This document shows positions 1 to 64,000 of a stretch of DNA of 64,000 nt, piece after piece. Origin of the DNA: Nemertoderma westbladi (lineage: Eukaryota > Animalia > Xenacoelomorpha); contig JAUCBJ010006757.1 in assembly GCA_032718475.1 (NCBI GenBank), positions 18,822 to 82,821 of the forward strand, read 5' to 3'. Both the position numbers and the translations under genes were made by a program. Within the stretch, counting starts at the first letter, position 1. Each line of letters starts with the position of its first letter. Under the pieces are notes generated by a model. The model ran no database searches and had not been told where the DNA came from. It worked only from the letters and a program-made list of their open reading frames with translations.

Positions 1-1075
1 GTATACTTACCCGCACCTACCTCCTACCTAAGCACACCTAGTTAACCGCACCCACCTAAGCACATCGACTTAACCGCACCCACCCACCCACATAAGCACG
101 TGTACTTAACCACACCTACCCACCCACCCACCTAAGCACGTATACTTACCCGCACCCACCTCCTACCTAAGCACACCTAGTTAACCGCACCCACCTAAGC
201 ACATCGACTTAACTGCACCCACCCACCCACATAAGCACGTGTACTTAACCACACCAACCCACCCACCCACCTAAGCACGTATACTTACCCGCACCCACCT
301 CCTACCTAAGCACACATAGTTAACCGCACCCACCTAAGCACGTATACTTAACCACACCCACCCACCCACCTAAGCACGTTTACTTAACCACACCCACCCA
401 CCCACCTAAGCACATCGACTTAACGGCACCCACCCACCCACCTAAGCACCCCTACTTAACCGCACGTGTACTTAACCGCAAACAATCAACCAACTCACCT
501 AAGCACGTCTACTTAACCGCAAAGCACACCTACTTAACCGCACCCACCCACCTACATAAGAACGTCTACTTAACCGCACCCACCAACCCACCTAAGCACA
601 CCTACTTACCCGCACCAACCCACCTACATAAGCACGTCTACTTAACCACACCCACCCACCCTCCTAAGCACGTCTACTTAACCGCACCCACCCATCTACC
701 TAAGCACAACTACTTAACTGCACCCACCCACCCACCTAAGCACATCGACTTAGCCGCACCCACCCACCCATCTAAGCACACCTACTTAACCGCACCCGGC
801 CACCCACCCTCCTAAGCACATCGACTTAACCGCACCCACCCACCCACCTAAGCACACCTACTTAACTGCACCCACCCACCCACCTAAGCACACCTACTTA
901 ACTGCACCCACCCACCAACCTAAGCAAGTCTACTTAACCGCATCCACACACCAAACTAAGCAAGCACGTCTACTTAACCACACCCAACCTCCCCTACCCC
1001 TACACACCTAATTACCCGCACTCACCTACCCCTACCCACCCCCCCTCCCTCCCACACCCTATTTACCCGCACCGA
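1..1075. repeat. C-rich minisatellite, ~30-32 bp unit (CACCCACCCACCTAAGCACGTCTACTTAACCG-like), truncated by window start
   Basis: Degenerate tandem copies are directly visible, with some higher-order ~140-bp periodicity at the start. Confidence 0.95.
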
Positions 1076-1627
1076 TCGCCCGAACCTAACAAACACACCC
1101 ACCCCTACTTTATCCTACCTTATTCAGACTCCACGGCAAACATTCTCGGAGCAATCGTGCCGTACCAGAAATTTGCAAAAACGTAAAGCAGGGACAGTTT
1201 TCGCCAAAACCTTTTTTACAAGAACCTTTTTTTATAATCGTTTCCTATAAAATAATGCTAAGTTTTTACATCCTAGAACATTCGATAACTATTGTAAATT
1301 ATTGTAATTAATTAATAGGTTGGTTGCTTTTTTTACCATATATTATTAAATAAATGTGAGATAGTTAGTGCAGTTAGTTTAATTATAATATCGTAAACAT
1401 CACTGCACAAAAACGCGTTTTACACACCAGATCTTTAAAACATTACCTTTATTCGCATGCGAAAATAAGGGTTATGCCAGAGCCAGCCTAGAGGCCAAGC
1501 AAGGTACCGGTAGCCGTAGCAATGCTAGAAGCTAGAAGCTTCCTATTGGGTGCTATTTTTAGATCCTTCCCCCTTTTCTTACCCCCTCATCCGTGCCACC
1601 GCTGATTCAGCCAAACAACCCAGGCAG

Positions 1628-1830
1628 CTCCGTAGCCCATCATTGTTCCAATTCTTCCGGTAGGCTATCATTACGGCTCTCCTAATTTGTTTCAAATTTG
1701 TTTCACTGGCATACTTAACATTGTTCCAATTTGTTGAGCTCCGTAGCCCATCATTGTTCCAATTCTCCGGTAGACTATCTTTACGGCCCTCCTAATTTGT
1801 TTCAAATTTGTTTCACTGGCATACATAGCA
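1628..1830. repeat. ~110-bp direct duplication
   Basis: CTCCGTAGCCCATCATTGTTCCAATT...TTTCACTGGCATAC occurs at ~1628 and ~1739. Confidence 0.8.
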
Positions 1831-2276
1831 TTGCAGGTAGGACACCATTACGTGGCTCCTAATATGTTTCAATTATGTTCCAATTTTGTTTCAATTAACA
1901 GAGACATACTAGTGGCAGTACGCGCGCAAAAGATATACCCCTTTTGTTGTCCTTTTAATGACTTTTTATGGATGTATTTCTTCAAACTGTCAGACTGCTG
2001 ATTTCTGGACTGTCAGACAGTTGTTTTCAACATGCCTATGCCAAAACATTCAAAATTTGTTGATTTCTGGTCTGTCGGACAGTTGGTTTCACTATGCCTG
2101 TGCCAAAACATTCCATGATTCCATGATTTATAGACTATGAGATAGAATTCCATATGCGCCTGTGGTAAAAGACTCTAAATTTAATAGTTTGTGGTTGTTG
2201 TAGATAATCGATTACCACATGACGTAGCAAAACACTCATTTTATAGCCAAAAACAATTACCAATTGATGGAAAGGC

Positions 2277-3140
2277 CGGATTTTCTAACCAAAACAATAA
2301 ACAGTCACTTTACCAAATCAGGGAAAGGAGCAGGTTACAGAGGCGGGATTTTCTAACCAAAACAATAAACGATCATTTAACTAATTGAGGGAAAGGAGCA
2401 GGTTACAGAGGCGGGATTTTCTAACCAAAACAATAAACGATAACATTACCAATTGAGAGAAAGGAGCAGGTTACAGAGGCGGGATTTTTTAACCAAAACA
2501 ATAAACAGTCACTTTACCAAATCAGGGAAAGGAGCAGGTTACAGAGATGGGATTTTCTAACCAAAACAATAAACGATAACATTACCAATTGAGAGAGAGG
2601 AGCAGGTTACAGAGGCGGGATTTTCTAACTAAAACAATAAACAGTCACTTTACCAAATCAGGGAAAGGAGCAGGTTACAGAGACGGGATTTTCTAACCAA
2701 AACAATAAACGATAACATTACCAATTGAGAGAAAGGAGCAGGTTACAGAGGCGGGATTTCCTAACCAAAACAATAAACGATCACTTAACTAATTGAGGGA
2801 AAGGAGCAGGTTACAGAGGCGGGAGTTTCTAACCAAAACAATAAACAGTCACTTTACCAAATCAGGGAAAGGAGCAGGTTATAGAGACGGGATTTTCTAA
2901 CCAAAACAATAAACGATAACATTACCAATTGAGAGAAAGGAGCAGGTTACAGAGGCGGGATTTCCTAACCAAAACAATAAACGATCACTTAACTAATTGA
3001 GGGAAAGGAGCAGGCTACAGAGGCGGGATTTTCTAACCAAAACAATAAACGATCATTTAACTAATTGAGGGAAAGGGGTAGGTTACAGAGGCGGGGAAAA
3101 GGAGCAGGTTACAGAGGCGGGATTTTCTAACCAAAACAAC
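2277..3140. repeat. ~62-bp tandem repeat (GAAAGGAGCAGGTTACAGAGGCGGGATTTTCTAACCAAAACAATAAAC...)
   Basis: About 14 tandem units. The same unit recurs at 56940-57200. Confidence 0.95.
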
Positions 3141-3699
3141 CGGTCAGCCGTTAGGCCTACCAGTACCGTATTTAAATGGTAGGCTACACAGTAGGCCTAC
3201 AGCAGTACCGGTGCCGGTACCGGTACTAAAATACAGAAATACCTGCTTTATACCTACATCTGTACATACAATACAGCAAAATAGTGCTATATATACTAAT
3301 ACCGGTACTGATAGCCTGAGAGAACAGCAGTAGAGAAACCGGTAGCATGGAACCTAACATTAGATTTTTGGAGGACATAAAAAATTAAAAAAAAGGACAA
3401 AAAAAGGATTTAAACGGACAATAAAAATTATTGCGTTAGTGAAATATGAAATATTGCGGAAACAACCTATTTTACAGTACGTACCGGTACCAGTACTTCA
3501 ACTTCTAGGTATTTCAGTGCCCCATATTTTCACCTTATAATTATTGTACCAAAGTGAGAAGTTCTCGAGTTTCACGAATTTTTAGATTCAGACATTTCTC
3601 CCTCTTTAAGGAATAACAAAAGACTTTAAGTGTTGGAATGACTTACAATTTGAACAGGTCACTACCGGTACTGTATATATATATACTGTATCATTATAC

Positions 3700-4800
3700 A
3701 TTTGTTGTCACAGTAACACTGATGGTGGGTGATACCTTTGAAGTTTTATGGGGAGACCTCCAAGGTGACACACTTGCAACATTCTTATTCATAATTATTG
3801 TGGTTGACTACTGTATATCCTACGCATGTCCTTCGAACATCATAATGAAGATGGGGTGTTGATCACACCCCCTAATATGGCTACAGAAGTCGAGTAAATC
3901 CAGCCAAGCGCCTAAATGATCTAGACTATGCTAGAGTAGGAGTAGGCCTACAGGTACCTCAGAATCACAAAGAGGGTGCCCAACGACTTCAAACTTTATT
4001 TACCAATACATTTGAAGTTTTTCGTGCTATTTAGTCGTACTGTAGCTGTAACTTAGGCCTACTGTACAACAAAACGGTGTGAGATAAAGTGCTATATTAG
4101 CCTACTTCATACCTGCGGATGGAGGGAGTAAAATAATATTAACAGATCAAACATGTAAAGAATTATCGAATATAATTGCAGTTTCGGGGTGTTTACCGCT
4201 TGTGTTCCCAATTCCAAGGTGGAACAGCCCTTGCTCTATTACCATACTATGCAAAACCATGTGGTGAGGAATTCGCAAAGGGAAAGCTTGATCTGCCATA
4301 CACAAGCTATCCAGGGTCTGGAAGAGTTGTGATATCTCATGCTCTTTTAAAGGCACGCCTTTTCCGTGCAGAAGTGAAGCCTCTATGGCAGCCCATGCTG
4401 GGCTCTAACAGCTGAGAGATACCCGGTCTCTGTATGGTACATATAGGATGTGGGGCAGGGTGCACTGGTGCACAACATTGCCCATGATGTACACATAAGC
4501 AAGCAATTATGTGTTTTACAAAGATGGCAACATCTTATTGTCAAGACCCAGCATTACCCTGCAGAGACGCCACCTGAAGCTTGCTCGGAGCTTTGGCCGG
4601 CAGGATCAACCTTTAGACTACATTGTGCTATGGCAGCCTGCTGGTGAGAATAGGCGAAGTGGACAGCCAATGGCTTACCTAAAACGGCTGCTCAAGGGCA
4701 CCGGACTTTAGAATAGGGATGAACTGGTAAAGTGTAAGCCTATGGCTGATTGTGAGATCTGGGGGCGCTATGTTGCTGTGATCCGCCGACACTGTATATG
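3700..4800 (+). mobile_element. Degraded RTE-like non-LTR retrotransposon fragment (RT and C-terminus), interrupted at ~3995-4255
   Basis: Encodes FEVLWGDLQGDTLATFLFIIIVVDY, IRKGKA*SAIHKLSRVWKS and VLWQPAG. Homologous to the copies at 33386 and 50291. Confidence 0.85.
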
Positions 4801-5240
4801 GCTGACTGTGAGATCTGGGGACGCTATGTTGCTGGGTCCGCCGACACTGTGCAGTATATGGCTGGCTGTGAGATCTGGGGCGCTATGTTGCTGGGTCTGC
4901 CGACACTGTATATGGCTGATTGTGAGATCTGGGGGCGCTATGTTGCTGTGATCCGCCGACACTGTATATGGCTGACTGTGAGATCTGGGGACGCTATGTT
5001 GCTGGGTCCGCCGACACTGTATATGGCTGGCTGTGAGATCTGGGGCGCTATGTTGCTGGGTCTGCCGACACTGTATATGGCTGGCTGTGAGATCTGGGGC
5101 GCTATGTTGCTGGGTCCGCCTGCACAGTATATGGCTGACTGTGAGATCTGGGGGCGCTATTTTGCTATGGGTCCGCCGACACTGTATATGGCTGACTTTG
5201 AGATCTGGGGGCGCTATGTTGCCGTTTTCCGCTGACACTG
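4741..5240. repeat. ~59-bp minisatellite derived from the 3' coding end of the adjacent RTE-like LINE
   Basis: About 8 units of TATGGCTGATTGTGAGATCTGGGGGCGCTATGTTGCTG...GCCGACACTGTA, directly continuing the LINE ORF. Confidence 0.9.
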
Positions 5241-5528
5241 CTGCACCTTAGTGCAAGCCAATCATAATCAACATGAAAAAGCAGCCCACACTTACGCCTA
5301 TGCTTTTATTAGGAGCGAGTAACACAATATGGCAGTAGTAATCACACCATATGTGCATACTTTGGACTTTAGATAGATGGAGCTTTATGACGTAGAGTAC
5401 AGTACTGTAGGTTGTACAAAAGGGCTATTGTAGGTAACATAGTAACCATTTCATTGTGTACTCTGCGCAATGTACTGTACATACCTAATACATTATATAA
5501 GTAGTTACGTTAGTGTAGCACGTACACC

Positions 5529-5559
<31 letters not shown>

Positions 5560-7192
5560 TACCATGCCGCCATGTGTAATTCAAAATAATGTACATTCAA
5601 TAGTGCATTATTCATAGGTCTAGGGATACAATTACCTACGCCATTGTACTGTGTAAGGACTACAATATATTATTTTATGCTACAGTGTTCTTACTGTACT
5701 TCAATGGTATCAAGGGGGGTGAAGGCCATGGAGCGCAAATAACTTTAAATTATTGAATAACGTAAAGTGTATCCAAAAGAAAAATTGCATAAAATGAGAA
5801 TGATATCCCAGGTACGAATCTTTACAATTTACATAATTAACATAAAGAAATTGTATTAAATTTAAATTTAATTTCATTATATATTTTGTTGTACAGTATA
5901 TAAATTTACAATTATAGCTCAGTTTCCAATGCTAAATGTTTCTGAGAGAGAGTGGTGTGGGTGTAATGACAGTGGAGGTGGAAAAGGAGCCTCGGATTGC
6001 ATCCTATGTTATTTATTTTTTCACGTACACTAGGCCTACGTTTACACTTATGCGTTACACTTACGTTTACTTTTACTCTACTTATAGTGATAATAATTTT
6101 AAATAAATTCAAAAAATAAAATGATGAGGTAGGCCTGAATCAAAAAATTGTCTACGGCTTCTATTTAGAGATATACAGTATACAGTTTATAGCAATTAAT
6201 GCGAACAAGGCCAGTACAAAAAGTTAATTAATTCCCCATTGAATGACAAAAATTATCACAGAACACTTAATTCACTTTTGAAGAATGGCATTAATTAGAC
6301 CGTTTAATCAATCGGCAATCAATGCAATCAGAGCATCCAATTAATATACGAGACCTAATTACAGTAAGAATACAGTATAAATATATACTGTATTATAATT
6401 CTCGTTGGGACCAGCTTAGCAAATACGGCAATGATATTCAGGTGGGATCGAACTGGTGACCTTCAGATTAGAGTTACCGGAAACACTAACTGATATTTTG
6501 TGTCCCCAATTAACGTCATCTTGTCAATACCAATCACCTGCTGTCCGCCCACCCAATAATAATTATTATACAGTATCTCTGCCGCGCTCATCTCGATGCT
6601 GTAGACAATTTCATTTATTGTTGTTTATTAATTGTCAATCGCATCAATCACGGGCAACCTGCTGCGTGCAGTGATTACTTTGGGGGTAGGCCTACTGTAG
6701 TAGCAAGTCTCTCCCAAGGACAGGGACAGAATGTCAAACCACCCCCCTCCCCCCCCCCCCCCCCTCATTAAATGTAAACTAAAGAGTTAAATATGGAAAA
6801 CAAATTTTGCTAAGGTGTGTATAACCGTGCAATAAATATATAAATGTGGCATTTACAAATACTGCTACTCACAACAAAATACTGTAAGGTTGTGAATTTT
6901 GATTTGTGGTGAAGGTGAAAATAATTTATTTTAAGACCTCAAACGTTTATTGACAATTAAACAACAATTACCTAAAAACAAAAGATTTAGAAAAAAAGGA
7001 CATGAAAACGCCATGTGAAGAATACCAGGGTTTCACTTTTAGTCGAAATTACATTGGAATTTTAAAATGTATCATCGCAGTATTAATTGTGAAAATTATT
7101 GTGCGAATTTATTAAAAGTGAAAATATAACAACATAAAATCTGGTATAGGCCTACTTCACATGGCAGTATGGGCCCATAAAAACTCACTGCC

Positions 7193-8366
7193 TGTTTGCG
7201 CTTTTAAGACCTTTGACAGTTTAACCTGCCAAAATTAGAATGTCTTTTGGATGATAGATAGTCTTTAGCCTATGACGAGTATTTGATACACTACATTAGC
7301 CGAAGCCAGTCTATGCGCAATCATTCACCCGTTGGATATACCCGGGAGACTGAGTTCGGGGCTTAATGATTGATGGTGTAAGCCTACTGTATTATTCGAC
7401 TGATCGTAATATATAATCTCTGACAAATATTATTCACTTTCGGGAAATATTAACAGTTCCTTTAGGACGTGGCGCTCTAAATATATAAACAGAGTTATGA
7501 CTTAAACTAGACACAACGAAAAGGCTATAGATTCACGTATATGGCACATTCTTTAGGAGATGTTTTGTTATCAGTTACACTCATACACAATGCTGCACAA
7601 TACTGCACACTAATCTGCCGACCTTCACTAAATTTGGTCACGTATAAAGAGAGCAACAGACAATTTATGTTGGGCATATGAAATAGCATTAGATTCACTT
7701 CAAACCACTCAACATAGGTCGCAATCGTTTATCTGTAACCGGTCTCTCTAACCTTTAGTATATCAAGAAGGTGGGGTGTCTGACTATTGATCAGTATTCC
7801 GATATAATATTTCATCAACCAATATAATGAATAACCGACAGTAAAAGCAGTAATATTAATGTATAAATGATTATTAAGTGAATGAGTTAACTTGTGTAAC
7901 TCGTGAGTAGTTAAGATAACAGATATACGTTCTATAATTGAGCCTACTAATGTAAGACTAAAGACTGAAACACGGAGGTGCCAAAAGCCGGTTCTTAGGC
8001 TCTGGGCAAAAACATAACACTGAACTACTGAGTTCTGTATACACCTCCAACACAGAGACAAAAAACGCTCTGATTGGTCAACCGAACAACGAGAGAACAA
8101 AGAAACAAAGAAACGTCGACGTGGCAATATCAGCTGTTAGCCGTCGTCATGGTAGCGACACTGTTTTCAAGAGTATCCAGCTTATCGCGTCACGAGATTG
8201 CGGATTATGTCCTCTAAAGTACAAATACAGTACAAATACAGAAGAAATGACTTTTATGTCCTCTAAAACACCAGTACAGCAAGGACACGGCCTTTTTATG
8301 CCTGGCAAACCAACTACAGAGTACTTTAAGGGAAAATAACCGGTTAATGACGCAAAAGCTTTTACA
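7193..8366 (-). repeat. 3' LTR of element 1
   Basis: TGTTTGCG...CTTTTACA on +. Near-identical to 22085-23253, with roughly a dozen substitutions and a few indels by eye. Confidence 0.97.
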
Positions 8367-8376
8367 CCGCTCCCAG
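8367..8376 (-). other. Polypurine-tract position of element 1 (CTGGGAGCGG, abutting the 3' LTR)
   Basis: Short G-rich tract directly before the TG of the 3' LTR on the minus strand. Identical in element 2 (36521-36530). Confidence 0.65.
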
Positions 8377-8445
8377 AAAATGGGATTTAAGTCTATAAAA
8401 TATAACAAATCACAGTTTCTAAAATATAAAAATACTCTAAACAGT

Positions 8446-9963
8446 TAGTCTTTCTTACGCAGACGGCGTTTACGCAGTTTTTTGAGGCTAGCAAGAGTCC
8501 TTTTCTCTTTGGGGCGAGCCACTTTACTAGGAGGGCTATAAATCCTGGGTGAAGGGTGCAATATGATTGCATCAGAAGGTGTAGGATTATGGTCGGGGTA
8601 TCCGCCGTTTCGATATGCTTCTCCTCGAGCTGATTTTCCTCCGCTCGTAGCTGGATACGTTCATCCAAAAACTCTCGCAGAGAATGGGGTTGTCTAAGTT
8701 CGATATCTTCTTAGAGATTCTGGATTTCACAATCGAACTGAGATAAAGACAATTCGTTTATCGCTTGGACTTGCTGTTACAACTTACGTTTATCTGAACA
8801 AACGCAGGTTTCCTTTCTGATCTTTGTAGAATAGCGTTTAACTCGTTTGGTACAACGTTCTCCGCCACTTTGGTGACAGGTTATATCGTGTTAAGCCGGG
8901 ACGATGGTAAGGGTTAAACGGCGATATTAAATGTCCGCGTCCCAATCCGGCTAGGTAGGATGGGCTAATATCTAGGAAGCCCACAACTGGGGTGCCACCG
9001 ACTAATTGTTCAGGTAACACTAGATCTTTGAGCAGTGAGTACAGCTCGGGAGGATCCGTCATACTAATAGGATCAAGAATCTGAAGTCTCACTAGGGAAT
9101 GAGGAGTTCTGATCGAGTATTCCGAAACTCTGATCATAGGTTTATTTAAGGATCGTCTGAGTCGAACGAGCGTAGGGGATACATCAAACAAGTTTCGCTC
9201 GAAACTCCCGTAAGTATAGCGAGTAAAACCGTGTTTAAAGCAACGTCTCCGCGGATGTTTATGTCTTTCCGTTTGTTGGTTGGGTCTTGGGCATTCATCG
9301 CAATAATACCAAAACGCACGTCTTGTAGGGGAAACGCGAGTGATCTTTCTCCAGCTTACAATATTCCTCCATCCGTTCGAAGCTATCCGGTACAACAGGT
9401 AGCGATCGATCGGCGGTAAGATACATCATAGTGGAATAGAGCCGTTTGAGTCCTACCATGCGGTCATGATGTATACCTTGAGGATATCGAGTTTCTAGAT
9501 TCTGTTGACTGGTAATATCGAGATAGGTTTCTCTCAAGAATTCCAGGTATTTGGTGAAGTCGCTGCGTTTATCCGGCTCTTCGACATCTGCACTTTCGAG
9601 TCGGTTTCGAATAGAATTTTCGTGTTCGAGTCTCAGTTCGTCGTTCCGCTTCCGCTGGGTATGATATTTAAATAAACCATTTCCCTTTGGTGTCTATATC
9701 GTTCGTATCGTGTAGGTCGATAGGATGACCAGTAGTTAAGAAGTCCATATACATACCATTACGATGCGTATAGCGAGCGGTAAATTTTCTACAGTCCAAC
9801 CCACGCGCAAGTTGCTCCCGGGAGATTGGCGGTTAGATATAACGACATCGTCCTCCGTAGTAGTTGGACCAGCGTCGCCGCGTATCAAGCTATCAACAAA
9901 CGCTTGTAAAGGTAGAGTATATCGCTCCCTGATACCAAGATCATCTTCTATCAACTCAATCAT
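8446..9963 (-). pseudogene. Disrupted accessory ORF between pol and the 3' LTR of element 1
   Basis: N-terminus MIELIEDDLGIRERYTLPLQAFVDSLIRG and C-terminus GGYPDHNPTPSDAIILHPSPR...LKKLRKRRLRKKD* match element 2. Several frameshifts and stops. Confidence 0.75.
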
Positions 9964-11605
9964 ATCTGCTATATAAGTTTATCCATATTATAATGAGTTC
10001 ATATTTAGGCGAGCGGGCGTCGCTGCCTACCCCTCTCTGCCCCCGGACAGTGCGAGATCCTCAGCGCTGGTGTACTTTCGCCGATGTGCCTATCGCCAAC
10101 GTCGTAGCTGCACAACGACCACAACAACCAGCACGAGCCACTCCACCGTCCGTCCCAAAGGCTTAGATATACTTCAGGTTCTTACTGGAGAGTTAGGGTT
10201 ACTTTCACAATTGCGACTCGCTACTGTAAACACACCTTAGTAGTAACATTCACCTACAAACGCACAAATTCCACGTAACAGTCACAAATGGTACACATTC
10301 TATCACACATTCGGGTCATTTGTCCGTTAGTCAAGTGCCTTCCAGAATGTCACGTTGTTATTATGTATCCTTGGATACTAGCGGTGTGCTATTTATTCCG
10401 TATGTTATTCAATACGCAAGCCCTTTATTGTTCTTTTAACTCACTTCTAATTCTAGCGTGGTTGTTGCCATGGTGACATTATGGAAAGCTAGCGGTAGAA
10501 TTAGGGTAATTCTCATGCATACAGATCTGGGATGCTATTTAATAGTAATTCTTTAATGGTCAATATCCCTTTTATACATGATTCTATGAATTTTATCGGC
10601 TATTGACTATACATTGGAGATTCTCGCACACAAATACACTTAATAGAGTGAATCTCCGCTCCCATGATCTATTAATTAATGGAATTTTGGGAATGTTATA
10701 AATTGTATAAAATGACAATTTATTAATTCATTGAAATATATGAATTTAAATTTATTCCCGGAAATTTTATTATTTAATGTTAAATAGACACAATTTGATT
10801 CCAGAGCAGGTCTGGGGACATAGGATCCTTAATTCTAGGAATTTTGTCCTTTTAAGAGTATCGGTAAGTGCTACGATATCTTAATCGACTAGAATTTTAA
10901 AGGATCTGATATTTGACAGAATTTTGTAAATATTAATAATTAATATTTATGATGGGCACCAGTTTATTCCAGAACTTGTCTGGGGACGTTAACCATTGAT
11001 TCTAGAAATTTGTCTTTCAAGTATATCGGTGGGTGCCGCGATATCTTAATCGACTAGAATTACAGATGGTCAAAGGGTTTAACAGATTTATTTTGCGTTA
11101 TACGCTACTGTTAAAGGGACATCACGCTACTATATGTATTATTTAATATACGGTATGAGAGCAATATCGCACGAAGCAATGTCAGTGTGAAGAGGCAAGT
11201 CGTTTCCAAGGTCTACCCAGAGCTTGGTTTAGCCGAGACACGAGGATCTGAACTTTGCATTCCTAATACTCTGCCTACCAATAATACTTGAATATAGTAG
11301 TGGCTTTATTGTACTTTAATAAGTACGGACATTTCATCTTACTGTAGTTACGTATTTATAATATAATACGGACAGTAAGGAAAGAGAAAAACACTTGTTT
11401 CTCACCGTCACACTAAATATAATATAAGTAATTACGTACGCAATAAACACGAATATATTGCACTATTCTACTCAATAATCGCTAAATAATATTCTACTAA
11501 ATTAAATAAAACGATTATAATAAAATTACATAGTAATACATACATAAATATAAAAATAATAAAATAATATAAAATAATAGAGTCACACGCCCACTCCGAA
11601 CGATA

Positions 11606-14600
11606 TTAAGTTGGGGAGTCCCTAGATGTGGGTTGGATTAGGGAAGTGGTCGTGGGAAGAGTTTCTTGCCTTCCATAGTTTCCGGAGAGCTCTCTGTCTC
11701 TTTCCAGTAAACATAAACGACCCACTGGGCGGTTGATCTGTTGAGTCTCAAAGACTATCCCTGGTTTCTTAAAGTTACGCCGCATGACGACGAGTTCTAC
11801 TGATCGCACCAAACCATCGCTCGAGATATGAGTCTCGATGATACGTCCTGTTTGCCATCGCTTACGTGGGAGATTGGGGTCCACAATAAGCACCATGTCT
11901 CCAGCGCTGACGTTTTCTTGCTGCGCAAACCACTTAGTTCGAAGTTGTAGAGTGGGCAGGTAATGTTTCTCGAAATGGTCAGCGAAACGACGGGATAGCA
12001 ACTGCATAAGTTGCCAGGTTCGACGGCAGTACTCGTCTCCGTCTGTGATCTCCGATCGTGGGAGCATGGCTACGGGTTTCTTCAGTAGAAAGTGCGCGGG
12101 TGTTAGCGCTTCCTGGGAATCAGGACTTGAAGAGACTGGCATAAGCGGTCTTTCGTTGAGATAGGCGGCGATTTCCTCCATTAACGTCCGCAATAGTTCG
12201 TCGGTGAGATAAGCGCGACAAGGTACAATAAAGTGGAACGCAGTCTTCACGCTCCTAATCAATCTCTCCCAACTTCCTCCCCACCAAGGGGCGTCGGCGG
12301 CGTTGAAGGTCCAGCTAGACGCTGTTATCTTTAGCTGATCGTCCACCTGTCTTTTGTTCCAGTCCTTTACGTAAGCTTGAATTGCGTTGTTGGCGCCAAT
12401 GAAGTTCGTTCCCTTATCCGATCTCATTGTGTTACTGGTTCCGAAACGAGCGATCTGTCGTCGTAAACTCAACACGAAGCTGTTGGTGGATAGATCGTTT
12501 ACCATATCGAGATGGATAGCTCTACAAGTCATACAAACGAAGATGACACACCATCTCTTGACTATAGTCCGGGCACGATATACTTCAATAGGGCCAAATA
12601 AATCCACACCGGTATTAGTAAAGGGTGGTTCGTAGAAGCTTACTCTTTCCCTAGGTAATTCTGCCTCTCGCTGTGTCAAAGGCCTACTGAATGCTTTCCT
12701 ACAAGGTATGCAGTTCCTAAGGACTTGGTTCAGAGCCCTACGGGGTTTATAAAAATAGAAGCGAGTTCGAATTTCGCTCAGAACTCGTTCTCTTCCAGCA
12801 TGATACAGTTTGCTATGAACATCTACAATCATCTTGATTTGTATGTCAAGATTTCTAATGAGTATGGGAAATTTAGTGTCAAAGGATAATGGGGCGTTGG
12901 TAAGCCTACCTCCAACACGTATTAACCCATCTATCATGGTACTAGAGAAGCGATCCCTTAAGCGCATCTGCGGATTTCTTAACAACAGGAAATACTTATC
13001 GGAATCCTCATAGCATTGTAGGAGTCTTAGCATCTGTTTGTTGGTTTCATCATGCTCCTGGTAACTGATCTTCTCCTTTAGAAACCTGTCGGATATCTTG
13101 TATTTGGGAAGATCTTTAACAACATGGACTCGTGCAGACGTTGATGGAGCATCATCACTATTGGTCTTTGTCCCGGAGTAACGATGATGAAAACATCGTT
13201 TTAAATAGGTGACGGCTTTACAGAGCCGATTCCAGGAGCTGTAGTGACGTATCGCTCTCTGCAAGAGGGGTGAGAGTCCTTGCGCGATATCTGGTATTCC
13301 AGATTTCCAATCCTTGTCACGGATTTCCAAGACTTCTTTAGTCGTGGCGGTGGGTTTCTGATCCAAAGCATCCTCTCCGGAAGTAAATAATACAGATAGA
13401 TCAACCGCAGGTTTAAACAACTTCGATTTACTCGCTCGAGTTTTGGGTTTAACTTTCTCCGCTCCCTTGGCCTGTCTGATCTCTGCTGTTGTGAGATGGG
13501 GAGGCCATTCTTCTTCTTCTCGGTAGAGAAAGTCGGGTCCACCTAACCATTCGGGAGTGTTTACCAATTCCTTTGGAGTCGCTCCTCGGGAAGCGATGTC
13601 TGCTGGATTAATCGTTCCGGGGCAATGTCTCCATTGGTCCATCGTCGTGCGACTAAGTATGATGGCTACTCTGTTGGTAACGAAGACGCTGAACTGACAG
13701 ACTTCATTGGTTATATACTCTAACACGAGTAAAGCGTCGGTCCAATAGACAGTTTTCTCTAATGGATAGTCAATCTGTTCTGTTACATTCCGGCCGATGG
13801 CTGTAGCGTATAGAGCCGCTTTTAACTCCGCTCGAGGAACTTTCAACTTGTTGTTGATTAATGCCTTAGAAGTAACCAAGGCGACTTTGATTCCATCCGG
13901 AGTTTCCACTCTTAGATAGGCTACTATACCTATTCCCATATCGCTGGCGTCTCCAAACACATGGAGTTGATAGGAATACGTAGGGAGAACATGACCAAAA
14001 TATGAATGGGAAATTATAAAATCCTCGATAGCCGGCAGAGAATCTTCCCATTTCATCCACTTCTTTAATAATTCTCCCTTAAGTGGATCGTCCCATGAGT
14101 GGTTCTCAAGCCACATTTGTTGTACCAAACTACGAGCAATCAATATAACTGGGCTAATAAATCCCAATGGATCGAAATAAGTGCTCAGTATACTTAAGCA
14201 AATCCGTTTGGTTCGAACTGGATTATCTCGCTGTTTTAGCTGGAAAAACAGGATATCTCGCTCTGTGTCCCATTTCAAGCCGAGTGTCTTGGTTTCTGGC
14301 AGATCATCTTTGATCAAATCTAGATCTTTCGCCCCTCGATCTTCCGCAGGGATCGACTCCAGAAACTCACGGGAGTTGCTGGTGAATTTCGTTAATCGAA
14401 ACCCACCTCTTTTTAAGCACTCTACCGTTCCTTTAGCGACCTCAATGGCTTCTTCAACTGATGGGAGGGACTTCAGATTATCATCCATGTATATGTCCCG
14501 CTTGATGTTGTCGATCACTTCCTTAGAGAAGGCCTCTCGGTTGTCCTCTGCAGTGGTACGCACTACCGAACAGGCGTTGGAAGGGCTTGAGATTATCCCA

Positions 14601-17600
14601 AAGGCCTGGATGGTCATCCAGTACTCCACCGGTTTCTGGTTGAGGTCTCCTTCGGGCCACCACAGAAATCGTAGACTATCTCGATCCCTATCTAACACCT
14701 TGACTTGTAAGAACATGCCTTCTATATCGGAGGCGAAAGCAATCGAATATTGTCTCAATCTTAAAAGAATTCCCAACAAAGATTGAAGTAAGTTGGGTCC
14801 GGGTAACAATTCAGAGTTAAGGGATTGACCCATGTAAAGAGCGGAGCCATCAAACACTACTCTCACTTCATGTGGCTTACCGGGTTTAGGGACGTAATGG
14901 TGAGTTAAGTAATACGTTCTTTCAGTCACAGGTGTTTCTTCCGGTACTCTCTCCGCGTATCCCTTACTAATAAATTTATCCAGCTGTGTTTGATACATTT
15001 CTTTAGCTGAAGAATTAGCCGTAAGGCGTCGATGGAGTTGCGCGATTCTTTTTTCCGCCAAGGGTCTGTTATTGATGAACTTCGGTTCTCTCTTGCGGAA
15101 AGGTAGACCGACTTCATACCTACCTTGATCTTTGAGGAAACGCGTAGTGGTTTCTTGGATCTGCTTGGCCCTTTCCTCTTCCACCGATAAGGCTTTATCG
15201 TAGGAATTGGGCTCTACCGCCTCTTGCGTAAAGAATCGTACGGCATGTTCATCTCGAGTCTTGGCATTACAACGCTCAATGACGTCATTTAGCTCGTCGT
15301 TATAAGCTTCTTGTTCAGATGGATAAAGAAGTTGACATAAGTTCACTTGGTTTTGCCAAGCCTCATTTTCCTTAAGGAGATCGATGGTATTCTCCTCATC
15401 AAAAAGCTGGTGAACGTCGTCGTTATCTGAGGAGTATGGGGTTCCCGCAGTTAAATCATCTCCCTCACTAGTATCATCTTCCCATTCACTCACCTGGCAG
15501 ACGCGCTCTTGCGGTAGTCTTTCTCTGAGTGTTCTACGGGAAGGGCCAGTGAAGTACCAACCTACTCTAGTTCTTACCGCATAGGTCTGTAGTGGTTGCG
15601 GTTGAGCAGGCCGTTTCTCTAATGTCTCCAGCGCCTCATGCGCGTTTTGGCCGATGAGTATTTGCACTCCAGGATAATCAGTCTGGAATCGAGGTATGTT
15701 AAGATGTTGGATGCTCTCATCCTCGTCCCAATTATAAAGGTCTGCTTGAGTAGTAGCGAAGTTCTTTATAGCCACCATTTTCACTGACCTTATGCTATGT
15801 TCTCCTAGTTCGTCTTGTGGGGTGGACAACGCACCTACATAATAATCAGCTGTTACTGTAGATTTCCAAACTTGCATAATGCCGGACATGTTTAGCTTAG
15901 TTCGGAACTTGGGTTGTCCAGCAAATATGTCTTCGGCTAGCTCTTTGTCGATGAATGTTCCTGTACTACCGGAGTCAAGGAGGGCGTTCACTACATAACT
16001 CCTCTTAGGTCCGTGAACCCTTACCTGTACCACAGGAAACTCTCGGATCCCTACATTGGAAGATGGCTCTTTCCAAGATGGTTGTCTATCAGAAGTAGTT
16101 AGAGTGAAGTCGCTGTCTGTATCTTTTTCATATGTGAGTGCTCGATACACTGCGGTATTTATCATGTAACAGGATTCGTTTTCGTCGGAGAACTCGTCCG
16201 TATAGAATCCTTCCATCTCAGATTGATCAGTGTCGTTCACATCACTGAATTGGACATGTAGTTCGGAATCACTTACCTGATTCGGACTATTTCGCTCGAA
16301 TTCAGCGTGCAACAAGATATGATGTTTCGCACCACACTTTGCACACCTTATGTCCGAGTAACAGGTTCGCCGTTGGTGTCCTTGTCTGAGGCAATTATAA
16401 CATAACCGCTTATCCCACATGACTTCTCGTCTCTCCGTTAATGATTTCTTCAGGAATTCCTCACACATATTCAAACGGTGGGTCCCGTCACATAGCGCAC
16501 ATTTCGGTTTGATGTTACTCACCTTAATCTGAGTCACATTGTGTACACTTGCTTTTTCTTCGGGCTTTCTCACCTGAATTCTCTTGGGAGACGTAGGAGG
16601 AGTTTTTCTGACCTGTTCTCTCCTGTCATTTGTTCGAGACTTGAATTTACTTACCTGATCTTTAGGCATTTTATTTACGTAATAAGATCTATCAGTGTCT
16701 TTCCCGCTATCTTCTCCTTGAGAAGTCTGGCTTTCGCCGTCGTCTGTATAACACACTGGTGTTACCTTTCTCCTAGAGACGGGTTTTTCACTTACCTTGT
16801 TTTCCGGTGTCTTCTCTCTGGACAGTTTCAGGAGCTGTAATTTCACTTCTCCATCTAGGAATGACATGAGATCAGCCATGGTAGGGTCTCGTCGTTGTTG
16901 TTCCATCATATATAACACTTTCTTATCCCAGCGTGTACCTACTCCACCCTTCGGTAAAGTAGAAGCCACTGCTCTAATAACCATAGCATTCTGATACTCA
17001 TGAGACTTACCTAGCCAATCTAATTGTCTACAGATCTCCTGAATCTCATCGGAAAACTCTATAATTCCGCTGCTAATAAACTTTCGGGGCGCTACCAACT
17101 TTGCATACAAATACCCAGCTATGTTATTCCTATTACCATACCTGATGTTTAGTGTATCCCAAACTTGTCTTAATCCGTCTGGATGTCCAATAAACTTTAA
17201 CGCCATTAACTTGGGAGATCCTTCCAAGCACTCGATGAGGAATCTAAGTTTCTCTCCATTAGATAGCACAGAGTTCTGTATGTTATCTTTGTAATATTCA
17301 TTAAAAGGTAACCATTTCATCTCATCTCCATTGAACTTGACGATCTCTCCCACCTTTACCGCTTGCCGGGCTTCGGTTCTAGCCATTTGACGCGTAAAAC
17401 TTTCTTGGGCCATCGTGTTATTTAATATCGAGTTATCGGTATATAAATTTCTCGGATTATGATCTGGTCTATAGGGAATATCATTATCAACAGGTCTATA
17501 ATTACCCTTAATAGGGTTCACTATAGGAGTTTCTACTTCGCTAGCAGTATAGATGCGTGTAGGCTCCACACCTTGCGCATGAGATACTTCAGACCTAACA

Positions 17601-19774
17601 GGTTGACACATTGTTACAAGGGGTGGTGGTATATCCTTTTGTGCATTTACTAATTTATCGCGTTCTAGCGCGATACTTTGCTGCACTTCTTGCAACTCTA
17701 GCCTACTTTCCCTTACTGTGCCTTTGAATTGTTGAACAGTCTCCTGCATCTGTCCGAGCAGGAGATCCATCCCCCGTCGTCTCTCATCCACCCATTCGAC
17801 CGCCGAAGCGGGATTCGCCAACGTTGTAGCGGGCGGACGAGGGACAACGGGCGACAAATCTTGAATATTTCGCTCGGAGTCCAGGGTATGAACTGTCTCA
17901 CGGACTGTTCTGCTGGGCACAGGTAGCTTAGTGCTGTGCAAAGGGAATTGTGAGGTAGGTTCAGGGAGTACAGGTGTCTCTACGACCGAAAGAGTAGCTT
18001 CGGGAACAGGCCTAATTATTTCAGGCTCATCTACTATAGTAGGGAGTCTCTCTATTGTAATAATTTGGTCTGTGGGTTCTGTACTCGCTAAGTTGGTGTT
18101 ATTTAGTTGCCTTCTAACAGCTGGAGGCAAATCAGGCAATTTCCGACGGTGGAATGTTCTTTTACGTCTGCTTAGGCGAGATCGATTTCCTCCGCCTTCA
18201 GTGTCGGTGGTATCGCCTTCCTCAGATGATGTATAACCTTGTCGTTTGGGAGTAGATCGATTCATCATCTGCATATTACTAGCTGTTAACTGTTTATTAA
18301 CGTTGTCTTGTCTCTCTTGAAGATTTTCCAACTCTAGTTGGGTTGTCTCTTCAGATGCCCTCCGTTCTGCTTCTGCCACTGCTATTTTTCTTTCCGCTTC
18401 GGCCGCCTTTCTTTCCGCTTCTGCTGCTGCCACCTTTCTTTCCGCTTCGGCCGCCTTTCTTTCGGCTTCTACTGCTGCAGCTGCCGCTTTTGCCTCTGCC
18501 GCTGCCGCTTTTGCCTCTGCCGCTGCCTCTGCCGCTTTTCTATCCACTTCTGCCGCTTTTCGTTCCGCTTCTGCCGCTGCCACTGCCGCTGCTGCTGTCT
18601 TTCTATCTTCTATACGTTTTTTCTTTACTTGTTCTTCTTGAACCTTGGCGATGCGGAGTTGTTCATCGAATTTAGCTTGGTTCGCCGCTAACCTATCCAC
18701 ATCAATTGCATCCAACACACGCTGGGCTCCTTCACTATTAGGACTAAGTCCCGCTAACCTTCTCCTCAACTCTTCATCTCCCAAAAAACGCTGATAGTCT
18801 GACAGATAGATGTCAATGGCATCCCTCTTATGCGGTTTCTCTGCCGTCGCTTCACTTTCCACTTGGGAAAAAGTAGCGTCCGTTGATTCTCCATGGGTTG
18901 AGCGCTCCTCCAGCTGAGCTTTCCACTGAGCTGTTCCTTGAACCTGGCGACTCACCCGTTGAAACCAAGTCTTTACGGCAACCTGCAACGACGTGTCTTG
19001 TCTTCTTTTAGAAGCCTCTTCAAAGGCTGATAATATTAGCCTGATTCGCAGAATTCTTTCTCTAACTTGATAAAGCAGTTGTCCCTGCTCTTGAGGTCCC
19101 TTTGGTTGTTGAAACAGTTGTTTTTCTACTCGCTCCATAGAGCTGAAGAATCCCTGTGCGTATCCGGCTGCGGACCTCTTCCACACAGCTGGATCGATGG
19201 TTTCCTTGGCTACTCCCATCCGGTGTATGTCTTCCCAGGCAGCTTCTGATAAATCAAATGGGAGTCCGGGTCCGGGGAAGTTCCATTGTGACTCGACCAT
19301 AGACTTCAGTTCTTCCCTTGTGTATCCCTCATATCGATCTTTAGTTGATCGCTTACTTCTCGCCCAATCGATCTGGTGTTCTTCCACCGCAATCAATAAC
19401 CTAGTGAGTACGGCTGCAGGAAGGATGAGAAGGGGATCCGAATAAACCGCATCCGTCATCCTTGCTCCGCGCTCGGGTGTCAGTTCTACAGTATCTTCAC
19501 TACTGGAGCTGTCGGGCCGCTGAGAAATAAGTTCTTGGCTCGCGGGTTGTTGCTGTTCCGCTGCTTCTTGGTCCCGCTTGACCTGAGCTCGAGTGCCTAT
19601 GATAGACCTACGATGTTGGACCAGCCTAGGTTCTGTTATTACTACTGGAGGGATGACCTTCCTCACAGTGGGAGGTGAACTGAACTTAGGACTAGACGGT
19701 TCTACACCTCTGTCTGAGTCGCAGATAGTTACATCTAATAAACTGTCTGACAGGTTCTGTTTAGTATCAGACAT
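11606..19774 (-). CDS. BEL/Pao Gag-Pol polyprotein (~2720 aa; likely ATG at 19774, MSDTKQ)
   Basis: DUF1759-like Gag (KFNGDEMKWLPF); three BEL-type Cys/His knuckles (CALCDGTH..C, CYNCLRQGH..C, CAKCGAKHHILLH); aspartic protease ALLDSGS; RT YMDD; RNase H VFGDASD/PRAEL; NPADIASRG; integrase HHCC plus GVDLFGP/SDKGTNF/GGSWERLIRS. Confidence 0.97.
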   Translation of the reverse strand: MSDTKQNLSDSLLDVTICDSDRGVEPSSPKFSSPPTVRKVIPPVVITEPRLVQHRRSIIGTRAQVKRDQEAAEQQQPASQELISQRPDSSSSEDTVELTPERGARMTDAVYSDPLLILPAAVLTRLLIAVEEHQIDWARSKRSTKDRYEGYTREELKSMVESQWNFPGPGLPFDLSEAAWEDIHRMGVAKETIDPAVWKRSAAGYAQGFFSSMERVEKQLFQQPKGPQEQGQLLYQVRERILRIRLILSAFEEASKRRQDTSLQVAVKTWFQRVSRQVQGTAQWKAQLEERSTHGESTDATFSQVESEATAEKPHKRDAIDIYLSDYQRFLGDEELRRRLAGLSPNSEGAQRVLDAIDVDRLAANQAKFDEQLRIAKVQEEQVKKKRIEDRKTAAAAVAAAEAERKAAEVDRKAAEAAAEAKAAAAEAKAAAAAVEAERKAAEAERKVAAAEAERKAAEAERKIAVAEAERRASEETTQLELENLQERQDNVNKQLTASNMQMMNRSTPKRQGYTSSEEGDTTDTEGGGNRSRLSRRKRTFHRRKLPDLPPAVRRQLNNTNLASTEPTDQIITIERLPTIVDEPEIIRPVPEATLSVVETPVLPEPTSQFPLHSTKLPVPSRTVRETVHTLDSERNIQDLSPVVPRPPATTLANPASAVEWVDERRRGMDLLLGQMQETVQQFKGTVRESRLELQEVQQSIALERDKLVNAQKDIPPPLVTMCQPVRSEVSHAQGVEPTRIYTASEVETPIVNPIKGNYRPVDNDIPYRPDHNPRNLYTDNSILNNTMAQESFTRQMARTEARQAVKVGEIVKFNGDEMKWLPFNEYYKDNIQNSVLSNGEKLRFLIECLEGSPKLMALKFIGHPDGLRQVWDTLNIRYGNRNNIAGYLYAKLVAPRKFISSGIIEFSDEIQEICRQLDWLGKSHEYQNAMVIRAVASTLPKGGVGTRWDKKVLYMMEQQRRDPTMADLMSFLDGEVKLQLLKLSREKTPENKVSEKPVSRRKVTPVCYTDDGESQTSQGEDSGKDTDRSYYVNKMPKDQVSKFKSRTNDRREQVRKTPPTSPKRIQVRKPEEKASVHNVTQIKVSNIKPKCALCDGTHRLNMCEEFLKKSLTERREVMWDKRLCYNCLRQGHQRRTCYSDIRCAKCGAKHHILLHAEFERNSPNQVSDSELHVQFSDVNDTDQSEMEGFYTDEFSDENESCYMINTAVYRALTYEKDTDSDFTLTTSDRQPSWKEPSSNVGIREFPVVQVRVHGPKRSYVVNALLDSGSTGTFIDKELAEDIFAGQPKFRTKLNMSGIMQVWKSTVTADYYVGALSTPQDELGEHSIRSVKMVAIKNFATTQADLYNWDEDESIQHLNIPRFQTDYPGVQILIGQNAHEALETLEKRPAQPQPLQTYAVRTRVGWYFTGPSRRTLRERLPQERVCQVSEWEDDTSEGDDLTAGTPYSSDNDDVHQLFDEENTIDLLKENEAWQNQVNLCQLLYPSEQEAYNDELNDVIERCNAKTRDEHAVRFFTQEAVEPNSYDKALSVEEERAKQIQETTTRFLKDQGRYEVGLPFRKREPKFINNRPLAEKRIAQLHRRLTANSSAKEMYQTQLDKFISKGYAERVPEETPVTERTYYLTHHYVPKPGKPHEVRVVFDGSALYMGQSLNSELLPGPNLLQSLLGILLRLRQYSIAFASDIEGMFLQVKVLDRDRDSLRFLWWPEGDLNQKPVEYWMTIQAFGIISSPSNACSVVRTTAEDNREAFSKEVIDNIKRDIYMDDNLKSLPSVEEAIEVAKGTVECLKRGGFRLTKFTSNSREFLESIPAEDRGAKDLDLIKDDLPETKTLGLKWDTERDILFFQLKQRDNPVRTKRICLSILSTYFDPLGFISPVILIARSLVQQMWLENHSWDDPLKGELLKKWMKWEDSLPAIEDFIISHSYFGHVLPTYSYQLHVFGDASDMGIGIVAYLRVETPDGIKVALVTSKALINNKLKVPRAELKAALYATAIGRNVTEQIDYPLEKTVYWTDALLVLEYITNEVCQFSVFVTNRVAIILSRTTMDQWRHCPGTINPADIASRGATPKELVNTPEWLGGPDFLYREEEEWPPHLTTAEIRQAKGAEKVKPKTRASKSKLFKPAVDLSVLFTSGEDALDQKPTATTKEVLEIRDKDWKSGIPDIAQGLSPLLQRAIRHYSSWNRLCKAVTYLKRCFHHRYSGTKTNSDDAPSTSARVHVVKDLPKYKISDRFLKEKISYQEHDETNKQMLRLLQCYEDSDKYFLLLRNPQMRLRDRFSSTMIDGLIRVGGRLTNAPLSFDTKFPILIRNLDIQIKMIVDVHSKLYHAGRERVLSEIRTRFYFYKPRRALNQVLRNCIPCRKAFSRPLTQREAELPRERVSFYEPPFTNTGVDLFGPIEVYRARTIVKRWCVIFVCMTCRAIHLDMVNDLSTNSFVLSLRRQIARFGTSNTMRSDKGTNFIGANNAIQAYVKDWNKRQVDDQLKITASSWTFNAADAPWWGGSWERLIRSVKTAFHFIVPCRAYLTDELLRTLMEEIAAYLNERPLMPVSSSPDSQEALTPAHFLLKKPVAMLPRSEITDGDEYCRRTWQLMQLLSRRFADHFEKHYLPTLQLRTKWFAQQENVSAGDMVLIVDPNLPRKRWQTGRIIETHISSDGLVRSVELVVMRRNFKKPGIVFETQQINRPVGRLCLLERDRELSGNYGRQETLPTTTSLIQPTSRDSPT

Positions 19775-19899
19775 GTTGGTTTGCACAGTTGAATGCCTAC
19801 TGCTATATTACAGTTTAAGCAAGTCTAGTAATTCAGAGTTAACTGCTAGCCTAGTAATTAATTACCGATACTGCTACTCAGTGTAGCGTGATATATATA

Positions 19900-20292
19900 A
19901 TATATTAGAATACCGGTATGCTTATTGCTTATAGTATATATAACTATATAAGTATTATTACAGACTAGGTTTATCACAGAATACCGGTATAATTTTAGCA
20001 CAAATATATATAAATATATAATAGGCCTATCGGGAATACCGGTATACAGCTTACAGTTTGTAGTATATATAATTCTGGACTAGAATTAATTACAAGTACC
20101 GGTATAATTTCAGCCTAAATTTATAGAAATAAAGATAATAGGCCTATCGTAAATACCGGTATGCAGTTTACACTTATAGTATATATATATAAGTATAATT
20201 ACAAACTAGAATTAATTACAGAATACCGGTATGATTTCAACCTAAAATTTATAGAAATAAATATAATAAGCCTATTGTAAATACCGGTATAT
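19900..20292. repeat. AT-rich ~60/120-bp tandem repeats (ATACCGGTAT core) in the element 1 leader
   Basis: Repeated ATACCGGTAT blocks. A shorter version is present in element 2 (~42910-43165). Confidence 0.75.
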
Positions 20293-21239
20293 CAATTATT
20301 TTAAATAACTGAATTTCTGAATTTTAAGGGTTACTTGGTTACTTTAACTTACTTTATTGCCGTTATTTAAGCAGTAGTCCAACTGATATTGAGACCTAAT
20401 TGTTGTATGGCAGGCCTACTATTTATAAATCGTTTGAGTTGATTTATAATATATATATACCCGTTTAATGGGTTTTGTCAATGTTGAAATAAATGTTATT
20501 ATTTCTGGGGAGTCACTACACATAAGCAGTGCGCTCTCAGTGGAGTGCTACTTGTTGGACACTAAAACAAATAATTCTAATTTAACTAAGTTACTTAATA
20601 CTACAAATTACGTACAATTCGGGTTGAGATTACAATCTCTAAATAAACACAAAAATTTACAAAAAACACAAAATACGAAATTTTAGGGTAATTTTACAAG
20701 AAGTCTACAAACCAGCCTGACAAAGGGTTAGAATCTGGTTATTACAACGGACAGGGTACTACGGTATTTGAAAATAATAAGTAGTAGTAAATACACTGCG
20801 TTGTCCAGATAGGAAAATACCACCGCCTGACGACCTATAGCCGTATCGCTATAGGTACTACGTTATGTATCACGGAGTGTTCCTACCTAGAAGTTAATAG
20901 AGCTAATCGAACGTGCCTATCAACCACTTTACAACACAAATATAATGTCTACACTAATTACTTTCGGAAAGCACTGTACACTAAACCCTAAATTAGGTAC
21001 GAGTACTTGTACAACATATAATCAGTAGTTAAATATACTTGAACAGCTAAAAGAACCACGGCATCTGCTGGAGTGACCAAAGCACAAAATCTCCAGTCTT
21101 TACCTACGCCGAGCAGCCCTGATGTAGTACCGGGGTTAGTTTAACTATAATGGTATGTATAACAAACACAATTACTGTAGGAATAAACTTGGGGATATGA
21201 ATGTTGCGAATAATCGCATAAACTCTGAATAATAAATAT

Positions 21240-21805
21240 TACGCTACGCGTACAGACCATTCAAACAAAATGCAGACCAAATACTGACAGACTACTATCA
21301 AGCCTAAACAAACTACGGTATATGCAGACTCCGAAATGATTAAGTAGTATGCGTTCTAACCCAGTAGTACGACTTATTCTTTAGATGGGGGTTTACCTTA
21401 CAGCGATGGCTGCCCCTACTTCCTAACCGTTCTTTATCGGACAGATGCTTTGCACACACCGAAATTTCCTCAAACCCAACAACAGCCAGACAACTATCCA
21501 GCCTACAAATTATCTAAATAAAATTATACGCTACCCGTACAGACTACACAAACAAAGTACAGACTAAACGATGGCAGACTACTCTCAAGCCTAAATAAAC
21601 TACAGGACAGGCAGACTCCGAAATGATTAGGTAGTATGCGTTCTAACCCAGTAGTACGACTTATTCTTTAGTTGGGGGTTTACCTTACAGCTTTGGCTGC
21701 CCCTACTTCCTAACCGTTCTTTATCGGACAGGTGATCTACACACACTGCAATCCGTTCAGACTTAACAGCAATCAGACAACAGCCCAGCCTACAAATTGT
21801 CTGTA
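21240..21805. repeat. ~287-bp tandem duplication in the element 1 leader
   Basis: GCAGACTCCGAAATGATT...GTAGTATGCGTTCTAACCCAGTAGTACGACTTATTCTTTAG occurs twice. Single copy in element 2 (~44100-44370). Confidence 0.85.
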
Positions 21806-22073
21806 CAATATGATCAGGCTTACACGCCTTCTGTTCAATACTGGCCTACAAATAAATAAAACTGACAGAAATAGGCCTAAGTAAAATCCCAATAAAAACC
21901 AGGCGTCCCCGATTAATTATTAAGACCTACCGGCATATAATTATCAAAATCGAATAATACTGCTGTACCTATACTGCTGTAGGTACCGGTCCGGATGATC
22001 AGGCAGTCAGGCCTACAGGTTTCCGGTCGACCGGTACTTTCGACTAGATTGCTTACACCGCAATCCAGAAGCA

Positions 22074-22084
22074 ATATCTGTTAT
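22074..22084 (-). other. Non-tRNA primer-binding site of element 1 (ATAACAGATAT), complementary to an LTR-internal 11-mer
   Basis: Abuts the 5' LTR and has no TGG. Its partner is at 7916-7926 (perfect) and 22802-22812 (1 mismatch). Confidence 0.75.
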
Positions 22085-23253
22085 TGTTTGCGCTTTTAAG
22101 ACCTTTGACAGTTTAACCTGCCAAAATTAGAATGTCTTTTGGATGATAGATAGTCTTTAGCCTATGACGAGTATTTGATACACTACATTAGCCGAAGCCA
22201 GTCTTATGCGCAATCATTCACCCGTTGGATATACCCGGGAGACTGAGTTCGGAGCTTAATGATTGATGGTGTAAGCCTACTGTATTATTCGACTGATCGT
22301 AATATATAATCTCTGACAAATATTATTCACTTTCGGGAAATATTAACAGTTCCTTTAGGACGTGGCGCTCTAAATATGTAAACAGAGTTATGACTTAAAC
22401 TAGACGCAACGAAAAGGCTATAGATTCACGTATATGGCGCATTCTTTAGGAGATGCTTTGTTATCAGTTACACTCATACACAATGCTGCACAATACTGCA
22501 CACTAATCTGCCGACCTTCACTAAATTTGGTCACGTATAAAGAGAGCAACAGACAATTTATGTTGGGCATATGAAATAGCATTAGATTCACTTCAAACCA
22601 CTCAACATAGGTCGCAATCGTTTATCTGTAACCGGTCTCTTTAGTATATCAAGAAGGTGGGGTGTCTGACTATTGATCAGTATTCCGATATAATAATTCA
22701 TCAGCAAATATAACGAATAACCGACATTAAAAGCAGTAATATTAATGTATAAATGATTATTAAGTGAATGAGTTAACTTGTGTAACTCGTGAGTAGTTAA
22801 GATAACATATATACGTTCTATAATTGAGCCTACTAATGTAAGACTAAAGACTGAAAACACGGAGGTGCCAAAAGCCGGTTCTTAGGCTCTGGGCAAAAAC
22901 ATAACACTGAACTACTGAGTTCTGTATACACCTCCAACACAGAGACAAAAAACGCTCTGATTGGTCAACCGAACAACGAGAGAACAAAGAAACAAAGAAA
23001 CGTCGACGTGGCAATATCAGCTGTTAGCCGTCGTCATGGTAGCGACACTGTTTTCAAGAGTATCCAGGTTATCGCGTAACGAGATTGCGGATTATGTCCT
23101 CTAAAGTACAAATACAGTACAAATACAGAAGAAATGACTTTTATGTCCTCTAAAACACCAGTACGGCAAGGACACGGCCTTTTTATGCCTGGCAAACCAA
23201 CTACAGAGTACTTTAAGGGAAAATAACCGGTTAATGACGCAAAAGCTTTTACA
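22085..23253 (-). repeat. 5' LTR of element 1
   Basis: Direct repeat of 7193-8366, followed by TSD CTGCC. Confidence 0.97.
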
Positions 23254-25418
23254 CTGCCGATGTGAAAGGCCTACTAAACCAGTGGAATTTGTGAGCATAA
23301 AAAAGGTCCCCCGTGCTCTGACAAATCCCAGTCAAGTTTATAATACTGTAGGCTAGGCTAAGCTGCTAAGCACTGCTAGCGTTTTGAATCCGTATTCACG
23401 AAAGTAGGCATTGTATTACCCAGCAAGGGAGTTACTAGGTGGGTATTCCCTACTGGCAAATAACTCGCCTTAAAGTCGCCTTAAATTCACGTAAAGCAAA
23501 CACATGGTAAATACCTCTAACATTCACTAACAAAGGTCTTTGGTAGCGGTGTTTACTACAGGTAATTACTGGACATAGTAAATTTTGTCTAATGATATTC
23601 ACAAAATAAAAGTAGATATTACCCTCGTCTTTAGAGGCAGGAAATACCTAAATTTGCTGGAGGAGGGATAGGGATCTACCAGCATTTGGTAAACAATTTG
23701 GTAAAGCATTTGAATTTTGATCTACAATAACAGAATAAAGAGGCTACAGAAACAATATCAAACACAGTCAAAAATTGCTTCAGTGACATGGGCACAAAAC
23801 TTAACAAAAATTGCAGTGGCGAAAGGCGATATAAACAGCTGACAAACACCTTAGTAGTGTTACCATACCAGTCCGTACATTGAAATTGAAACATTATTTC
23901 TGCAGTTTGCTACCGGTACTGTACCGTGTACCGGTACATTGAAATAGAAACATTATTCGCAGTAGAGCTAGGCCTACCTTTTATTTGAATTGTACTGTAA
24001 TTGGCTAACACTAACACTCTCCTATAGCCAAAAGGTGTGCAGGTGTCCCAGGCGAGTCTGCCCCTCCCCACCAAGGAATGCCCCCCTCCCCAAAGACTTA
24101 CCGGTACTATAAGTACAGTATAATAATACTGTAGTAGGCCTAGCGTACCGTACAGCACTTTAACTTGGATTTATTTGTTTATTTTTTTTTGGTTAGGGTT
24201 AGTTTGTACTGTATGGCAGGCCCAAACCCTATTTAAAACAGTCATGTAATTTCGTAAATTACCATATTGGCCCTTCGGGGCAATGGCAAGGCAGCAAGGG
24301 TCCAAAATTCCACAAAATTTATTAAATTAGACCCTCATGCATGACTAGGGTTAGGTTTACATGACAGTTTTAATTAGGGCTTCGGACCGCCACTGTCGAA
24401 ATTTGGGGTGAAAATGCCGTGCGGGGGGGGGGCATTTTCGCCTGTGACACCGGTTCGGCCCAAACAGCCAAATGCCCAGTCACCAGAACCGGTTTCGGTT
24501 GGGGAAAAGCTCTTTTCTTGAATGCGTACATTTTACCTACTTTACTACTTAGGTATTAAACAGGTAAATCATAATTATTTTGTCTAATTCACGAATGTTT
24601 GGTGTTATATTATAGTATATGTTACCGCACTCTTTATTGGGATTAATTAATTAACAATAATACTAAATGCCATATACAATATACTGTACATAATAGTACA
24701 TTTCATACTGTTACCGGTACTTGTTTAAATGCTACTGTATGTTACTTTTTACTTTCATTAATTGTTTTTGATAGCTACTGTAATATGGCTATCCCCCCAA
24801 ATTCTGCACAGGCGAAAAGTGCTGGCAACCAACTGACAATTGTACTTGTATATGTAAATGGTGCCAAAATAGTGTAGTACCGGTACTGTACATACCTGTC
24901 CATTATAAACACTGTTCTAAAATACCGAGTTTTTGTTAGTCACTTAAAACTGCATTGTACCTTTACAAGATTTGAAACAACCATTAATAATAAGGTGTTT
25001 GCCAGCATGCCGTATCCCACCACTGCTAATTTTATCGACTGTGTTTCTTATGTTTCTGTAGCTCCTTTATTCAGTTATTGTACATCAAAATTCAACCAAA
25101 TGACATCATTAAGGGATAAATTCAATGTACTAATAATTGATGATTGATGACATAGGCTTAATTATTATACTGGTTACTACACTAGAGTACCTGTTTGCCG
25201 GTACTACTGTACTGTACTTGTACTGCAGTACTAACAAACTGTAACTTCGGTAGGCCCTAGCTAATTTCTCAAATTGTAGGCCTATTAAACAATTATTCAA
25301 TTGTTTATTTACCAAAGGCCTAATAATCTTAGATAGTCCATATAAATTGACGGAACTGGCTCACTGGTATTGATTTGTAATCACAGAACTCCAAACTCAG
25401 CCCTGTTTCACGTTCACA

Positions 25419-26522
25419 ATGTCTGATATCAAGGAACACAGCTCATTGGCTAACTTCGCCCCGGGGCCGGCCCGTATATCCACCGAAGTCCTCGTCAAGG
25501 CCCAATCGGAACTGCTCAGTCTGGACCACACAGGGATCAGTCCGTTGGAGATGAGCCACAGATCGGCCCAGTTCGACAATATAAACAACGAGGCGGAGGC
25601 CAACCTTCGAGAACTCCTAGACATTCCACCCAACTACAAAGTAATCTTCATGCAAGGCGGAGGTCACGGCCAATTCGCGGCCATTCCTCTCAATCTCCTC
25701 CCTACAGGTGGCGAGGCGGATTACATAGTTAGTGGGACTTGGAGTCAGAAAGCCTTTAACGAGGGAAAGAAGTTCGGCAAGATAAACTTGGCGGCGCAAC
25801 CGGACCCGTTTACATCGATACCTCCGCAGGAGTCCTGGAAGATCAGCGAGAAATCGTCGTATCTTTACTACTGCGCCAACGAAACGATTCACGGGGTTGA
25901 ATTCTCGTTCGTTCCCCAACACCCCAGCGGCGTCGTTGTTGCCGATGTCTCTTCCAACTTCCTTTCCCAACCCATCGACGTCTCCAAGTTCGGGATTCTC
26001 TACGCCGGTGCCCAGAAGAACGTCGGACCTTCGGGTTTAACAGTGGTTATAGTTCGGGAGGATTTAATAGGTAATCAGAAACCGAATTGCCCTGCGATAT
26101 TGAACTATAAGTTGTTCGCTGACGCGAGAAGTTTGTACAATACGCCGCCGACCTTCAATATTTATTTGGCTAATTTGGTTTTCCGATGGATTAAAGAGAA
26201 GGGAGGTTTGGCGGCTATGCGGGATCTCAGTGTCCGTAAGTCGTCGTTGCTGTACGATATTATCGGGAATTCCGGCGGTTTCTACCGCTGTCCCGTTGAT
26301 CCCGCGTGTCGCAGTAAGATGAATGTTGTGTTCCGTGTTGCTGGAGGCGATGTGGGGGTCGAGAAACGGTTTCTTACTGAGGCAGCCGGTCGAGGGTTGG
26401 TTAGTCTGGCAGGGCACCGCTCGGTTGGAGGGATAAGGGCGTCGTTGTATAACTCGGTTACCGTAGAGGACACCGAGAAGTTGGCCGGGTTTATGAAGGA
26501 GTTTATGGAGAAGGAACAGTGA
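25419..26522 (+). CDS. PSAT1: Phosphoserine aminotransferase (class V PLP enzyme), single coding exon, 367 aa
   Basis: Motifs NFAPGPA, EMSHRS, QGGGHGQF, YYCANETIHGVEF, GAQKNVGP (PLP lysine), SLYNTPP, GHRSVGGIRASLYN. Possible acceptor TCACAG at ~25386 and AATAAA at 27028. Confidence 0.97.
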   Translation: MSDIKEHSSLANFAPGPARISTEVLVKAQSELLSLDHTGISPLEMSHRSAQFDNINNEAEANLRELLDIPPNYKVIFMQGGGHGQFAAIPLNLLPTGGEADYIVSGTWSQKAFNEGKKFGKINLAAQPDPFTSIPPQESWKISEKSSYLYYCANETIHGVEFSFVPQHPSGVVVADVSSNFLSQPIDVSKFGILYAGAQKNVGPSGLTVVIVREDLIGNQKPNCPAILNYKLFADARSLYNTPPTFNIYLANLVFRWIKEKGGLAAMRDLSVRKSSLLYDIIGNSGGFYRCPVDPACRSKMNVVFRVAGGDVGVEKRFLTEAAGRGLVSLAGHRSVGGIRASLYNSVTVEDTEKLAGFMKEFMEKEQ

Positions 26523-27199
26523 TGTCGCAGTGTGATATGTGATAGGTTGTAGCGGCAGAATGGTGCTGGGTTCTAGTCGTAGAGTAACTGATTAAATATA
26601 GACCACAGGGATAGTGTATTGGTATCTGGAATGCTTAGCTTACAAAAAATGGTCGCAATATTATGGAGTTTATTTTTACAATTATTTTTCTTCAGTAATT
26701 AATGTGATTGCTTTATTGTGCTATTAATTATTTTTATCAGGTAATTTAATGGCAATAATTTGCGAATTGGTAATTTTAGTGGCACAAATTGAATGTATTT
26801 CTATGTAGTTTAAATATTATAGTTATCTTATAATGACCGCGGTATATTACTATAATATACTGTTTACCAGTTTAGCAGTTTAAATTGGGGTTAATAATTG
26901 ATATAATAATTTCTATTTGTTTGTCACAATTGAGTTCTGCTGTTTAATTAATTATAATTTGGTGGAAGTTAGTCAGTTTCAGTGTTACTGTAAACTTTCG
27001 CGTATTCAACTGAAAATAAGTCACATAAATAAATTATTGTCTCCATAAAAACGTCTATAACATATTCTTTGCAACTTACACAATGTAAACGGGCTAGCAT
27101 TATAGAACTATTGACTCAAAGAAATTAATTGTTGCGCTTTCTTAAAAAACATATAAGTTCATCTTATTTTTAAAATCGAGCAGATGTCCTAAATGTATA

Positions 27200-30100
27200 G
27201 CCTCCCTCCCTCCCTGACCCAAGGTAAGTTGAGAGCCTCCCTCCCTCCCTGACCCAAAGTAAGTTGAGAGCCTCCCTCCCTCACTAACCCAAGGTAAGTT
27301 GAGAGCCTCCCTCCCTCCCTGACCCAAAGTAAGTTGAGAGCCTCCCTCCCTCCCTAACCCAAAGTAAGTTGAGAGCCTCCCTCCCTCCCTAACCCAAGTA
27401 AGTTGAGAGCCTCCCTCCCTCCCTAACCCAAGGTAAGTTGAGAGCCTCCCTCCCTCCCTAACCCAGGGTAAGTTGAGAGCCTCCCTCCCCCCCTAACCCA
27501 AAGTAGGTTGAGAGCCTCCCTCCCTCCCTAACCCAAAGTAAGTTGAGAGCCTCCCTCCCTCCCTAACCCAAAGTAAGTTGAGAGCCTCCCTCCCTCCCTG
27601 ACCCAAAGTAGGTTGAGAGCCTCCCTCCCTCCCTCACCCAAGGTAAGGTGAGAGCCTCCCTCCCTCCCTAACCAAAGTAAGTTGGGAGCCTCCCTCCCTC
27701 CCTAACCCAAAGTAAGTTGAGAGCCTCCCTCCCTCCCTAACCCAGGGTAAGTTGAGAGCCTCCCTCTCTCCCTAACCCAAGACAAGTTGAGAACCTCCCT
27801 CCCCCCCTAACCCAAAGTAGGTTGAGAGCCTCCCTCCCTCCCTAACCCAAAGTAAGTTGAGAGCCTCCCTCCCTCCCTAACCCAAAGTAAGTTGAGAGCC
27901 TCCCTCCCTCCCTGACCCAAAGTAAGTTGAGAGCCTCCCTCCCTCCCTGACCCAAAGTAAGTTGAGAGCCTCCCTCCCTCCCTAACCCAAGGTAAGTTGA
28001 GAGCCTCCCTCCCTCCCTAACCCAAGGTAAGTTGAGAGCCTCCCTCCCTCCCTAACCCAAGGTAAGTTGAGAGCCTCCCTCCCTCCCTGACCCAAAGTAA
28101 GTTAAGAGCCTTCCTCCCTCCCTAACCCAAGGTAAGTTAAGAGCCTCCCTCCCTCCCTAACCCAAAGTAAGTTGAGAGCCTCCATCCCTCCCTAACCCAA
28201 GTAAGTTGAGAGCCTCCCTCCCTCCCTGACCCAAAGTAAGTTGAGAGCCTCCCTCCCTCCCTAACCCAAATAAGTTGAGAGCCTCCCTCCCTCCCTAACC
28301 AAAGTAAGTTGAGAGCCCCCCTCCCTCCCTAACCAAAGTAAGTTGAGAGCCTCCCTCCCTCCCTGACCCAAAGTAAGTTGAGAGCCTCCCTCCCTCCCTG
28401 ACCCAAAGTAAGTTGAGAGCCTCCCTCCCTCCCTCACCCAAGGTAAGGTGAGAGCCTCCCTCCCTCCCTAACCCAAGGTAAGTTGAGAGCCCCCCCCCCC
28501 CCTCCCTAACCCAAGGTAAGTTGAGAGCCTCCGTCCCTCCCTAACCCAAGTAAGTTGAGAGCCGCCCTCCCTCCCTCCCTAACCCAAAGTAAGTTAAGAG
28601 CCTCCCTCCCTCCCTGACCCAAAGTAAGTTGAGAGCCTCCCTCCCTCCCTCCCTAACCCAAAGTAAGTTGAGAGCCTCCCTCCCTCCCTAACCCAAGTAA
28701 GTTGAGAGCCGCCCTCCCTCCCTGACCCAAAGTAAGTTGAGAGCCTCCCTCCCTAACCAAAGTAAGTTGCGAGCCTCCATCCCTCCCTGACCCAAAGTAA
28801 GTTGAGAGCCTCCCTCCCTCCCTAACCCAAATAAGTTGAGAGCCCCCCTCCCTCCCTAACCCAAGTAAGTTGAGAGCCTCCCTCCCTCCCTGACCCAAAG
28901 TAAGTTGAGAGCCTCCCTCCCTCCCTAACCCAAATAAGTTGAGAGCCTCCCTCCCTCCCTAACCAAAGTAAGTTGAGAGCCCCCCTCCCTCCCTAACCAA
29001 AGTAAGTTGAGAGCCTCCCTCCCTCACTAACCCAAGGTAAGTTGAGAGCCTCCCTCCCTCCCTGACCCAAAGTAAGTTGAGAGCCTCCCTCCCTCCCTGA
29101 CCCAAAGTAAGTTGAGAGCCTCCCTCCCTCCCTCCCTAACCCAAAGTAAGTTGAGAGCCTCCCTCCCTCCCTAACCCAAAGTAAGTTGAGAGCCTCCCTC
29201 CCTCCCTAACCAAAGTAAGTTGCGAGCCTCCATCCCTCCCTGACCCAAAGTAAGTTGAGAGCCTCCCTCCCTCCCTAACCCAAGGTAAGTTGAGAGCCTC
29301 CCTCCCTCACTAACCCAAGTAAGTTGAGAGCCTCCCTCCCTCCCTGACCCAAGGTAAGTTGAGAGCCTCCCTCCCTCCCTGACCCAAGGTAAGTTGAGAG
29401 CCCCCCTCCCTCCCTAACCCAAGGTAAGTTGAGAGCCTCCCTCCCTCCCTCACCCAAGGTAAGGTGAGAGCCTCCCTCCCTCCCTAACCAAAGTAAGTTG
29501 GGAGCCTCCCTCCCTCCCTAACCCAAAGTAAGTTGAGAGCCTCCCTCCCTCCCTAACCCGGGTAAGTTGAGAGCCTCCCTCCCTCCCTCACCCAAGGTAA
29601 GGTGAGAGCCTCCCTCCCTCCCTAACCAAAGTAAGTTGAGAGCCTCCCTCCCTCCCTGACCCAAAGTAAGTTGAGAGCCTCCCTCCCTCCCTAACCCAAG
29701 GTAAGTTGAGAGCCTCCCTCCCTCCCTCACCCAAGGTAAGGTGAGAGCCTCCCTCCCTCCCTAACCAAAGTAAGTTGGGAGCCTCCCTCCCTCCCTAACC
29801 CAAAGTAAGTTGAGAGCCTCCCTCCCTCCCTAACCCAGGGTAAGTTGAGAGCCTCCCTCTCTCCCTAACCCAAGACAAGTTGAGAACCTCCCTCCCCCCC
29901 TAACCCAAAGTAGGTTGAGAGCCTCCCTCCCTCCCTAACCCAAAGTAAGTTGACAGCCTCCCTCCCTCCCTAACCCAAAGTAAGTTGAGAGCCTCCCTCC
30001 CTCCCTGACCCAAAGTAAGTTGAGAGCCTCCCTCCCTCCCTAACCCAAAGTAAGTTGAGAGCCTCCCTCCCTCCCTAACCCAAGGTAAGTTGAGAGCCTC

Positions 30101-30503
30101 CCTCCCTCCCTCACCCAAGGTAAGGTGAGAGCCTCCCTCCCTCCCTAACCCAAGGTAAGTTGAGAGCCTCCCTCCCTCCCTCACCCAAGGTAAGGTGAGA
30201 GCCTCCCTCCCTCCCTAACCCAAAGTAAGTTGAGAGCCTCCCTCCCTCCCTAACCCAAAGTAAGTTGAGAGCCTCCCTCCCTAACCCAAGGTAAGTTGAG
30301 AGCCTCCCTCCCTCCCTCACCCAAGGTAAGGTGAGAGCCTCCCTCCCTCCCTAACCAAAGTAAGGTGGGAGCCTCCCTCCCTCCCTAACCCAAGGTAAGT
30401 TGAGAGCCTCCCTCACCCAAGGTAAGGTGAGAGCCTCCCTCCCTCCCTAACCAAAGTAAGTTGAGAGCCTCCATCCCTCCCTGACCCAAAGTAAGTTGAG
30501 AGC
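27200..30503. repeat. ~31-32 bp minisatellite (CCCAAAGTAAGTTGAGAGCCTCCCTCCCTCCCTAA), ~100 units
   Basis: Directly visible tandem array. Confidence 0.97.
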
Positions 30504-30829
30504 GGGGGGAAAATGGACGCAATAAAAATTTATCCCTCTCCATGGAAAATTTGACGCAAATAACAGTTGATTACTCTCAAAAATAAAACTGTATGTAACC
30601 TGTTCTGTTGTGTTTAGTTTAATGCCACTGTAACCTGCTCCTTTCCCTAAATTGATAATTTAACATTGAGGCGGGATTTTAATTCGCGAAGATGGGATTT
30701 GCGTCCAGTCCCCCCTCCCCCCTGTGTCTTCTCACTGAGAGATAATTCATAATGTACAGTATGAGAGCGGTTCAGCTATAAGTGTGATAGTCGGGTACAC
30801 AGCAGCGGCTGGCATTTCCTCATGGCCTG

Positions 30830-31340
30830 GGCTTGTCTGCTTGTTGAATCCGTTGGCAGTCAGTATTATTTCTTGAGGTGTAATAGTATTGAAGGTGTGT
30901 CGTTTTTCGGGGAGTTCTGAATATGGGACCTGTAGTCTAGAGGGATCCGTTCGGTTTTAGTTCATATCTGTTTGTCTAATGTAATACCTACAGTTTGATA
31001 GTGACTATTGAAACAGTTAGTCATCTCCTTATGGTCTGTGTATGCGATTGTTGTTGATTATCAGTGATGGTGCGGATTGGTTAGATTGTCTTTAAGGACA
31101 CCTCTTATGTTTCCATACATTCTTGTTGTCTGAATTTGAAATCCAGTGCTTCACTGTAGAAATCTTTCTTAGCTGTTCGTAGTATTCTGTCAAGTAAGTT
31201 TTCTGTATGTTTTATATTTTAGTAAGGTTCCAGTTGTTGGGTGTTTTGTATAATTTTTCTATGTGCTTTGTATAAAGTGTCTGTAAACCATGGTCGCACC
31301 TGTGGTTCGTTCTCGAGTGAAGTTGATATCGAATTGTCGT
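30830..31340 (-). mobile_element. Degraded CR1/L2-group LINE ORF2 fragment (endonuclease-RT linker)
   Basis: Minus strand gives PWFTDTLYK..., KYKTYR...LDRILRTAKKDFYSEAL and ...ANGFN across frameshifts, typical of this linker region. Confidence 0.6.
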
Positions 31341-33049
31341 TTATACTGTAGATTCAGTACAGTAAGCCCCTAGTTATAAATGCATCATATGCATTTGTCT
31401 GCAGAATTCTTAGAGCACATCTCACCTCAGTCCAGTCTGAATCTTCCACATCATTTTGCAACATCATTTATTTTTGTTCCGGGGGCAAAATTAAAAATAC
31501 AGACAAACAAGACACCTACACGCCTATATAGAGCCTACACCTAGACGGAAAAGTTATAGCCGTTTTACAGTCTAATTACTGCGGTATGTAGTGCTGTACT
31601 GCAGTACAGGTCTACCAGTCTACAGCCTAGTTAATTTAATTTAATTGTTTACTTCAGTATTCAATGTATTCAGTAATCCATATGTAAAAAAACTATGGTG
31701 CACAAATTTAAAATAGGAAAAAATCAAGTAAAATAAATTAAGTAAAAATACAATAAAAATCAGACACAATGGATTATGTAAGTACAGTACTATACATAGC
31801 GGATGTAACACGGCAATTGTTACGTATGAACGAGATTAAATAATTATTAAATTTATTTACACGATTTAGAATTTCAAAAAATATTTGAAAAAGAGTTTAA
31901 AAATTTCAGTAAAAGATCGGATATTAAGATAACGCAGCATTAATGTGGCTCCATTAATTTCTTATGTTTCTCTGTTGTACAGCCGAATGTGAACGGATTA
32001 CAAAGCGGCCTACACATTTAGTTCGATGAGCTACGCTGATTTTATTAATATTTAACTGGAGAAAGTAAATGTCAGACCACAGCAAACAACAGTAAATATT
32101 TGAAACAAAAAGTATTGAATAATATTACCGTGACACAATCTTACTTAACAATTACCAAATCTCCTACTCAACATGTCAGGCTCTATCACACTGCAGGTGC
32201 CACTTTTATATGGGGAACATAATATATTGTTATTTTTACTTGGCTTGACTGTCTTGGGTTTACTCAATGCAGTGCCGGATTAAGCCTCTGGTTGCCCTAG
32301 GCACATTTTAGTAATTTCCAAAAATGGCCCGAAAGTTTATATTTTTCCGCAAACCCTTTCAAAAGAAAAAGCTGCTAAAAACAACTGAAATTGTGAAAAT
32401 GTTGCGAAGGAAATATAAAGTATTTTCGTTGGATGACTGCGTGCAAATAAGTACTAAGTACTATTTTGTGATGGACAAAGTGTAGCAGTTACAAAATTGG
32501 TTCTAGAAGATCCAAATGGCCATGTTTTACAAACCAATATTCACGATTGAAGCCCTAAAGATTCTAAACATTTTGGTATCTGTTTAATGGAAATTGAGTA
32601 AAAAATAAAAAAGTAGTAGGGAATTTAGTGATGGAAAAAAGTCAAAATCGACAAACTGATAAAAAGGTTGTTTTATACAGAGAGGCATAAATATCAGCAA
32701 TGTTGTTGAAAAGAGCAGTTTTGAGGTCAAAAATAATTCAATGTTGAAAACAGATATCACCTTTTATGAAAGCCCTTCTATCAAACTACAAAAAAATTTG
32801 TAAATTTTCGAAAATTTCATTTCTGTGGGTGTTATAGTTAGCCCCCTTAAGGCTGACTGCCCCCTGTGAGCATTTAGCAATTTTGATCGAATCGTGGGAA
32901 TGTGTTATTAATTTGCTGTAGGGTAGGTTTTGCAGGGTGCTTATCTTTACAGGACTTGCTGATAAATATAACACACCAAAAGTGTGGACTTAGTGCAAAG
33001 ATATAATATTTCTGATCTAGATTTGGACTTGCTGAGAAAGTAATGTTCT

Positions 33050-35030
33050 TCGATAAGAGAACAGTCTGTTTTTCATTTTGTCTGTCTGTTGGTCTGTTTT
33101 TCTGTTTGTCAACAAATTATGGATATAAAAATATACACCACCTAACTAAAATAATTGCTACATGGGTTTTCGTGGTCGCGGATTTCATTTCCGGGGTCAG
33201 TTTTCAAATTTGACGTAATCTAGTTTGTCAGTCTGTTTGTCCGTCTGTCGGTCTGTCTGTCAAAAACATACGTATCACACTACGTAAGGTTTTAAGGTCG
33301 GTGATTTCATTTATGGTGTTATCTTTCCTGTTTGGAGGAGTCTATTATGCCTTTATATTTGTCTGTCAGTCGATCTGTCTGTACATACTACTACTACTAG
33401 TACTACTAGTATCGGCATGCTGCATTTTTAAGAATGCTGTGCCGGCTTGTCGACAAAATTGCGCCGCCACAACTCCCTATCAGATCGTCCGCATCTTCAA
33501 GACCAGTGTCCTTTAAGATGCGTCTCAAGAAAGTCATGGGCTGTCCAGTCCACCATGCTTATTCACTCCAGGAGGCTGCCAAAGTACAAGATTATGCACT
33601 GGCTGGTCCTCACGGCGAAAGCAATGTCCTGCAAAGCGGAGGCGATTTTGTTCTAGTGTCAAGCTTGGGGGAACCAATGAGACACCTCCAATGTTATATA
33701 GTGTCTGGTTGGATATGTGTGCATTGTACTTGACACAATGAACCCGGCGTAGCATTCTTGTGAATGTGTCATCCAGAGATTTGGTATCCTCAGCAGTTAG
33801 AGCCCAGCATGGACTCCCATAGAGGAGTACTGGAACTACTGCTGCTCTAAATAATCGGTCCTTAAGTTTCCGATTAATTCTCGGTGACTTCCAAATCCTG
33901 GAAAGCCTATTCAAGGCTGCCCATGCCTTTCCCTTACGTATTCGAAGGTCCTCACCTGACTTCCGGATCCATGATCCCAGGTAACAGAAGTCGTCCACAT
34001 GCTCAAGCATACCATCCTTTGAGCTTATGCTCATCCGATCAGAGACTTGCTGAGAACTTTCAAACTTAACTGTCAAAATTTTGGTCTTTCTGGAGTTAAT
34101 AAAAAGACCAACACTAGAAGCAGCATGTTCTAATGAGCTGAGGAGCCGTTGGGCTCCCTCTAGTGATTCTGAGAGTACTCCTAAGTCATCAGCAAAGTCT
34201 AGATCAGTTAGGTACTTGGCAGGATTTCCTCGACTTCTGGAGCCAGTAGGTGGAGTTATCATCACCCCATCATCCATCATCATTATGATGATCTAAGGAC
34301 ATGCTTAGAACATAGTCAACCACAATTATGAACAAGAATGGTGCAAGTGTGTCTCCCTGGAGGACGCCCCATAACACTTCAAATGGTTCTGTGTCACCAT
34401 CAACAGTAGACACAAATGTTGTCGAACCACAGACAGATGAACAGACGTACATACAGACAGACTTAAACAGACAGTCTAGGTTCATGCAATTATTAAAAAT
34501 GACATGGGAAATGAAATCAGCGACTAGGAAAACCCCCATATCAGAAATTATAGTAAAGTGATGTGTTTACTTATATTTTATCTGTGACACCGACAGTAAG
34601 TCAGACAGACAGACAAACAGACAGACCGACAGACAGATAGACAGTCCAGATGTCATCAAACATTAAAACATGTATTAGAAATGAAATCAGAGACTAGGAA
34701 AACCCCCATATCGGAAATTTTATTCAGGTGACATGCCTCCTTATATTTTGACTGACAGACAGACAGACATAAAAACAGACAAACAGACATTCTAGGTTCA
34801 GTCAAATATTAAAATTGACATCGGAAATGGAATCAGACACTAGGAAAACCCCCATATCATAAATTATAGTAAAGTGATGTGCTTACTTATTTATTTTCTG
34901 TGAGATTGACAGTCATACAGACAGACAGACAGAATAACAGACAGAGAGGCAGTTCAGATATCATCAAACATTAAAACATATATCAGAAATAAATTCAGCG
35001 ACTACGAAAACCCCTAAATCGTAAATTTTG
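33050..35030. repeat. Inverted arrays of ~130-bp units (TCTG/CAGA-rich) flanking the RTE insertion
   Basis: 33050-33385 (TGTCTGTC..GATTTCATTT) is the reverse orientation of the 34430-35030 units (GACAGAC..GAAATGAAATCAGCGACTAGGAAAACCCCC). Confidence 0.6.
33386..34429 (-). mobile_element. 5'-truncated RTE-like LINE (RT C-terminal half and 3' end with (TAG)n tail)
   Basis: Encodes GVLQGDTLAPFLFIIVVDY, LTDLDFADDL, FCYLGSWI and RLRFAGHC. TACTACTAC tail at 33386. Confidence 0.92.
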
Positions 35031-35292
35031 GTTCGTAAATTTTGGTTGGTAAATTTTCGCTGGAGTAGTTTATTATATTTTGCGCTTATTTTTGAAATTT
35101 CTCGCGTTTTACATAAAATTAGCGGGAAGGTTTGAAAACTTAAAATGCGTTTTTCTCAGCATTTTATTTTTCGTGAAATTTCGAAATAAATGTACCTTTT
35201 TCTCGAGAACGGCTTGATGGAATAGGCTGAAATTTTCGCAGCAGGTTTTTAGTAGTGAGACACAATTGTGGAACCTCTAAAAACATAATATG

Positions 35293-36520
35293 TGTTCGCG
35301 CTTTTGAAGACCTTTAGCAGTTTAACCTGCCAAAATTTATGTCTTTTAGTTAATTAACACACCTTTAGCATACGACAATATTTTATGCTAATAAACAAAA
35401 CATTAGCCGAAGCCAGCCCATGCGCGATCATTCACCCGATGGATCTACACCCGGGAGGCTGAATTCGGATGCTTAGATTTTATTATTGCAGTGTAAGGTT
35501 GCAGTGTAAACCTATTGTATTATTCGATAGATCGTTAATATGTAATTTCTGACAGATATTATTAACTTTCGGGAAATATTAACAGTTCCTTTAGGACGTG
35601 GCGCTCTATCTATTTAAACAGAGCTAGGACTTATACTAAACGCAACGATAAGGCTTATGATTAAAGTATAAGTCGCATTCTTTAGGAAATGCTTTGTTAC
35701 CAGTCACATCACACTCACAATCATGCACACTATTCTGCCGACCGTCAGTATATTTGATCACACCTAAAGAGAACAGCAATTGACTCAGGTAGTGTCTACT
35801 AAATAACATTAGATTCAATACACACCACATTGATATAAATCGCAATTGTTATATATAGCCCGCCTCTCTAACCTGTAGTGTATCAAGAAAATTGGGAATT
35901 TTGGGTGATTTATCCGTATTCTCCAAAGAGCAATATTTCCATCAACAAATAGATACAATTAATAACTGACGGTAAATAGCAGTACAAACAATATGATTAG
36001 TGCAGTTAAATTAAGTGAGGTAACACCGCCGGTAACAGTTATACTTTCTATAATCTAAGCAGTTTTACTAGAGTTCTTAGAGCCGGTGTTTCTGGCTTAG
36101 ACAGCAATAACAACAAAGTATCAAGTAAAAGCAGTAAGACTGAACACTCTCCTTATGATCGGCTGAAAAGCTACACGTCGACAGGAAAAATCGCTCTGAT
36201 TGGCTCAAGCCAAACAAAGAACTATGCGTCCAATGGATGTTTCCATGTCAGCAACCAGCTGTTAGATGTCGTAATATGAATCATCACGGCTAAGCTGTGA
36301 AAGGTAGTTGGTGCATTACAGGTTTTTTGCCTTACCATGTCCGCCAAAACACGTATATAGCAGAATGACTTTTATGTCCGTTAAAACACCTGTAACGGTA
36401 CCTTGCGGGCGAGGGGAATATATATACAGTTAGAGAACCTTTTTAGAGTATTCCAGCGCCTGGGGGGAAACTGGATTGCGAAGCAAAAGGGGCCAGTTAT
36501 ATCCCACAGAAGCTTTTACA
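35293..36520 (-). repeat. 3' LTR of element 2
   Basis: TGTTCGCG...CTTTTACA. By eye it differs from the 5' LTR only by a 2-bp AT indel. Confidence 0.97.
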
Positions 36521-36598
36521 CCGCTCCCAGAAAATGGGATTTGAGTCTATAAATATACAAAAATCACAGTTTCTAATATACGTAAATACTCTAAACAG

Positions 36599-38048
36599 TT
36601 AGTCTTTCTTGCGCGGACGGCGTTTACGCAGTTTTTTAAAGCTAGCAAGAGTCCTTTTCTCTTTGGGGCGAGCCACTTTACGAGGAGGGCTATAACTCCT
36701 GGGTGAAGGGTGCAATATGATTGCATCAGAAGGTATGGGATTGCGATCGGTATATCCGCCGGTCGAAGTACCGGGTTGATTGACATCAACGTCCGGGGAG
36801 AGGGGTCTAACGGCTTTGAGAGCTCGTTTCAAGACAGCCGCTCTTACGGGTCCTTTACGAGTGGTCTGAACGAGGGCCGTGGGTGGACCATAGGCAGTTA
36901 GAAACTTCCTTGGTTTAATGGTTCTTTCCAACTCGCGTTCGCGGGCTCTGTACTCGTAAGGCCGTCGATATACTTCCTGTAACTCAGGGTGTGAGTTGAC
37001 AAATAAGTCTCCATAGGCCGGATCTTGACGGATAAAGTTTATTAAGTTATACGAATTGATGTCACTCGGATTAATGCTCCTGAGGAATTTGCGTACATAT
37101 TTGGTTGAAATACATTCTCCAACGCGCTTCAATAGTTCATAACTTGATAGGCGCGATTTCTGCTCGACGGAGGCAAACAAATATGGATGGAACGCATAAA
37201 CTCCTTCGTAGGCGCTTCCAGGATAATAGCGATGGCGTGAATCACAATGTAAATCAGCGTTCGCTTCCCAAGCTCTGATGTAACGTAGTGTGATCATTTC
37301 ATCTACGCTTTCCAAATCGTGATTAAAAGGGCAATCGAAACTGGCATGTCTCCTTTAGTTGACAATGGTGACATTGAGTCATAAATTGAGGGCAAACCGC
37401 AAAAATATGCAAATTATTAAATCTGCAATACGCGCAATAAATTTCCATCGCCGGTTGTTCGTGGAAATAGGAACAGCGGACGTTTGTGTCCATGGGCGTA
37501 ACATGGTCTCTCGATGCGCATAACCGACAACGTTGCCGAGAAACATAGTTGGCATGGCGATAATCGTACGCAGTGAGACACTGTGGACTTTGATACCATT
37601 CTAGGATGTAATCGTTGTCGCTGTTCCGAGCGCGATAGGCTGAATCTCCTCAGATTCTAGACATATTGGTTCGTCTTCCCAGTCTGTTACGAATAGAATT
37701 TTCGTGATCTATTCTCGGTTTATCGTTACGACGCCGCTGGGTATGATATTTAAATAGAACCATTTCCCTTTCGGTGTCTACATCGTCCGTATCATGTAAA
37801 TCGATAGGATGGCCAGTAGTTAAGAAGTCCATATACGTACCATTACGATTCGTATAGCGAGCGGTGAATTTTCTATAGTCCAATTCACGCGTAAGTTGTT
37901 CCTGGGACATCGGCGGTTCGATATAGCGACCATCGTCCTCCGTAATGGTTGGATCGGTTTCACCGCGTATCAAGCTATCCACAAACGCTTGTAAAGGTAG
38001 AGTATATCGCTCTCTAATACCAAGGTCATCTTCTATCAATTCCGTCAT
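36599..38048 (-). pseudogene. Accessory ORF of element 2 (~480 aa when repaired): conserved N-terminus, three CCHC-type zinc knuckles, basic C-terminal NLS-like tail
   Basis: Reading through the TGA at 37650-37652 gives CRLCASRDH...C and CAYCRFNNLHIFAVC. Removing 1 nt at ~37351 gives CHHCQLKGHASFDC and joins the 36599-37315 ORF ending KKLRKRRPRKKD. Confidence 0.75.
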
Positions 38049-39672
38049 ATCTGCTATCTGAGTTTATTAATATCAGTATGAGTTAATATTTAGGCAAGCG
38101 GGCGTCGCTGCCTACTAGTCTTTGCCCCCGGACAGTGGGTTTCTCAGCGCCGATGTACCGTCGTCGCGGTGTTTACGCCAACATGTAGCAACAGCACGAC
38201 AACGATAACCGGCACAAGTCCCACCACTGTCCGTCCCAAAGGCTTGAATCCACTTAAGGTTATCTCGGTAGAGTTAGGGCTACTTTACAATTGCGATTAG
38301 CTACTGTAAACACACTTTAGTAGTAACATTCACCTATAAACGCACAAATTCCATACAATCATTACTTACTGCACACATGCAGGCCATTTGTCCGTTAATC
38401 AGTGTCTTCCAGAATGTCACGTTATTACTATGTATCCTTGGATACTAATAGTGCGCTATGTATACTCTTATGCTACGCAATGGGGCAAGCTTTTTATTGT
38501 TCCTTTAACTTGCTTCTAATTCTAGCGTGGGTGTTGCCATGGTGACATTATGGAAAACTAGCGGTAGAATTAGGGTAATTCTCATGCATACAGATCTGGG
38601 ATGCTATTTAATAGTAATTCTTTAATTGTCAATATCCTCTTTATGCATGATTTTATAAATTTTATCGGCTATTGACTATATGTTGGAGATTCTCACACTC
38701 TAATACACTCAATATGAATCTCCGCTCCCATGATCTATTAATTACTGGAATTTTGGGAATGTTATAAATTGCACAAAATGACAATTTATGAAATTCATTT
38801 GAATATGAATTTAAATTTATTCCCGTGAATTTTATTATTTGATGTTAAATTGACACAAATTTTATTCCAGAGCATATCTGGGGACTTAGGATCCTTAATT
38901 CTATAAAATAGTCCTTCTAAGAATATCGGTAAATACTGCGATATCTGAATTGACTAGAAATTTTAAAGGATCGGGATTTTACAGATTTTAATAAATATTA
39001 AATTAATATTTAGGATGGGCACCGATTTATTCCAGAACTTGTCTGGGGACATTAACCACTGATTCTAGAATTTGTCTTTCAAGTATATCGGTGGGTGCCA
39101 CGATATCTTAATCGACTGGAATTACAGAAGGTCAAAAGTTTAACAGATTTATTTGCGATTTACGCTACTGTTAGAGGGACATCACGCTACTATATGTATT
39201 ATTTGTTATAAGGTAGAAGAGCAATATCGCACGAAGCAATGTCAGTGTGAAGAGGCAAGTCGTTTCCAAGGTCTACCCAGAGCTTGGTTTAGCCGAGACA
39301 CGAGGATCTGAACTTTGCATTCCTAATACTCTGCCTACCAATAATACTTAAATATAGTAGGAGCTTTATTGTACTTTAATAAGTACGGACATTTCATCTT
39401 ACTGTAGTCACGTATTTATAATATGATACGGACAGTAAGGAAAGAGAAAAAATAATTATTTCTCGCCGTCGCACTAAATATATATTATAAATAATTACGT
39501 ACGTAATAAACACTAATATATTGCACTAATCTACTAAATAATCCCTAAAATAACATTCTACCAAATAAAATTAAAGAAAACGATTATAATAATATTACAT
39601 AATAATACATACATAAATATAAAATAAAAACAAATATAAAATGATATAGTCACACACCCACTCCATATGTTA

Positions 39673-42600
39673 TTACGTTATGGAGTCCCTAGATATTTGT
39701 CGGATTAGGGAAGTGGTCGTAGGAAGAGTATCTTGCCTTCCATAGTTTCCGGACAGTTTTCGGTCTCTTTCCAGTAAACATAAACGACCAGCTGGGTGAT
39801 TGGGTTGTCGTGTTACTTTCTCCGCTCCCTTGGCCTGTCTAATCTCAGCCGGGTTAAGGTGGGGAGGCCATTCATCTTCTTCTTTACTTAGGGAGTCGGG
39901 TCCACCTAACCAGCCGGGAGTATCTATCCGTTCTTGAGGAGTCGCTCCTCTGGAAGCGATGTCGGCTAGATTAATCATCTCGGGGCGATGTCTCCATTGA
40001 TCTTCATTGGAGTTAATATCGTCATTATCTGAGGAGTATGGTGTTCCCTCAGTTAGTTCGTCCACTTCACTGCTCTCCACTTCCCAACCATTTATCTGGC
40101 ATATTCTTTCTGGTGGTAGTCTCTCTTCGAGAGTTCTGCGGGAAGGGCCAGTAAAGTACCAACCTACTCTAGTTCTTACCGCATAGGTTTGTAGTGGCTG
40201 CGGTTGAGCAGGTCGTTTTTCCAATGTCTCGAGCGCCTCGTGCGCGTTTTGGCCGATAAGTATTTGCACTCCAGGATAATCCGTCTGGAATCGAGGTATC
40301 TTAAGATGTTGGATGCTCTCATCCTCGTCCCAATTATAAAGGTCTGCTTGGGTAGTAGCGAAGTTCTTTATAGCCACCATTTTTACTGACCTTATACTTT
40401 GTGCTCCTAATTTATCCTGGGGGGTGGACAACGCACCTACATAGTAATCTGCCGTTATGGTAGATTTCCAAACCTGTATAATTCCTGACATATTCAATTT
40501 AGTCCGGAACTTGGGTTGTCCAGCAAAGATATCTTCGGCTAGTTCTTGATCGATGAATGTTCCTGTGCTGCCGGAGTCAAGTAGGGCGTTCACTATGTAA
40601 CTCTTGTTGGGACCATGAACTCGAACTTGCACTACAGGAAATTCTCTTATTCCTATGTTGGAAGTTGGAACTTTCCAAGATGGTTGTTTGTCAAAAGGAG
40701 TTGGAGTAAACTCGTCAGTGTCCTTTTCATCCGTAAGTGCTCGATACACTGTGGTATTTATTAGGTAACAGGATTCGTTGGCGTCGGAGAATTCGTCCGT
40801 ATAGAATCCTTCCCACTCAGAACTTTGGTCAGTGTCGTTCACATCACTGAATTGGACATGTGATTTGGGCTCACTTACCTGACTCGGGCTGTTTCGTTCG
40901 AATTCACTTTGTAACAAGATGTGATGCTTCGCACCGCACTTTGCACACTTTATGTCGGAGTAACAGGTTCGCCGCTGGTGTCCGCGTCTGAGGCAATTAT
41001 AGCATAACCGCTTGTCCCACACAACTGTACGTCTGTCTACAAGGGATTTCTTTAGGAATTCCGCACACGCACTCAAACGGTGGGGCCCGTCGCACAGCGC
41101 ACAGTTGGGTTTAATGTTACTCACCTTATTTTGGGTGACGTTATGCACTCTAGTTCTTTCTTCGGGCTTTCTTCCGAGTACTCTGTTAGGAAACTGAAGA
41201 GGAGTCTTAGCAACCTGTTCTCTCCTGTCATGGGTTCGAGCTTTAGATTTACTTACGTTCTTTGAGGTCTTGTTAACATAGTAAAATTTCTCGGTGTCTT
41301 CCTCGCTGTCTTCTTCTTGAGAAGCTTGGCTTTCGCCGTCATCAGTATAACACACCGGTGTTACTCTTCTCCTAGAAACGGGTTTCTCACTTACCTTATT
41401 TTCCGGTGTTTTCTCTCTGGATTGCTTTAGGAGTTGTAATTTCACTTCGCCATCCAAGAATGACATGAGATCAGCCATGGTAGGGTCTCGTTGTTGTTGT
41501 TCCATCGTATATAACACCTTCTTGTCCCAGCGTGTACCTACTCCACCCTTGGGCAAAGTAGATGCTAAGGCTCCTACAACCATAGAATTCTGGTATTCAT
41601 GAGACTTACCTAACCAATCTAGTTGTCTACAGATCTCCTGAATCTCATCGGAAAACTCTATAATCCCGCTGCTAAGAAACTTTCGGGGGGCCATTAATTT
41701 CGCATATAAATACCTAGCTATGTTATTCCTATTACCATACCTGATGTTTAGTGTATCCCAAACTTGTCTTAATCCATCTGGATGTCCAATAAATTTTAAC
41801 GCCATTGACTTGGGAGGTCCTTCCAAGCACTCGATGAGGAATCTAAGTTTCTCTCCGTTGGATAACACAGAGTTCTGTATGTTATCTTTATAATATTCAT
41901 TAAAAGGTAACCATTTCATCTCATCTCCATTGAACTTGACTATCTCTCCAACCTTTACCGCTTGACGGGCTTCGGTTCTAGCCATTTGACGCGTAAAACT
42001 TTCTTGGGCCATCGTGTTATTGAATATCGAGTTATCGGTATATAAATTTCTCGAATTATTATCAAGTCTATTGGGAATGTCATTAACAACAGGCGTATAA
42101 TCACCCTTAATAGGGTTTGCTATAGGAGTTTCTACTTCACTAGCAGTATAGATGCGTGTAGGCTCCACACCTTGCGCATGTAATACTTCAGACCTAACAG
42201 GCTGACACACTGTTACAGGGGTTATTGGTATTCCCTTTTGTAGGTTGACTAATTTGTCGCATTCTAGTGCGATACTTTGCTGCACTTTTTGCAACTCTAA
42301 CCTACTTTCCCTTACTGTTCCCTTGAGCTGCTGAACAGTCTCTTCCATTTCCCTGACCTGCTGAGAGGAGCACAAACAGTGTTCCCTCAGCTGCTCGAGC
42401 AGGAGACCCATCTCCCGTCGTCCCTCAGCTACCCACTCAACCGCCGAAGCGGGAGTCGCCAACGTAGTAGCGGGCGAGCGAGAGACGACGGGCGATAAAT
42501 TCTTGATACCTCGCTCGGCGTCCAGGACGGGTTCGGACTCGGGAACAGTCCTACTGGGCACAGGTAGTCTTCTGGTTTGTTTCTTCAAGTAATCTTGTTT

Positions 42601-42777
42601 CGCCTGAAGGTTTTCCAGCTCTAGTTGGATAGTCGCTTCAGACGTCTTCCGTTCTGCTTCTGCCACTGCCTCTGCCGCTTTTCTGTCTTCTCTCCTTTCA
42701 AGACACTGTCCAAGTCGACGACTCATTCTAAAACCCTCTAAGAGACTATCTGACAATGTTTGTGTTGTGTCAGACAT
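39673..42777 (-). CDS. Gag-protease polyprotein of element 2 (1034 aa), with RT, RNase H and integrase deleted in frame
   Basis: Colinear with element 1 Gag/PR. PYSSDNDD jumps to DQWRH..NLADIASRG..KGAEKV, then to GRLCLLERD and the native C-terminus. Confidence 0.92.
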   Translation of the reverse strand: MSDTTQTLSDSLLEGFRMSRRLGQCLERREDRKAAEAVAEAERKTSEATIQLELENLQAKQDYLKKQTRRLPVPSRTVPESEPVLDAERGIKNLSPVVSRSPATTLATPASAVEWVAEGRREMGLLLEQLREHCLCSSQQVREMEETVQQLKGTVRESRLELQKVQQSIALECDKLVNLQKGIPITPVTVCQPVRSEVLHAQGVEPTRIYTASEVETPIANPIKGDYTPVVNDIPNRLDNNSRNLYTDNSIFNNTMAQESFTRQMARTEARQAVKVGEIVKFNGDEMKWLPFNEYYKDNIQNSVLSNGEKLRFLIECLEGPPKSMALKFIGHPDGLRQVWDTLNIRYGNRNNIARYLYAKLMAPRKFLSSGIIEFSDEIQEICRQLDWLGKSHEYQNSMVVGALASTLPKGGVGTRWDKKVLYTMEQQQRDPTMADLMSFLDGEVKLQLLKQSREKTPENKVSEKPVSRRRVTPVCYTDDGESQASQEEDSEEDTEKFYYVNKTSKNVSKSKARTHDRREQVAKTPLQFPNRVLGRKPEERTRVHNVTQNKVSNIKPNCALCDGPHRLSACAEFLKKSLVDRRTVVWDKRLCYNCLRRGHQRRTCYSDIKCAKCGAKHHILLQSEFERNSPSQVSEPKSHVQFSDVNDTDQSSEWEGFYTDEFSDANESCYLINTTVYRALTDEKDTDEFTPTPFDKQPSWKVPTSNIGIREFPVVQVRVHGPNKSYIVNALLDSGSTGTFIDQELAEDIFAGQPKFRTKLNMSGIIQVWKSTITADYYVGALSTPQDKLGAQSIRSVKMVAIKNFATTQADLYNWDEDESIQHLKIPRFQTDYPGVQILIGQNAHEALETLEKRPAQPQPLQTYAVRTRVGWYFTGPSRRTLEERLPPERICQINGWEVESSEVDELTEGTPYSSDNDDINSNEDQWRHRPEMINLADIASRGATPQERIDTPGWLGGPDSLSKEEDEWPPHLNPAEIRQAKGAEKVTRQPNHPAGRLCLLERDRKLSGNYGRQDTLPTTTSLIRQISRDSIT

Positions 42778-44648
42778 TTCGCTTTATACAGTTGGATGCC
42801 TACTGCTATATATACAGTTAAAGCAAGTCTAGTAATTCAGTATCACTGCTAGCCTAATAATTAATTACCGATACTGCTACTCAATGTAGCGTGATATATA
42901 TATATAATATATTAGAATACCGGTATGCTTATAGTATATATAAGTATTATTACAGACGAGATTTGTCACAGAGTACCGGTATATAAATTTAGCACAAATA
43001 TATATAAATATATAATAGGCCTATAGTGAATACCGGTATACAGCTTACACTTATAGTATATATAAGTATAATTATGAACTAGAATTAATTACAGAGTACC
43101 GGTATGATTTCAGCTCAAATTTATAGAAATAAATATAATAAGCCTATGGTAAATACTGGTATGTCAATTATTTTAGAATAATTGAATTTCTGAATATTTT
43201 AGGGTTACTTGGTTACTTTAACTTACTTTATTACCGTTATTTAAGCAGTAGTCCAACTGATATTGAGACCTAGTTGTTGTATGGCAGGCCTACTATTTAT
43301 AAATCGTTTGAGTTGATTTATAATATTTATATACCAGTTTAAAATGGGTTTTTGTCAATATTTGAAATAAATGTTATTATTTCTGGGGGAGTCACTACAC
43401 AGAAGCTGAACGCCTCTCAGTGAAGTGCTATTTATTTGACACTAAAACTGATAATTCTAATTTACCTAAGTTACTTAATACTACAAATTACTTACGATAC
43501 GGGTGAGATTAATTCTCTAATTAAACACAACAAAATATTACGTACGAAATTTTTAGGGTAATTTTACAGGAAGTCTACAAACCAGTCCAACAAAGGGTTA
43601 GATTTCTGGTTATTACAAAGGACAGGGTACTACGGTATTTAAATAATAAGTAGTAGTAAATATATTGTACTGTCCAGATAGGAAAATACCACCGCCTGAC
43701 GACCTATAACCGTATCGCTATAGGTACTACGTTATGTATCACGGATTGTTCCTACCCAGAAGCTAATAGAGCTAACGAATGTGCCTATCAACCACTTTAC
43801 AACACAAATATAGCCTACTGCCTACACTAATTACTTCGGAAAGCACTGTACACTAAACCCTAAATTAGGTACAAGTACCGGTATAACAAATAATCAGTAG
43901 TTAAATATACTTGAACAGTTAAAAGAACCACGGCATCTGCTGGAGTGACCGAAGCACAAAATCTCCAGTCTTTACCTACGCCGAGCAGCCCTGATGTAGT
44001 ACCGGGGTTAGTTTAACTATAACGGTATGTATAACAAGCACAATTACTGTAGGAATAAACTTGGGGACATGAATGTTGCGAATAATCGCATAAACTAGTG
44101 TATTACGGTACCTGAACAGACCACACAAACAAACACAGGCTAAAACACTGGCAGACTACGATCAAGCCTAAATAAACTACAGTATATGCAGATTCTGAAA
44201 CTGTTAGTTAGTATGCGTTCTAACACGGTAGTACGACTTATTCTTTAAGAGGGGATTGACCTTCAGCATATGGCTGCCCCAACTTACTAACGGCACTTTA
44301 TCAGACAAACTCTACACACGCCGTAATCTCTCCAAACCCAACAACAGTCAGACAGCAGCTCAGCCTACAATTATCTGAACAATCTGAGCAGGGTCACACG
44401 CCTTCTGCTCAATATTAGCCTACTAGTAAATAAAACCGACAGAAATAAGTAAACTATACAAAAGAATGAGGGGTGATCAATCCCTATTCCCCTGGCAGCC
44501 TACAATATACAATAGATCACAATCGAAATAATACTAAATGTACTTGTACAGCAGTACCGGTACCGGTGATGACAGTTAGGCCTACAGACCTACAGAAATA
44601 CCGGTTACTACGGTATTTTGCAACCTTATTGCCTACTGCAATAAGATC

Positions 44649-44659
44649 ATAACTGTTAC
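44649..44659 (-). other. Non-tRNA primer-binding site of element 2 (GTAACAGTTAT)
   Basis: Abuts the 5' LTR. A perfect 11-nt partner lies in both LTRs (45401-45411 and 36032-36042). Confidence 0.78.
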
Positions 44660-45889
44660 TGTTCGCGCTTTTGAAGACCTTTAGCAGTTTAACCTGCCAA
44701 AATTTATATGTCTTTTAGTTAATTAACACACCTTTAGCATACGACAATATTTTATGCTAATAAACAAAACATTAGCCGAAGCCAGCCCATGCGCGATCAT
44801 TCACCCGATGGATCTACACCCGGGAGGCTGAATTCGGATGCTTAGATTTTATTATTGCAGTGTAAGGTTGCAGTGTAAACCTATTGTATTATTCGATAGA
44901 TCGTTAATATGTAATTTCTGACAGATATTATTAACTTTCGGGAAATATTAACAGTTCCTTTAGGACGTGGCGCTCTATCTATTTAAACAGAGCTAGGACT
45001 TATACTAAACGCAACGATAAGGCTTATGATTAAAGTATAAGTCGCATTCTTTAGGAAATGCTTTGTTACCAGTCACATCACACTCACAATCATGCACACT
45101 ATTCTGCCGACCGTCAGTATATTTGATCACACCTAAAGAGAACAGCAATTGACTCAGGTAGTGTCTACTAAATAACATTAGATTCAATACACACCACATT
45201 GATATAAATCGCAATTGTTATATATAGCCCGCCTCTCTAACCTGTAGTGTATCAAGAAAATTGGGAATTTTGGGTGATTTATCCGTATTCTCCAAAGAGC
45301 AATATTTCCATCAACAAATAGATACAATTAATAACTGACGGTAAATAGCAGTACAAACAATATGATTAGTGCAGTTAAATTAAGTGAGGTAACACCGCCG
45401 GTAACAGTTATACTTTCTATAATCTAAGCAGTTTTACTAGAGTTCTTAGAGCCGGTGTTTCTGGCTTAGACAGCAATAACAACAAAGTATCAAGTAAAAG
45501 CAGTAAGACTGAACACTCTCCTTATGATCGGCTGAAAAGCTACACGTCGACAGGAAAAATCGCTCTGATTGGCTCAAGCCAAACAAAGAACTATGCGTCC
45601 AATGGATGTTTCCATGTCAGCAACCAGCTGTTAGATGTCGTAATATGAATCATCACGGCTAAGCTGTGAAAGGTAGTTGGTGCATTACAGGTTTTTTGCC
45701 TTACCATGTCCGCCAAAACACGTATATAGCAGAATGACTTTTATGTCCGTTAAAACACCTGTAACGGTACCTTGCGGGCGAGGGGAATATATATACAGTT
45801 AGAGAACCTTTTTAGAGTATTCCAGCGCCTGGGGGGAAACTGGATTGCGAAGCAAAAGGGGCCAGTTATATCCCACAGAAGCTTTTACA
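44660..45889 (-). repeat. 5' LTR of element 2
   Basis: Direct repeat of 35293-36520, followed by TSD ATATG. Confidence 0.97.
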
Positions 45890-46719
45890 ATATGTTTAAA
45901 ACAATTATCAAATGTATTTCTAATATAAACTTCGAAAATGTGTCATTTTTGGTTTTTGGTGCAATTAAGTGACCCTCAAACATAGACACAAAAAAATTTC
46001 AATTTTTTTTAGGTTCCAGGTGTGTCTCGATAGGTACTCCGACCTTCTGGAAATTTTCATGAAATTCCATGTTGTATTTAGTTGTTCTACTGTAGAAAGT
46101 TTTAAGTACATAACTACAAATAATTCCCCACAAATAAATAAAATGAAATTCTCCATTGTTCATAATTAGCACTTTAATGTTTTACTGCCCATATTTTATT
46201 ATTTCCCTGCTATCAGGTCTTGAACTAATAACACAAGCAGCTGTCGGTCGATTAAGCTACAATTTTGCAATTTCTACAACAAATCTAGTGATAGGAAATA
46301 GTCGAAAGATGCACTTTTGTTCTGTTTTCTAGAAATTTTAGTGAGAAAAAATGTGGACTTTTCAGATAAAAATAATTTTTTTGCACAGACTAGCTGAGAA
46401 AAAATGGCCCGTATTTTCGTCTGGTCCTAAGGTACGTGCCTTATATGCCTTAAGGTTAATCCGGCACTGACTTAATGACTTGGTTATTGGGGTGTTTTGT
46501 AGGTATACTGACCCCCTTGTTGGCTTGTTTTTTAAGTTAGGGTTTGTTGGTCAGGCACAAAACCATAATTAAAGCAGTAATTGAACCCTGTAACAATCAT
46601 GAGTTTAAAAAGTCAGAAATTACACAAAATTTATTAGATTAGAGCCTGACTTAGGGTTAGGCATTAGGGTTGAATTGCTGCTTTAATTAGGGTTTGGGCC
46701 GCCACTCTTGTAACCTGCG

Positions 46720-48237
46720 ATGAGGCTAGCTACTTATACAATGAATGGACAGTCACTTTCAACAGTAACCGAGGAACGTGATTTGGGTATAACATTCACA
46801 TCAGACATGTCCTTCACAACTCACTGCTCACAGACAGCAGCCCGCGCCATGCGAGTCGTCCATCTAATACGTAGAACCTTTACCTTTTTAGAAGCTCCAA
46901 TGTTCACCCTGTTGTACAAATCCCTTGTACGGCCTCTCCTCGAATATGGTACAGTAGTCTGGTCGCCGTACCTTCAGCGTGATATTGACACCCTTGAACA
47001 AGTGCAACACCGTGCCACTCGCCTTGTCCCTTCTCTGACTGACCTGACATATGAAAACCGACTTAGGGCACTCAAATTACCAACATTAATATATCGACGT
47101 GTACGAGCAGACCTTATAACAACTTACAAGTTTATTCACGGGATTGACAATATCGAACGAAGTAATTTCTTTCAATTTCGTACTGAACTTCACCAGTACT
47201 CAACACGGGGATCCTCCTTGGCACTGTATAAACGATCGAACTGTAGGACTCAAAGAAGATGCAACAACTTCGCGGATAGGGTGGTCAACATTTGGAACAT
47301 TTTACCGGACTGTGTTGTAAATGCACGTAATGCCCTTGGTATTCCATGTTTGAATGCGTTCAAAAATAGACTAGACTGTGAAATGTCCCGTAAAATGAAT
47401 ATATACAGCGACACTCCTGTGCGCCAAGTGGCAGTAGCAAACTTTACCCTACAGAGATATCTTTATTAGACACTTCGGTTAAATCTTTATATATATATAT
47501 CCCTTTTTTTTTTTTTATTTAATTTAATATTAATACCCCCTGTATATCTTATTTATGTCCCTTGTTAGTCTGTATAGTCCGTATTGGTAGCCTATAATTA
47601 TTTTTGAGAACATTACTTGCAAATATTTTTAGCTATATTTTTAGTATTTTCACATATTTTTAATGTAATTATATTTGAGATCATTATTATTTGTAAATAT
47701 TTTAAGCCATTCTGTATTGGCGTAATTATTATATTTGAGAACATTAATTGTAATTATTTGTAGCTACTGTACCTACTATCTCTACACAACATTATTTGAA
47801 ATTATTTTTGAACACAGTTAACATTTTGTAAGTAAGACAAACATATTGTAAATATACCCTTTTTTAGCAACTACTGTACAGTATATAAAGTCAGCTATGT
47901 ATATTTTATTCTCATTTTAAAATTACCTTGTCGGTTTTACTTATTTTTTACTTAGAGGGGGAGGGTAGCTACCCAAAATATAACTTTTCATTACAATTGA
48001 TTTGATTATGTACATACTGTAAACTTGCCATTTTACATTCACTTTACAAATACTGTAGGCCTAAATAATATTCGTATATTTTTAATTATTACAATGTGAT
48101 ATTTATATCTTCATATACGCTGATTAGCGTACTTTTGCCAGATATGTGTGTATGCAGTATCTCTAAATTTAAAGGTGCAATCATGAACTTATTGTTACTC
48201 TGGCGTCATTAATAACATAACATAACATAACATAACA
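46720..48237 (+). mobile_element. 5'-truncated CR1-like LINE (ORF2 C-terminus 46720-47469, AT-rich 3' region, possible (CATAA)n tail)
   Basis: Encodes ERDLGITF, LYKSLVRPLLEYGTVVWSPY, LEQVQHRATRLVP, YRRVRADLI and RVVNIWNILP. CATAA repeat at ~48211-48237; the 3' boundary is uncertain. Confidence 0.85.
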
Positions 48238-49179
48238 AACTAGAGCCGTGTAAAAGTGGCGCATCTTGAGTGTGATATCCCCACTCCTTACCCCACTCCC
48301 ACTCTTAGCTCTAGAATAAAAGGATCGGGTTTGGGTTGGGCGATTATATCCAGATATCGGCATCATCAGAGAAATCTTTCGAAATTATATGGCCTTAAAA
48401 TTTTCAACGTAATTCAATATTCTAGAATCTAAGACTGTGACTATGACTGTTGGTGTGGAATGTTTGATCTAAGCTGAGTAGGTTGTAGGTACAGTTTGTT
48501 GTGCAGTTCTGGTTTATGTGATTATTGAATATACTGCTGTAGGCTAACTGATAACGGTAGCAAAAAGCAGAAACCGAAAGTCAGAAGGACTGCTTCAGTA
48601 CTTTGTGATAGCTGGATTGGGACATCTGCTGTCTAGCTGTACTGCAGTACCGTTACTGGAATAGAAGGACTGTCAGACTGCGAGAACCCCAAGCCTGCAA
48701 GCACAGAAGCAGAAAAGAGAAACAACGCTGCAACGACTGAACTGCTGAAGGAAGTTAGAAGAGGCGGTCCTGTCAGATTGGAATTCAGTAAGTCAAAGCA
48801 CTACAGCACTAGGCCTACCCTGTCAGCCGGTACCGGTAACTAACTGACTACAGACTAACATAGCAACATAGGCATAGGCCTACACCTACCCTACTACTAA
48901 AGACAGTACGGCTGTCTGGCTGTACGGTACAGTCAGTAATTTCTGTATTACAGTCAGACAGTTACAGTAGGCCTATCAGCCTATTATTAGGGCTGTAGGG
49001 TAAGACCTGAAGACGGGGTGAAATGGGACATGGGGTAAAATGGGACATGCACATTTTTGGCCAATTTAAAAAAAAACACTTTTAGGTCTGTTTTAATATA
49101 TTTTTAATTGAGATACGGTACCGGCAGACCGGTACTAAATGCAGAAATGATACATTGTTGGTATATCAGTACCTATATA

Positions 49180-49610
49180 CAGTTAGGAACACTGGTCACT
49201 TTCTGGCTGAAGCTCAGCCAAAAATTGTCCACATATTTACAGCCAGAAAGTGTCCGTGCAGCCACTATTCAGCTATTTGCTGATTTGTCCTTCACAGGCT
49301 GCGATTATATTTCCGGACATATTTTGGCTGTAACTCCAATAGTACTCAAAGCAGAAGCTGGGCATATTTTTATTTTTAATATTATGATAAGTTATCCCAA
49401 CGATGAGATTCTAATTCTCAAATTGATTTATACAGAATTTTATGACGATTCTAATGGCATAATTTTTAGAATGCCAATGTTAAAATTTCACTGCCGGTTT
49501 TCAAATGAAATTTAGCATTGTTTTCTATGGAGAAATTTCACTCTGAGAGCGTTTTCCGCGGACACATTCTGGCTGTAAATTGGACATATTGTGACCAGTG
49601 TTCCTGACTG
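49180..49610. mobile_element. MITE with ~20-bp TIRs
   Basis: CAGTTAGGAACACTGGTCAC ... GTGACCAGTGTTCCTGACTG in TA-rich flanks, with further subterminal inverted matches. Confidence 0.75.
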
Positions 49611-50478
49611 ATATAGGCCTAGCACATATGACTGTATGACGGGATAAAGATCACGCGATGAAAGCAATTTGTTAAGCGCGTTCGCGTATACCGGTACACT
49701 TTAAAGTTAGGACACTTCCTATCATTCATATTATATGCATTACTGGATTACAGCATTAGACTGTCCAGCTGTCTGACTGTTAGACTGATACATGATATAG
49801 GCAGATAGGGCCTAGTGTTATAAAATATATTGAACTGTAGTATTTTAATATATTGCTTCCATCTGCCCTAGACAGGTAGATGTGTGGCACAAAGTCGGCA
49901 TTTAATCAAACAAATGGCAAATGGCACTGGTAATTAACTGATTAATGACCGCTTCTGGCTGTCTGGAAGTACTGACCGCCTCTGGCTGGCTGTCTCTGTC
50001 TGTCTGGCTGGACTAGACTAACATAGAGACAACAACTGGAACTGAGTCTTCTTCAGGCCAAGCAGGTGGTCTTCTTCAGACCAAGCAGTTGATGCTGATA
50101 GCGGATTGTTAAAAAAAATGTCAGAATGTATAGAAACACAAACATAGAAATATAAATTCGTAGAAATTGAAATTGATAATGTGATAAAATCTTACATTGT
50201 TGTATGGCCCAGGGCGTTATTTAGGTAGTTATGATATCATATCAAGGTTAACATTAAGGTATTCAGATATTGGATAGGCATTGGATAGTCTACTACTACT
50301 TAATAGGATCGGCATGCTGCATTGTAGCTGCATTTTTAAGAATGTTGTGCCGGCTTGTCGACAAAATTGCGCCACCACAACTCCCTATCACCCATGACAT
50401 TTGCTAGATCATCCGCATCTTCAAGGCCATTGTCCTTTAAGATGCGACTCAAGAAAGTCATGGGCTGTCCACCTCCAC

Positions 50479-51291
50479 TAGGGTTCGACCGGAGCTCCGG
50501 CTCCGGCTCCGGCTCCGGCCGGACTTGGCATGTCCGGCTCCGGTCCGGCTCCGGTCAAATTAGGTGCAGGAGCTCCGGCAGAAAGTATTTGTGCTGCACG
50601 ATGCATAGCTACATGGATAGGCAAGGCAAACATACAGCCCGACACCGGACGTCCGTCTGCGAACTGATTAACGTCTACTGGCAGACTGTACTGCCGACTG
50701 TATTATGGTATGGCCATAGGCTAAACACTGTAGGCCTATCTGCCTATTGCTGTTGCATTGTCCTGTTGTCTGACTGTCTTTCGCTGTACAGCTGTAGGCC
50801 TATGAGTCTGACAGTCTTCCACTTACCCAAGACTACAAGACCTAACTTTAATTGCTACCAGTACTCCAGTAACAGAATTAGTTCCATTCCAATCCAGTCT
50901 GCCAGTTAGCTAGTACATCGCCAGGCTGTCCAGCTGTCAGGCAGTACCCGAATGACCGTATACAGGTACTGGTACATATACAGATATAATATAGATTATA
51001 TTATATCAGTAGGCCTATCTGCCTATACACTGATACAGGTATAGGTCTGTCAGTCTGTAGATCTATGCTATTACTACCGTACTAGATAGATATCCGTTAA
51101 TTGATTATGTAAAGCAGTAAAGAGACCCCCCCCCCCCCCCCTGAGCTATCTGCAAAGTTAATTACGGCAAACTCAAGGCAAAATAACAAACAATGTTGCT
51201 CCGGTCCGGCTCCGGCCCCGGCTCCGGCACTTTTAGGTTGCTCCGGTCCGGTACCCGGCTCCGGCAAAAAAATTGCTCCGGTCGAACCCTA
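50479..51291. mobile_element. hAT-type MITE with (CTCCGG)n subterminal repeats
   Basis: TIR TAGGGTTCGACCGGAGC / GCTCCGGTCGAACCCTA. 8-bp TSD ACCTCCAC. Confidence 0.92.
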
Positions 51292-52354
51292 ACCTCCACC
51301 ATGCTTATTCACTCCATGAGGCTGCCAAAGTACAAGATTATGCACTGGCTGGTCCTCACGGCGAAAGCAATGTCCTGCAAAGCGGAGGCGATTTTGTTCT
51401 AGGATTTTATTCTCGGTGACTTCCAAATCCTGGAAAGCCTATTCAAGGCTGCCCATGCATTCCCCTTACGTATTCCATATTCGAAGGTCCTCACCTGACT
51501 TCCGGATCCATGATCCCAGGTAACAGAAGTCGTACACATGCTCAAGCATACCATCCTTTGAGCGTATGCTCATCCGATCAGAGACTTGCTGAGGACTTTC
51601 AAAGTTAACTGTCAAAATTTTGGTCTTTCTGGAGTTTATAAAAAGACCAACACTAGAAGATGCATGTTCTAATGAGCTGAGGAGCCGTTGGGCTAAGTCA
51701 TCAGCAAAGTCTAGATCAGTAAGGCACTTGGCAGGATTTCCTCGACTTCTGGAGCCAGTAGGTGGAGTTATCATCACCCCATCATCATTATGATGATCTA
51801 AGGACATGCGTAGAGCATAGTCAACCACAATTATGAACAAGAATGGTGCAAGTGTGTCTCCCTGGAGGACGCCCCATAACACTTCAAATGGTTCTGTGTC
51901 ACTGTCAGCAGTAGACACAAATGTTGTCGTACCATCGTATACTGATCTGATTGCTGCAATAATTTCATAAGGAATCCTATATAATGAAAATATGCTGAAC
52001 ATAAGTGTGCGAGAGACTGAATCAAAGGCCTTGAAGTTGAAGAAGTCAACAAAGATAACAGCCAGATATGCCTGTCTTTCTTTTTTGATAACTCTTCAAT
52101 TATCCTTCTAAGTGCCAAAATGGGCTCCATGGTCCCACGACCTTTACGGAACCCATTCTGATTTCCACGGAGCAGTCTCTCAACTGCTCAATGGCGAGTC
52201 GCCAACCGCCCCCCATGTCCTTAATCAGAACCTCATCAGTCTGTCCAGTCTGCATTCGGTGCTCTTGAACACCCACTACGCTAAGAGAAAGCTTATCCGC
52301 CAAGGTAGTCAGCTCACCTTGTCGCATTGGGGACCCGAGTGTTAGGGTGTTTAG

Positions 52355-55300
52355 TAGGGTGGTCCTTATTTCAATGTAAAATTTAAAAGCTGTGGAAATT
52401 CTCCTCTGACTAGGGTTCAACAGAAGGCACTTTATGGGGCCGAACCGAACCGAACCGAAGCAGGGCCAACTTCGGGCCGAACCGAACCGAATCCGAACCG
52501 AAGTTCAGAAAGTTAGCAAGTTATGGTCATAAATTCGTATTTACATCACTATCAGACTATACTGCAGTACTGGCTGACTGGCAGTGGCAGACTGATACCT
52601 ATTTCGCTATTTGGTCTGCGGACTTAGTGAGAAAGCTATGATTAATTAAAAAAATAAGTACTACAAAGTAAAATTTACATTACTGTACATTACTGTATTA
52701 TTAAGCTAATTGTGAAAACTACCCAAGTAAACCGCAAACAATTAAAAAAATACACAAAAAAATATTACACTTTCAATGGATGTTCCTGCTGGATGTTCAG
52801 TTCAGTATTAAGAAATACTGTTATGCACTTACTGTATGCATGCACTTACTGTATGCAGTATGCACCACATTTTCACCCGTAGTAAGCCGTACAGTACTGC
52901 AGTAGTAACATAAATTTAGAAAACCTCACTAAAATTACAGGTAGTCTTTTGTAATACTATTTATATGACAGTATGAGGTAGTAGATTTAGTGTTAGTATT
53001 ATGTATCAAAGTTATGATTAATTAAAAAATAGGTACCGGTACTACAAAGTAAAATGGCAATATTTAGCCTAACCTAAACTACTACCCAAGTAAACTGGAA
53101 ACAATTAAAAAAATAATGCCATTTAAATGGAAGTTCAGTCCAAAATTAATTAGTACAACGATGGACAGATTGATTAGTCTTACTGTCTTAGCTCAATCAG
53201 TCAATGTAATACTGTAATACTTGGAATATTTAGCAAAGTTTGCTCCGGCCTTCTGCAGTATCAATTGCAGAAGCCGAACCGAACCGAAATTGCCAAACTT
53301 CGGCCCGAACCGAACAGAAGCCGAAGCTTCTGTTGAGCCCTACCTCTGACCCCCCCAAGTCCTTTCTTCTGATAAAAAAACACCTTGAGTAAAATTTGAG
53401 CACAAATGATATATATTTAGAGGTAGCTCAAACACCCTGAAGTTGAGCGTTTGGACACCTTTTGATCGCGCGCGCAGAATATAATGGAGTTTGCTGATAT
53501 GAAGGCTTCTGTTGGTCGTACAGAGATAATTTTAGGCTTGTTTGAACCGCAGTCATCGATTTAGTGGGTGTAGATACCTTCAAAACAAGTGCTAAGCTAG
53601 TAGTTCTTGAGATATCACACAAAAGCTTAAGCCCGGCACAACTCATCAATCGATCATTCAATTGATTACGCCAAGGACATATTGAAATATTGGCATTAAC
53701 ATTTTGTAGGTCTACCTCCCTGCATCTTATTTCAGTTAATCTCGATTTTAGCATTGTCTAACCATTCAACTGTTCAAAGCTATGTTTAGTAAAAAAAATT
53801 CATCACAACCCCATGGGAAATGCTTGCACAAGCATCACTAATTTGTGTCTAAGCGCCATTTGGTACGATATTAATAATTGGCCACAAAACTTAACTTTTG
53901 GTTAATTATATCTAGGAACTGTTCGTTTAATTTGATTTTGACTGATTTTAAGGTGCAGAATCCAAAAATATCATCTGATTTGAATTTTAAAATGATATAG
54001 TGCATGATACTGTGATATACAACAATACCATACTGTACTTCAAAGCATATTAAAAGGATTGATAGATGCAGAGATATGTGCTGTGCAGTGCAGACCATAA
54101 GAGATCTATATGGGAAGAAGCTTTGAACATATGCATTATACATAATTAGACAATGCTGATTCCAAATCTGATTTCAGATTTGCCCTACCTCATCAAGTTT
54201 TCTCACAATTGCCAAATTGAATTCAAAAAACTTATTGCAAACGACTATGATGAGTGATGTAGATTCAAATGAGGATCAAATATGCTCAATATCAATCTAA
54301 AACATTGAAAGGAGCTTTGTTTATATGAATTATATATAATTAAAACAATGCTGATTCTAAATCTGCTTTCATATTTGTCATAGCATATCAAGTTATTTTC
54401 AAAATTACCAATTTAAGTTCAAATTACTTATCGCGAACAACTGTAAGGAGAGAAGTTGATTAAAAAATAATCAAATATGCTCAAAATCAATCTACAACAT
54501 TGAATGGAGCTTTGTTCATATGAATTATATATAATTAAACAATGGTGATTCCAAATCTGCTTTCAGATTTGCCATGCTGCCATAGCATATCAAGTTTTTT
54601 CACAATTGCCAATTTGAGTTCAAATTACGTGGTAATTATGTGGTAGGGCAAATCTGAAATCAGATTTGGAATCAGCATTCTCTAATTATGTATAATACAT
54701 ATGTGCAAAGCTTCTTCCCATATATTAGTTCTCTTTTGGTCGTTGGATGCACATATCTCTGCATCTATCAATCCTTATCTTAAAATGCTTTGAAGTACAG
54801 TATAGTATTGTTGTATATCATGTACCATATCATTTTAAAATACAAATCAGTTGCCATTTTTGGGTTCTGCACTGAAAATCAGTCAAAATCAAATTAAACG
54901 AACAGTTCCTAGATATAATTAACCAAAAGTTAAGTTTTGTGGCCAATTATTGATATCGTACCAAATGGCTGAATGGCGCTTAGACACAAATTAGTGATGC
55001 TTGTGCAAGCATTTCCCATGGGGTTATGACGAATTTTTTTTACTAAACATAGCTTTGAATGGTTAAACAATGCTAAAATCGAGATTAACTGAAATAAGAT
55101 GCAGGGACGTAGACCTACAAAATGTTAATGCCAATATTTCAATATGTCCTTGGCGTAATCAACCGAATGATCGATTGATGAGTTGTGCCGGGCTTAAGCT
55201 TTTGTGTGATATCTCAAGAACTACTAGCTTAGCACTTGTTTTGAAGGTATCTACACCCACTAAATCGATGACTGCGGTTCAAACAAGCCTAAAATTAACT

Positions 55301-55518
55301 CTGTACGACCAACAGAAGCCTTCATATCAGCAAACTCTATTATATTCTTCGCGCGCGATCAATCGGTGACCAGACACTCAACTTCAGTGTGTTTGAGCTA
55401 CCTCTAATATTTGATGTACATGCTTAAAATTTCGCATGTCGTATTTTTTGACGAAATGGATACATTTGAGGGGGTCAGAGATGATAAATTCCAACCTTTC
55501 AAAATAAGGACCACCCTA
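52355..55518. mobile_element. Non-autonomous DNA element with 8-bp TSD and a long internal palindrome
   Basis: TIR TAGGGTGGTCCTTATTT / AAATAAGGACCACCCTA. TSD GTGTTTAG. Inverted arms at ~53417-54190 and ~54645-55407. Confidence 0.9.
52411..53342. mobile_element. hAT-type MITE with (CCGAA)n subterminal repeats, nested in the previous element
   Basis: TIR TAGGGTTCAACAGAAG / CTTCTGTTGAGCCCTA. 8-bp TSD CCTCTGAC. Confidence 0.92.
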
Positions 55519-56258
55519 GTGTTTAGTCTAGTGACTTGCCTCAGATTCACCAATGGCTTTGTTGGTCAGGGTGGAACATGAGAGTAGCCTCCAACTCCAG
55601 AATCCCTCTCCCCCTCACAATCTGGCCTCCCTGGTGAGGTGACCCAGGGTTTGGGCCAGAAAGGTCATCAGGAAAGGGACTCAAAGAATTGTTGGCTGCT
55701 CTCTCTCCAGTAGGGGGTGAGACAGGCAGCCGTTCAGGTGATAACTGACGCCTGTGAGGCCGATTGTATCCGGTAATTCCACTGGCCTCTAGTGGCCGGA
55801 CCGGACCTCCTAGGACCTATTGGATAGTACCGTCCGGCCGTCAGACCGTACCTACCGTACCAGCCAGCGTACACTACTGCACTACACACACACAGACACA
55901 TGCAACTCACTACAGTAGAATTGAAATGTCACGTCACAGCATGACACTGACACATTTAACAACAAAGGTTCGGTAATATATGCCTGCCCTGCAACACAGC
56001 AACTACGACCACTCTCTCTGCCAGTCTGCAGCTGCTCTGCCTCTATCAGAATAAAAATGCCAAAAACGGCAGGTCAAGAACTTCCAATTTTGGAACTACC
56101 TACCGGTAGGCCTGATTTTGAAATTTTGAGACTGTAAACAGTCTCAAAATATTTATCATAAAAAAACCAAAGCATGGTGAATTTTTTTTTCTCCCGGTCA
56201 AAAGTTTCTAAATGCATTAAATTATAATTTTTTACAAAATTTAGTTAACCCCAGGCAA

Positions 56259-56939
56259 TATTGGCTGACCCTGGACAGAAAATATATCAAAAATTACAAT
56301 TTTGGCATGATATGTCCAATTTTGAAAAATGCTAATTTTGGCATAGATCAGTGACCAGGTACCGGTACCGGTACTGATCTATGCCAAAATTAGCATTTTT
56401 CAAAATTGCAAGTTTTCATGCCAAAATTTGGGATACAGGACCGAACGTAATCAGGATCGAATGTAACATAGTTATTACCGCAATTATGTTACATTGGATC
56501 CTATAACTATGTTACATTCGATCTACAAATTACTAAGCTCGAATGTAACATTGCTATTTACAGATTTAAAGGAACAGGTTACAGAGGCGTGTTGGGGTAA
56601 CCAAAACAATAAACGAAAGTTAACACATGTTACAAGATTATGCAGGTTACTTAATTGGGTCTAGCACCAAACTGTTTCTTCCTGTAAATAAACGAAGCAT
56701 TTCATCGGTTAACTCCTGAAATCAAAAAACAACTGAAATAAATGTATGTTACATTCGAGCTTAGTAATTTGTAGATCGAATGTAACATATTTATAGGATC
56801 TAATGTTACATAATTGAGGTTACGTTCGATTCGTAAAAACTATGTTAAATTCGATCCTGATTACGTTCGGTCTGTCACCCCAAAATTTGAATTTTTGATA
56901 TATTTTCTGTCCAGGCTGCCACGCCAGGGTCAGCCAATA
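56259..56939. mobile_element. Palindromic MITE containing a second inverted-repeat element (~56434-56878)
   Basis: Outer TATTGGCTGACCCTGG / CCAGGGTCAGCCAATA. Inner GACCGAACGTAATCAGGATCGAA / TTCGATCCTGATTACGTTCGGTC. Confidence 0.75.
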
Positions 56940-57200
56940 AGAGAAAGGAGCAGGTTACAGAGGCGGGATTTTCTAACCAAAACAATAAACAGTCACTTTA
57001 CCAATTCAGGGAAAGGAGCAGGTTACAGAGACGGGATTTTCTAACCAAAACAATAAACGATAACATTACCAATTGAGAGAAAGGAGCAGGTTACAGAGGC
57101 GGGATTTTCTAACCAAAACAATAAACGATCACTTAACTAATTGAGGGAAAGGAGCAGGTTACAGAGGCGGGATTTTCTAACCAAAACAATAAACGATCAT
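56940..57200. repeat. Second array of the ~62-bp repeat seen at 2277-3140
   Basis: Four near-identical units. Confidence 0.92.
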
Positions 57201-59139
57201 TTAAAAACCAAAGCAAGAAATCGCACTGTCAGAGGATAGGCAAGTCTGTAGACCGGTAATACTGTAATACTAGGTACCGGCATGCTGTGTACGAAAGTAA
57301 TAAGAGGGCTGTGTTGTCTTAAACTCGAATTGGTACCCCATGATGAATAAATACATGTTCTGGAATGAAGATTTAGTACAGTGTCTCTCATTAACTACCA
57401 GTTAATGTCCCTTCGACTTTGGATATCACTTCACTTCTGTCACTTTCAAAAAGTCAATAGTCCAATGTCAGTATGTTTTTGATAAGCATAAATTTGGCTT
57501 CACCTTCACGCAGTCACGCAAATTTATTAATAATTTCATAAAAATTCGTGTAATATACATACATACCACATCTGAAACATCAATAATTGTTCTTTAACGG
57601 TGATTATATTTAATATATAGATACGTTACGGTAGTTATCTATAATATCTTATAATAACTTTATAATAACAATATAATGCAGTATTTTTTTATTAATTTGC
57701 AGCTATAATATATAATATTTAATTACTCTGATAAAGGAAGCACCAGTTTCAATGTAGATTGTGTCCACAATTAATCTACAGTATTGAAACAGTGAAAAGC
57801 TGGACATTTAGGTGCCGGTTGCGTGGTCTGTCAAAAAAATAAACATTAACCATTAAATAGGGTTAAATGGTCGCCAATTAGGCTATAGTAAGAGGGTGAA
57901 ATTATACAACTTTTACAACTGTTTAACATGTTTCCGTCGTAAAATAATACATTCCGGTATATTATTATATGTATTAATAATGCATATAATAATATATGTA
58001 TTATTTTATGTATTACTATTATCACATATTATCACATAATTATAGCGTTTATTTATATCTTATAACAGTGATTCGTTTATTGTTTTGGTTAGATTTAATC
58101 CGTCTTTAACCAGGGTTTTTAGTGAAAATCTGGTATTCTTCACATGAGAGTGAACTGCAAAATGAAATATAAAGCAGAAAGTCTGGTGTACTTCACATAG
58201 GTCTGGCGATGATAACGTTATTTTTTTTAAGTCTAATTGACTATTCACCATGCCTGGACGTTGAGAATTCCGACGACCTTTCTAGCACCCTTGTCAGGAT
58301 TTTTGAAAATAAAATGCATCCGCAGCTGGAAATTTTCAAAACTTTTAATTTTTTTTAAATATTTATTGTATGATCTATATTCCTGTAATTTATAGGTTTT
58401 CTGTGATTGTGAATGGAATGGTAATAAAATAATGAAACAATGAAAAAAACAAAAAAAAACTATAATGGAATGGGGTATGGCGATTACAGCTGTATAATTT
58501 TTAAGTAGGCCTATAATTATTTATATATTTTACTTTATATACTATAAAATAATCGATTTCCATTAAAATTAATGTTGAAAATGCTCTTTTTACCCTAACC
58601 AACTTAATTAATTCTAATTTAATTAATGAGCTGCTATTATCTTAGCTTCTCGAAGGCCACACAAAAATTCAACTTGGAACATTTCTAAAATTTTGCCAGA
58701 CTACATGTCTACCAAGTTTTGATAGATTTCATTAAGATTTGGCTGAGTTATTAACGTTTAAAATTGAACACAACAGAACACCAGACACACCGATTGAGTT
58801 AGTGGTACCTGTATGTATGTATGCTAAGCTCACTTACTTTCGTGGCTCGCCCCACACGTTAGACCTTATTTTCCATGTTTTTTATATTGACATATACAAT
58901 TTTGCTTTGTAGTTTTTATGATTGTAAATTTATAGTTTTATGATTAACTAATAATTTGTTTATTATTACAGTAATCTAAGCCAATCCCTTCATTTACCCA
59001 TTCAGTCAGTGTATTTATTTCAATAGGTTCTTACTAATTATTACTATTTGTCCCGCATGCAGATTATATACATTTGTTTTATATAATTTAGAGATTTAAT
59101 GTGGGGGGGGGGGGGGGGGAGGTTCATTGTGTGCGATCA

Positions 59140-59240
59140 CGCCAGTAAGGCTGTTACTTATAGAACCAATGACACGTCAGCTTCCGAACCTCGCATCCCA
59201 TTGGCTTATTATGTCACATATCTTCTCCCCCATGCTGCTA
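59140..59240 (+). promoter_or_regulatory. Putative promoter of the hnRNP K-like gene
   Basis: CCAAT, a CRE/E-box-like GACACGTCA and ATTGG are clustered ~250-290 bp upstream of the ATG. Inference only. Confidence 0.35.
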
Positions 59241-59451
59241 ATAATCTTGCCTACGACAGAGTGCAGTATATTTTATTAATATATATACATGTATGTGTAT
59301 GATATTATGCTTTGATTGTACACTGCCTGTATTTGTGTTTGTTTATTAATAAGTTGTTATCCTTATAAACGACATTATGTTCTCTATTTACAGTTTGAGT
59401 TGCTCTAGTTCTCACTGTTACTATTATTCTGATATTTACATTAGTTGAGCC

Positions 59452-59467
59452 ATGTCCGACCATGAAG
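59452..59467 (+). CDS. HNRNPK: hnRNP K-like gene, putative first coding exon (MSDHE, phase 1)
   Basis: GCCATGTCCGACCATGAAG|GTGAGA splices in frame to the exon at 60024. Confidence 0.6.
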
Positions 59468-60023
59468 GTGAGATAAATGTTTTACATATATACATATATT
59501 TATTTACGTTTTACATATATGTGTTGATGTATTTAATCATTTAAATTAAATTAAAATTTAATGTAAATTAAATATGTTTTCATGCATATAAATCTTTAGT
59601 AAACGAATGAAGTACCGGTATATAAATTAGCTCGTTAAGTGAACGTAGTTTGTAATATTTATATAATTGTTGGACCTAATTGAGTTTATTTTGCCCGATT
59701 TTTTAACTTCTAAAATTATGGAAAGTGAAGTTAAAGTTAAAGAAGCAAGTTACAGAACTAAAAATGCCCAAAATAATAAAATATATGTTGAATCAGTTGG
59801 GGCCTTAGTTATTTATTACTCGACACAAACTTAACCGAAATTTATCTTCTAGTTTATTGGCGTTTGAGCAATTTATTAAATCGTTTTATTGTACAGTAAA
59901 TAAAACGAGAGCATAGAAGGTGAAAAAGGTATAATTCAACAATATATCGTAAGTAAACACTTTATATACCGGTATATTATACACTTTATTATATAGTTCT
60001 ACAATCTGTTTATATATTGGCAG

Positions 60024-60142
60024 CTATGAAGAGAGAATCGAATGAATCCTTTGATGATAATCCATCAAAACGAACACGAAACAATAGCGGCAGTGCAGTA
60101 CCAAACATACCGATGGAAATACGACTCCTAATCGAGAGCAAG
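60024..60142 (+). CDS. HNRNPK: hnRNP K-like gene, coding exon with bipartite NLS and start of KH1
   Basis: CAG| ... AAG|GTAAGT. MKRESNESFDDNPSKRTRNN...MEIRLLIESK resembles hnRNP [33 protein letters not shown] (recalled from memory). Downstream exons are not in the window. Confidence 0.72.
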
Positions 60143-63100
60143 GTAAGTAACCGGTACAGATACTGTACCGAGAGCAAGGTAAGTAACCGGTACAGATACT
60201 GTACCGAGAGCAAGGTAAGTAACCGGTACCGGTACTGTTCCGAGAGCAAGGTAAGTAACCGATACTGTACCGAGAGCAAGGTAAGTAACACCGGTACCGG
60301 TACTGTACCGAGAGCAAGGTAAGTAACCGGTACAGATACTGTACCGAGAGCAAGGTAAGTAACCGGTACCGGTACTGTACCGAGAGCAAGGTAAGTAACC
60401 GATACTGTACCGAGAGCAAGGTAAGTAACACCGGTACCGGTACTGTTCCGAGAGCAAGGTAAGTAACACCGGTACCGGTACTGTTCCGAGAGCAAGGTAA
60501 GTAACCGGTACCGGTACTGTTCCGAGAGCAAGGTAAGTAACCGGTACAGATACTGTACCGAGAGCAAGGTAAGTAACCGGTACAGATACTGTACCGAGAG
60601 CAAGGTAAGTAACCGGTACAGTACCGAGAGCAAGGTAAGTAACCGGTACCGGTACTGTTCCGAGAGCAAGGTAAGTAACCGATACTGTACCGAGAGCAAG
60701 GTAAGTAACACCGGTACCGGTACTGTACCGAGAGCAAGGTAAGTAACCGGTACAGATACTGTACCGAGAGCAAGGTAAGTAACACCGGTACCGGTACTGT
60801 TCCGAGAGTAAGGTAAGTAACCGGTACCGGTACTGTTCCGAGAGCAAGGTAAGTAACCAATACTGTACCGAGAGCAAGGTAAGTAACACCGGTACCGGTA
60901 CTGTTCCGAGAGCAAGGTAAGTAACCGGTACCGGTACTGTTCCGAGAGCAAGGTAAGTAACCGATACTGTACCGAGAGCAAGGTAAGTAACACCGGTACC
61001 GGTACTGTTCCGAGAGCAAGGTAAGTAACCGGTACCGGTACTGTTCCGAGAGCAAGGTAAGTAACCGATACTGTACCGAGAGCAAGGTAAGTAACACCGG
61101 TACCGGTACTGTTCCGAGAGCAAGGTAAGTAACCGGTACCGGTACTGTTCCGAGAGCAAGGAAATTAACCGATACTGTACCGAGAGCAAGGTAAGTAACC
61201 GGTACCGGTACTGTACCGAGAGCAAGGTAAGTAACACCGGTACCGGTACTGTACCGAGAGCAAGGTAAATAACCGGTACCGGTACTGTACCGAGAGCAAG
61301 GTAAGTAACCGGCACTGTACCGAGAGCAAGGTAAGTAACCGGTACCGGTACTGTACCGAGAGCAAGGTAAGTAACCGGTACAGATACTGTACCGAGAGCA
61401 AGGTAAGTAACCGGTACCGGTACTGTACCGAGAGCAAGGTAAGTAACCGGTACCGGTACTGTTCCGAGAGCAAGGTAAGTAACCGATACTGTACCGAGGG
61501 CAAGGTAAGTAACACCGGTAGCGGTACTGTACCGAGAGCAAGGTAAATAACCGGTACCGGTACTGTACCGAGAGCAAGGTAAGTAACCGGCACTGTACCG
61601 AGAGCAAGGTAAGTAACCGGTACCGGTACTGTACCGAGAGCAAGGTAAGTAACACCGGTACAGATACTGTACCGAGAGCAAGGTAAGTAACCGGTACCGA
61701 TACTGTACCGAGAGCAAGGTAAGTAACCGGTACAGATACTGTACCGAGAGCAAGGTAAGTAACCGGTACCGGTGCTGTACCGAGAGCAAGGTAAGTAACC
61801 GGTACAGATACTGTACCGAGAGCAAGGTAAGTAACCGGTACAGTACCGAGAGCAAGGTAAGTAACCGGTACCGGTACTGTACCGAGAGCAAGGTAAGTAA
61901 CCGGTACAGTACCGAGAGCAAGGTAAGTAACCGGTACCGGTACTGTACCGAGAGCAAGGTAAGTAACCGGTACCGGTACTGTACCGAGAGCAAGGTAAGT
62001 AACCGGTACCGATACTGTACCGAGAGCAAGGTAAGTAACCGGTACCGATACTGTACCGAGAGCAAGGTAAGTAACCGGTACAGTAACCAGAGCAAGGTAA
62101 GTAACCGGTACCGGTACTGTACCGAGAGCAAGGTAAGTAACCGGTACAGGTACTGTACCGAGAGCAAGGTAAGTAACCGGTACAGGTACTGTACCGAGAG
62201 CAAGGTAAGTAACCGGTACCGATACTGTACCGAGAGCAAGGTAAGTAACCGGTACCGATACTGTACCGAGAGCAAGGTAAGTAACCGGTACAGTAACCAG
62301 AGCAAGGTAAGTAACCGGTACCGATACTGTACCGAGAGCAAGGTAAGTAACCGGTACCGATACTGTACCGAGAGCAAGGTAAGTAACCGGTACAGTACCG
62401 AGAGCAAGGTAAGTAACCGGTACCGGTACTGTACCGAGAGCAAGGTAAGTAACCGGTACCGATACTGTACCGAGAGCAAGGTAAGTAACCGGTACCGGTA
62501 CTGTACCGAGAGCAAGGTAAGTAACCGGTACCGGTACTGTACCGAGAGCAAGGTAAGTAACCGGTACCGATACTGTACCGAGAGCAAGGTAAGTAACCGG
62601 TACCGATACTGTACCGAGAGCAAGGTAAGTAACCGGTACCGGTACTGTACCGAGAGCAAGGTAAGTAACTGGTACCGGTACTGTAACTAGAGCAAGGTAA
62701 ATAACCGGTACCGATACTGTACCGAGAGCAAGGTAAGTAACCGGTACCGATACTGTACCGAGAGCAAAGTAAGTAACCGGTACAGTACCGAGAGCAAGGT
62801 AAGTAACCGGTACCGGTACTGTACCGAGAGCAAGGTAAGTAACCGGTACTGTACCGAGAGCAAGGTAAGTAACCGGTGCCGATACTGAACCGAGAGCAAG
62901 GTAAGTAACCGGTACAGTATCGAGAGCAAGGTAAGTAACCGGTACCGATACTGTACCGAGAGCAAGGTAAGTAACCGGTACCGATACTGTACCGAGAGCA
63001 AGGTAAGTAATACCGAGAGCAAGGTAAGTAACCGGTACCGGTACTGTACCGAGAGCAAGGTAAGTAACCGGTACTGTACCGAGAGCAAGGTAAGTAATAC

Positions 63101-63829
63101 CGAGTGTAAGGTAAGTAACCGGTACCGGTACTGTACCGAGAGCAAGGTAAGTAACCGGTACAGTACCGAGAGCAAGGTAAGTAACCGGTACCGATACTGT
63201 ACCGAGAGCAAGGTAAGTAACCGGTACCGGTACTGTACCGAGAGCAAGGTAAGTAACCGGTACAGTACCGAGAGCAAGGTAAGTAACCGGTACTGTACCG
63301 AGAGCAAGGTAAGTAACCGGTACCGGTACTGTACCGAGAGCAAGGTAAGTAACCGGTACCGATACTGTACCGAGAGCAAGGTAAGGAACCGGTACCGATA
63401 CTGTACCGAGAGCAAGGCAAGTAACCGGTACAGTACCGAGAGCAAGGTAAGTAACCGGTACTGTACCGAGAGCAAGGTAAGTAACCGGTACCGGTACTGT
63501 ACCGAGAGCAAGGTACGTAACCGGTGCCGGTACTGTACCGAGAGCAAGGTAAGTAACCGGTACCGGTACTGTACCGAGAGCAAGGCAAGTAACAGGTACC
63601 GGTACTGTACCGAGAGCAAGGTAAGTAACCGGTACCGATACTGTACCGAGAGCAAGGTAAGTAACCGGTACAGTACCGAGAGCAAGGTAAGTGACCGGTA
63701 CTGTACCGAGAGCAAGGTAAGTAACCGGTACCGGTACTGTACCGAGAGCAAGGCAAGTAACAGGTACCGGTACTGTACCGAGAGCAAGGTAAGTAACCGG
63801 TACCGATACTGTACCGAGAGCAAGGTAAG
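60133..63829. repeat. ~30-38 bp minisatellite (CGAGAGCAAGGTAAGTAACCGGTACCGGTACTGTAC), ~100 units
   Basis: Tandem array whose first unit is the exon 3' end plus the splice donor. Confidence 0.97.
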
Positions 63830-64000
63830 CCCAACTCTAAGACACTACTTCCGTATGGTAAGCGAGTTGGGATGCAACAGAGCTTACACATTAAATCCGG
63901 AGCCCGGAGGTTACTGCGGTTTACAATATGAGCTCCGGTCGGTACCGGTGCCGGAGATTGGGGATTTTGATAATTCCAATTGGTCACTGCATCGCCGCAC

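What the first reader, a model, noticed from the sequence alone, without database searches (positions are those of the whole stretch)
22074..22812. BEL/Pao element 1 lacks a tRNA PBS and has an 11-nt self-complementary PBS: candidate Tf1-like self-priming
Seen: the sense strand right after the 5' LTR reads ATAACAGATAT, not the TGG... expected for pairing with a tRNA CCA end. The LTR sense strand contains its exact reverse complement ATATCTGTTAT (3' LTR 7916-7926; 5' LTR 22802-22812 with one substitution at 22808), and the pairing stops at exactly 11 nt. Known: S. pombe Tf1 and the Tf1/sushi group of Ty3/gypsy elements prime minus-strand synthesis with the first 11 nt of their own transcript, released by RNase H. 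BEL/Pao elements are generally described as tRNA-primed, and I know of no self-priming report for them. Inference: transcription starts at ~22812 and the RNA 5' end folds onto the PBS, an independent origin of tRNA-free priming. The mismatch at 22808 may cripple this copy.
Basis: partly seen in the sequence, partly recalled or inferred. Interest (0 to 1): 0.9.

Follow-up and report, generated by a model that had tools for sequence, protein, structure and literature searches.

The report
Retrotransposon self-primer with built-in decoy
Two related jumping genes (BEL/Pao retrotransposons) in this animal DNA lack the usual tRNA landing site and instead carry 11 letters complementary, with matched changes, to a stretch of their own terminal repeat; that stretch is also complementary to a second, internal decoy site, so they likely start copying themselves with their own RNA, possibly under a predicted on/off fold.

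Summary
Observation confirmed. Element 1 (E1, 23253-7193, minus strand, 5-bp target duplication, intact 2722-aa BEL/Pao polyprotein) has no TGG primer site. The 11 nt after its 5' LTR are the exact complement of an LTR 11-mer: perfect in the 3' LTR, one mismatch (22808) in the 5' LTR. A second element in the window (E2, LTR about 75% identical) keeps all 11 pairs through 2 compensatory changes (2 of 50,000 local shuffles). New here: the 11-mer plus 4 upstream bases also pairs with a split copy of the primer site 350 nt downstream in the LTR, 15 pairs, 3 of 3 differences compensated (0 of 50,000). Of 16 distant relatives tested, 11 have a primer site complementary to a splice junction in their LTR and 2 are TGG-type. 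Self-priming is likely (0.7) but not shown. The start site at 22812 is not established (about 0.35): conserved promoter-like motifs point about 100 nt upstream. It works like Tf1 but is not a Tf1/sushi element. Nine literature searches found no report for BEL/Pao; this scan noted the self-priming signature before in other genomes, but no note on a decoy was returned.

The parts
22085..23253 (-). E1 5' LTR (1169 bp)
   Evidence: 98% identical to the 3' LTR, 14 substitutions and 9 gap columns
7193..8366 (-). E1 3' LTR (1174 bp), preceded by a short purine-rich tract at 8375-8367
22074..22084 (-). E1 primer-binding site (PBS) position, 11 nt, no TGG, directly after the LTR's CA
22802..22812 (-). 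E1 candidate self-primer, 5' LTR copy; 10 of 11 pairs with the PBS, the pair at 22808 is broken
   Evidence: duplex -4.1 kcal/mol versus -10.5 for the 3' LTR copy
7916..7926 (-). E1 candidate self-primer, 3' LTR copy; 11 of 11 pairs with the PBS
22428..22465 (-). E1 decoy: split copy of the PBS (22465-22459 and 22435-22428, with a small hairpin between) complementary to 22816-22809 and 22807-22801; 3' LTR copy at 7572-7535
22088..22213 (-). U5-type stem beside the PBS: 22213-22208 pairs with 22093-22088 (one compensatory change in E2), enclosing a conserved hairpin near 22125-22104
   Evidence: two sequences only; prefers another partner for 22093-22088
22906..22964 (-). Conserved CCAAT box (22964) and initiator-like TCAGT (22910): candidate promoter about 100 nt upstream of the 11-mer
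   Evidence: meaning of the motifs recalled, start site not measured
11606..19774 (-). E1 single gag-pol ORF, 2722 aa from ATG; protease, RT (YMDD), RNase H and integrase motifs present
35293..45889 (-). E2: related element, LTRs 45889-44660 and 36520-35293 differing only by a 2-nt indel, duplication CATAT; keeps gag and protease, lacks RT and most of RNase H and integrase
44649..44659 (-). E2 PBS position, GTAACAGTTAT, two changes from E1
45401..45411 (-). E2 candidate self-primer, 11 of 11 pairs (also 36042-36032 in the 3' LTR)
45033..45070 (-). E2 decoy (45070-45064 and 45040-45033; 3' LTR copy 35701-35664)

Best explanation
E1 and E2 are BEL/Pao retrotransposons whose primer-binding site is complementary to an 11-mer in their own LTR, and they likely prime minus-strand DNA synthesis with that piece of their own RNA instead of a tRNA. 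Shown: complementarity, position directly after the LTR end, compensatory change between the two elements, absence of a TGG site, and a second covarying helix that ties the same 11-mer to a split PBS copy inside the LTR. Inferred: the transcript folds so that the 11-mer pairs with the PBS about 720 nt downstream; the RNA is cut on the 3' side of the 11-mer (by the element's RNase H domain if it works as in Tf1) and RT extends that end into U5. Inferred, weaker: the decoy helix masks the 11-mer where it must not act (in the 3' copy of the repeat, and in the nascent RNA before the PBS is made) and is displaced at priming. The 11-mer need not be the first 11 nt of the RNA.
For: Shuffle tests 34 and 25 of 20,000. 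All 11 pairs kept with 2 compensatory changes in 2 of 50,000 local shuffles; cross-pairing E1 with E2 costs 4-6 kcal/mol. Native E2 RNA forms the duplex with probability 1.0 if it starts at the 11-mer, 0.46-0.86 with 10-140 extra upstream bases, 0.54-0.76 with a longer 3' tail. E2 is young (LTRs with 0 substitutions) and has the perfect match in both LTRs. Relatives at about 40% RT identity: 11 of 16 have a PBS complementary over 10-16 nt to a GT-AG junction in their own LTR, 10 of 16 with GTRAG donors only, against 9 of 306 cross pairs, 6 of these within one family. Same length (11 nt) and place as Tf1 (PMC7175516, passages). Decoy.
Against: No RNA end, cDNA end or enzyme data. Covariation rests on two elements from one window. 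The native E1 5' RNA is predicted not to form the duplex (0.01 or less). The primer-to-PBS distance (about 720 nt) is far longer than in the relatives' spliced form (acceptor to LTR end 52-289 nt for the junctions). Tf1's two flanking duplexes are only partly matched. Only 1 of 16 relatives has a contiguous match of 11 (L031), so the contiguous form is not shown outside this family. Host tRNAs could not be scanned (no genome; none in the window). In E2 the upstream half of the decoy is outcompeted by a local hairpin in longer folds (probability 0.00-0.01) and the other half falls to 0.01-0.33. A milder null that keeps the changed columns fixed gave an 8-bp helix with 2 compensations in 10 of 60 runs. 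ICTV describes the family as tRNA-primed (PMC8742986).
Confidence: 0.7

Rival explanations
1. The pairing is a structural or regulatory fold of the leader (packaging, dimerisation or translation switch), and DNA synthesis is primed by something else, such as a tRNA fragment or another small RNA.
For: The whole R-U5 region is predicted to be folded with several covarying helices (11 of 147 pairs with two-sided change), and the 11-mer has two alternative partners, as in a switch. Half-tRNA primers exist in Ty1/copia (PMC6317226, passages).
Against: The helix starts exactly at the first base after the LTR end in both elements. Read as tRNA positions 29-39 or 30-40, both 11-mers break the U33 or purine-37 rule (rule recalled, checked by eye). 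Two different trans primers would not explain matched changes in the LTR. Relatives show the same PBS-position complementarity made by a different route.
Confidence: 0.13
2. Self-priming, but the primer is made otherwise than in the best explanation: from a spliced junction as in the relatives (a 10-nt match joining LTR positions 446 and 615 in E1), from the 3' repeat copy, or from the second RNA of the packaged pair.
For: Both E1 and E2 give a 10-nt junction match at the same aligned sites. In E1 only the 3' LTR copy is perfect, and the polyprotein is intact.
Against: The junction match is not above chance (31 and 16 of 200 shuffles), its donors lack the consensus and it vanishes with GTRAG donors only; the 11th base, which splicing would remove, covaries with the first PBS base. 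The 3' copy is predicted to be masked by the decoy in E1 (0.99).
Confidence: 0.13
3. Ordinary tRNA priming at a site that was missed, or chance complementarity.
For: ICTV profile: 18-nt PBS for tRNA-Arg or tRNA-Gly; 2 of 16 relatives (L025, L065) have TGG-type sites.
Against: No TGG within 17 nt of the LTR end in E1 and none in 40 nt in E2; shuffle results.
Confidence: 0.04

Closest known systems
Tf1/Tf2 of Schizosaccharomyces pombe, Tj1, and the Tf1/sushi group (Ty3/gypsy chromoviruses)
   Same: PBS directly after the 5' LTR, complementary over 11 nt to a sequence in the element's own LTR; no tRNA site (PMC7175516, PMC4600332, bioRxiv 10.1101/2022.12.06.519325; passages).
   Different: BEL/Pao polyprotein with no chromodomain hit; primer about 720 nt from the PBS; primer not shown to be the RNA 5' end; the three-duplex 'pretzel' only partly matched; a covarying decoy copy of the PBS inside the LTR, not described in the passages read.
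TAR lineage of Ty1/copia (Houba, Osr-1) and the plant Tcn1 clade
   Same: Self-priming predicted from sequence complementarity alone (PMC6317226, passages), the same level of evidence as here.
   Different: Other superfamilies, plant hosts.
Belpaoviridae / BEL/Pao as described by ICTV
   Same: LTRs 0.2-1.2 kb, single gag-pol ORF, PR-RT-RH-IN order, polypurine tract, animal host (PMC8742986, whole text).
   Different: ICTV: 18-nt PBS for host tRNA-Arg or tRNA-Gly and a 4.2-10 kb genome; E1 is 16 kb and has no CCA-type PBS.

Membership tests
BEL/Pao (Belpaoviridae) | Pao-type gag (DUF1759), Peptidase_A17 and DUF5641 domains; PR-RT-RH-IN order | tested here: met
   motif order protease 1276, RT 1692/1773, RNase H 1950-2067, integrase 2366-2511
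BEL/Pao (Belpaoviridae) | TG...CA LTRs of 0.2-1.2 kb, target-site duplication, polypurine tract | tested here: met
BEL/Pao (Belpaoviridae) | 18-nt PBS complementary to a host tRNA 3' end (ICTV) | tested here: not met
   no TGG beside the LTR end in E1 or E2; host tRNA set itself unavailable
BEL/Pao named clade (Sinbad, Suzu, Tas, Pao, BEL, Flow, Dan) | RT clusters with named reference elements | not testable with these tools
   no named references among the hits; closest proteins are 37-44% identical, named ones from corals, echinoderms, mussels; E1 on a long branch
Tf1/sushi group | Ty3/gypsy chromovirus polyprotein with chromodomain | tested here: not met
   BEL/Pao domains, no chromodomain hit
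Tf1-type self-priming mechanism | PBS complementary to a sequence in the element's own LTR, with covariation | tested here: met
Tf1-type self-priming mechanism | Self-primer is the first 11 nt of the transcript | not testable with these tools
   only contigs were available, which cannot show RNA ends; promoter-like motifs lie 100-150 nt upstream
Tf1-type self-priming mechanism | Two further duplexes between PBS-adjacent sequence and LTR sequence (pretzel) | tested here: inconclusive
   one 6-bp stem on the LTR side with a compensatory change; no shared LTR partner for the leader side, which folds into its own hairpin
Tf1-type self-priming mechanism | RNase H-dependent cut after nucleotide 11 | not testable with these tools
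   RNase H motifs present in E1; activity untested
Splice-junction primer form (earlier scan notes; relatives here) | PBS complementary to an exon-exon junction with consensus donor inside the LTR | tested here: not met
   E1 and E2: no match with GTRAG donors (0 and 5 nt); met in 10 of 16 relatives

The most novel reading that the evidence does not exclude
tRNA-free self-priming is widespread in marine-animal BEL/Pao elements and is gated: most lineages split the primer with an intron so that only spliced RNA can prime, whereas this family keeps the primer whole and hides it in a decoy copy of the primer site, an RNA switch that silences the 3' repeat copy and releases the 5' copy only at priming.
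Probability: 0.3. Interest if true: 0.85.

Novelty: new variant of a known kind. Interest (0 to 1): 0.7.

Why it matters
BEL/Pao replication is called poorly understood and assumed to be tRNA-primed (PMC8742986). Self-priming is proven only for Tf1 and predicted for some gypsy and copia groups; a third superfamily would bear on whether self-priming is ancestral or arose repeatedly (raised in PMC3601003) and on what frees an element from host tRNA supply. The decoy helix gives a concrete, testable answer to a problem every self-primer has: its primer sequence is present twice in the RNA. It would also mean that PBS-based annotation misses many intact animal elements.

Tried and rejected
No genome held, so no copy survey or host tRNA scan; ARAGORN found 0 tRNAs in the window and 0 in the 96 loci. 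Rfam: 0 matches in 21500-23400 at E up to 5. An exact 22-nt LTR pattern found 0 metagenome loci; viral contigs gave 0 relatives of 11 pattern hits. Sequencing runs: no RNA holder listed; one run (X1, share 0.21, contigs, may be DNA) covers all 30 bins of E1 with many variants, but contigs cannot show RNA ends, the variant table was cut (40 rows shown, 1761 not) and showed no row at the PBS or 11-mer, and none of the 10 listed joints lies inside an LTR: no evidence either way; variation at these two sites in X1 stays open. A long intron from the donor-like AG/GTTAG (LTR 615) to the acceptor-like GGCAG (LTR 1137) that would remove the decoy was considered and set aside: it lies downstream of the primer, so copies made from spliced RNA would lose it, yet both elements keep it, and the acceptor-like bases sit in a conserved hairpin. 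TATAGAA 10 nt upstream of the 11-mer as a TATA box: not excluded, but it is paired in the extended decoy helix. A blind scan of 80 loci for LTR ends is noisy (shuffled loci gave 13 splice and 8 contiguous hits over 3 rounds, i.e. 240 locus scans) and was used only to label the tree. A contiguous PBS copy in relatives' LTRs reached 8 or fewer of 400 shuffles in 4 of 16, two of them explained by a palindromic PBS; this test does not detect the split decoy of E1 and E2. One search had helix columns set wrongly and is superseded. The RT tree (FastTree, midpoint root, 103 rows: E1, 88 of 96 loci, 14 of 120 proteins) does not place E1 or give a direction of change.

Full report
Observation. Its single ORF (2722 aa from the ATG) carries DUF1759, Peptidase_A17, an integrase zinc domain and DUF5641, with protease, RT, RNase H and integrase motifs in that order: it is BEL/Pao. 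The leader starts ATAACAGATAT (22084-22074). The reverse complement is found once on the element's strand in the window, in the 3' LTR (7926-7916); the 5' LTR copy (22812-22802) differs at 22808. Shuffled LTRs reach an anchored match of 11 or more in 34 of 20,000 trials. The first TGG of the leader is at +18.

A second element gives covariation. The window holds a related element, E2 (45889-35293), with LTRs that differ only by a 2-nt indel and with RT and most of RNase H and integrase deleted. Over 758 aligned LTR columns it differs from E1 at 186. Its PBS position reads GTAACAGTTAT, and the aligned LTR 11-mer has changed at the two matching positions, so all 11 pairs are kept in both of its LTRs (25 of 20,000 shuffles). 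When E2's letters are shuffled locally among columns with the same E1 base, all 11 pairs survive in 31 of 50,000 trials and with two compensations in 2. Mixed E1/E2 duplexes are 4-6 kcal/mol weaker. The native E2 5' RNA is predicted to form the duplex with probability 1.0 if it starts at the 11-mer and 0.46-0.86 with 10-140 upstream bases; the native E1 5' RNA is predicted not to (0.01 or less). This is two elements from one window, not a family survey; no genome is held.

A decoy inside the LTR. Folding the two LTR regions together paired the 11-mer not with the PBS but with a site about 350 nt downstream. That site is a split copy of the PBS: its first part pairs with primer bases 6-11 plus one, its second part, after a small hairpin, with primer bases 1-4 plus four upstream bases. 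All three E1/E2 differences on the primer side are compensated. Only 3 Watson-Crick helices of 7 bp or more with a compensatory change exist in the 758 columns, and two are these halves. All 15 pairs survived in 5 of 50,000 local shuffles and none had three compensations; the helix was picked after seeing it, so this overstates the odds, and a milder null gave an 8-bp, two-compensation helix in 10 of 60 runs. On the three-row alignment 57 of 57 cells pair, 4 pairs change on both sides, 9 of 500 shuffles reach this and slid structures reach at most 56% (three related rows, not a probability). In the E1 3' LTR the decoy is predicted at 0.99 once 4 upstream bases are present and weakens without them (0.55 and 0.00). 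In E2 it is the minimum-energy fold of the short region, but a local hairpin takes the upstream half in longer folds (0.00-0.01) and the other half ranges from 0.99 to 0.01 with the length folded. Position 22808 is the one primer base left unpaired in the decoy, so the E1 5' copy keeps the decoy and loses a PBS pair.

Where transcription starts is open. The two LTRs share an invariant 12-nt CCAAT block (22964) and a TCAGT 54-60 nt downstream (22910), 151-161 and about 100 nt upstream of the 11-mer; no consensus TATA lies 30 nt upstream of the 11-mer. From recalled promoter spacing this favours a start near 22910. On the other side, a start at 22812 would strip the decoy of its upstream pairs in the 5' copy only, which would suit the switch. 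I give 0.35 to 22812. Run X1 is contigs only and cannot decide.

Relatives. The nearest proteins are 37-44% identical over RT-RNase H. An alignment of 41 sequences (E1 and 40 of the 120 listed hits) fetched 80 metagenome and 16 genome-collection loci. 39 of 96 had a long-range direct repeat; 22 were examined and 16 kept, dropping L055 and L073 as near-duplicates and L037, L038, L067 and L087 for uncertain LTR ends. Only 1 of 16 has a contiguous match of 11 (L031). Following an earlier scan note, I tested splice junctions: 11 of 16 match over 10-16 nt (0 of 200 shuffles in 9 of them, 1 and 8 of 200 in the others), and 10 of 16 with GTRAG donors only, against 9 of 306 cross pairs, 6 within one family. 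The 11 are about 8 independent groups (L004/L007/L068 and L088/L090 are kin). Two have TGG-type sites (L025, L065), L081 reaches 8 nt, L030 and L095 show nothing. E1 and E2 do not have the spliced form. The RT tree puts the two TGG-type elements in one well-supported group and E1 on a long branch of uncertain place, so the order of events is unknown.

Mechanism. Most likely the element's RNA pairs its LTR 11-mer with the PBS, is cut after the 11-mer, and RT extends from there, as in Tf1 (inferred; 0.7). In LTR elements the PBS is recopied from the primer at each cycle (recalled), which would keep the two in step. The decoy most likely masks the 11-mer in the 3' repeat and in the nascent RNA (inferred; about 0.4 given self-priming). 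Rivals: a purely structural fold with another primer (0.13), self-priming from a spliced, 3' or second-RNA copy (0.13), missed tRNA site or chance (0.04).

Known systems and print. Tf1 uses its first 11 bases, cut by RNase H between 11 and 12 (PMC7175516, passages); the pretzel structure is described in bioRxiv 10.1101/2022.12.06.519325 (passages); Tj1 in PMC4600332 (passages); self-priming is predicted for plant Tcn1 and copia TAR (PMC6317226, passages). The ICTV profile gives BEL/Pao an 18-nt tRNA-Arg or tRNA-Gly site and calls replication poorly understood (PMC8742986, whole text). PMC3601003 suggests hairpin priming may be ancestral (passages). Term searches in the main text of PMC3118150 and PMC554778 found no mention of PBS or tRNA; passages of PMC8220671, PMC5443660 and PMC5445492 mention no BEL/Pao self-priming. 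Nine library searches returned no report of it; most subscription papers, Repbase notes and all supplements were not seen, and the primary Tf1 papers are known to me only through these citations. Earlier scan notes report the same signature in other genomes; a search for a decoy returned only one note that lacks a word. They are unchecked leads and not counted as support.

Verdict. Real feature, new variant of a known kind: works like Tf1 self-priming, is not a Tf1/sushi element, start site and cleavage unshown, with a previously unnoted covarying decoy. Interest 0.7.

Noticed in passing
window 27199-30503 and 60133-63829: Two unrelated satellite arrays (35 bp x 95 and 36 bp x 106) whose units both carry a splice-donor-like AAG/GTAAGT or AAA/GTAAGT on the + strand (consensus recalled); function unexplained.
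   Followed up: no
window 25374-26522 (+): Intronless phosphoserine aminotransferase ORF, only 51-60% identical to listed animal proteins: a divergent animal host or a retrocopy.
   Followed up: partly
E1 LTRs, positions 798 and 815 (window 22456/22439 and 7563/7546): Two of the 14 substitutions between E1's own LTRs pair with each other in the decoy's inner hairpin (G-C versus A-U), and 5 substitutions cluster at LTR 527-558; this may be conversion from another family copy rather than neutral decay.
   Followed up: partly
window 22630-22640: The E1 5' LTR lacks 7 nt present in the other three LTRs, removing a splice-donor-like motif.
   Followed up: partly
window 11729-13452 and 13636-15417 (E1 coordinates): Contigs of run X1 join across the same two deletions that E2 has, so the RT-less form is probably a multi-copy non-autonomous family.
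   Followed up: partly
window 22073-19775 and 11605-8367: E1 has a 2.3-kb leader with 128-bp and 287-bp tandem repeats and a 3.2-kb 3' region without a long ORF or Pfam hit, both conserved in E2 at 84-91%; at 16 kb it exceeds the ICTV size range.
   Followed up: no
window 22480-22340 (LTR interior): A 44-nt block invariant between E1 and E2 inside the LTR (about 22371-22328) with no Rfam match.
   Followed up: partly
L004, L035 (3' LTR positions 577 and 339): 9-nt direct copies of the PBS start downstream of the splice-junction primer (5 and 8 of 400 shuffles): possible decoys in relatives.
   Followed up: partly
L081-L096: BEL/Pao animal retrotransposons inside contigs filed under bacterial genome bins: host contamination of those bins.
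   Followed up: no
window 53344-55480 and 56270-56915: Long inverted-repeat (foldback-type) elements; also fragments of non-LTR RT at 33534-34292 and 51466-52095.
   Followed up: no

Follow-up and report, generated by a model that had tools for sequence, protein, structure and literature searches.

Self-priming is listed for the Tf1/sushi group and Tcn1 (gypsy), and predicted for the TAR lineage (copia) (PMC6317226; PMC4600332; PMC6934838; PMC3601003; PMC5443660). In Tf1, pairing with the PBS involves the first 11 bases, and the cut by RNase H falls between bases 11 and 12 (PMC7175516). About half of the Tf1 cDNA keeps a full copy of the PBS at its 3' end, and this PBS starts with ATAAC (PMC11042837), the same five bases that open the PBS of one of the two elements described here, E1. 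Both E1 and its neighbour E2 resemble Tf1 and Tf2 of Schizosaccharomyces pombe, Tj1, the Tf1/sushi group and Tcn1 (Ty3/gypsy) in that a PBS of 11 nt, lying beside the LTR end, is complementary to a segment of the LTR and there is no tRNA site (PMC7175516; PMC4600332; PMC6317226). They differ from Tf1 in their superfamily (BEL/Pao, not Ty3/gypsy), in a loop of 723–741 nt, in being known here from DNA sequence only, and in having relatives whose primer is mostly split by a predicted intron and whose PBS lies 0–5 nt from the LTR. E1 and E2 most likely work like Tf1 without belonging to the Tf1/sushi group, as the domains of E1 are those of BEL/Pao and not of a Ty3/gypsy chromovirus polyprotein. 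The TAR lineage of plant Ty1/copia elements (Houba, Osr-1) is predicted to self-prime from an LTR complement of at least 10 bp located 0–5 nt past the 5' LTR; the method of that study (PMC6317226) admits contiguous primers only. Such a complement is present in E2 and, through its 3' LTR copy, in E1, which belong to another superfamily and another kingdom.

For the family Belpaoviridae, the ICTV describes an 18-nt PBS complementary to tRNA-Arg or tRNA-Gly (PMC8742986). E1 shares with the ICTV description the order Gag-PR-RT-RH-IN, the triple Cys-His box, the LLDSG, YMDD and DAS motifs and LTRs of up to 1.2 kb, and differs from it in length (16 kb versus 4.2–10 kb). The 18-nt tRNA-complementary PBS is absent from both elements, with no TGG after either LTR. 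Their membership of BEL/Pao rests on their proteins, and the ICTV description leaves this branch uncovered. The olive-fly element Achilles is also placed in BEL/Pao. Its tRNA-Tyr site (PMC4580426) is absent from E1 and E2. Fungal GalEa elements of the Copia group, with their Conserved Hairpin Site, are like E1 and E2 in lacking a tRNA PBS and in carrying a near-palindrome right after the 5' LTR; in GalEa the partner is part of the leader further downstream, and an LTR complement was not found by the authors (PMC5445492), whereas in E1 and E2 the partner lies inside the LTR. Four surveys of BEL/Pao do not use the term 'tRNA' in their main text (PMC3118150; PMC554778; PMC6238403; PMC8220671), and PMC3286476 deals with gypsy elements. 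We found no report of self-priming or of a spliced primer in BEL/Pao in the openly accessible papers searched, which were covered mostly by title and abstract opening.

The 64-kb window, which is the whole stretch of DNA analysed, contains E1 (7193–23253) and E2 (35293–45889) as two BEL/Pao LTR retrotransposons, both on the minus strand, as are all of their features given below unless stated otherwise. The 5' LTR of E1 (22085–23253, 1169 bp) and its 3' LTR (7193–8366, 1174 bp) differ by 14 substitutions and 3 indels. In E2, the 5' LTR (44660–45889, 1230 bp, TGT...ACA) and the 3' LTR (35293–36520) are distinguished by one 2-nt indel only. Both elements have the TG..CA LTRs and 5-bp target-site duplications of BEL/Pao, the latter at 7188–7192 and 23254–23258 for E1 and at 35288–35292 and 45890–45894 for E2 (plus-strand coordinates). 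The PPT, GGGAGCGG, comprises 8 nt including one C and lies flush with the 3' LTR in both (8367–8374 in E1, 36521–36528 in E2); together with PBSs that also adjoin the LTR directly, this bears out the original prediction that neither site is separated from the LTR by a spacer.

A single frame in E1 (11606–19807, 2733 aa) encodes a Gag-PR-RT-RH-IN polyprotein of BEL/Pao type, and the order PR-RT-RH-IN is that of BEL/Pao. Its Pfam domains are Peptidase_A17 (2.4e-34), DUF5641 (5.2e-20) and DUF1759 (3.5e-10), plus an integrase zinc finger. The diagnostic BEL/Pao motifs were applied as they appear in PMC554778: the triple Cys-His box is found at residues 1103/1136/1155, the protease LLDxG..LIG at 1276/1384 (LLDSG), the YMDD of RT at 1773, the DAS of RNase H at 1952 (GDAS) and the integrase at 2401–2513. 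Named top protein matches come from sea urchins, a starfish, corals, anemones, a mussel and a fish, at 39–45% identity overall. The open frame of E2 (39673–42783, 1036 aa) covers Gag and protease; in-frame deletions have removed RT, most of RNase H and the integrase core, and across the main internal segments the two elements are 84–87% identical. The deletions were considered as spliced-out introns and this was rejected, there being no GT-AG at the breakpoints. Despite several deletions relative to E1, the E2 frame stays open and ends in E1's own C-terminal residues, and its intactness hints at selection on the Gag of a non-autonomous element. From the pol stop to the 3' LTR, both elements have a further ~3.2 kb with short frames (8367–11605 and 36521–39672), of which a 251-aa frame in E2 gave no Pfam match. 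An Rfam search across the window gave no matches at gathering thresholds.

The PBS of E2 (44649–44659; sense GTAACAGTTAT) adjoins the 5' LTR and is exactly complementary to one site in each E2 LTR, at 45401–45411 in the 5' LTR and 36032–36042 in the 3' LTR. The former is the predicted self-primer, with its 3' end 741 nt from the LTR end. That of E1 (22074–22084; sense ATAACAGATAT) has its exact complement in the 3' LTR (7916–7926, 11/11 pairs, 723 nt from the LTR end). The 5' LTR copy of E1 (22802–22812), from which the primer would be transcribed, forms 10 of the 11 pairs, with a mismatch at 22808 that is most simply a post-insertion mutation, as the 3' copy still matches the PBS. Watson-Crick pairing in both elements covers exactly 11 bp, counted from the first base past the LTR, and the E2 duplex can be extended by one G-U pair. 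As originally predicted, the two PBSs differ at positions 1 and 8 and their partners differ at the corresponding paired positions. The partners also occupy the same aligned LTR columns, beside a conserved AC(G/T)TTCTATAAT, in a part of the LTR that is otherwise diverged (17/49, 26/47 and 21/33 identical positions in successive 50-column blocks, or 35–64%). Directly upstream of the E2 primer lies a conserved block (45412–45423; sense ATTATAGAA.GT) that may be promoter-like or a weak acceptor, and the 55–60 nt of leader behind the PBS cannot be aligned between the elements. The observation therefore stands, with two facts to be added to it that the original account had left out, namely the mismatch in the 5' LTR of E1 and the missing RT and integrase of E2.

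A chance match is improbable, as had been argued, but the figure given for it (3e-4) was about four times too low: dinucleotide shuffles give ~1e-3 per element, with such a complement in 22 of 20,000 shuffled LTRs for E2 and 26 of 20,000 for the 3' LTR of E1. Internal 11-mers with an LTR complement number 4 of 8129 in E2 and 3 of 13,708 in E1, the PBS included. Swapping the partners between the elements weakens the pairing energy from -11.7/-10.5 to -5.7/-6.5 kcal/mol. Were the two sites to drift independently, the probability of keeping all 11 pairs through at least two changes would be 3e-5 to 2e-4 (at 60–80% identity). The E2 primer ends in AC followed by CG and that of E1 in AT. A hidden intron in these primers was tried and rejected: with the best GT-AG split the match reaches 10 nt (offset 1), shorter than the contiguous 11, its donors (GTTATC, GTTACC) are poor, and the covarying last base would fall inside the intron.

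Self-priming in one form or another is, in our judgement, very probable for E1 and E2, and we predict with reasonable confidence that their primer, like that of Tf1, is the 5'-terminal part of the same RNA, acting in cis. In such a scheme, transcription would begin with the first base of the primer (45411 in E2) or close to it, and the RNA's 5' end would fold back to the PBS, leaving a loop of ~740 nt. A cut by the element's RNase H after the terminal A-C or A-U would then free a 3'-OH, and RT would extend the freed primer into U5. E1 retains the YMDD and the RNase H DAS motif; E2, having no RT, would be mobilised in trans. Finally, plus-strand synthesis would copy the primer back into the PBS and so keep the two in step. 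If the primer is copied in this way, as is reported for Tf1 cDNA (PMC11042837), one LTR change could reach the PBS in a single round. The covariation is real and functional pairing of PBS and LTR is supported, but two compensated changes need not be two pairs of selected mutations, as had been proposed; they probably reflect copying of the primer into the PBS, which still points to primer use.

Relatives were sought in metagenome contigs with a profile made from the RT region of E1 and 15 homologues, in a scan covering 28 of 64 parts. The 79 loci retrieved, taken from the best 80 of 544 confirmed matches, form 55 families at 85% nucleotide identity; two scans of viral contigs found no relatives. 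In 11 loci the LTR end could be fixed independently, as the point where two repeats diverge. Removal of L021 and L075, whose repeats do not end in CA, and of L027, a duplicate of L025, left eight families, in which the search for split primers demanded GT and AG only. All eight have a PBS with a self-complement of 10–15 nt. A contiguous complement of at least 10 nt occurs in one of them (L045); in the other seven the match exists only across the GT..AG junction of two LTR pieces lying 72–186 nt apart. The seven donors are GTAAGT (four times), GTAAGC, GTACGT and GTTCGT, and the acceptors are pyrimidine-rich. When GT-AG was replaced by each of 255 other dinucleotide pairs, 0, 0, 0, 1, 2, 5 and 16 performed as well in the seven families, and 0–7 of 500 decoy 40-mers per family, drawn from the same elements, matched the observed length. 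The combined p for the eight families, treated as independent, is 2e-11. Each PBS is fitted best by its own LTR in the cross matrix (8/8 rows), and TGG within 5 nt of the LTR is found in L061 only, at a distance of one base. These distant relatives support a functional PBS-LTR pairing far more strongly than the two copies in the window do.

In a blind scan of all loci with upstream DNA, leader and coding positions were compared at the 60 loci that have a gag start. Hits ending in A-C or A-T made up 26/60 in leaders and 5/65 among coding decoys (p 3e-6), and GTRAG donors occurred in 12/51 and 2/58 of the split hits (p 0.003); both features were combined in 11/49 leader hits and 0/57 coding hits (p 1e-4). 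For contiguous hits taken separately, the A-C/A-T end is found in 5/11 versus 1/8, which is not significant (p 0.18). From these hits a curated set was compiled, partly by eye, for 30 of the 55 families, of which four were added by eye, with ties broken by donor strength. The remaining 25, including L004 and L075 after inspection, gave no call, mostly because the contig apparently lacked an LTR. The 30 curated families have 30 different PBSs, with matches of 10–15 nt and LTR-PBS spacers of 0–5 nt; 23 are split by predicted introns of 66–366 nt and seven are contiguous. Donors, the strength of which served to break ties, are GTRAG in 18 of the 23 split families. The primers end in A-C (26) or A-T (4), the next bases are CG in 15, and in 21 there is an A 12 bases ahead of the primer end. 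The E2 primer end is thus the commonest pattern among these families, and the change at PBS position 1 between E1 and E2 is the one swap that the family tolerates. From primer to LTR end, 25 measured relatives have 46–222 nt, as against 723–741 nt in E1 and E2. The L021 family shows an 11-nt split match by eye, and in L064 the acceptor and a 10-nt second part are present on a contig that lacks the first part.

In a quick RT tree, which has 70 rows but neither a root nor named references, E1 is a long branch (1.92) of unsure placement, so the evidence from the relatives reaches E1 and E2 through kinship. Contiguous and split families are mixed on this tree, and the contiguous label needs five changes, four of them forced by strong branches. 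The LTR intron has accordingly been lost or gained several times. The contiguous L045 is sister to the split L069 (SH-aLRT 99), a direct case of intron loss or gain.

Three other explanations of the pairing were weighed. The primer may be part of the element's own RNA without being the 5' terminus of the same molecule, if the RNA starts about 100 nt upstream, if it is spliced or trans-spliced onto a conserved TAG, or if another LTR transcript supplies the primer in trans. We regard this as unlikely. A TCAGT (-105/-101) and a CCAAT box (-151/-161) common to both LTRs could place the RNA start 100 nt upstream, the conserved block carries a TAG five bases before the primer, and the loop of E1 and E2 is long. 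That TAG would be a weak acceptor, however, with 7/15 pyrimidines upstream (8–14 in the acceptors of 23 relatives) and another AG within 20 nt, and the LTR of E1 contains no GTRAG donor. The abrupt end of the complementarity at 11 nt in both elements is also what is expected if the copied primer ends there. Against an RNA start at the primer itself, neither element has a TATA box ~30 nt upstream of the primer, and a TATA at -30 was rejected as a family marker, being present in one of 30 relatives. Folding bears on both sides: with 12 or 60 extra 5' bases the predicted pairing is still 0.74–0.99 when 30 nt of leader are folded, but it falls to 0.14–0.18 (37 C) with 100 nt. The predicted 5' RNA of E2 folds with the duplex at 0.80–1.0, and since all of 25 shuffled loops fold it at 0.95 or above, the fold is no evidence and the loop adds nothing; for the mismatched 5' LTR copy of E1 the predicted pairing is at most 0.08. 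Both elements have a predicted hairpin close to the LTR end (z -2.26 in E1, -0.62 in E2). Work by Lin and Levin on Tf1-type self-priming reportedly found a supporting U5 stem-loop beside the duplex.

Rather less likely still is that the pairing is a structural stem in the RNA, acting in packaging, dimer formation or translation control, and that a tRNA fragment or other host RNA is the primer. A host tRNA is the family's primer according to the ICTV (PMC8742986), one of the eight bounded relatives (L061) does have its TGG, and GalEa elements carry a non-tRNA hairpin at the same place with no known mechanism (PMC5445492). In addition, both PBSs are near-palindromic, and priming in E1 and E2 is a prediction from their sequence. 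On the other hand, 30 different PBSs in 30 families cannot all fit a few host RNAs, and each fits its own LTR; the pairing always ends 0–5 nt from the LTR end and the 3' end is fixed as A-pyrimidine, which is the geometry of a primer. Very improbable, and largely refuted, is an origin by chance in a common ancestor that passed the match on, or through an inverted duplication of the DNA. A single 11-mer match has a p of ~1e-3, it counts once because E1 and E2 are related, and a near-palindromic PBS would suit such an origin, but the low probability under independent drift given above weighs against it. The original prediction had named an inverted-duplication artefact as what would overturn it. 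DNA duplication cannot skip a GT-AG intron, and it is thereby excluded for the seven of eight bounded relatives that match the LTR only with the intron removed.

Priming by the element's own 5' RNA end thus remains the preferred explanation, and the best reading of the pair in the window is an intron-less, long-loop form of Tf1-like self-priming. We further think it rather probable that a large marine branch of BEL/Pao is tRNA-free and primed by its own 5' RNA end, that in most of its families the primer comes into being only when the host spliceosome joins a first exon of a few bases to a second exon in the LTR, and that E1 and E2 represent intron-less lines that arose after occasional loss. 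In most relatives splicing of the LTR intron would first join the primer, which E1 and E2 would have ready-made, and the copying step would explain why it is the spliced joint to which the relatives' PBSs correspond. With its joint inside the primer, and the primer being cut off, the intron could be retained; the copy read by the minus strand after transfer would be that in the 3' LTR, and an intron spliced out of this copy would be lost.

What is most surprising in these results is the primer of the relatives, predicted to be built by splicing. If correct, the scheme would extend self-priming to a third LTR superfamily, after Ty3/gypsy (shown for Tf1) and one Copia lineage (predicted), and would add a primer assembled by splicing, of which no earlier report was found in the literature searched. 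Replication would then be gated by splicing, and elements of this type would be removed from control by tRNA fragments. The scheme also touches on the order in which self-priming and tRNA priming arose among LTR elements, and it explains why PBS-calling tools would miss such elements.

Several other features were observed among the relatives and in the window. The L066 locus consists of copies, 100% identical, that stand head to tail with a 6138-bp period and one LTR between them; they may parallel the tandems that Tf1 forms through its PBS (PMC11042837), or be an assembly artefact. In L036, L038 and L071, the 2–3 spacer bases after the 5' LTR are, by eye, reverse-complementary to the ones preceding the 3' LTR; E1, E2 and L014 have no spacer bases on either side, and those of L025 show no such relation. 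Between E1 and E2, a single plus-strand frame of 381 aa (25374–26522) encodes a phosphoserine aminotransferase (TIGR01364, 2e-145), intron-free over the matched part. Its best PDB chains are 8a5v and 3e77, which we take to be human proteins. Two unrelated satellites, at 27199–30503 (35 bp x 95) and 60133–63829 (36 bp x 106), each carry the donor hexamer GTAAGT in their repeat unit, in the second within a full AAG/GTAAGT context. An 850-bp inverted repeat (53344–54193 and 54638–55480, 88.6% alike) flanks a 195-bp tandem and may be a foldback or MITE-like element, and one 68-bp minisatellite is present at two sites 54 kb apart (2273–3095 and 56943–57203).
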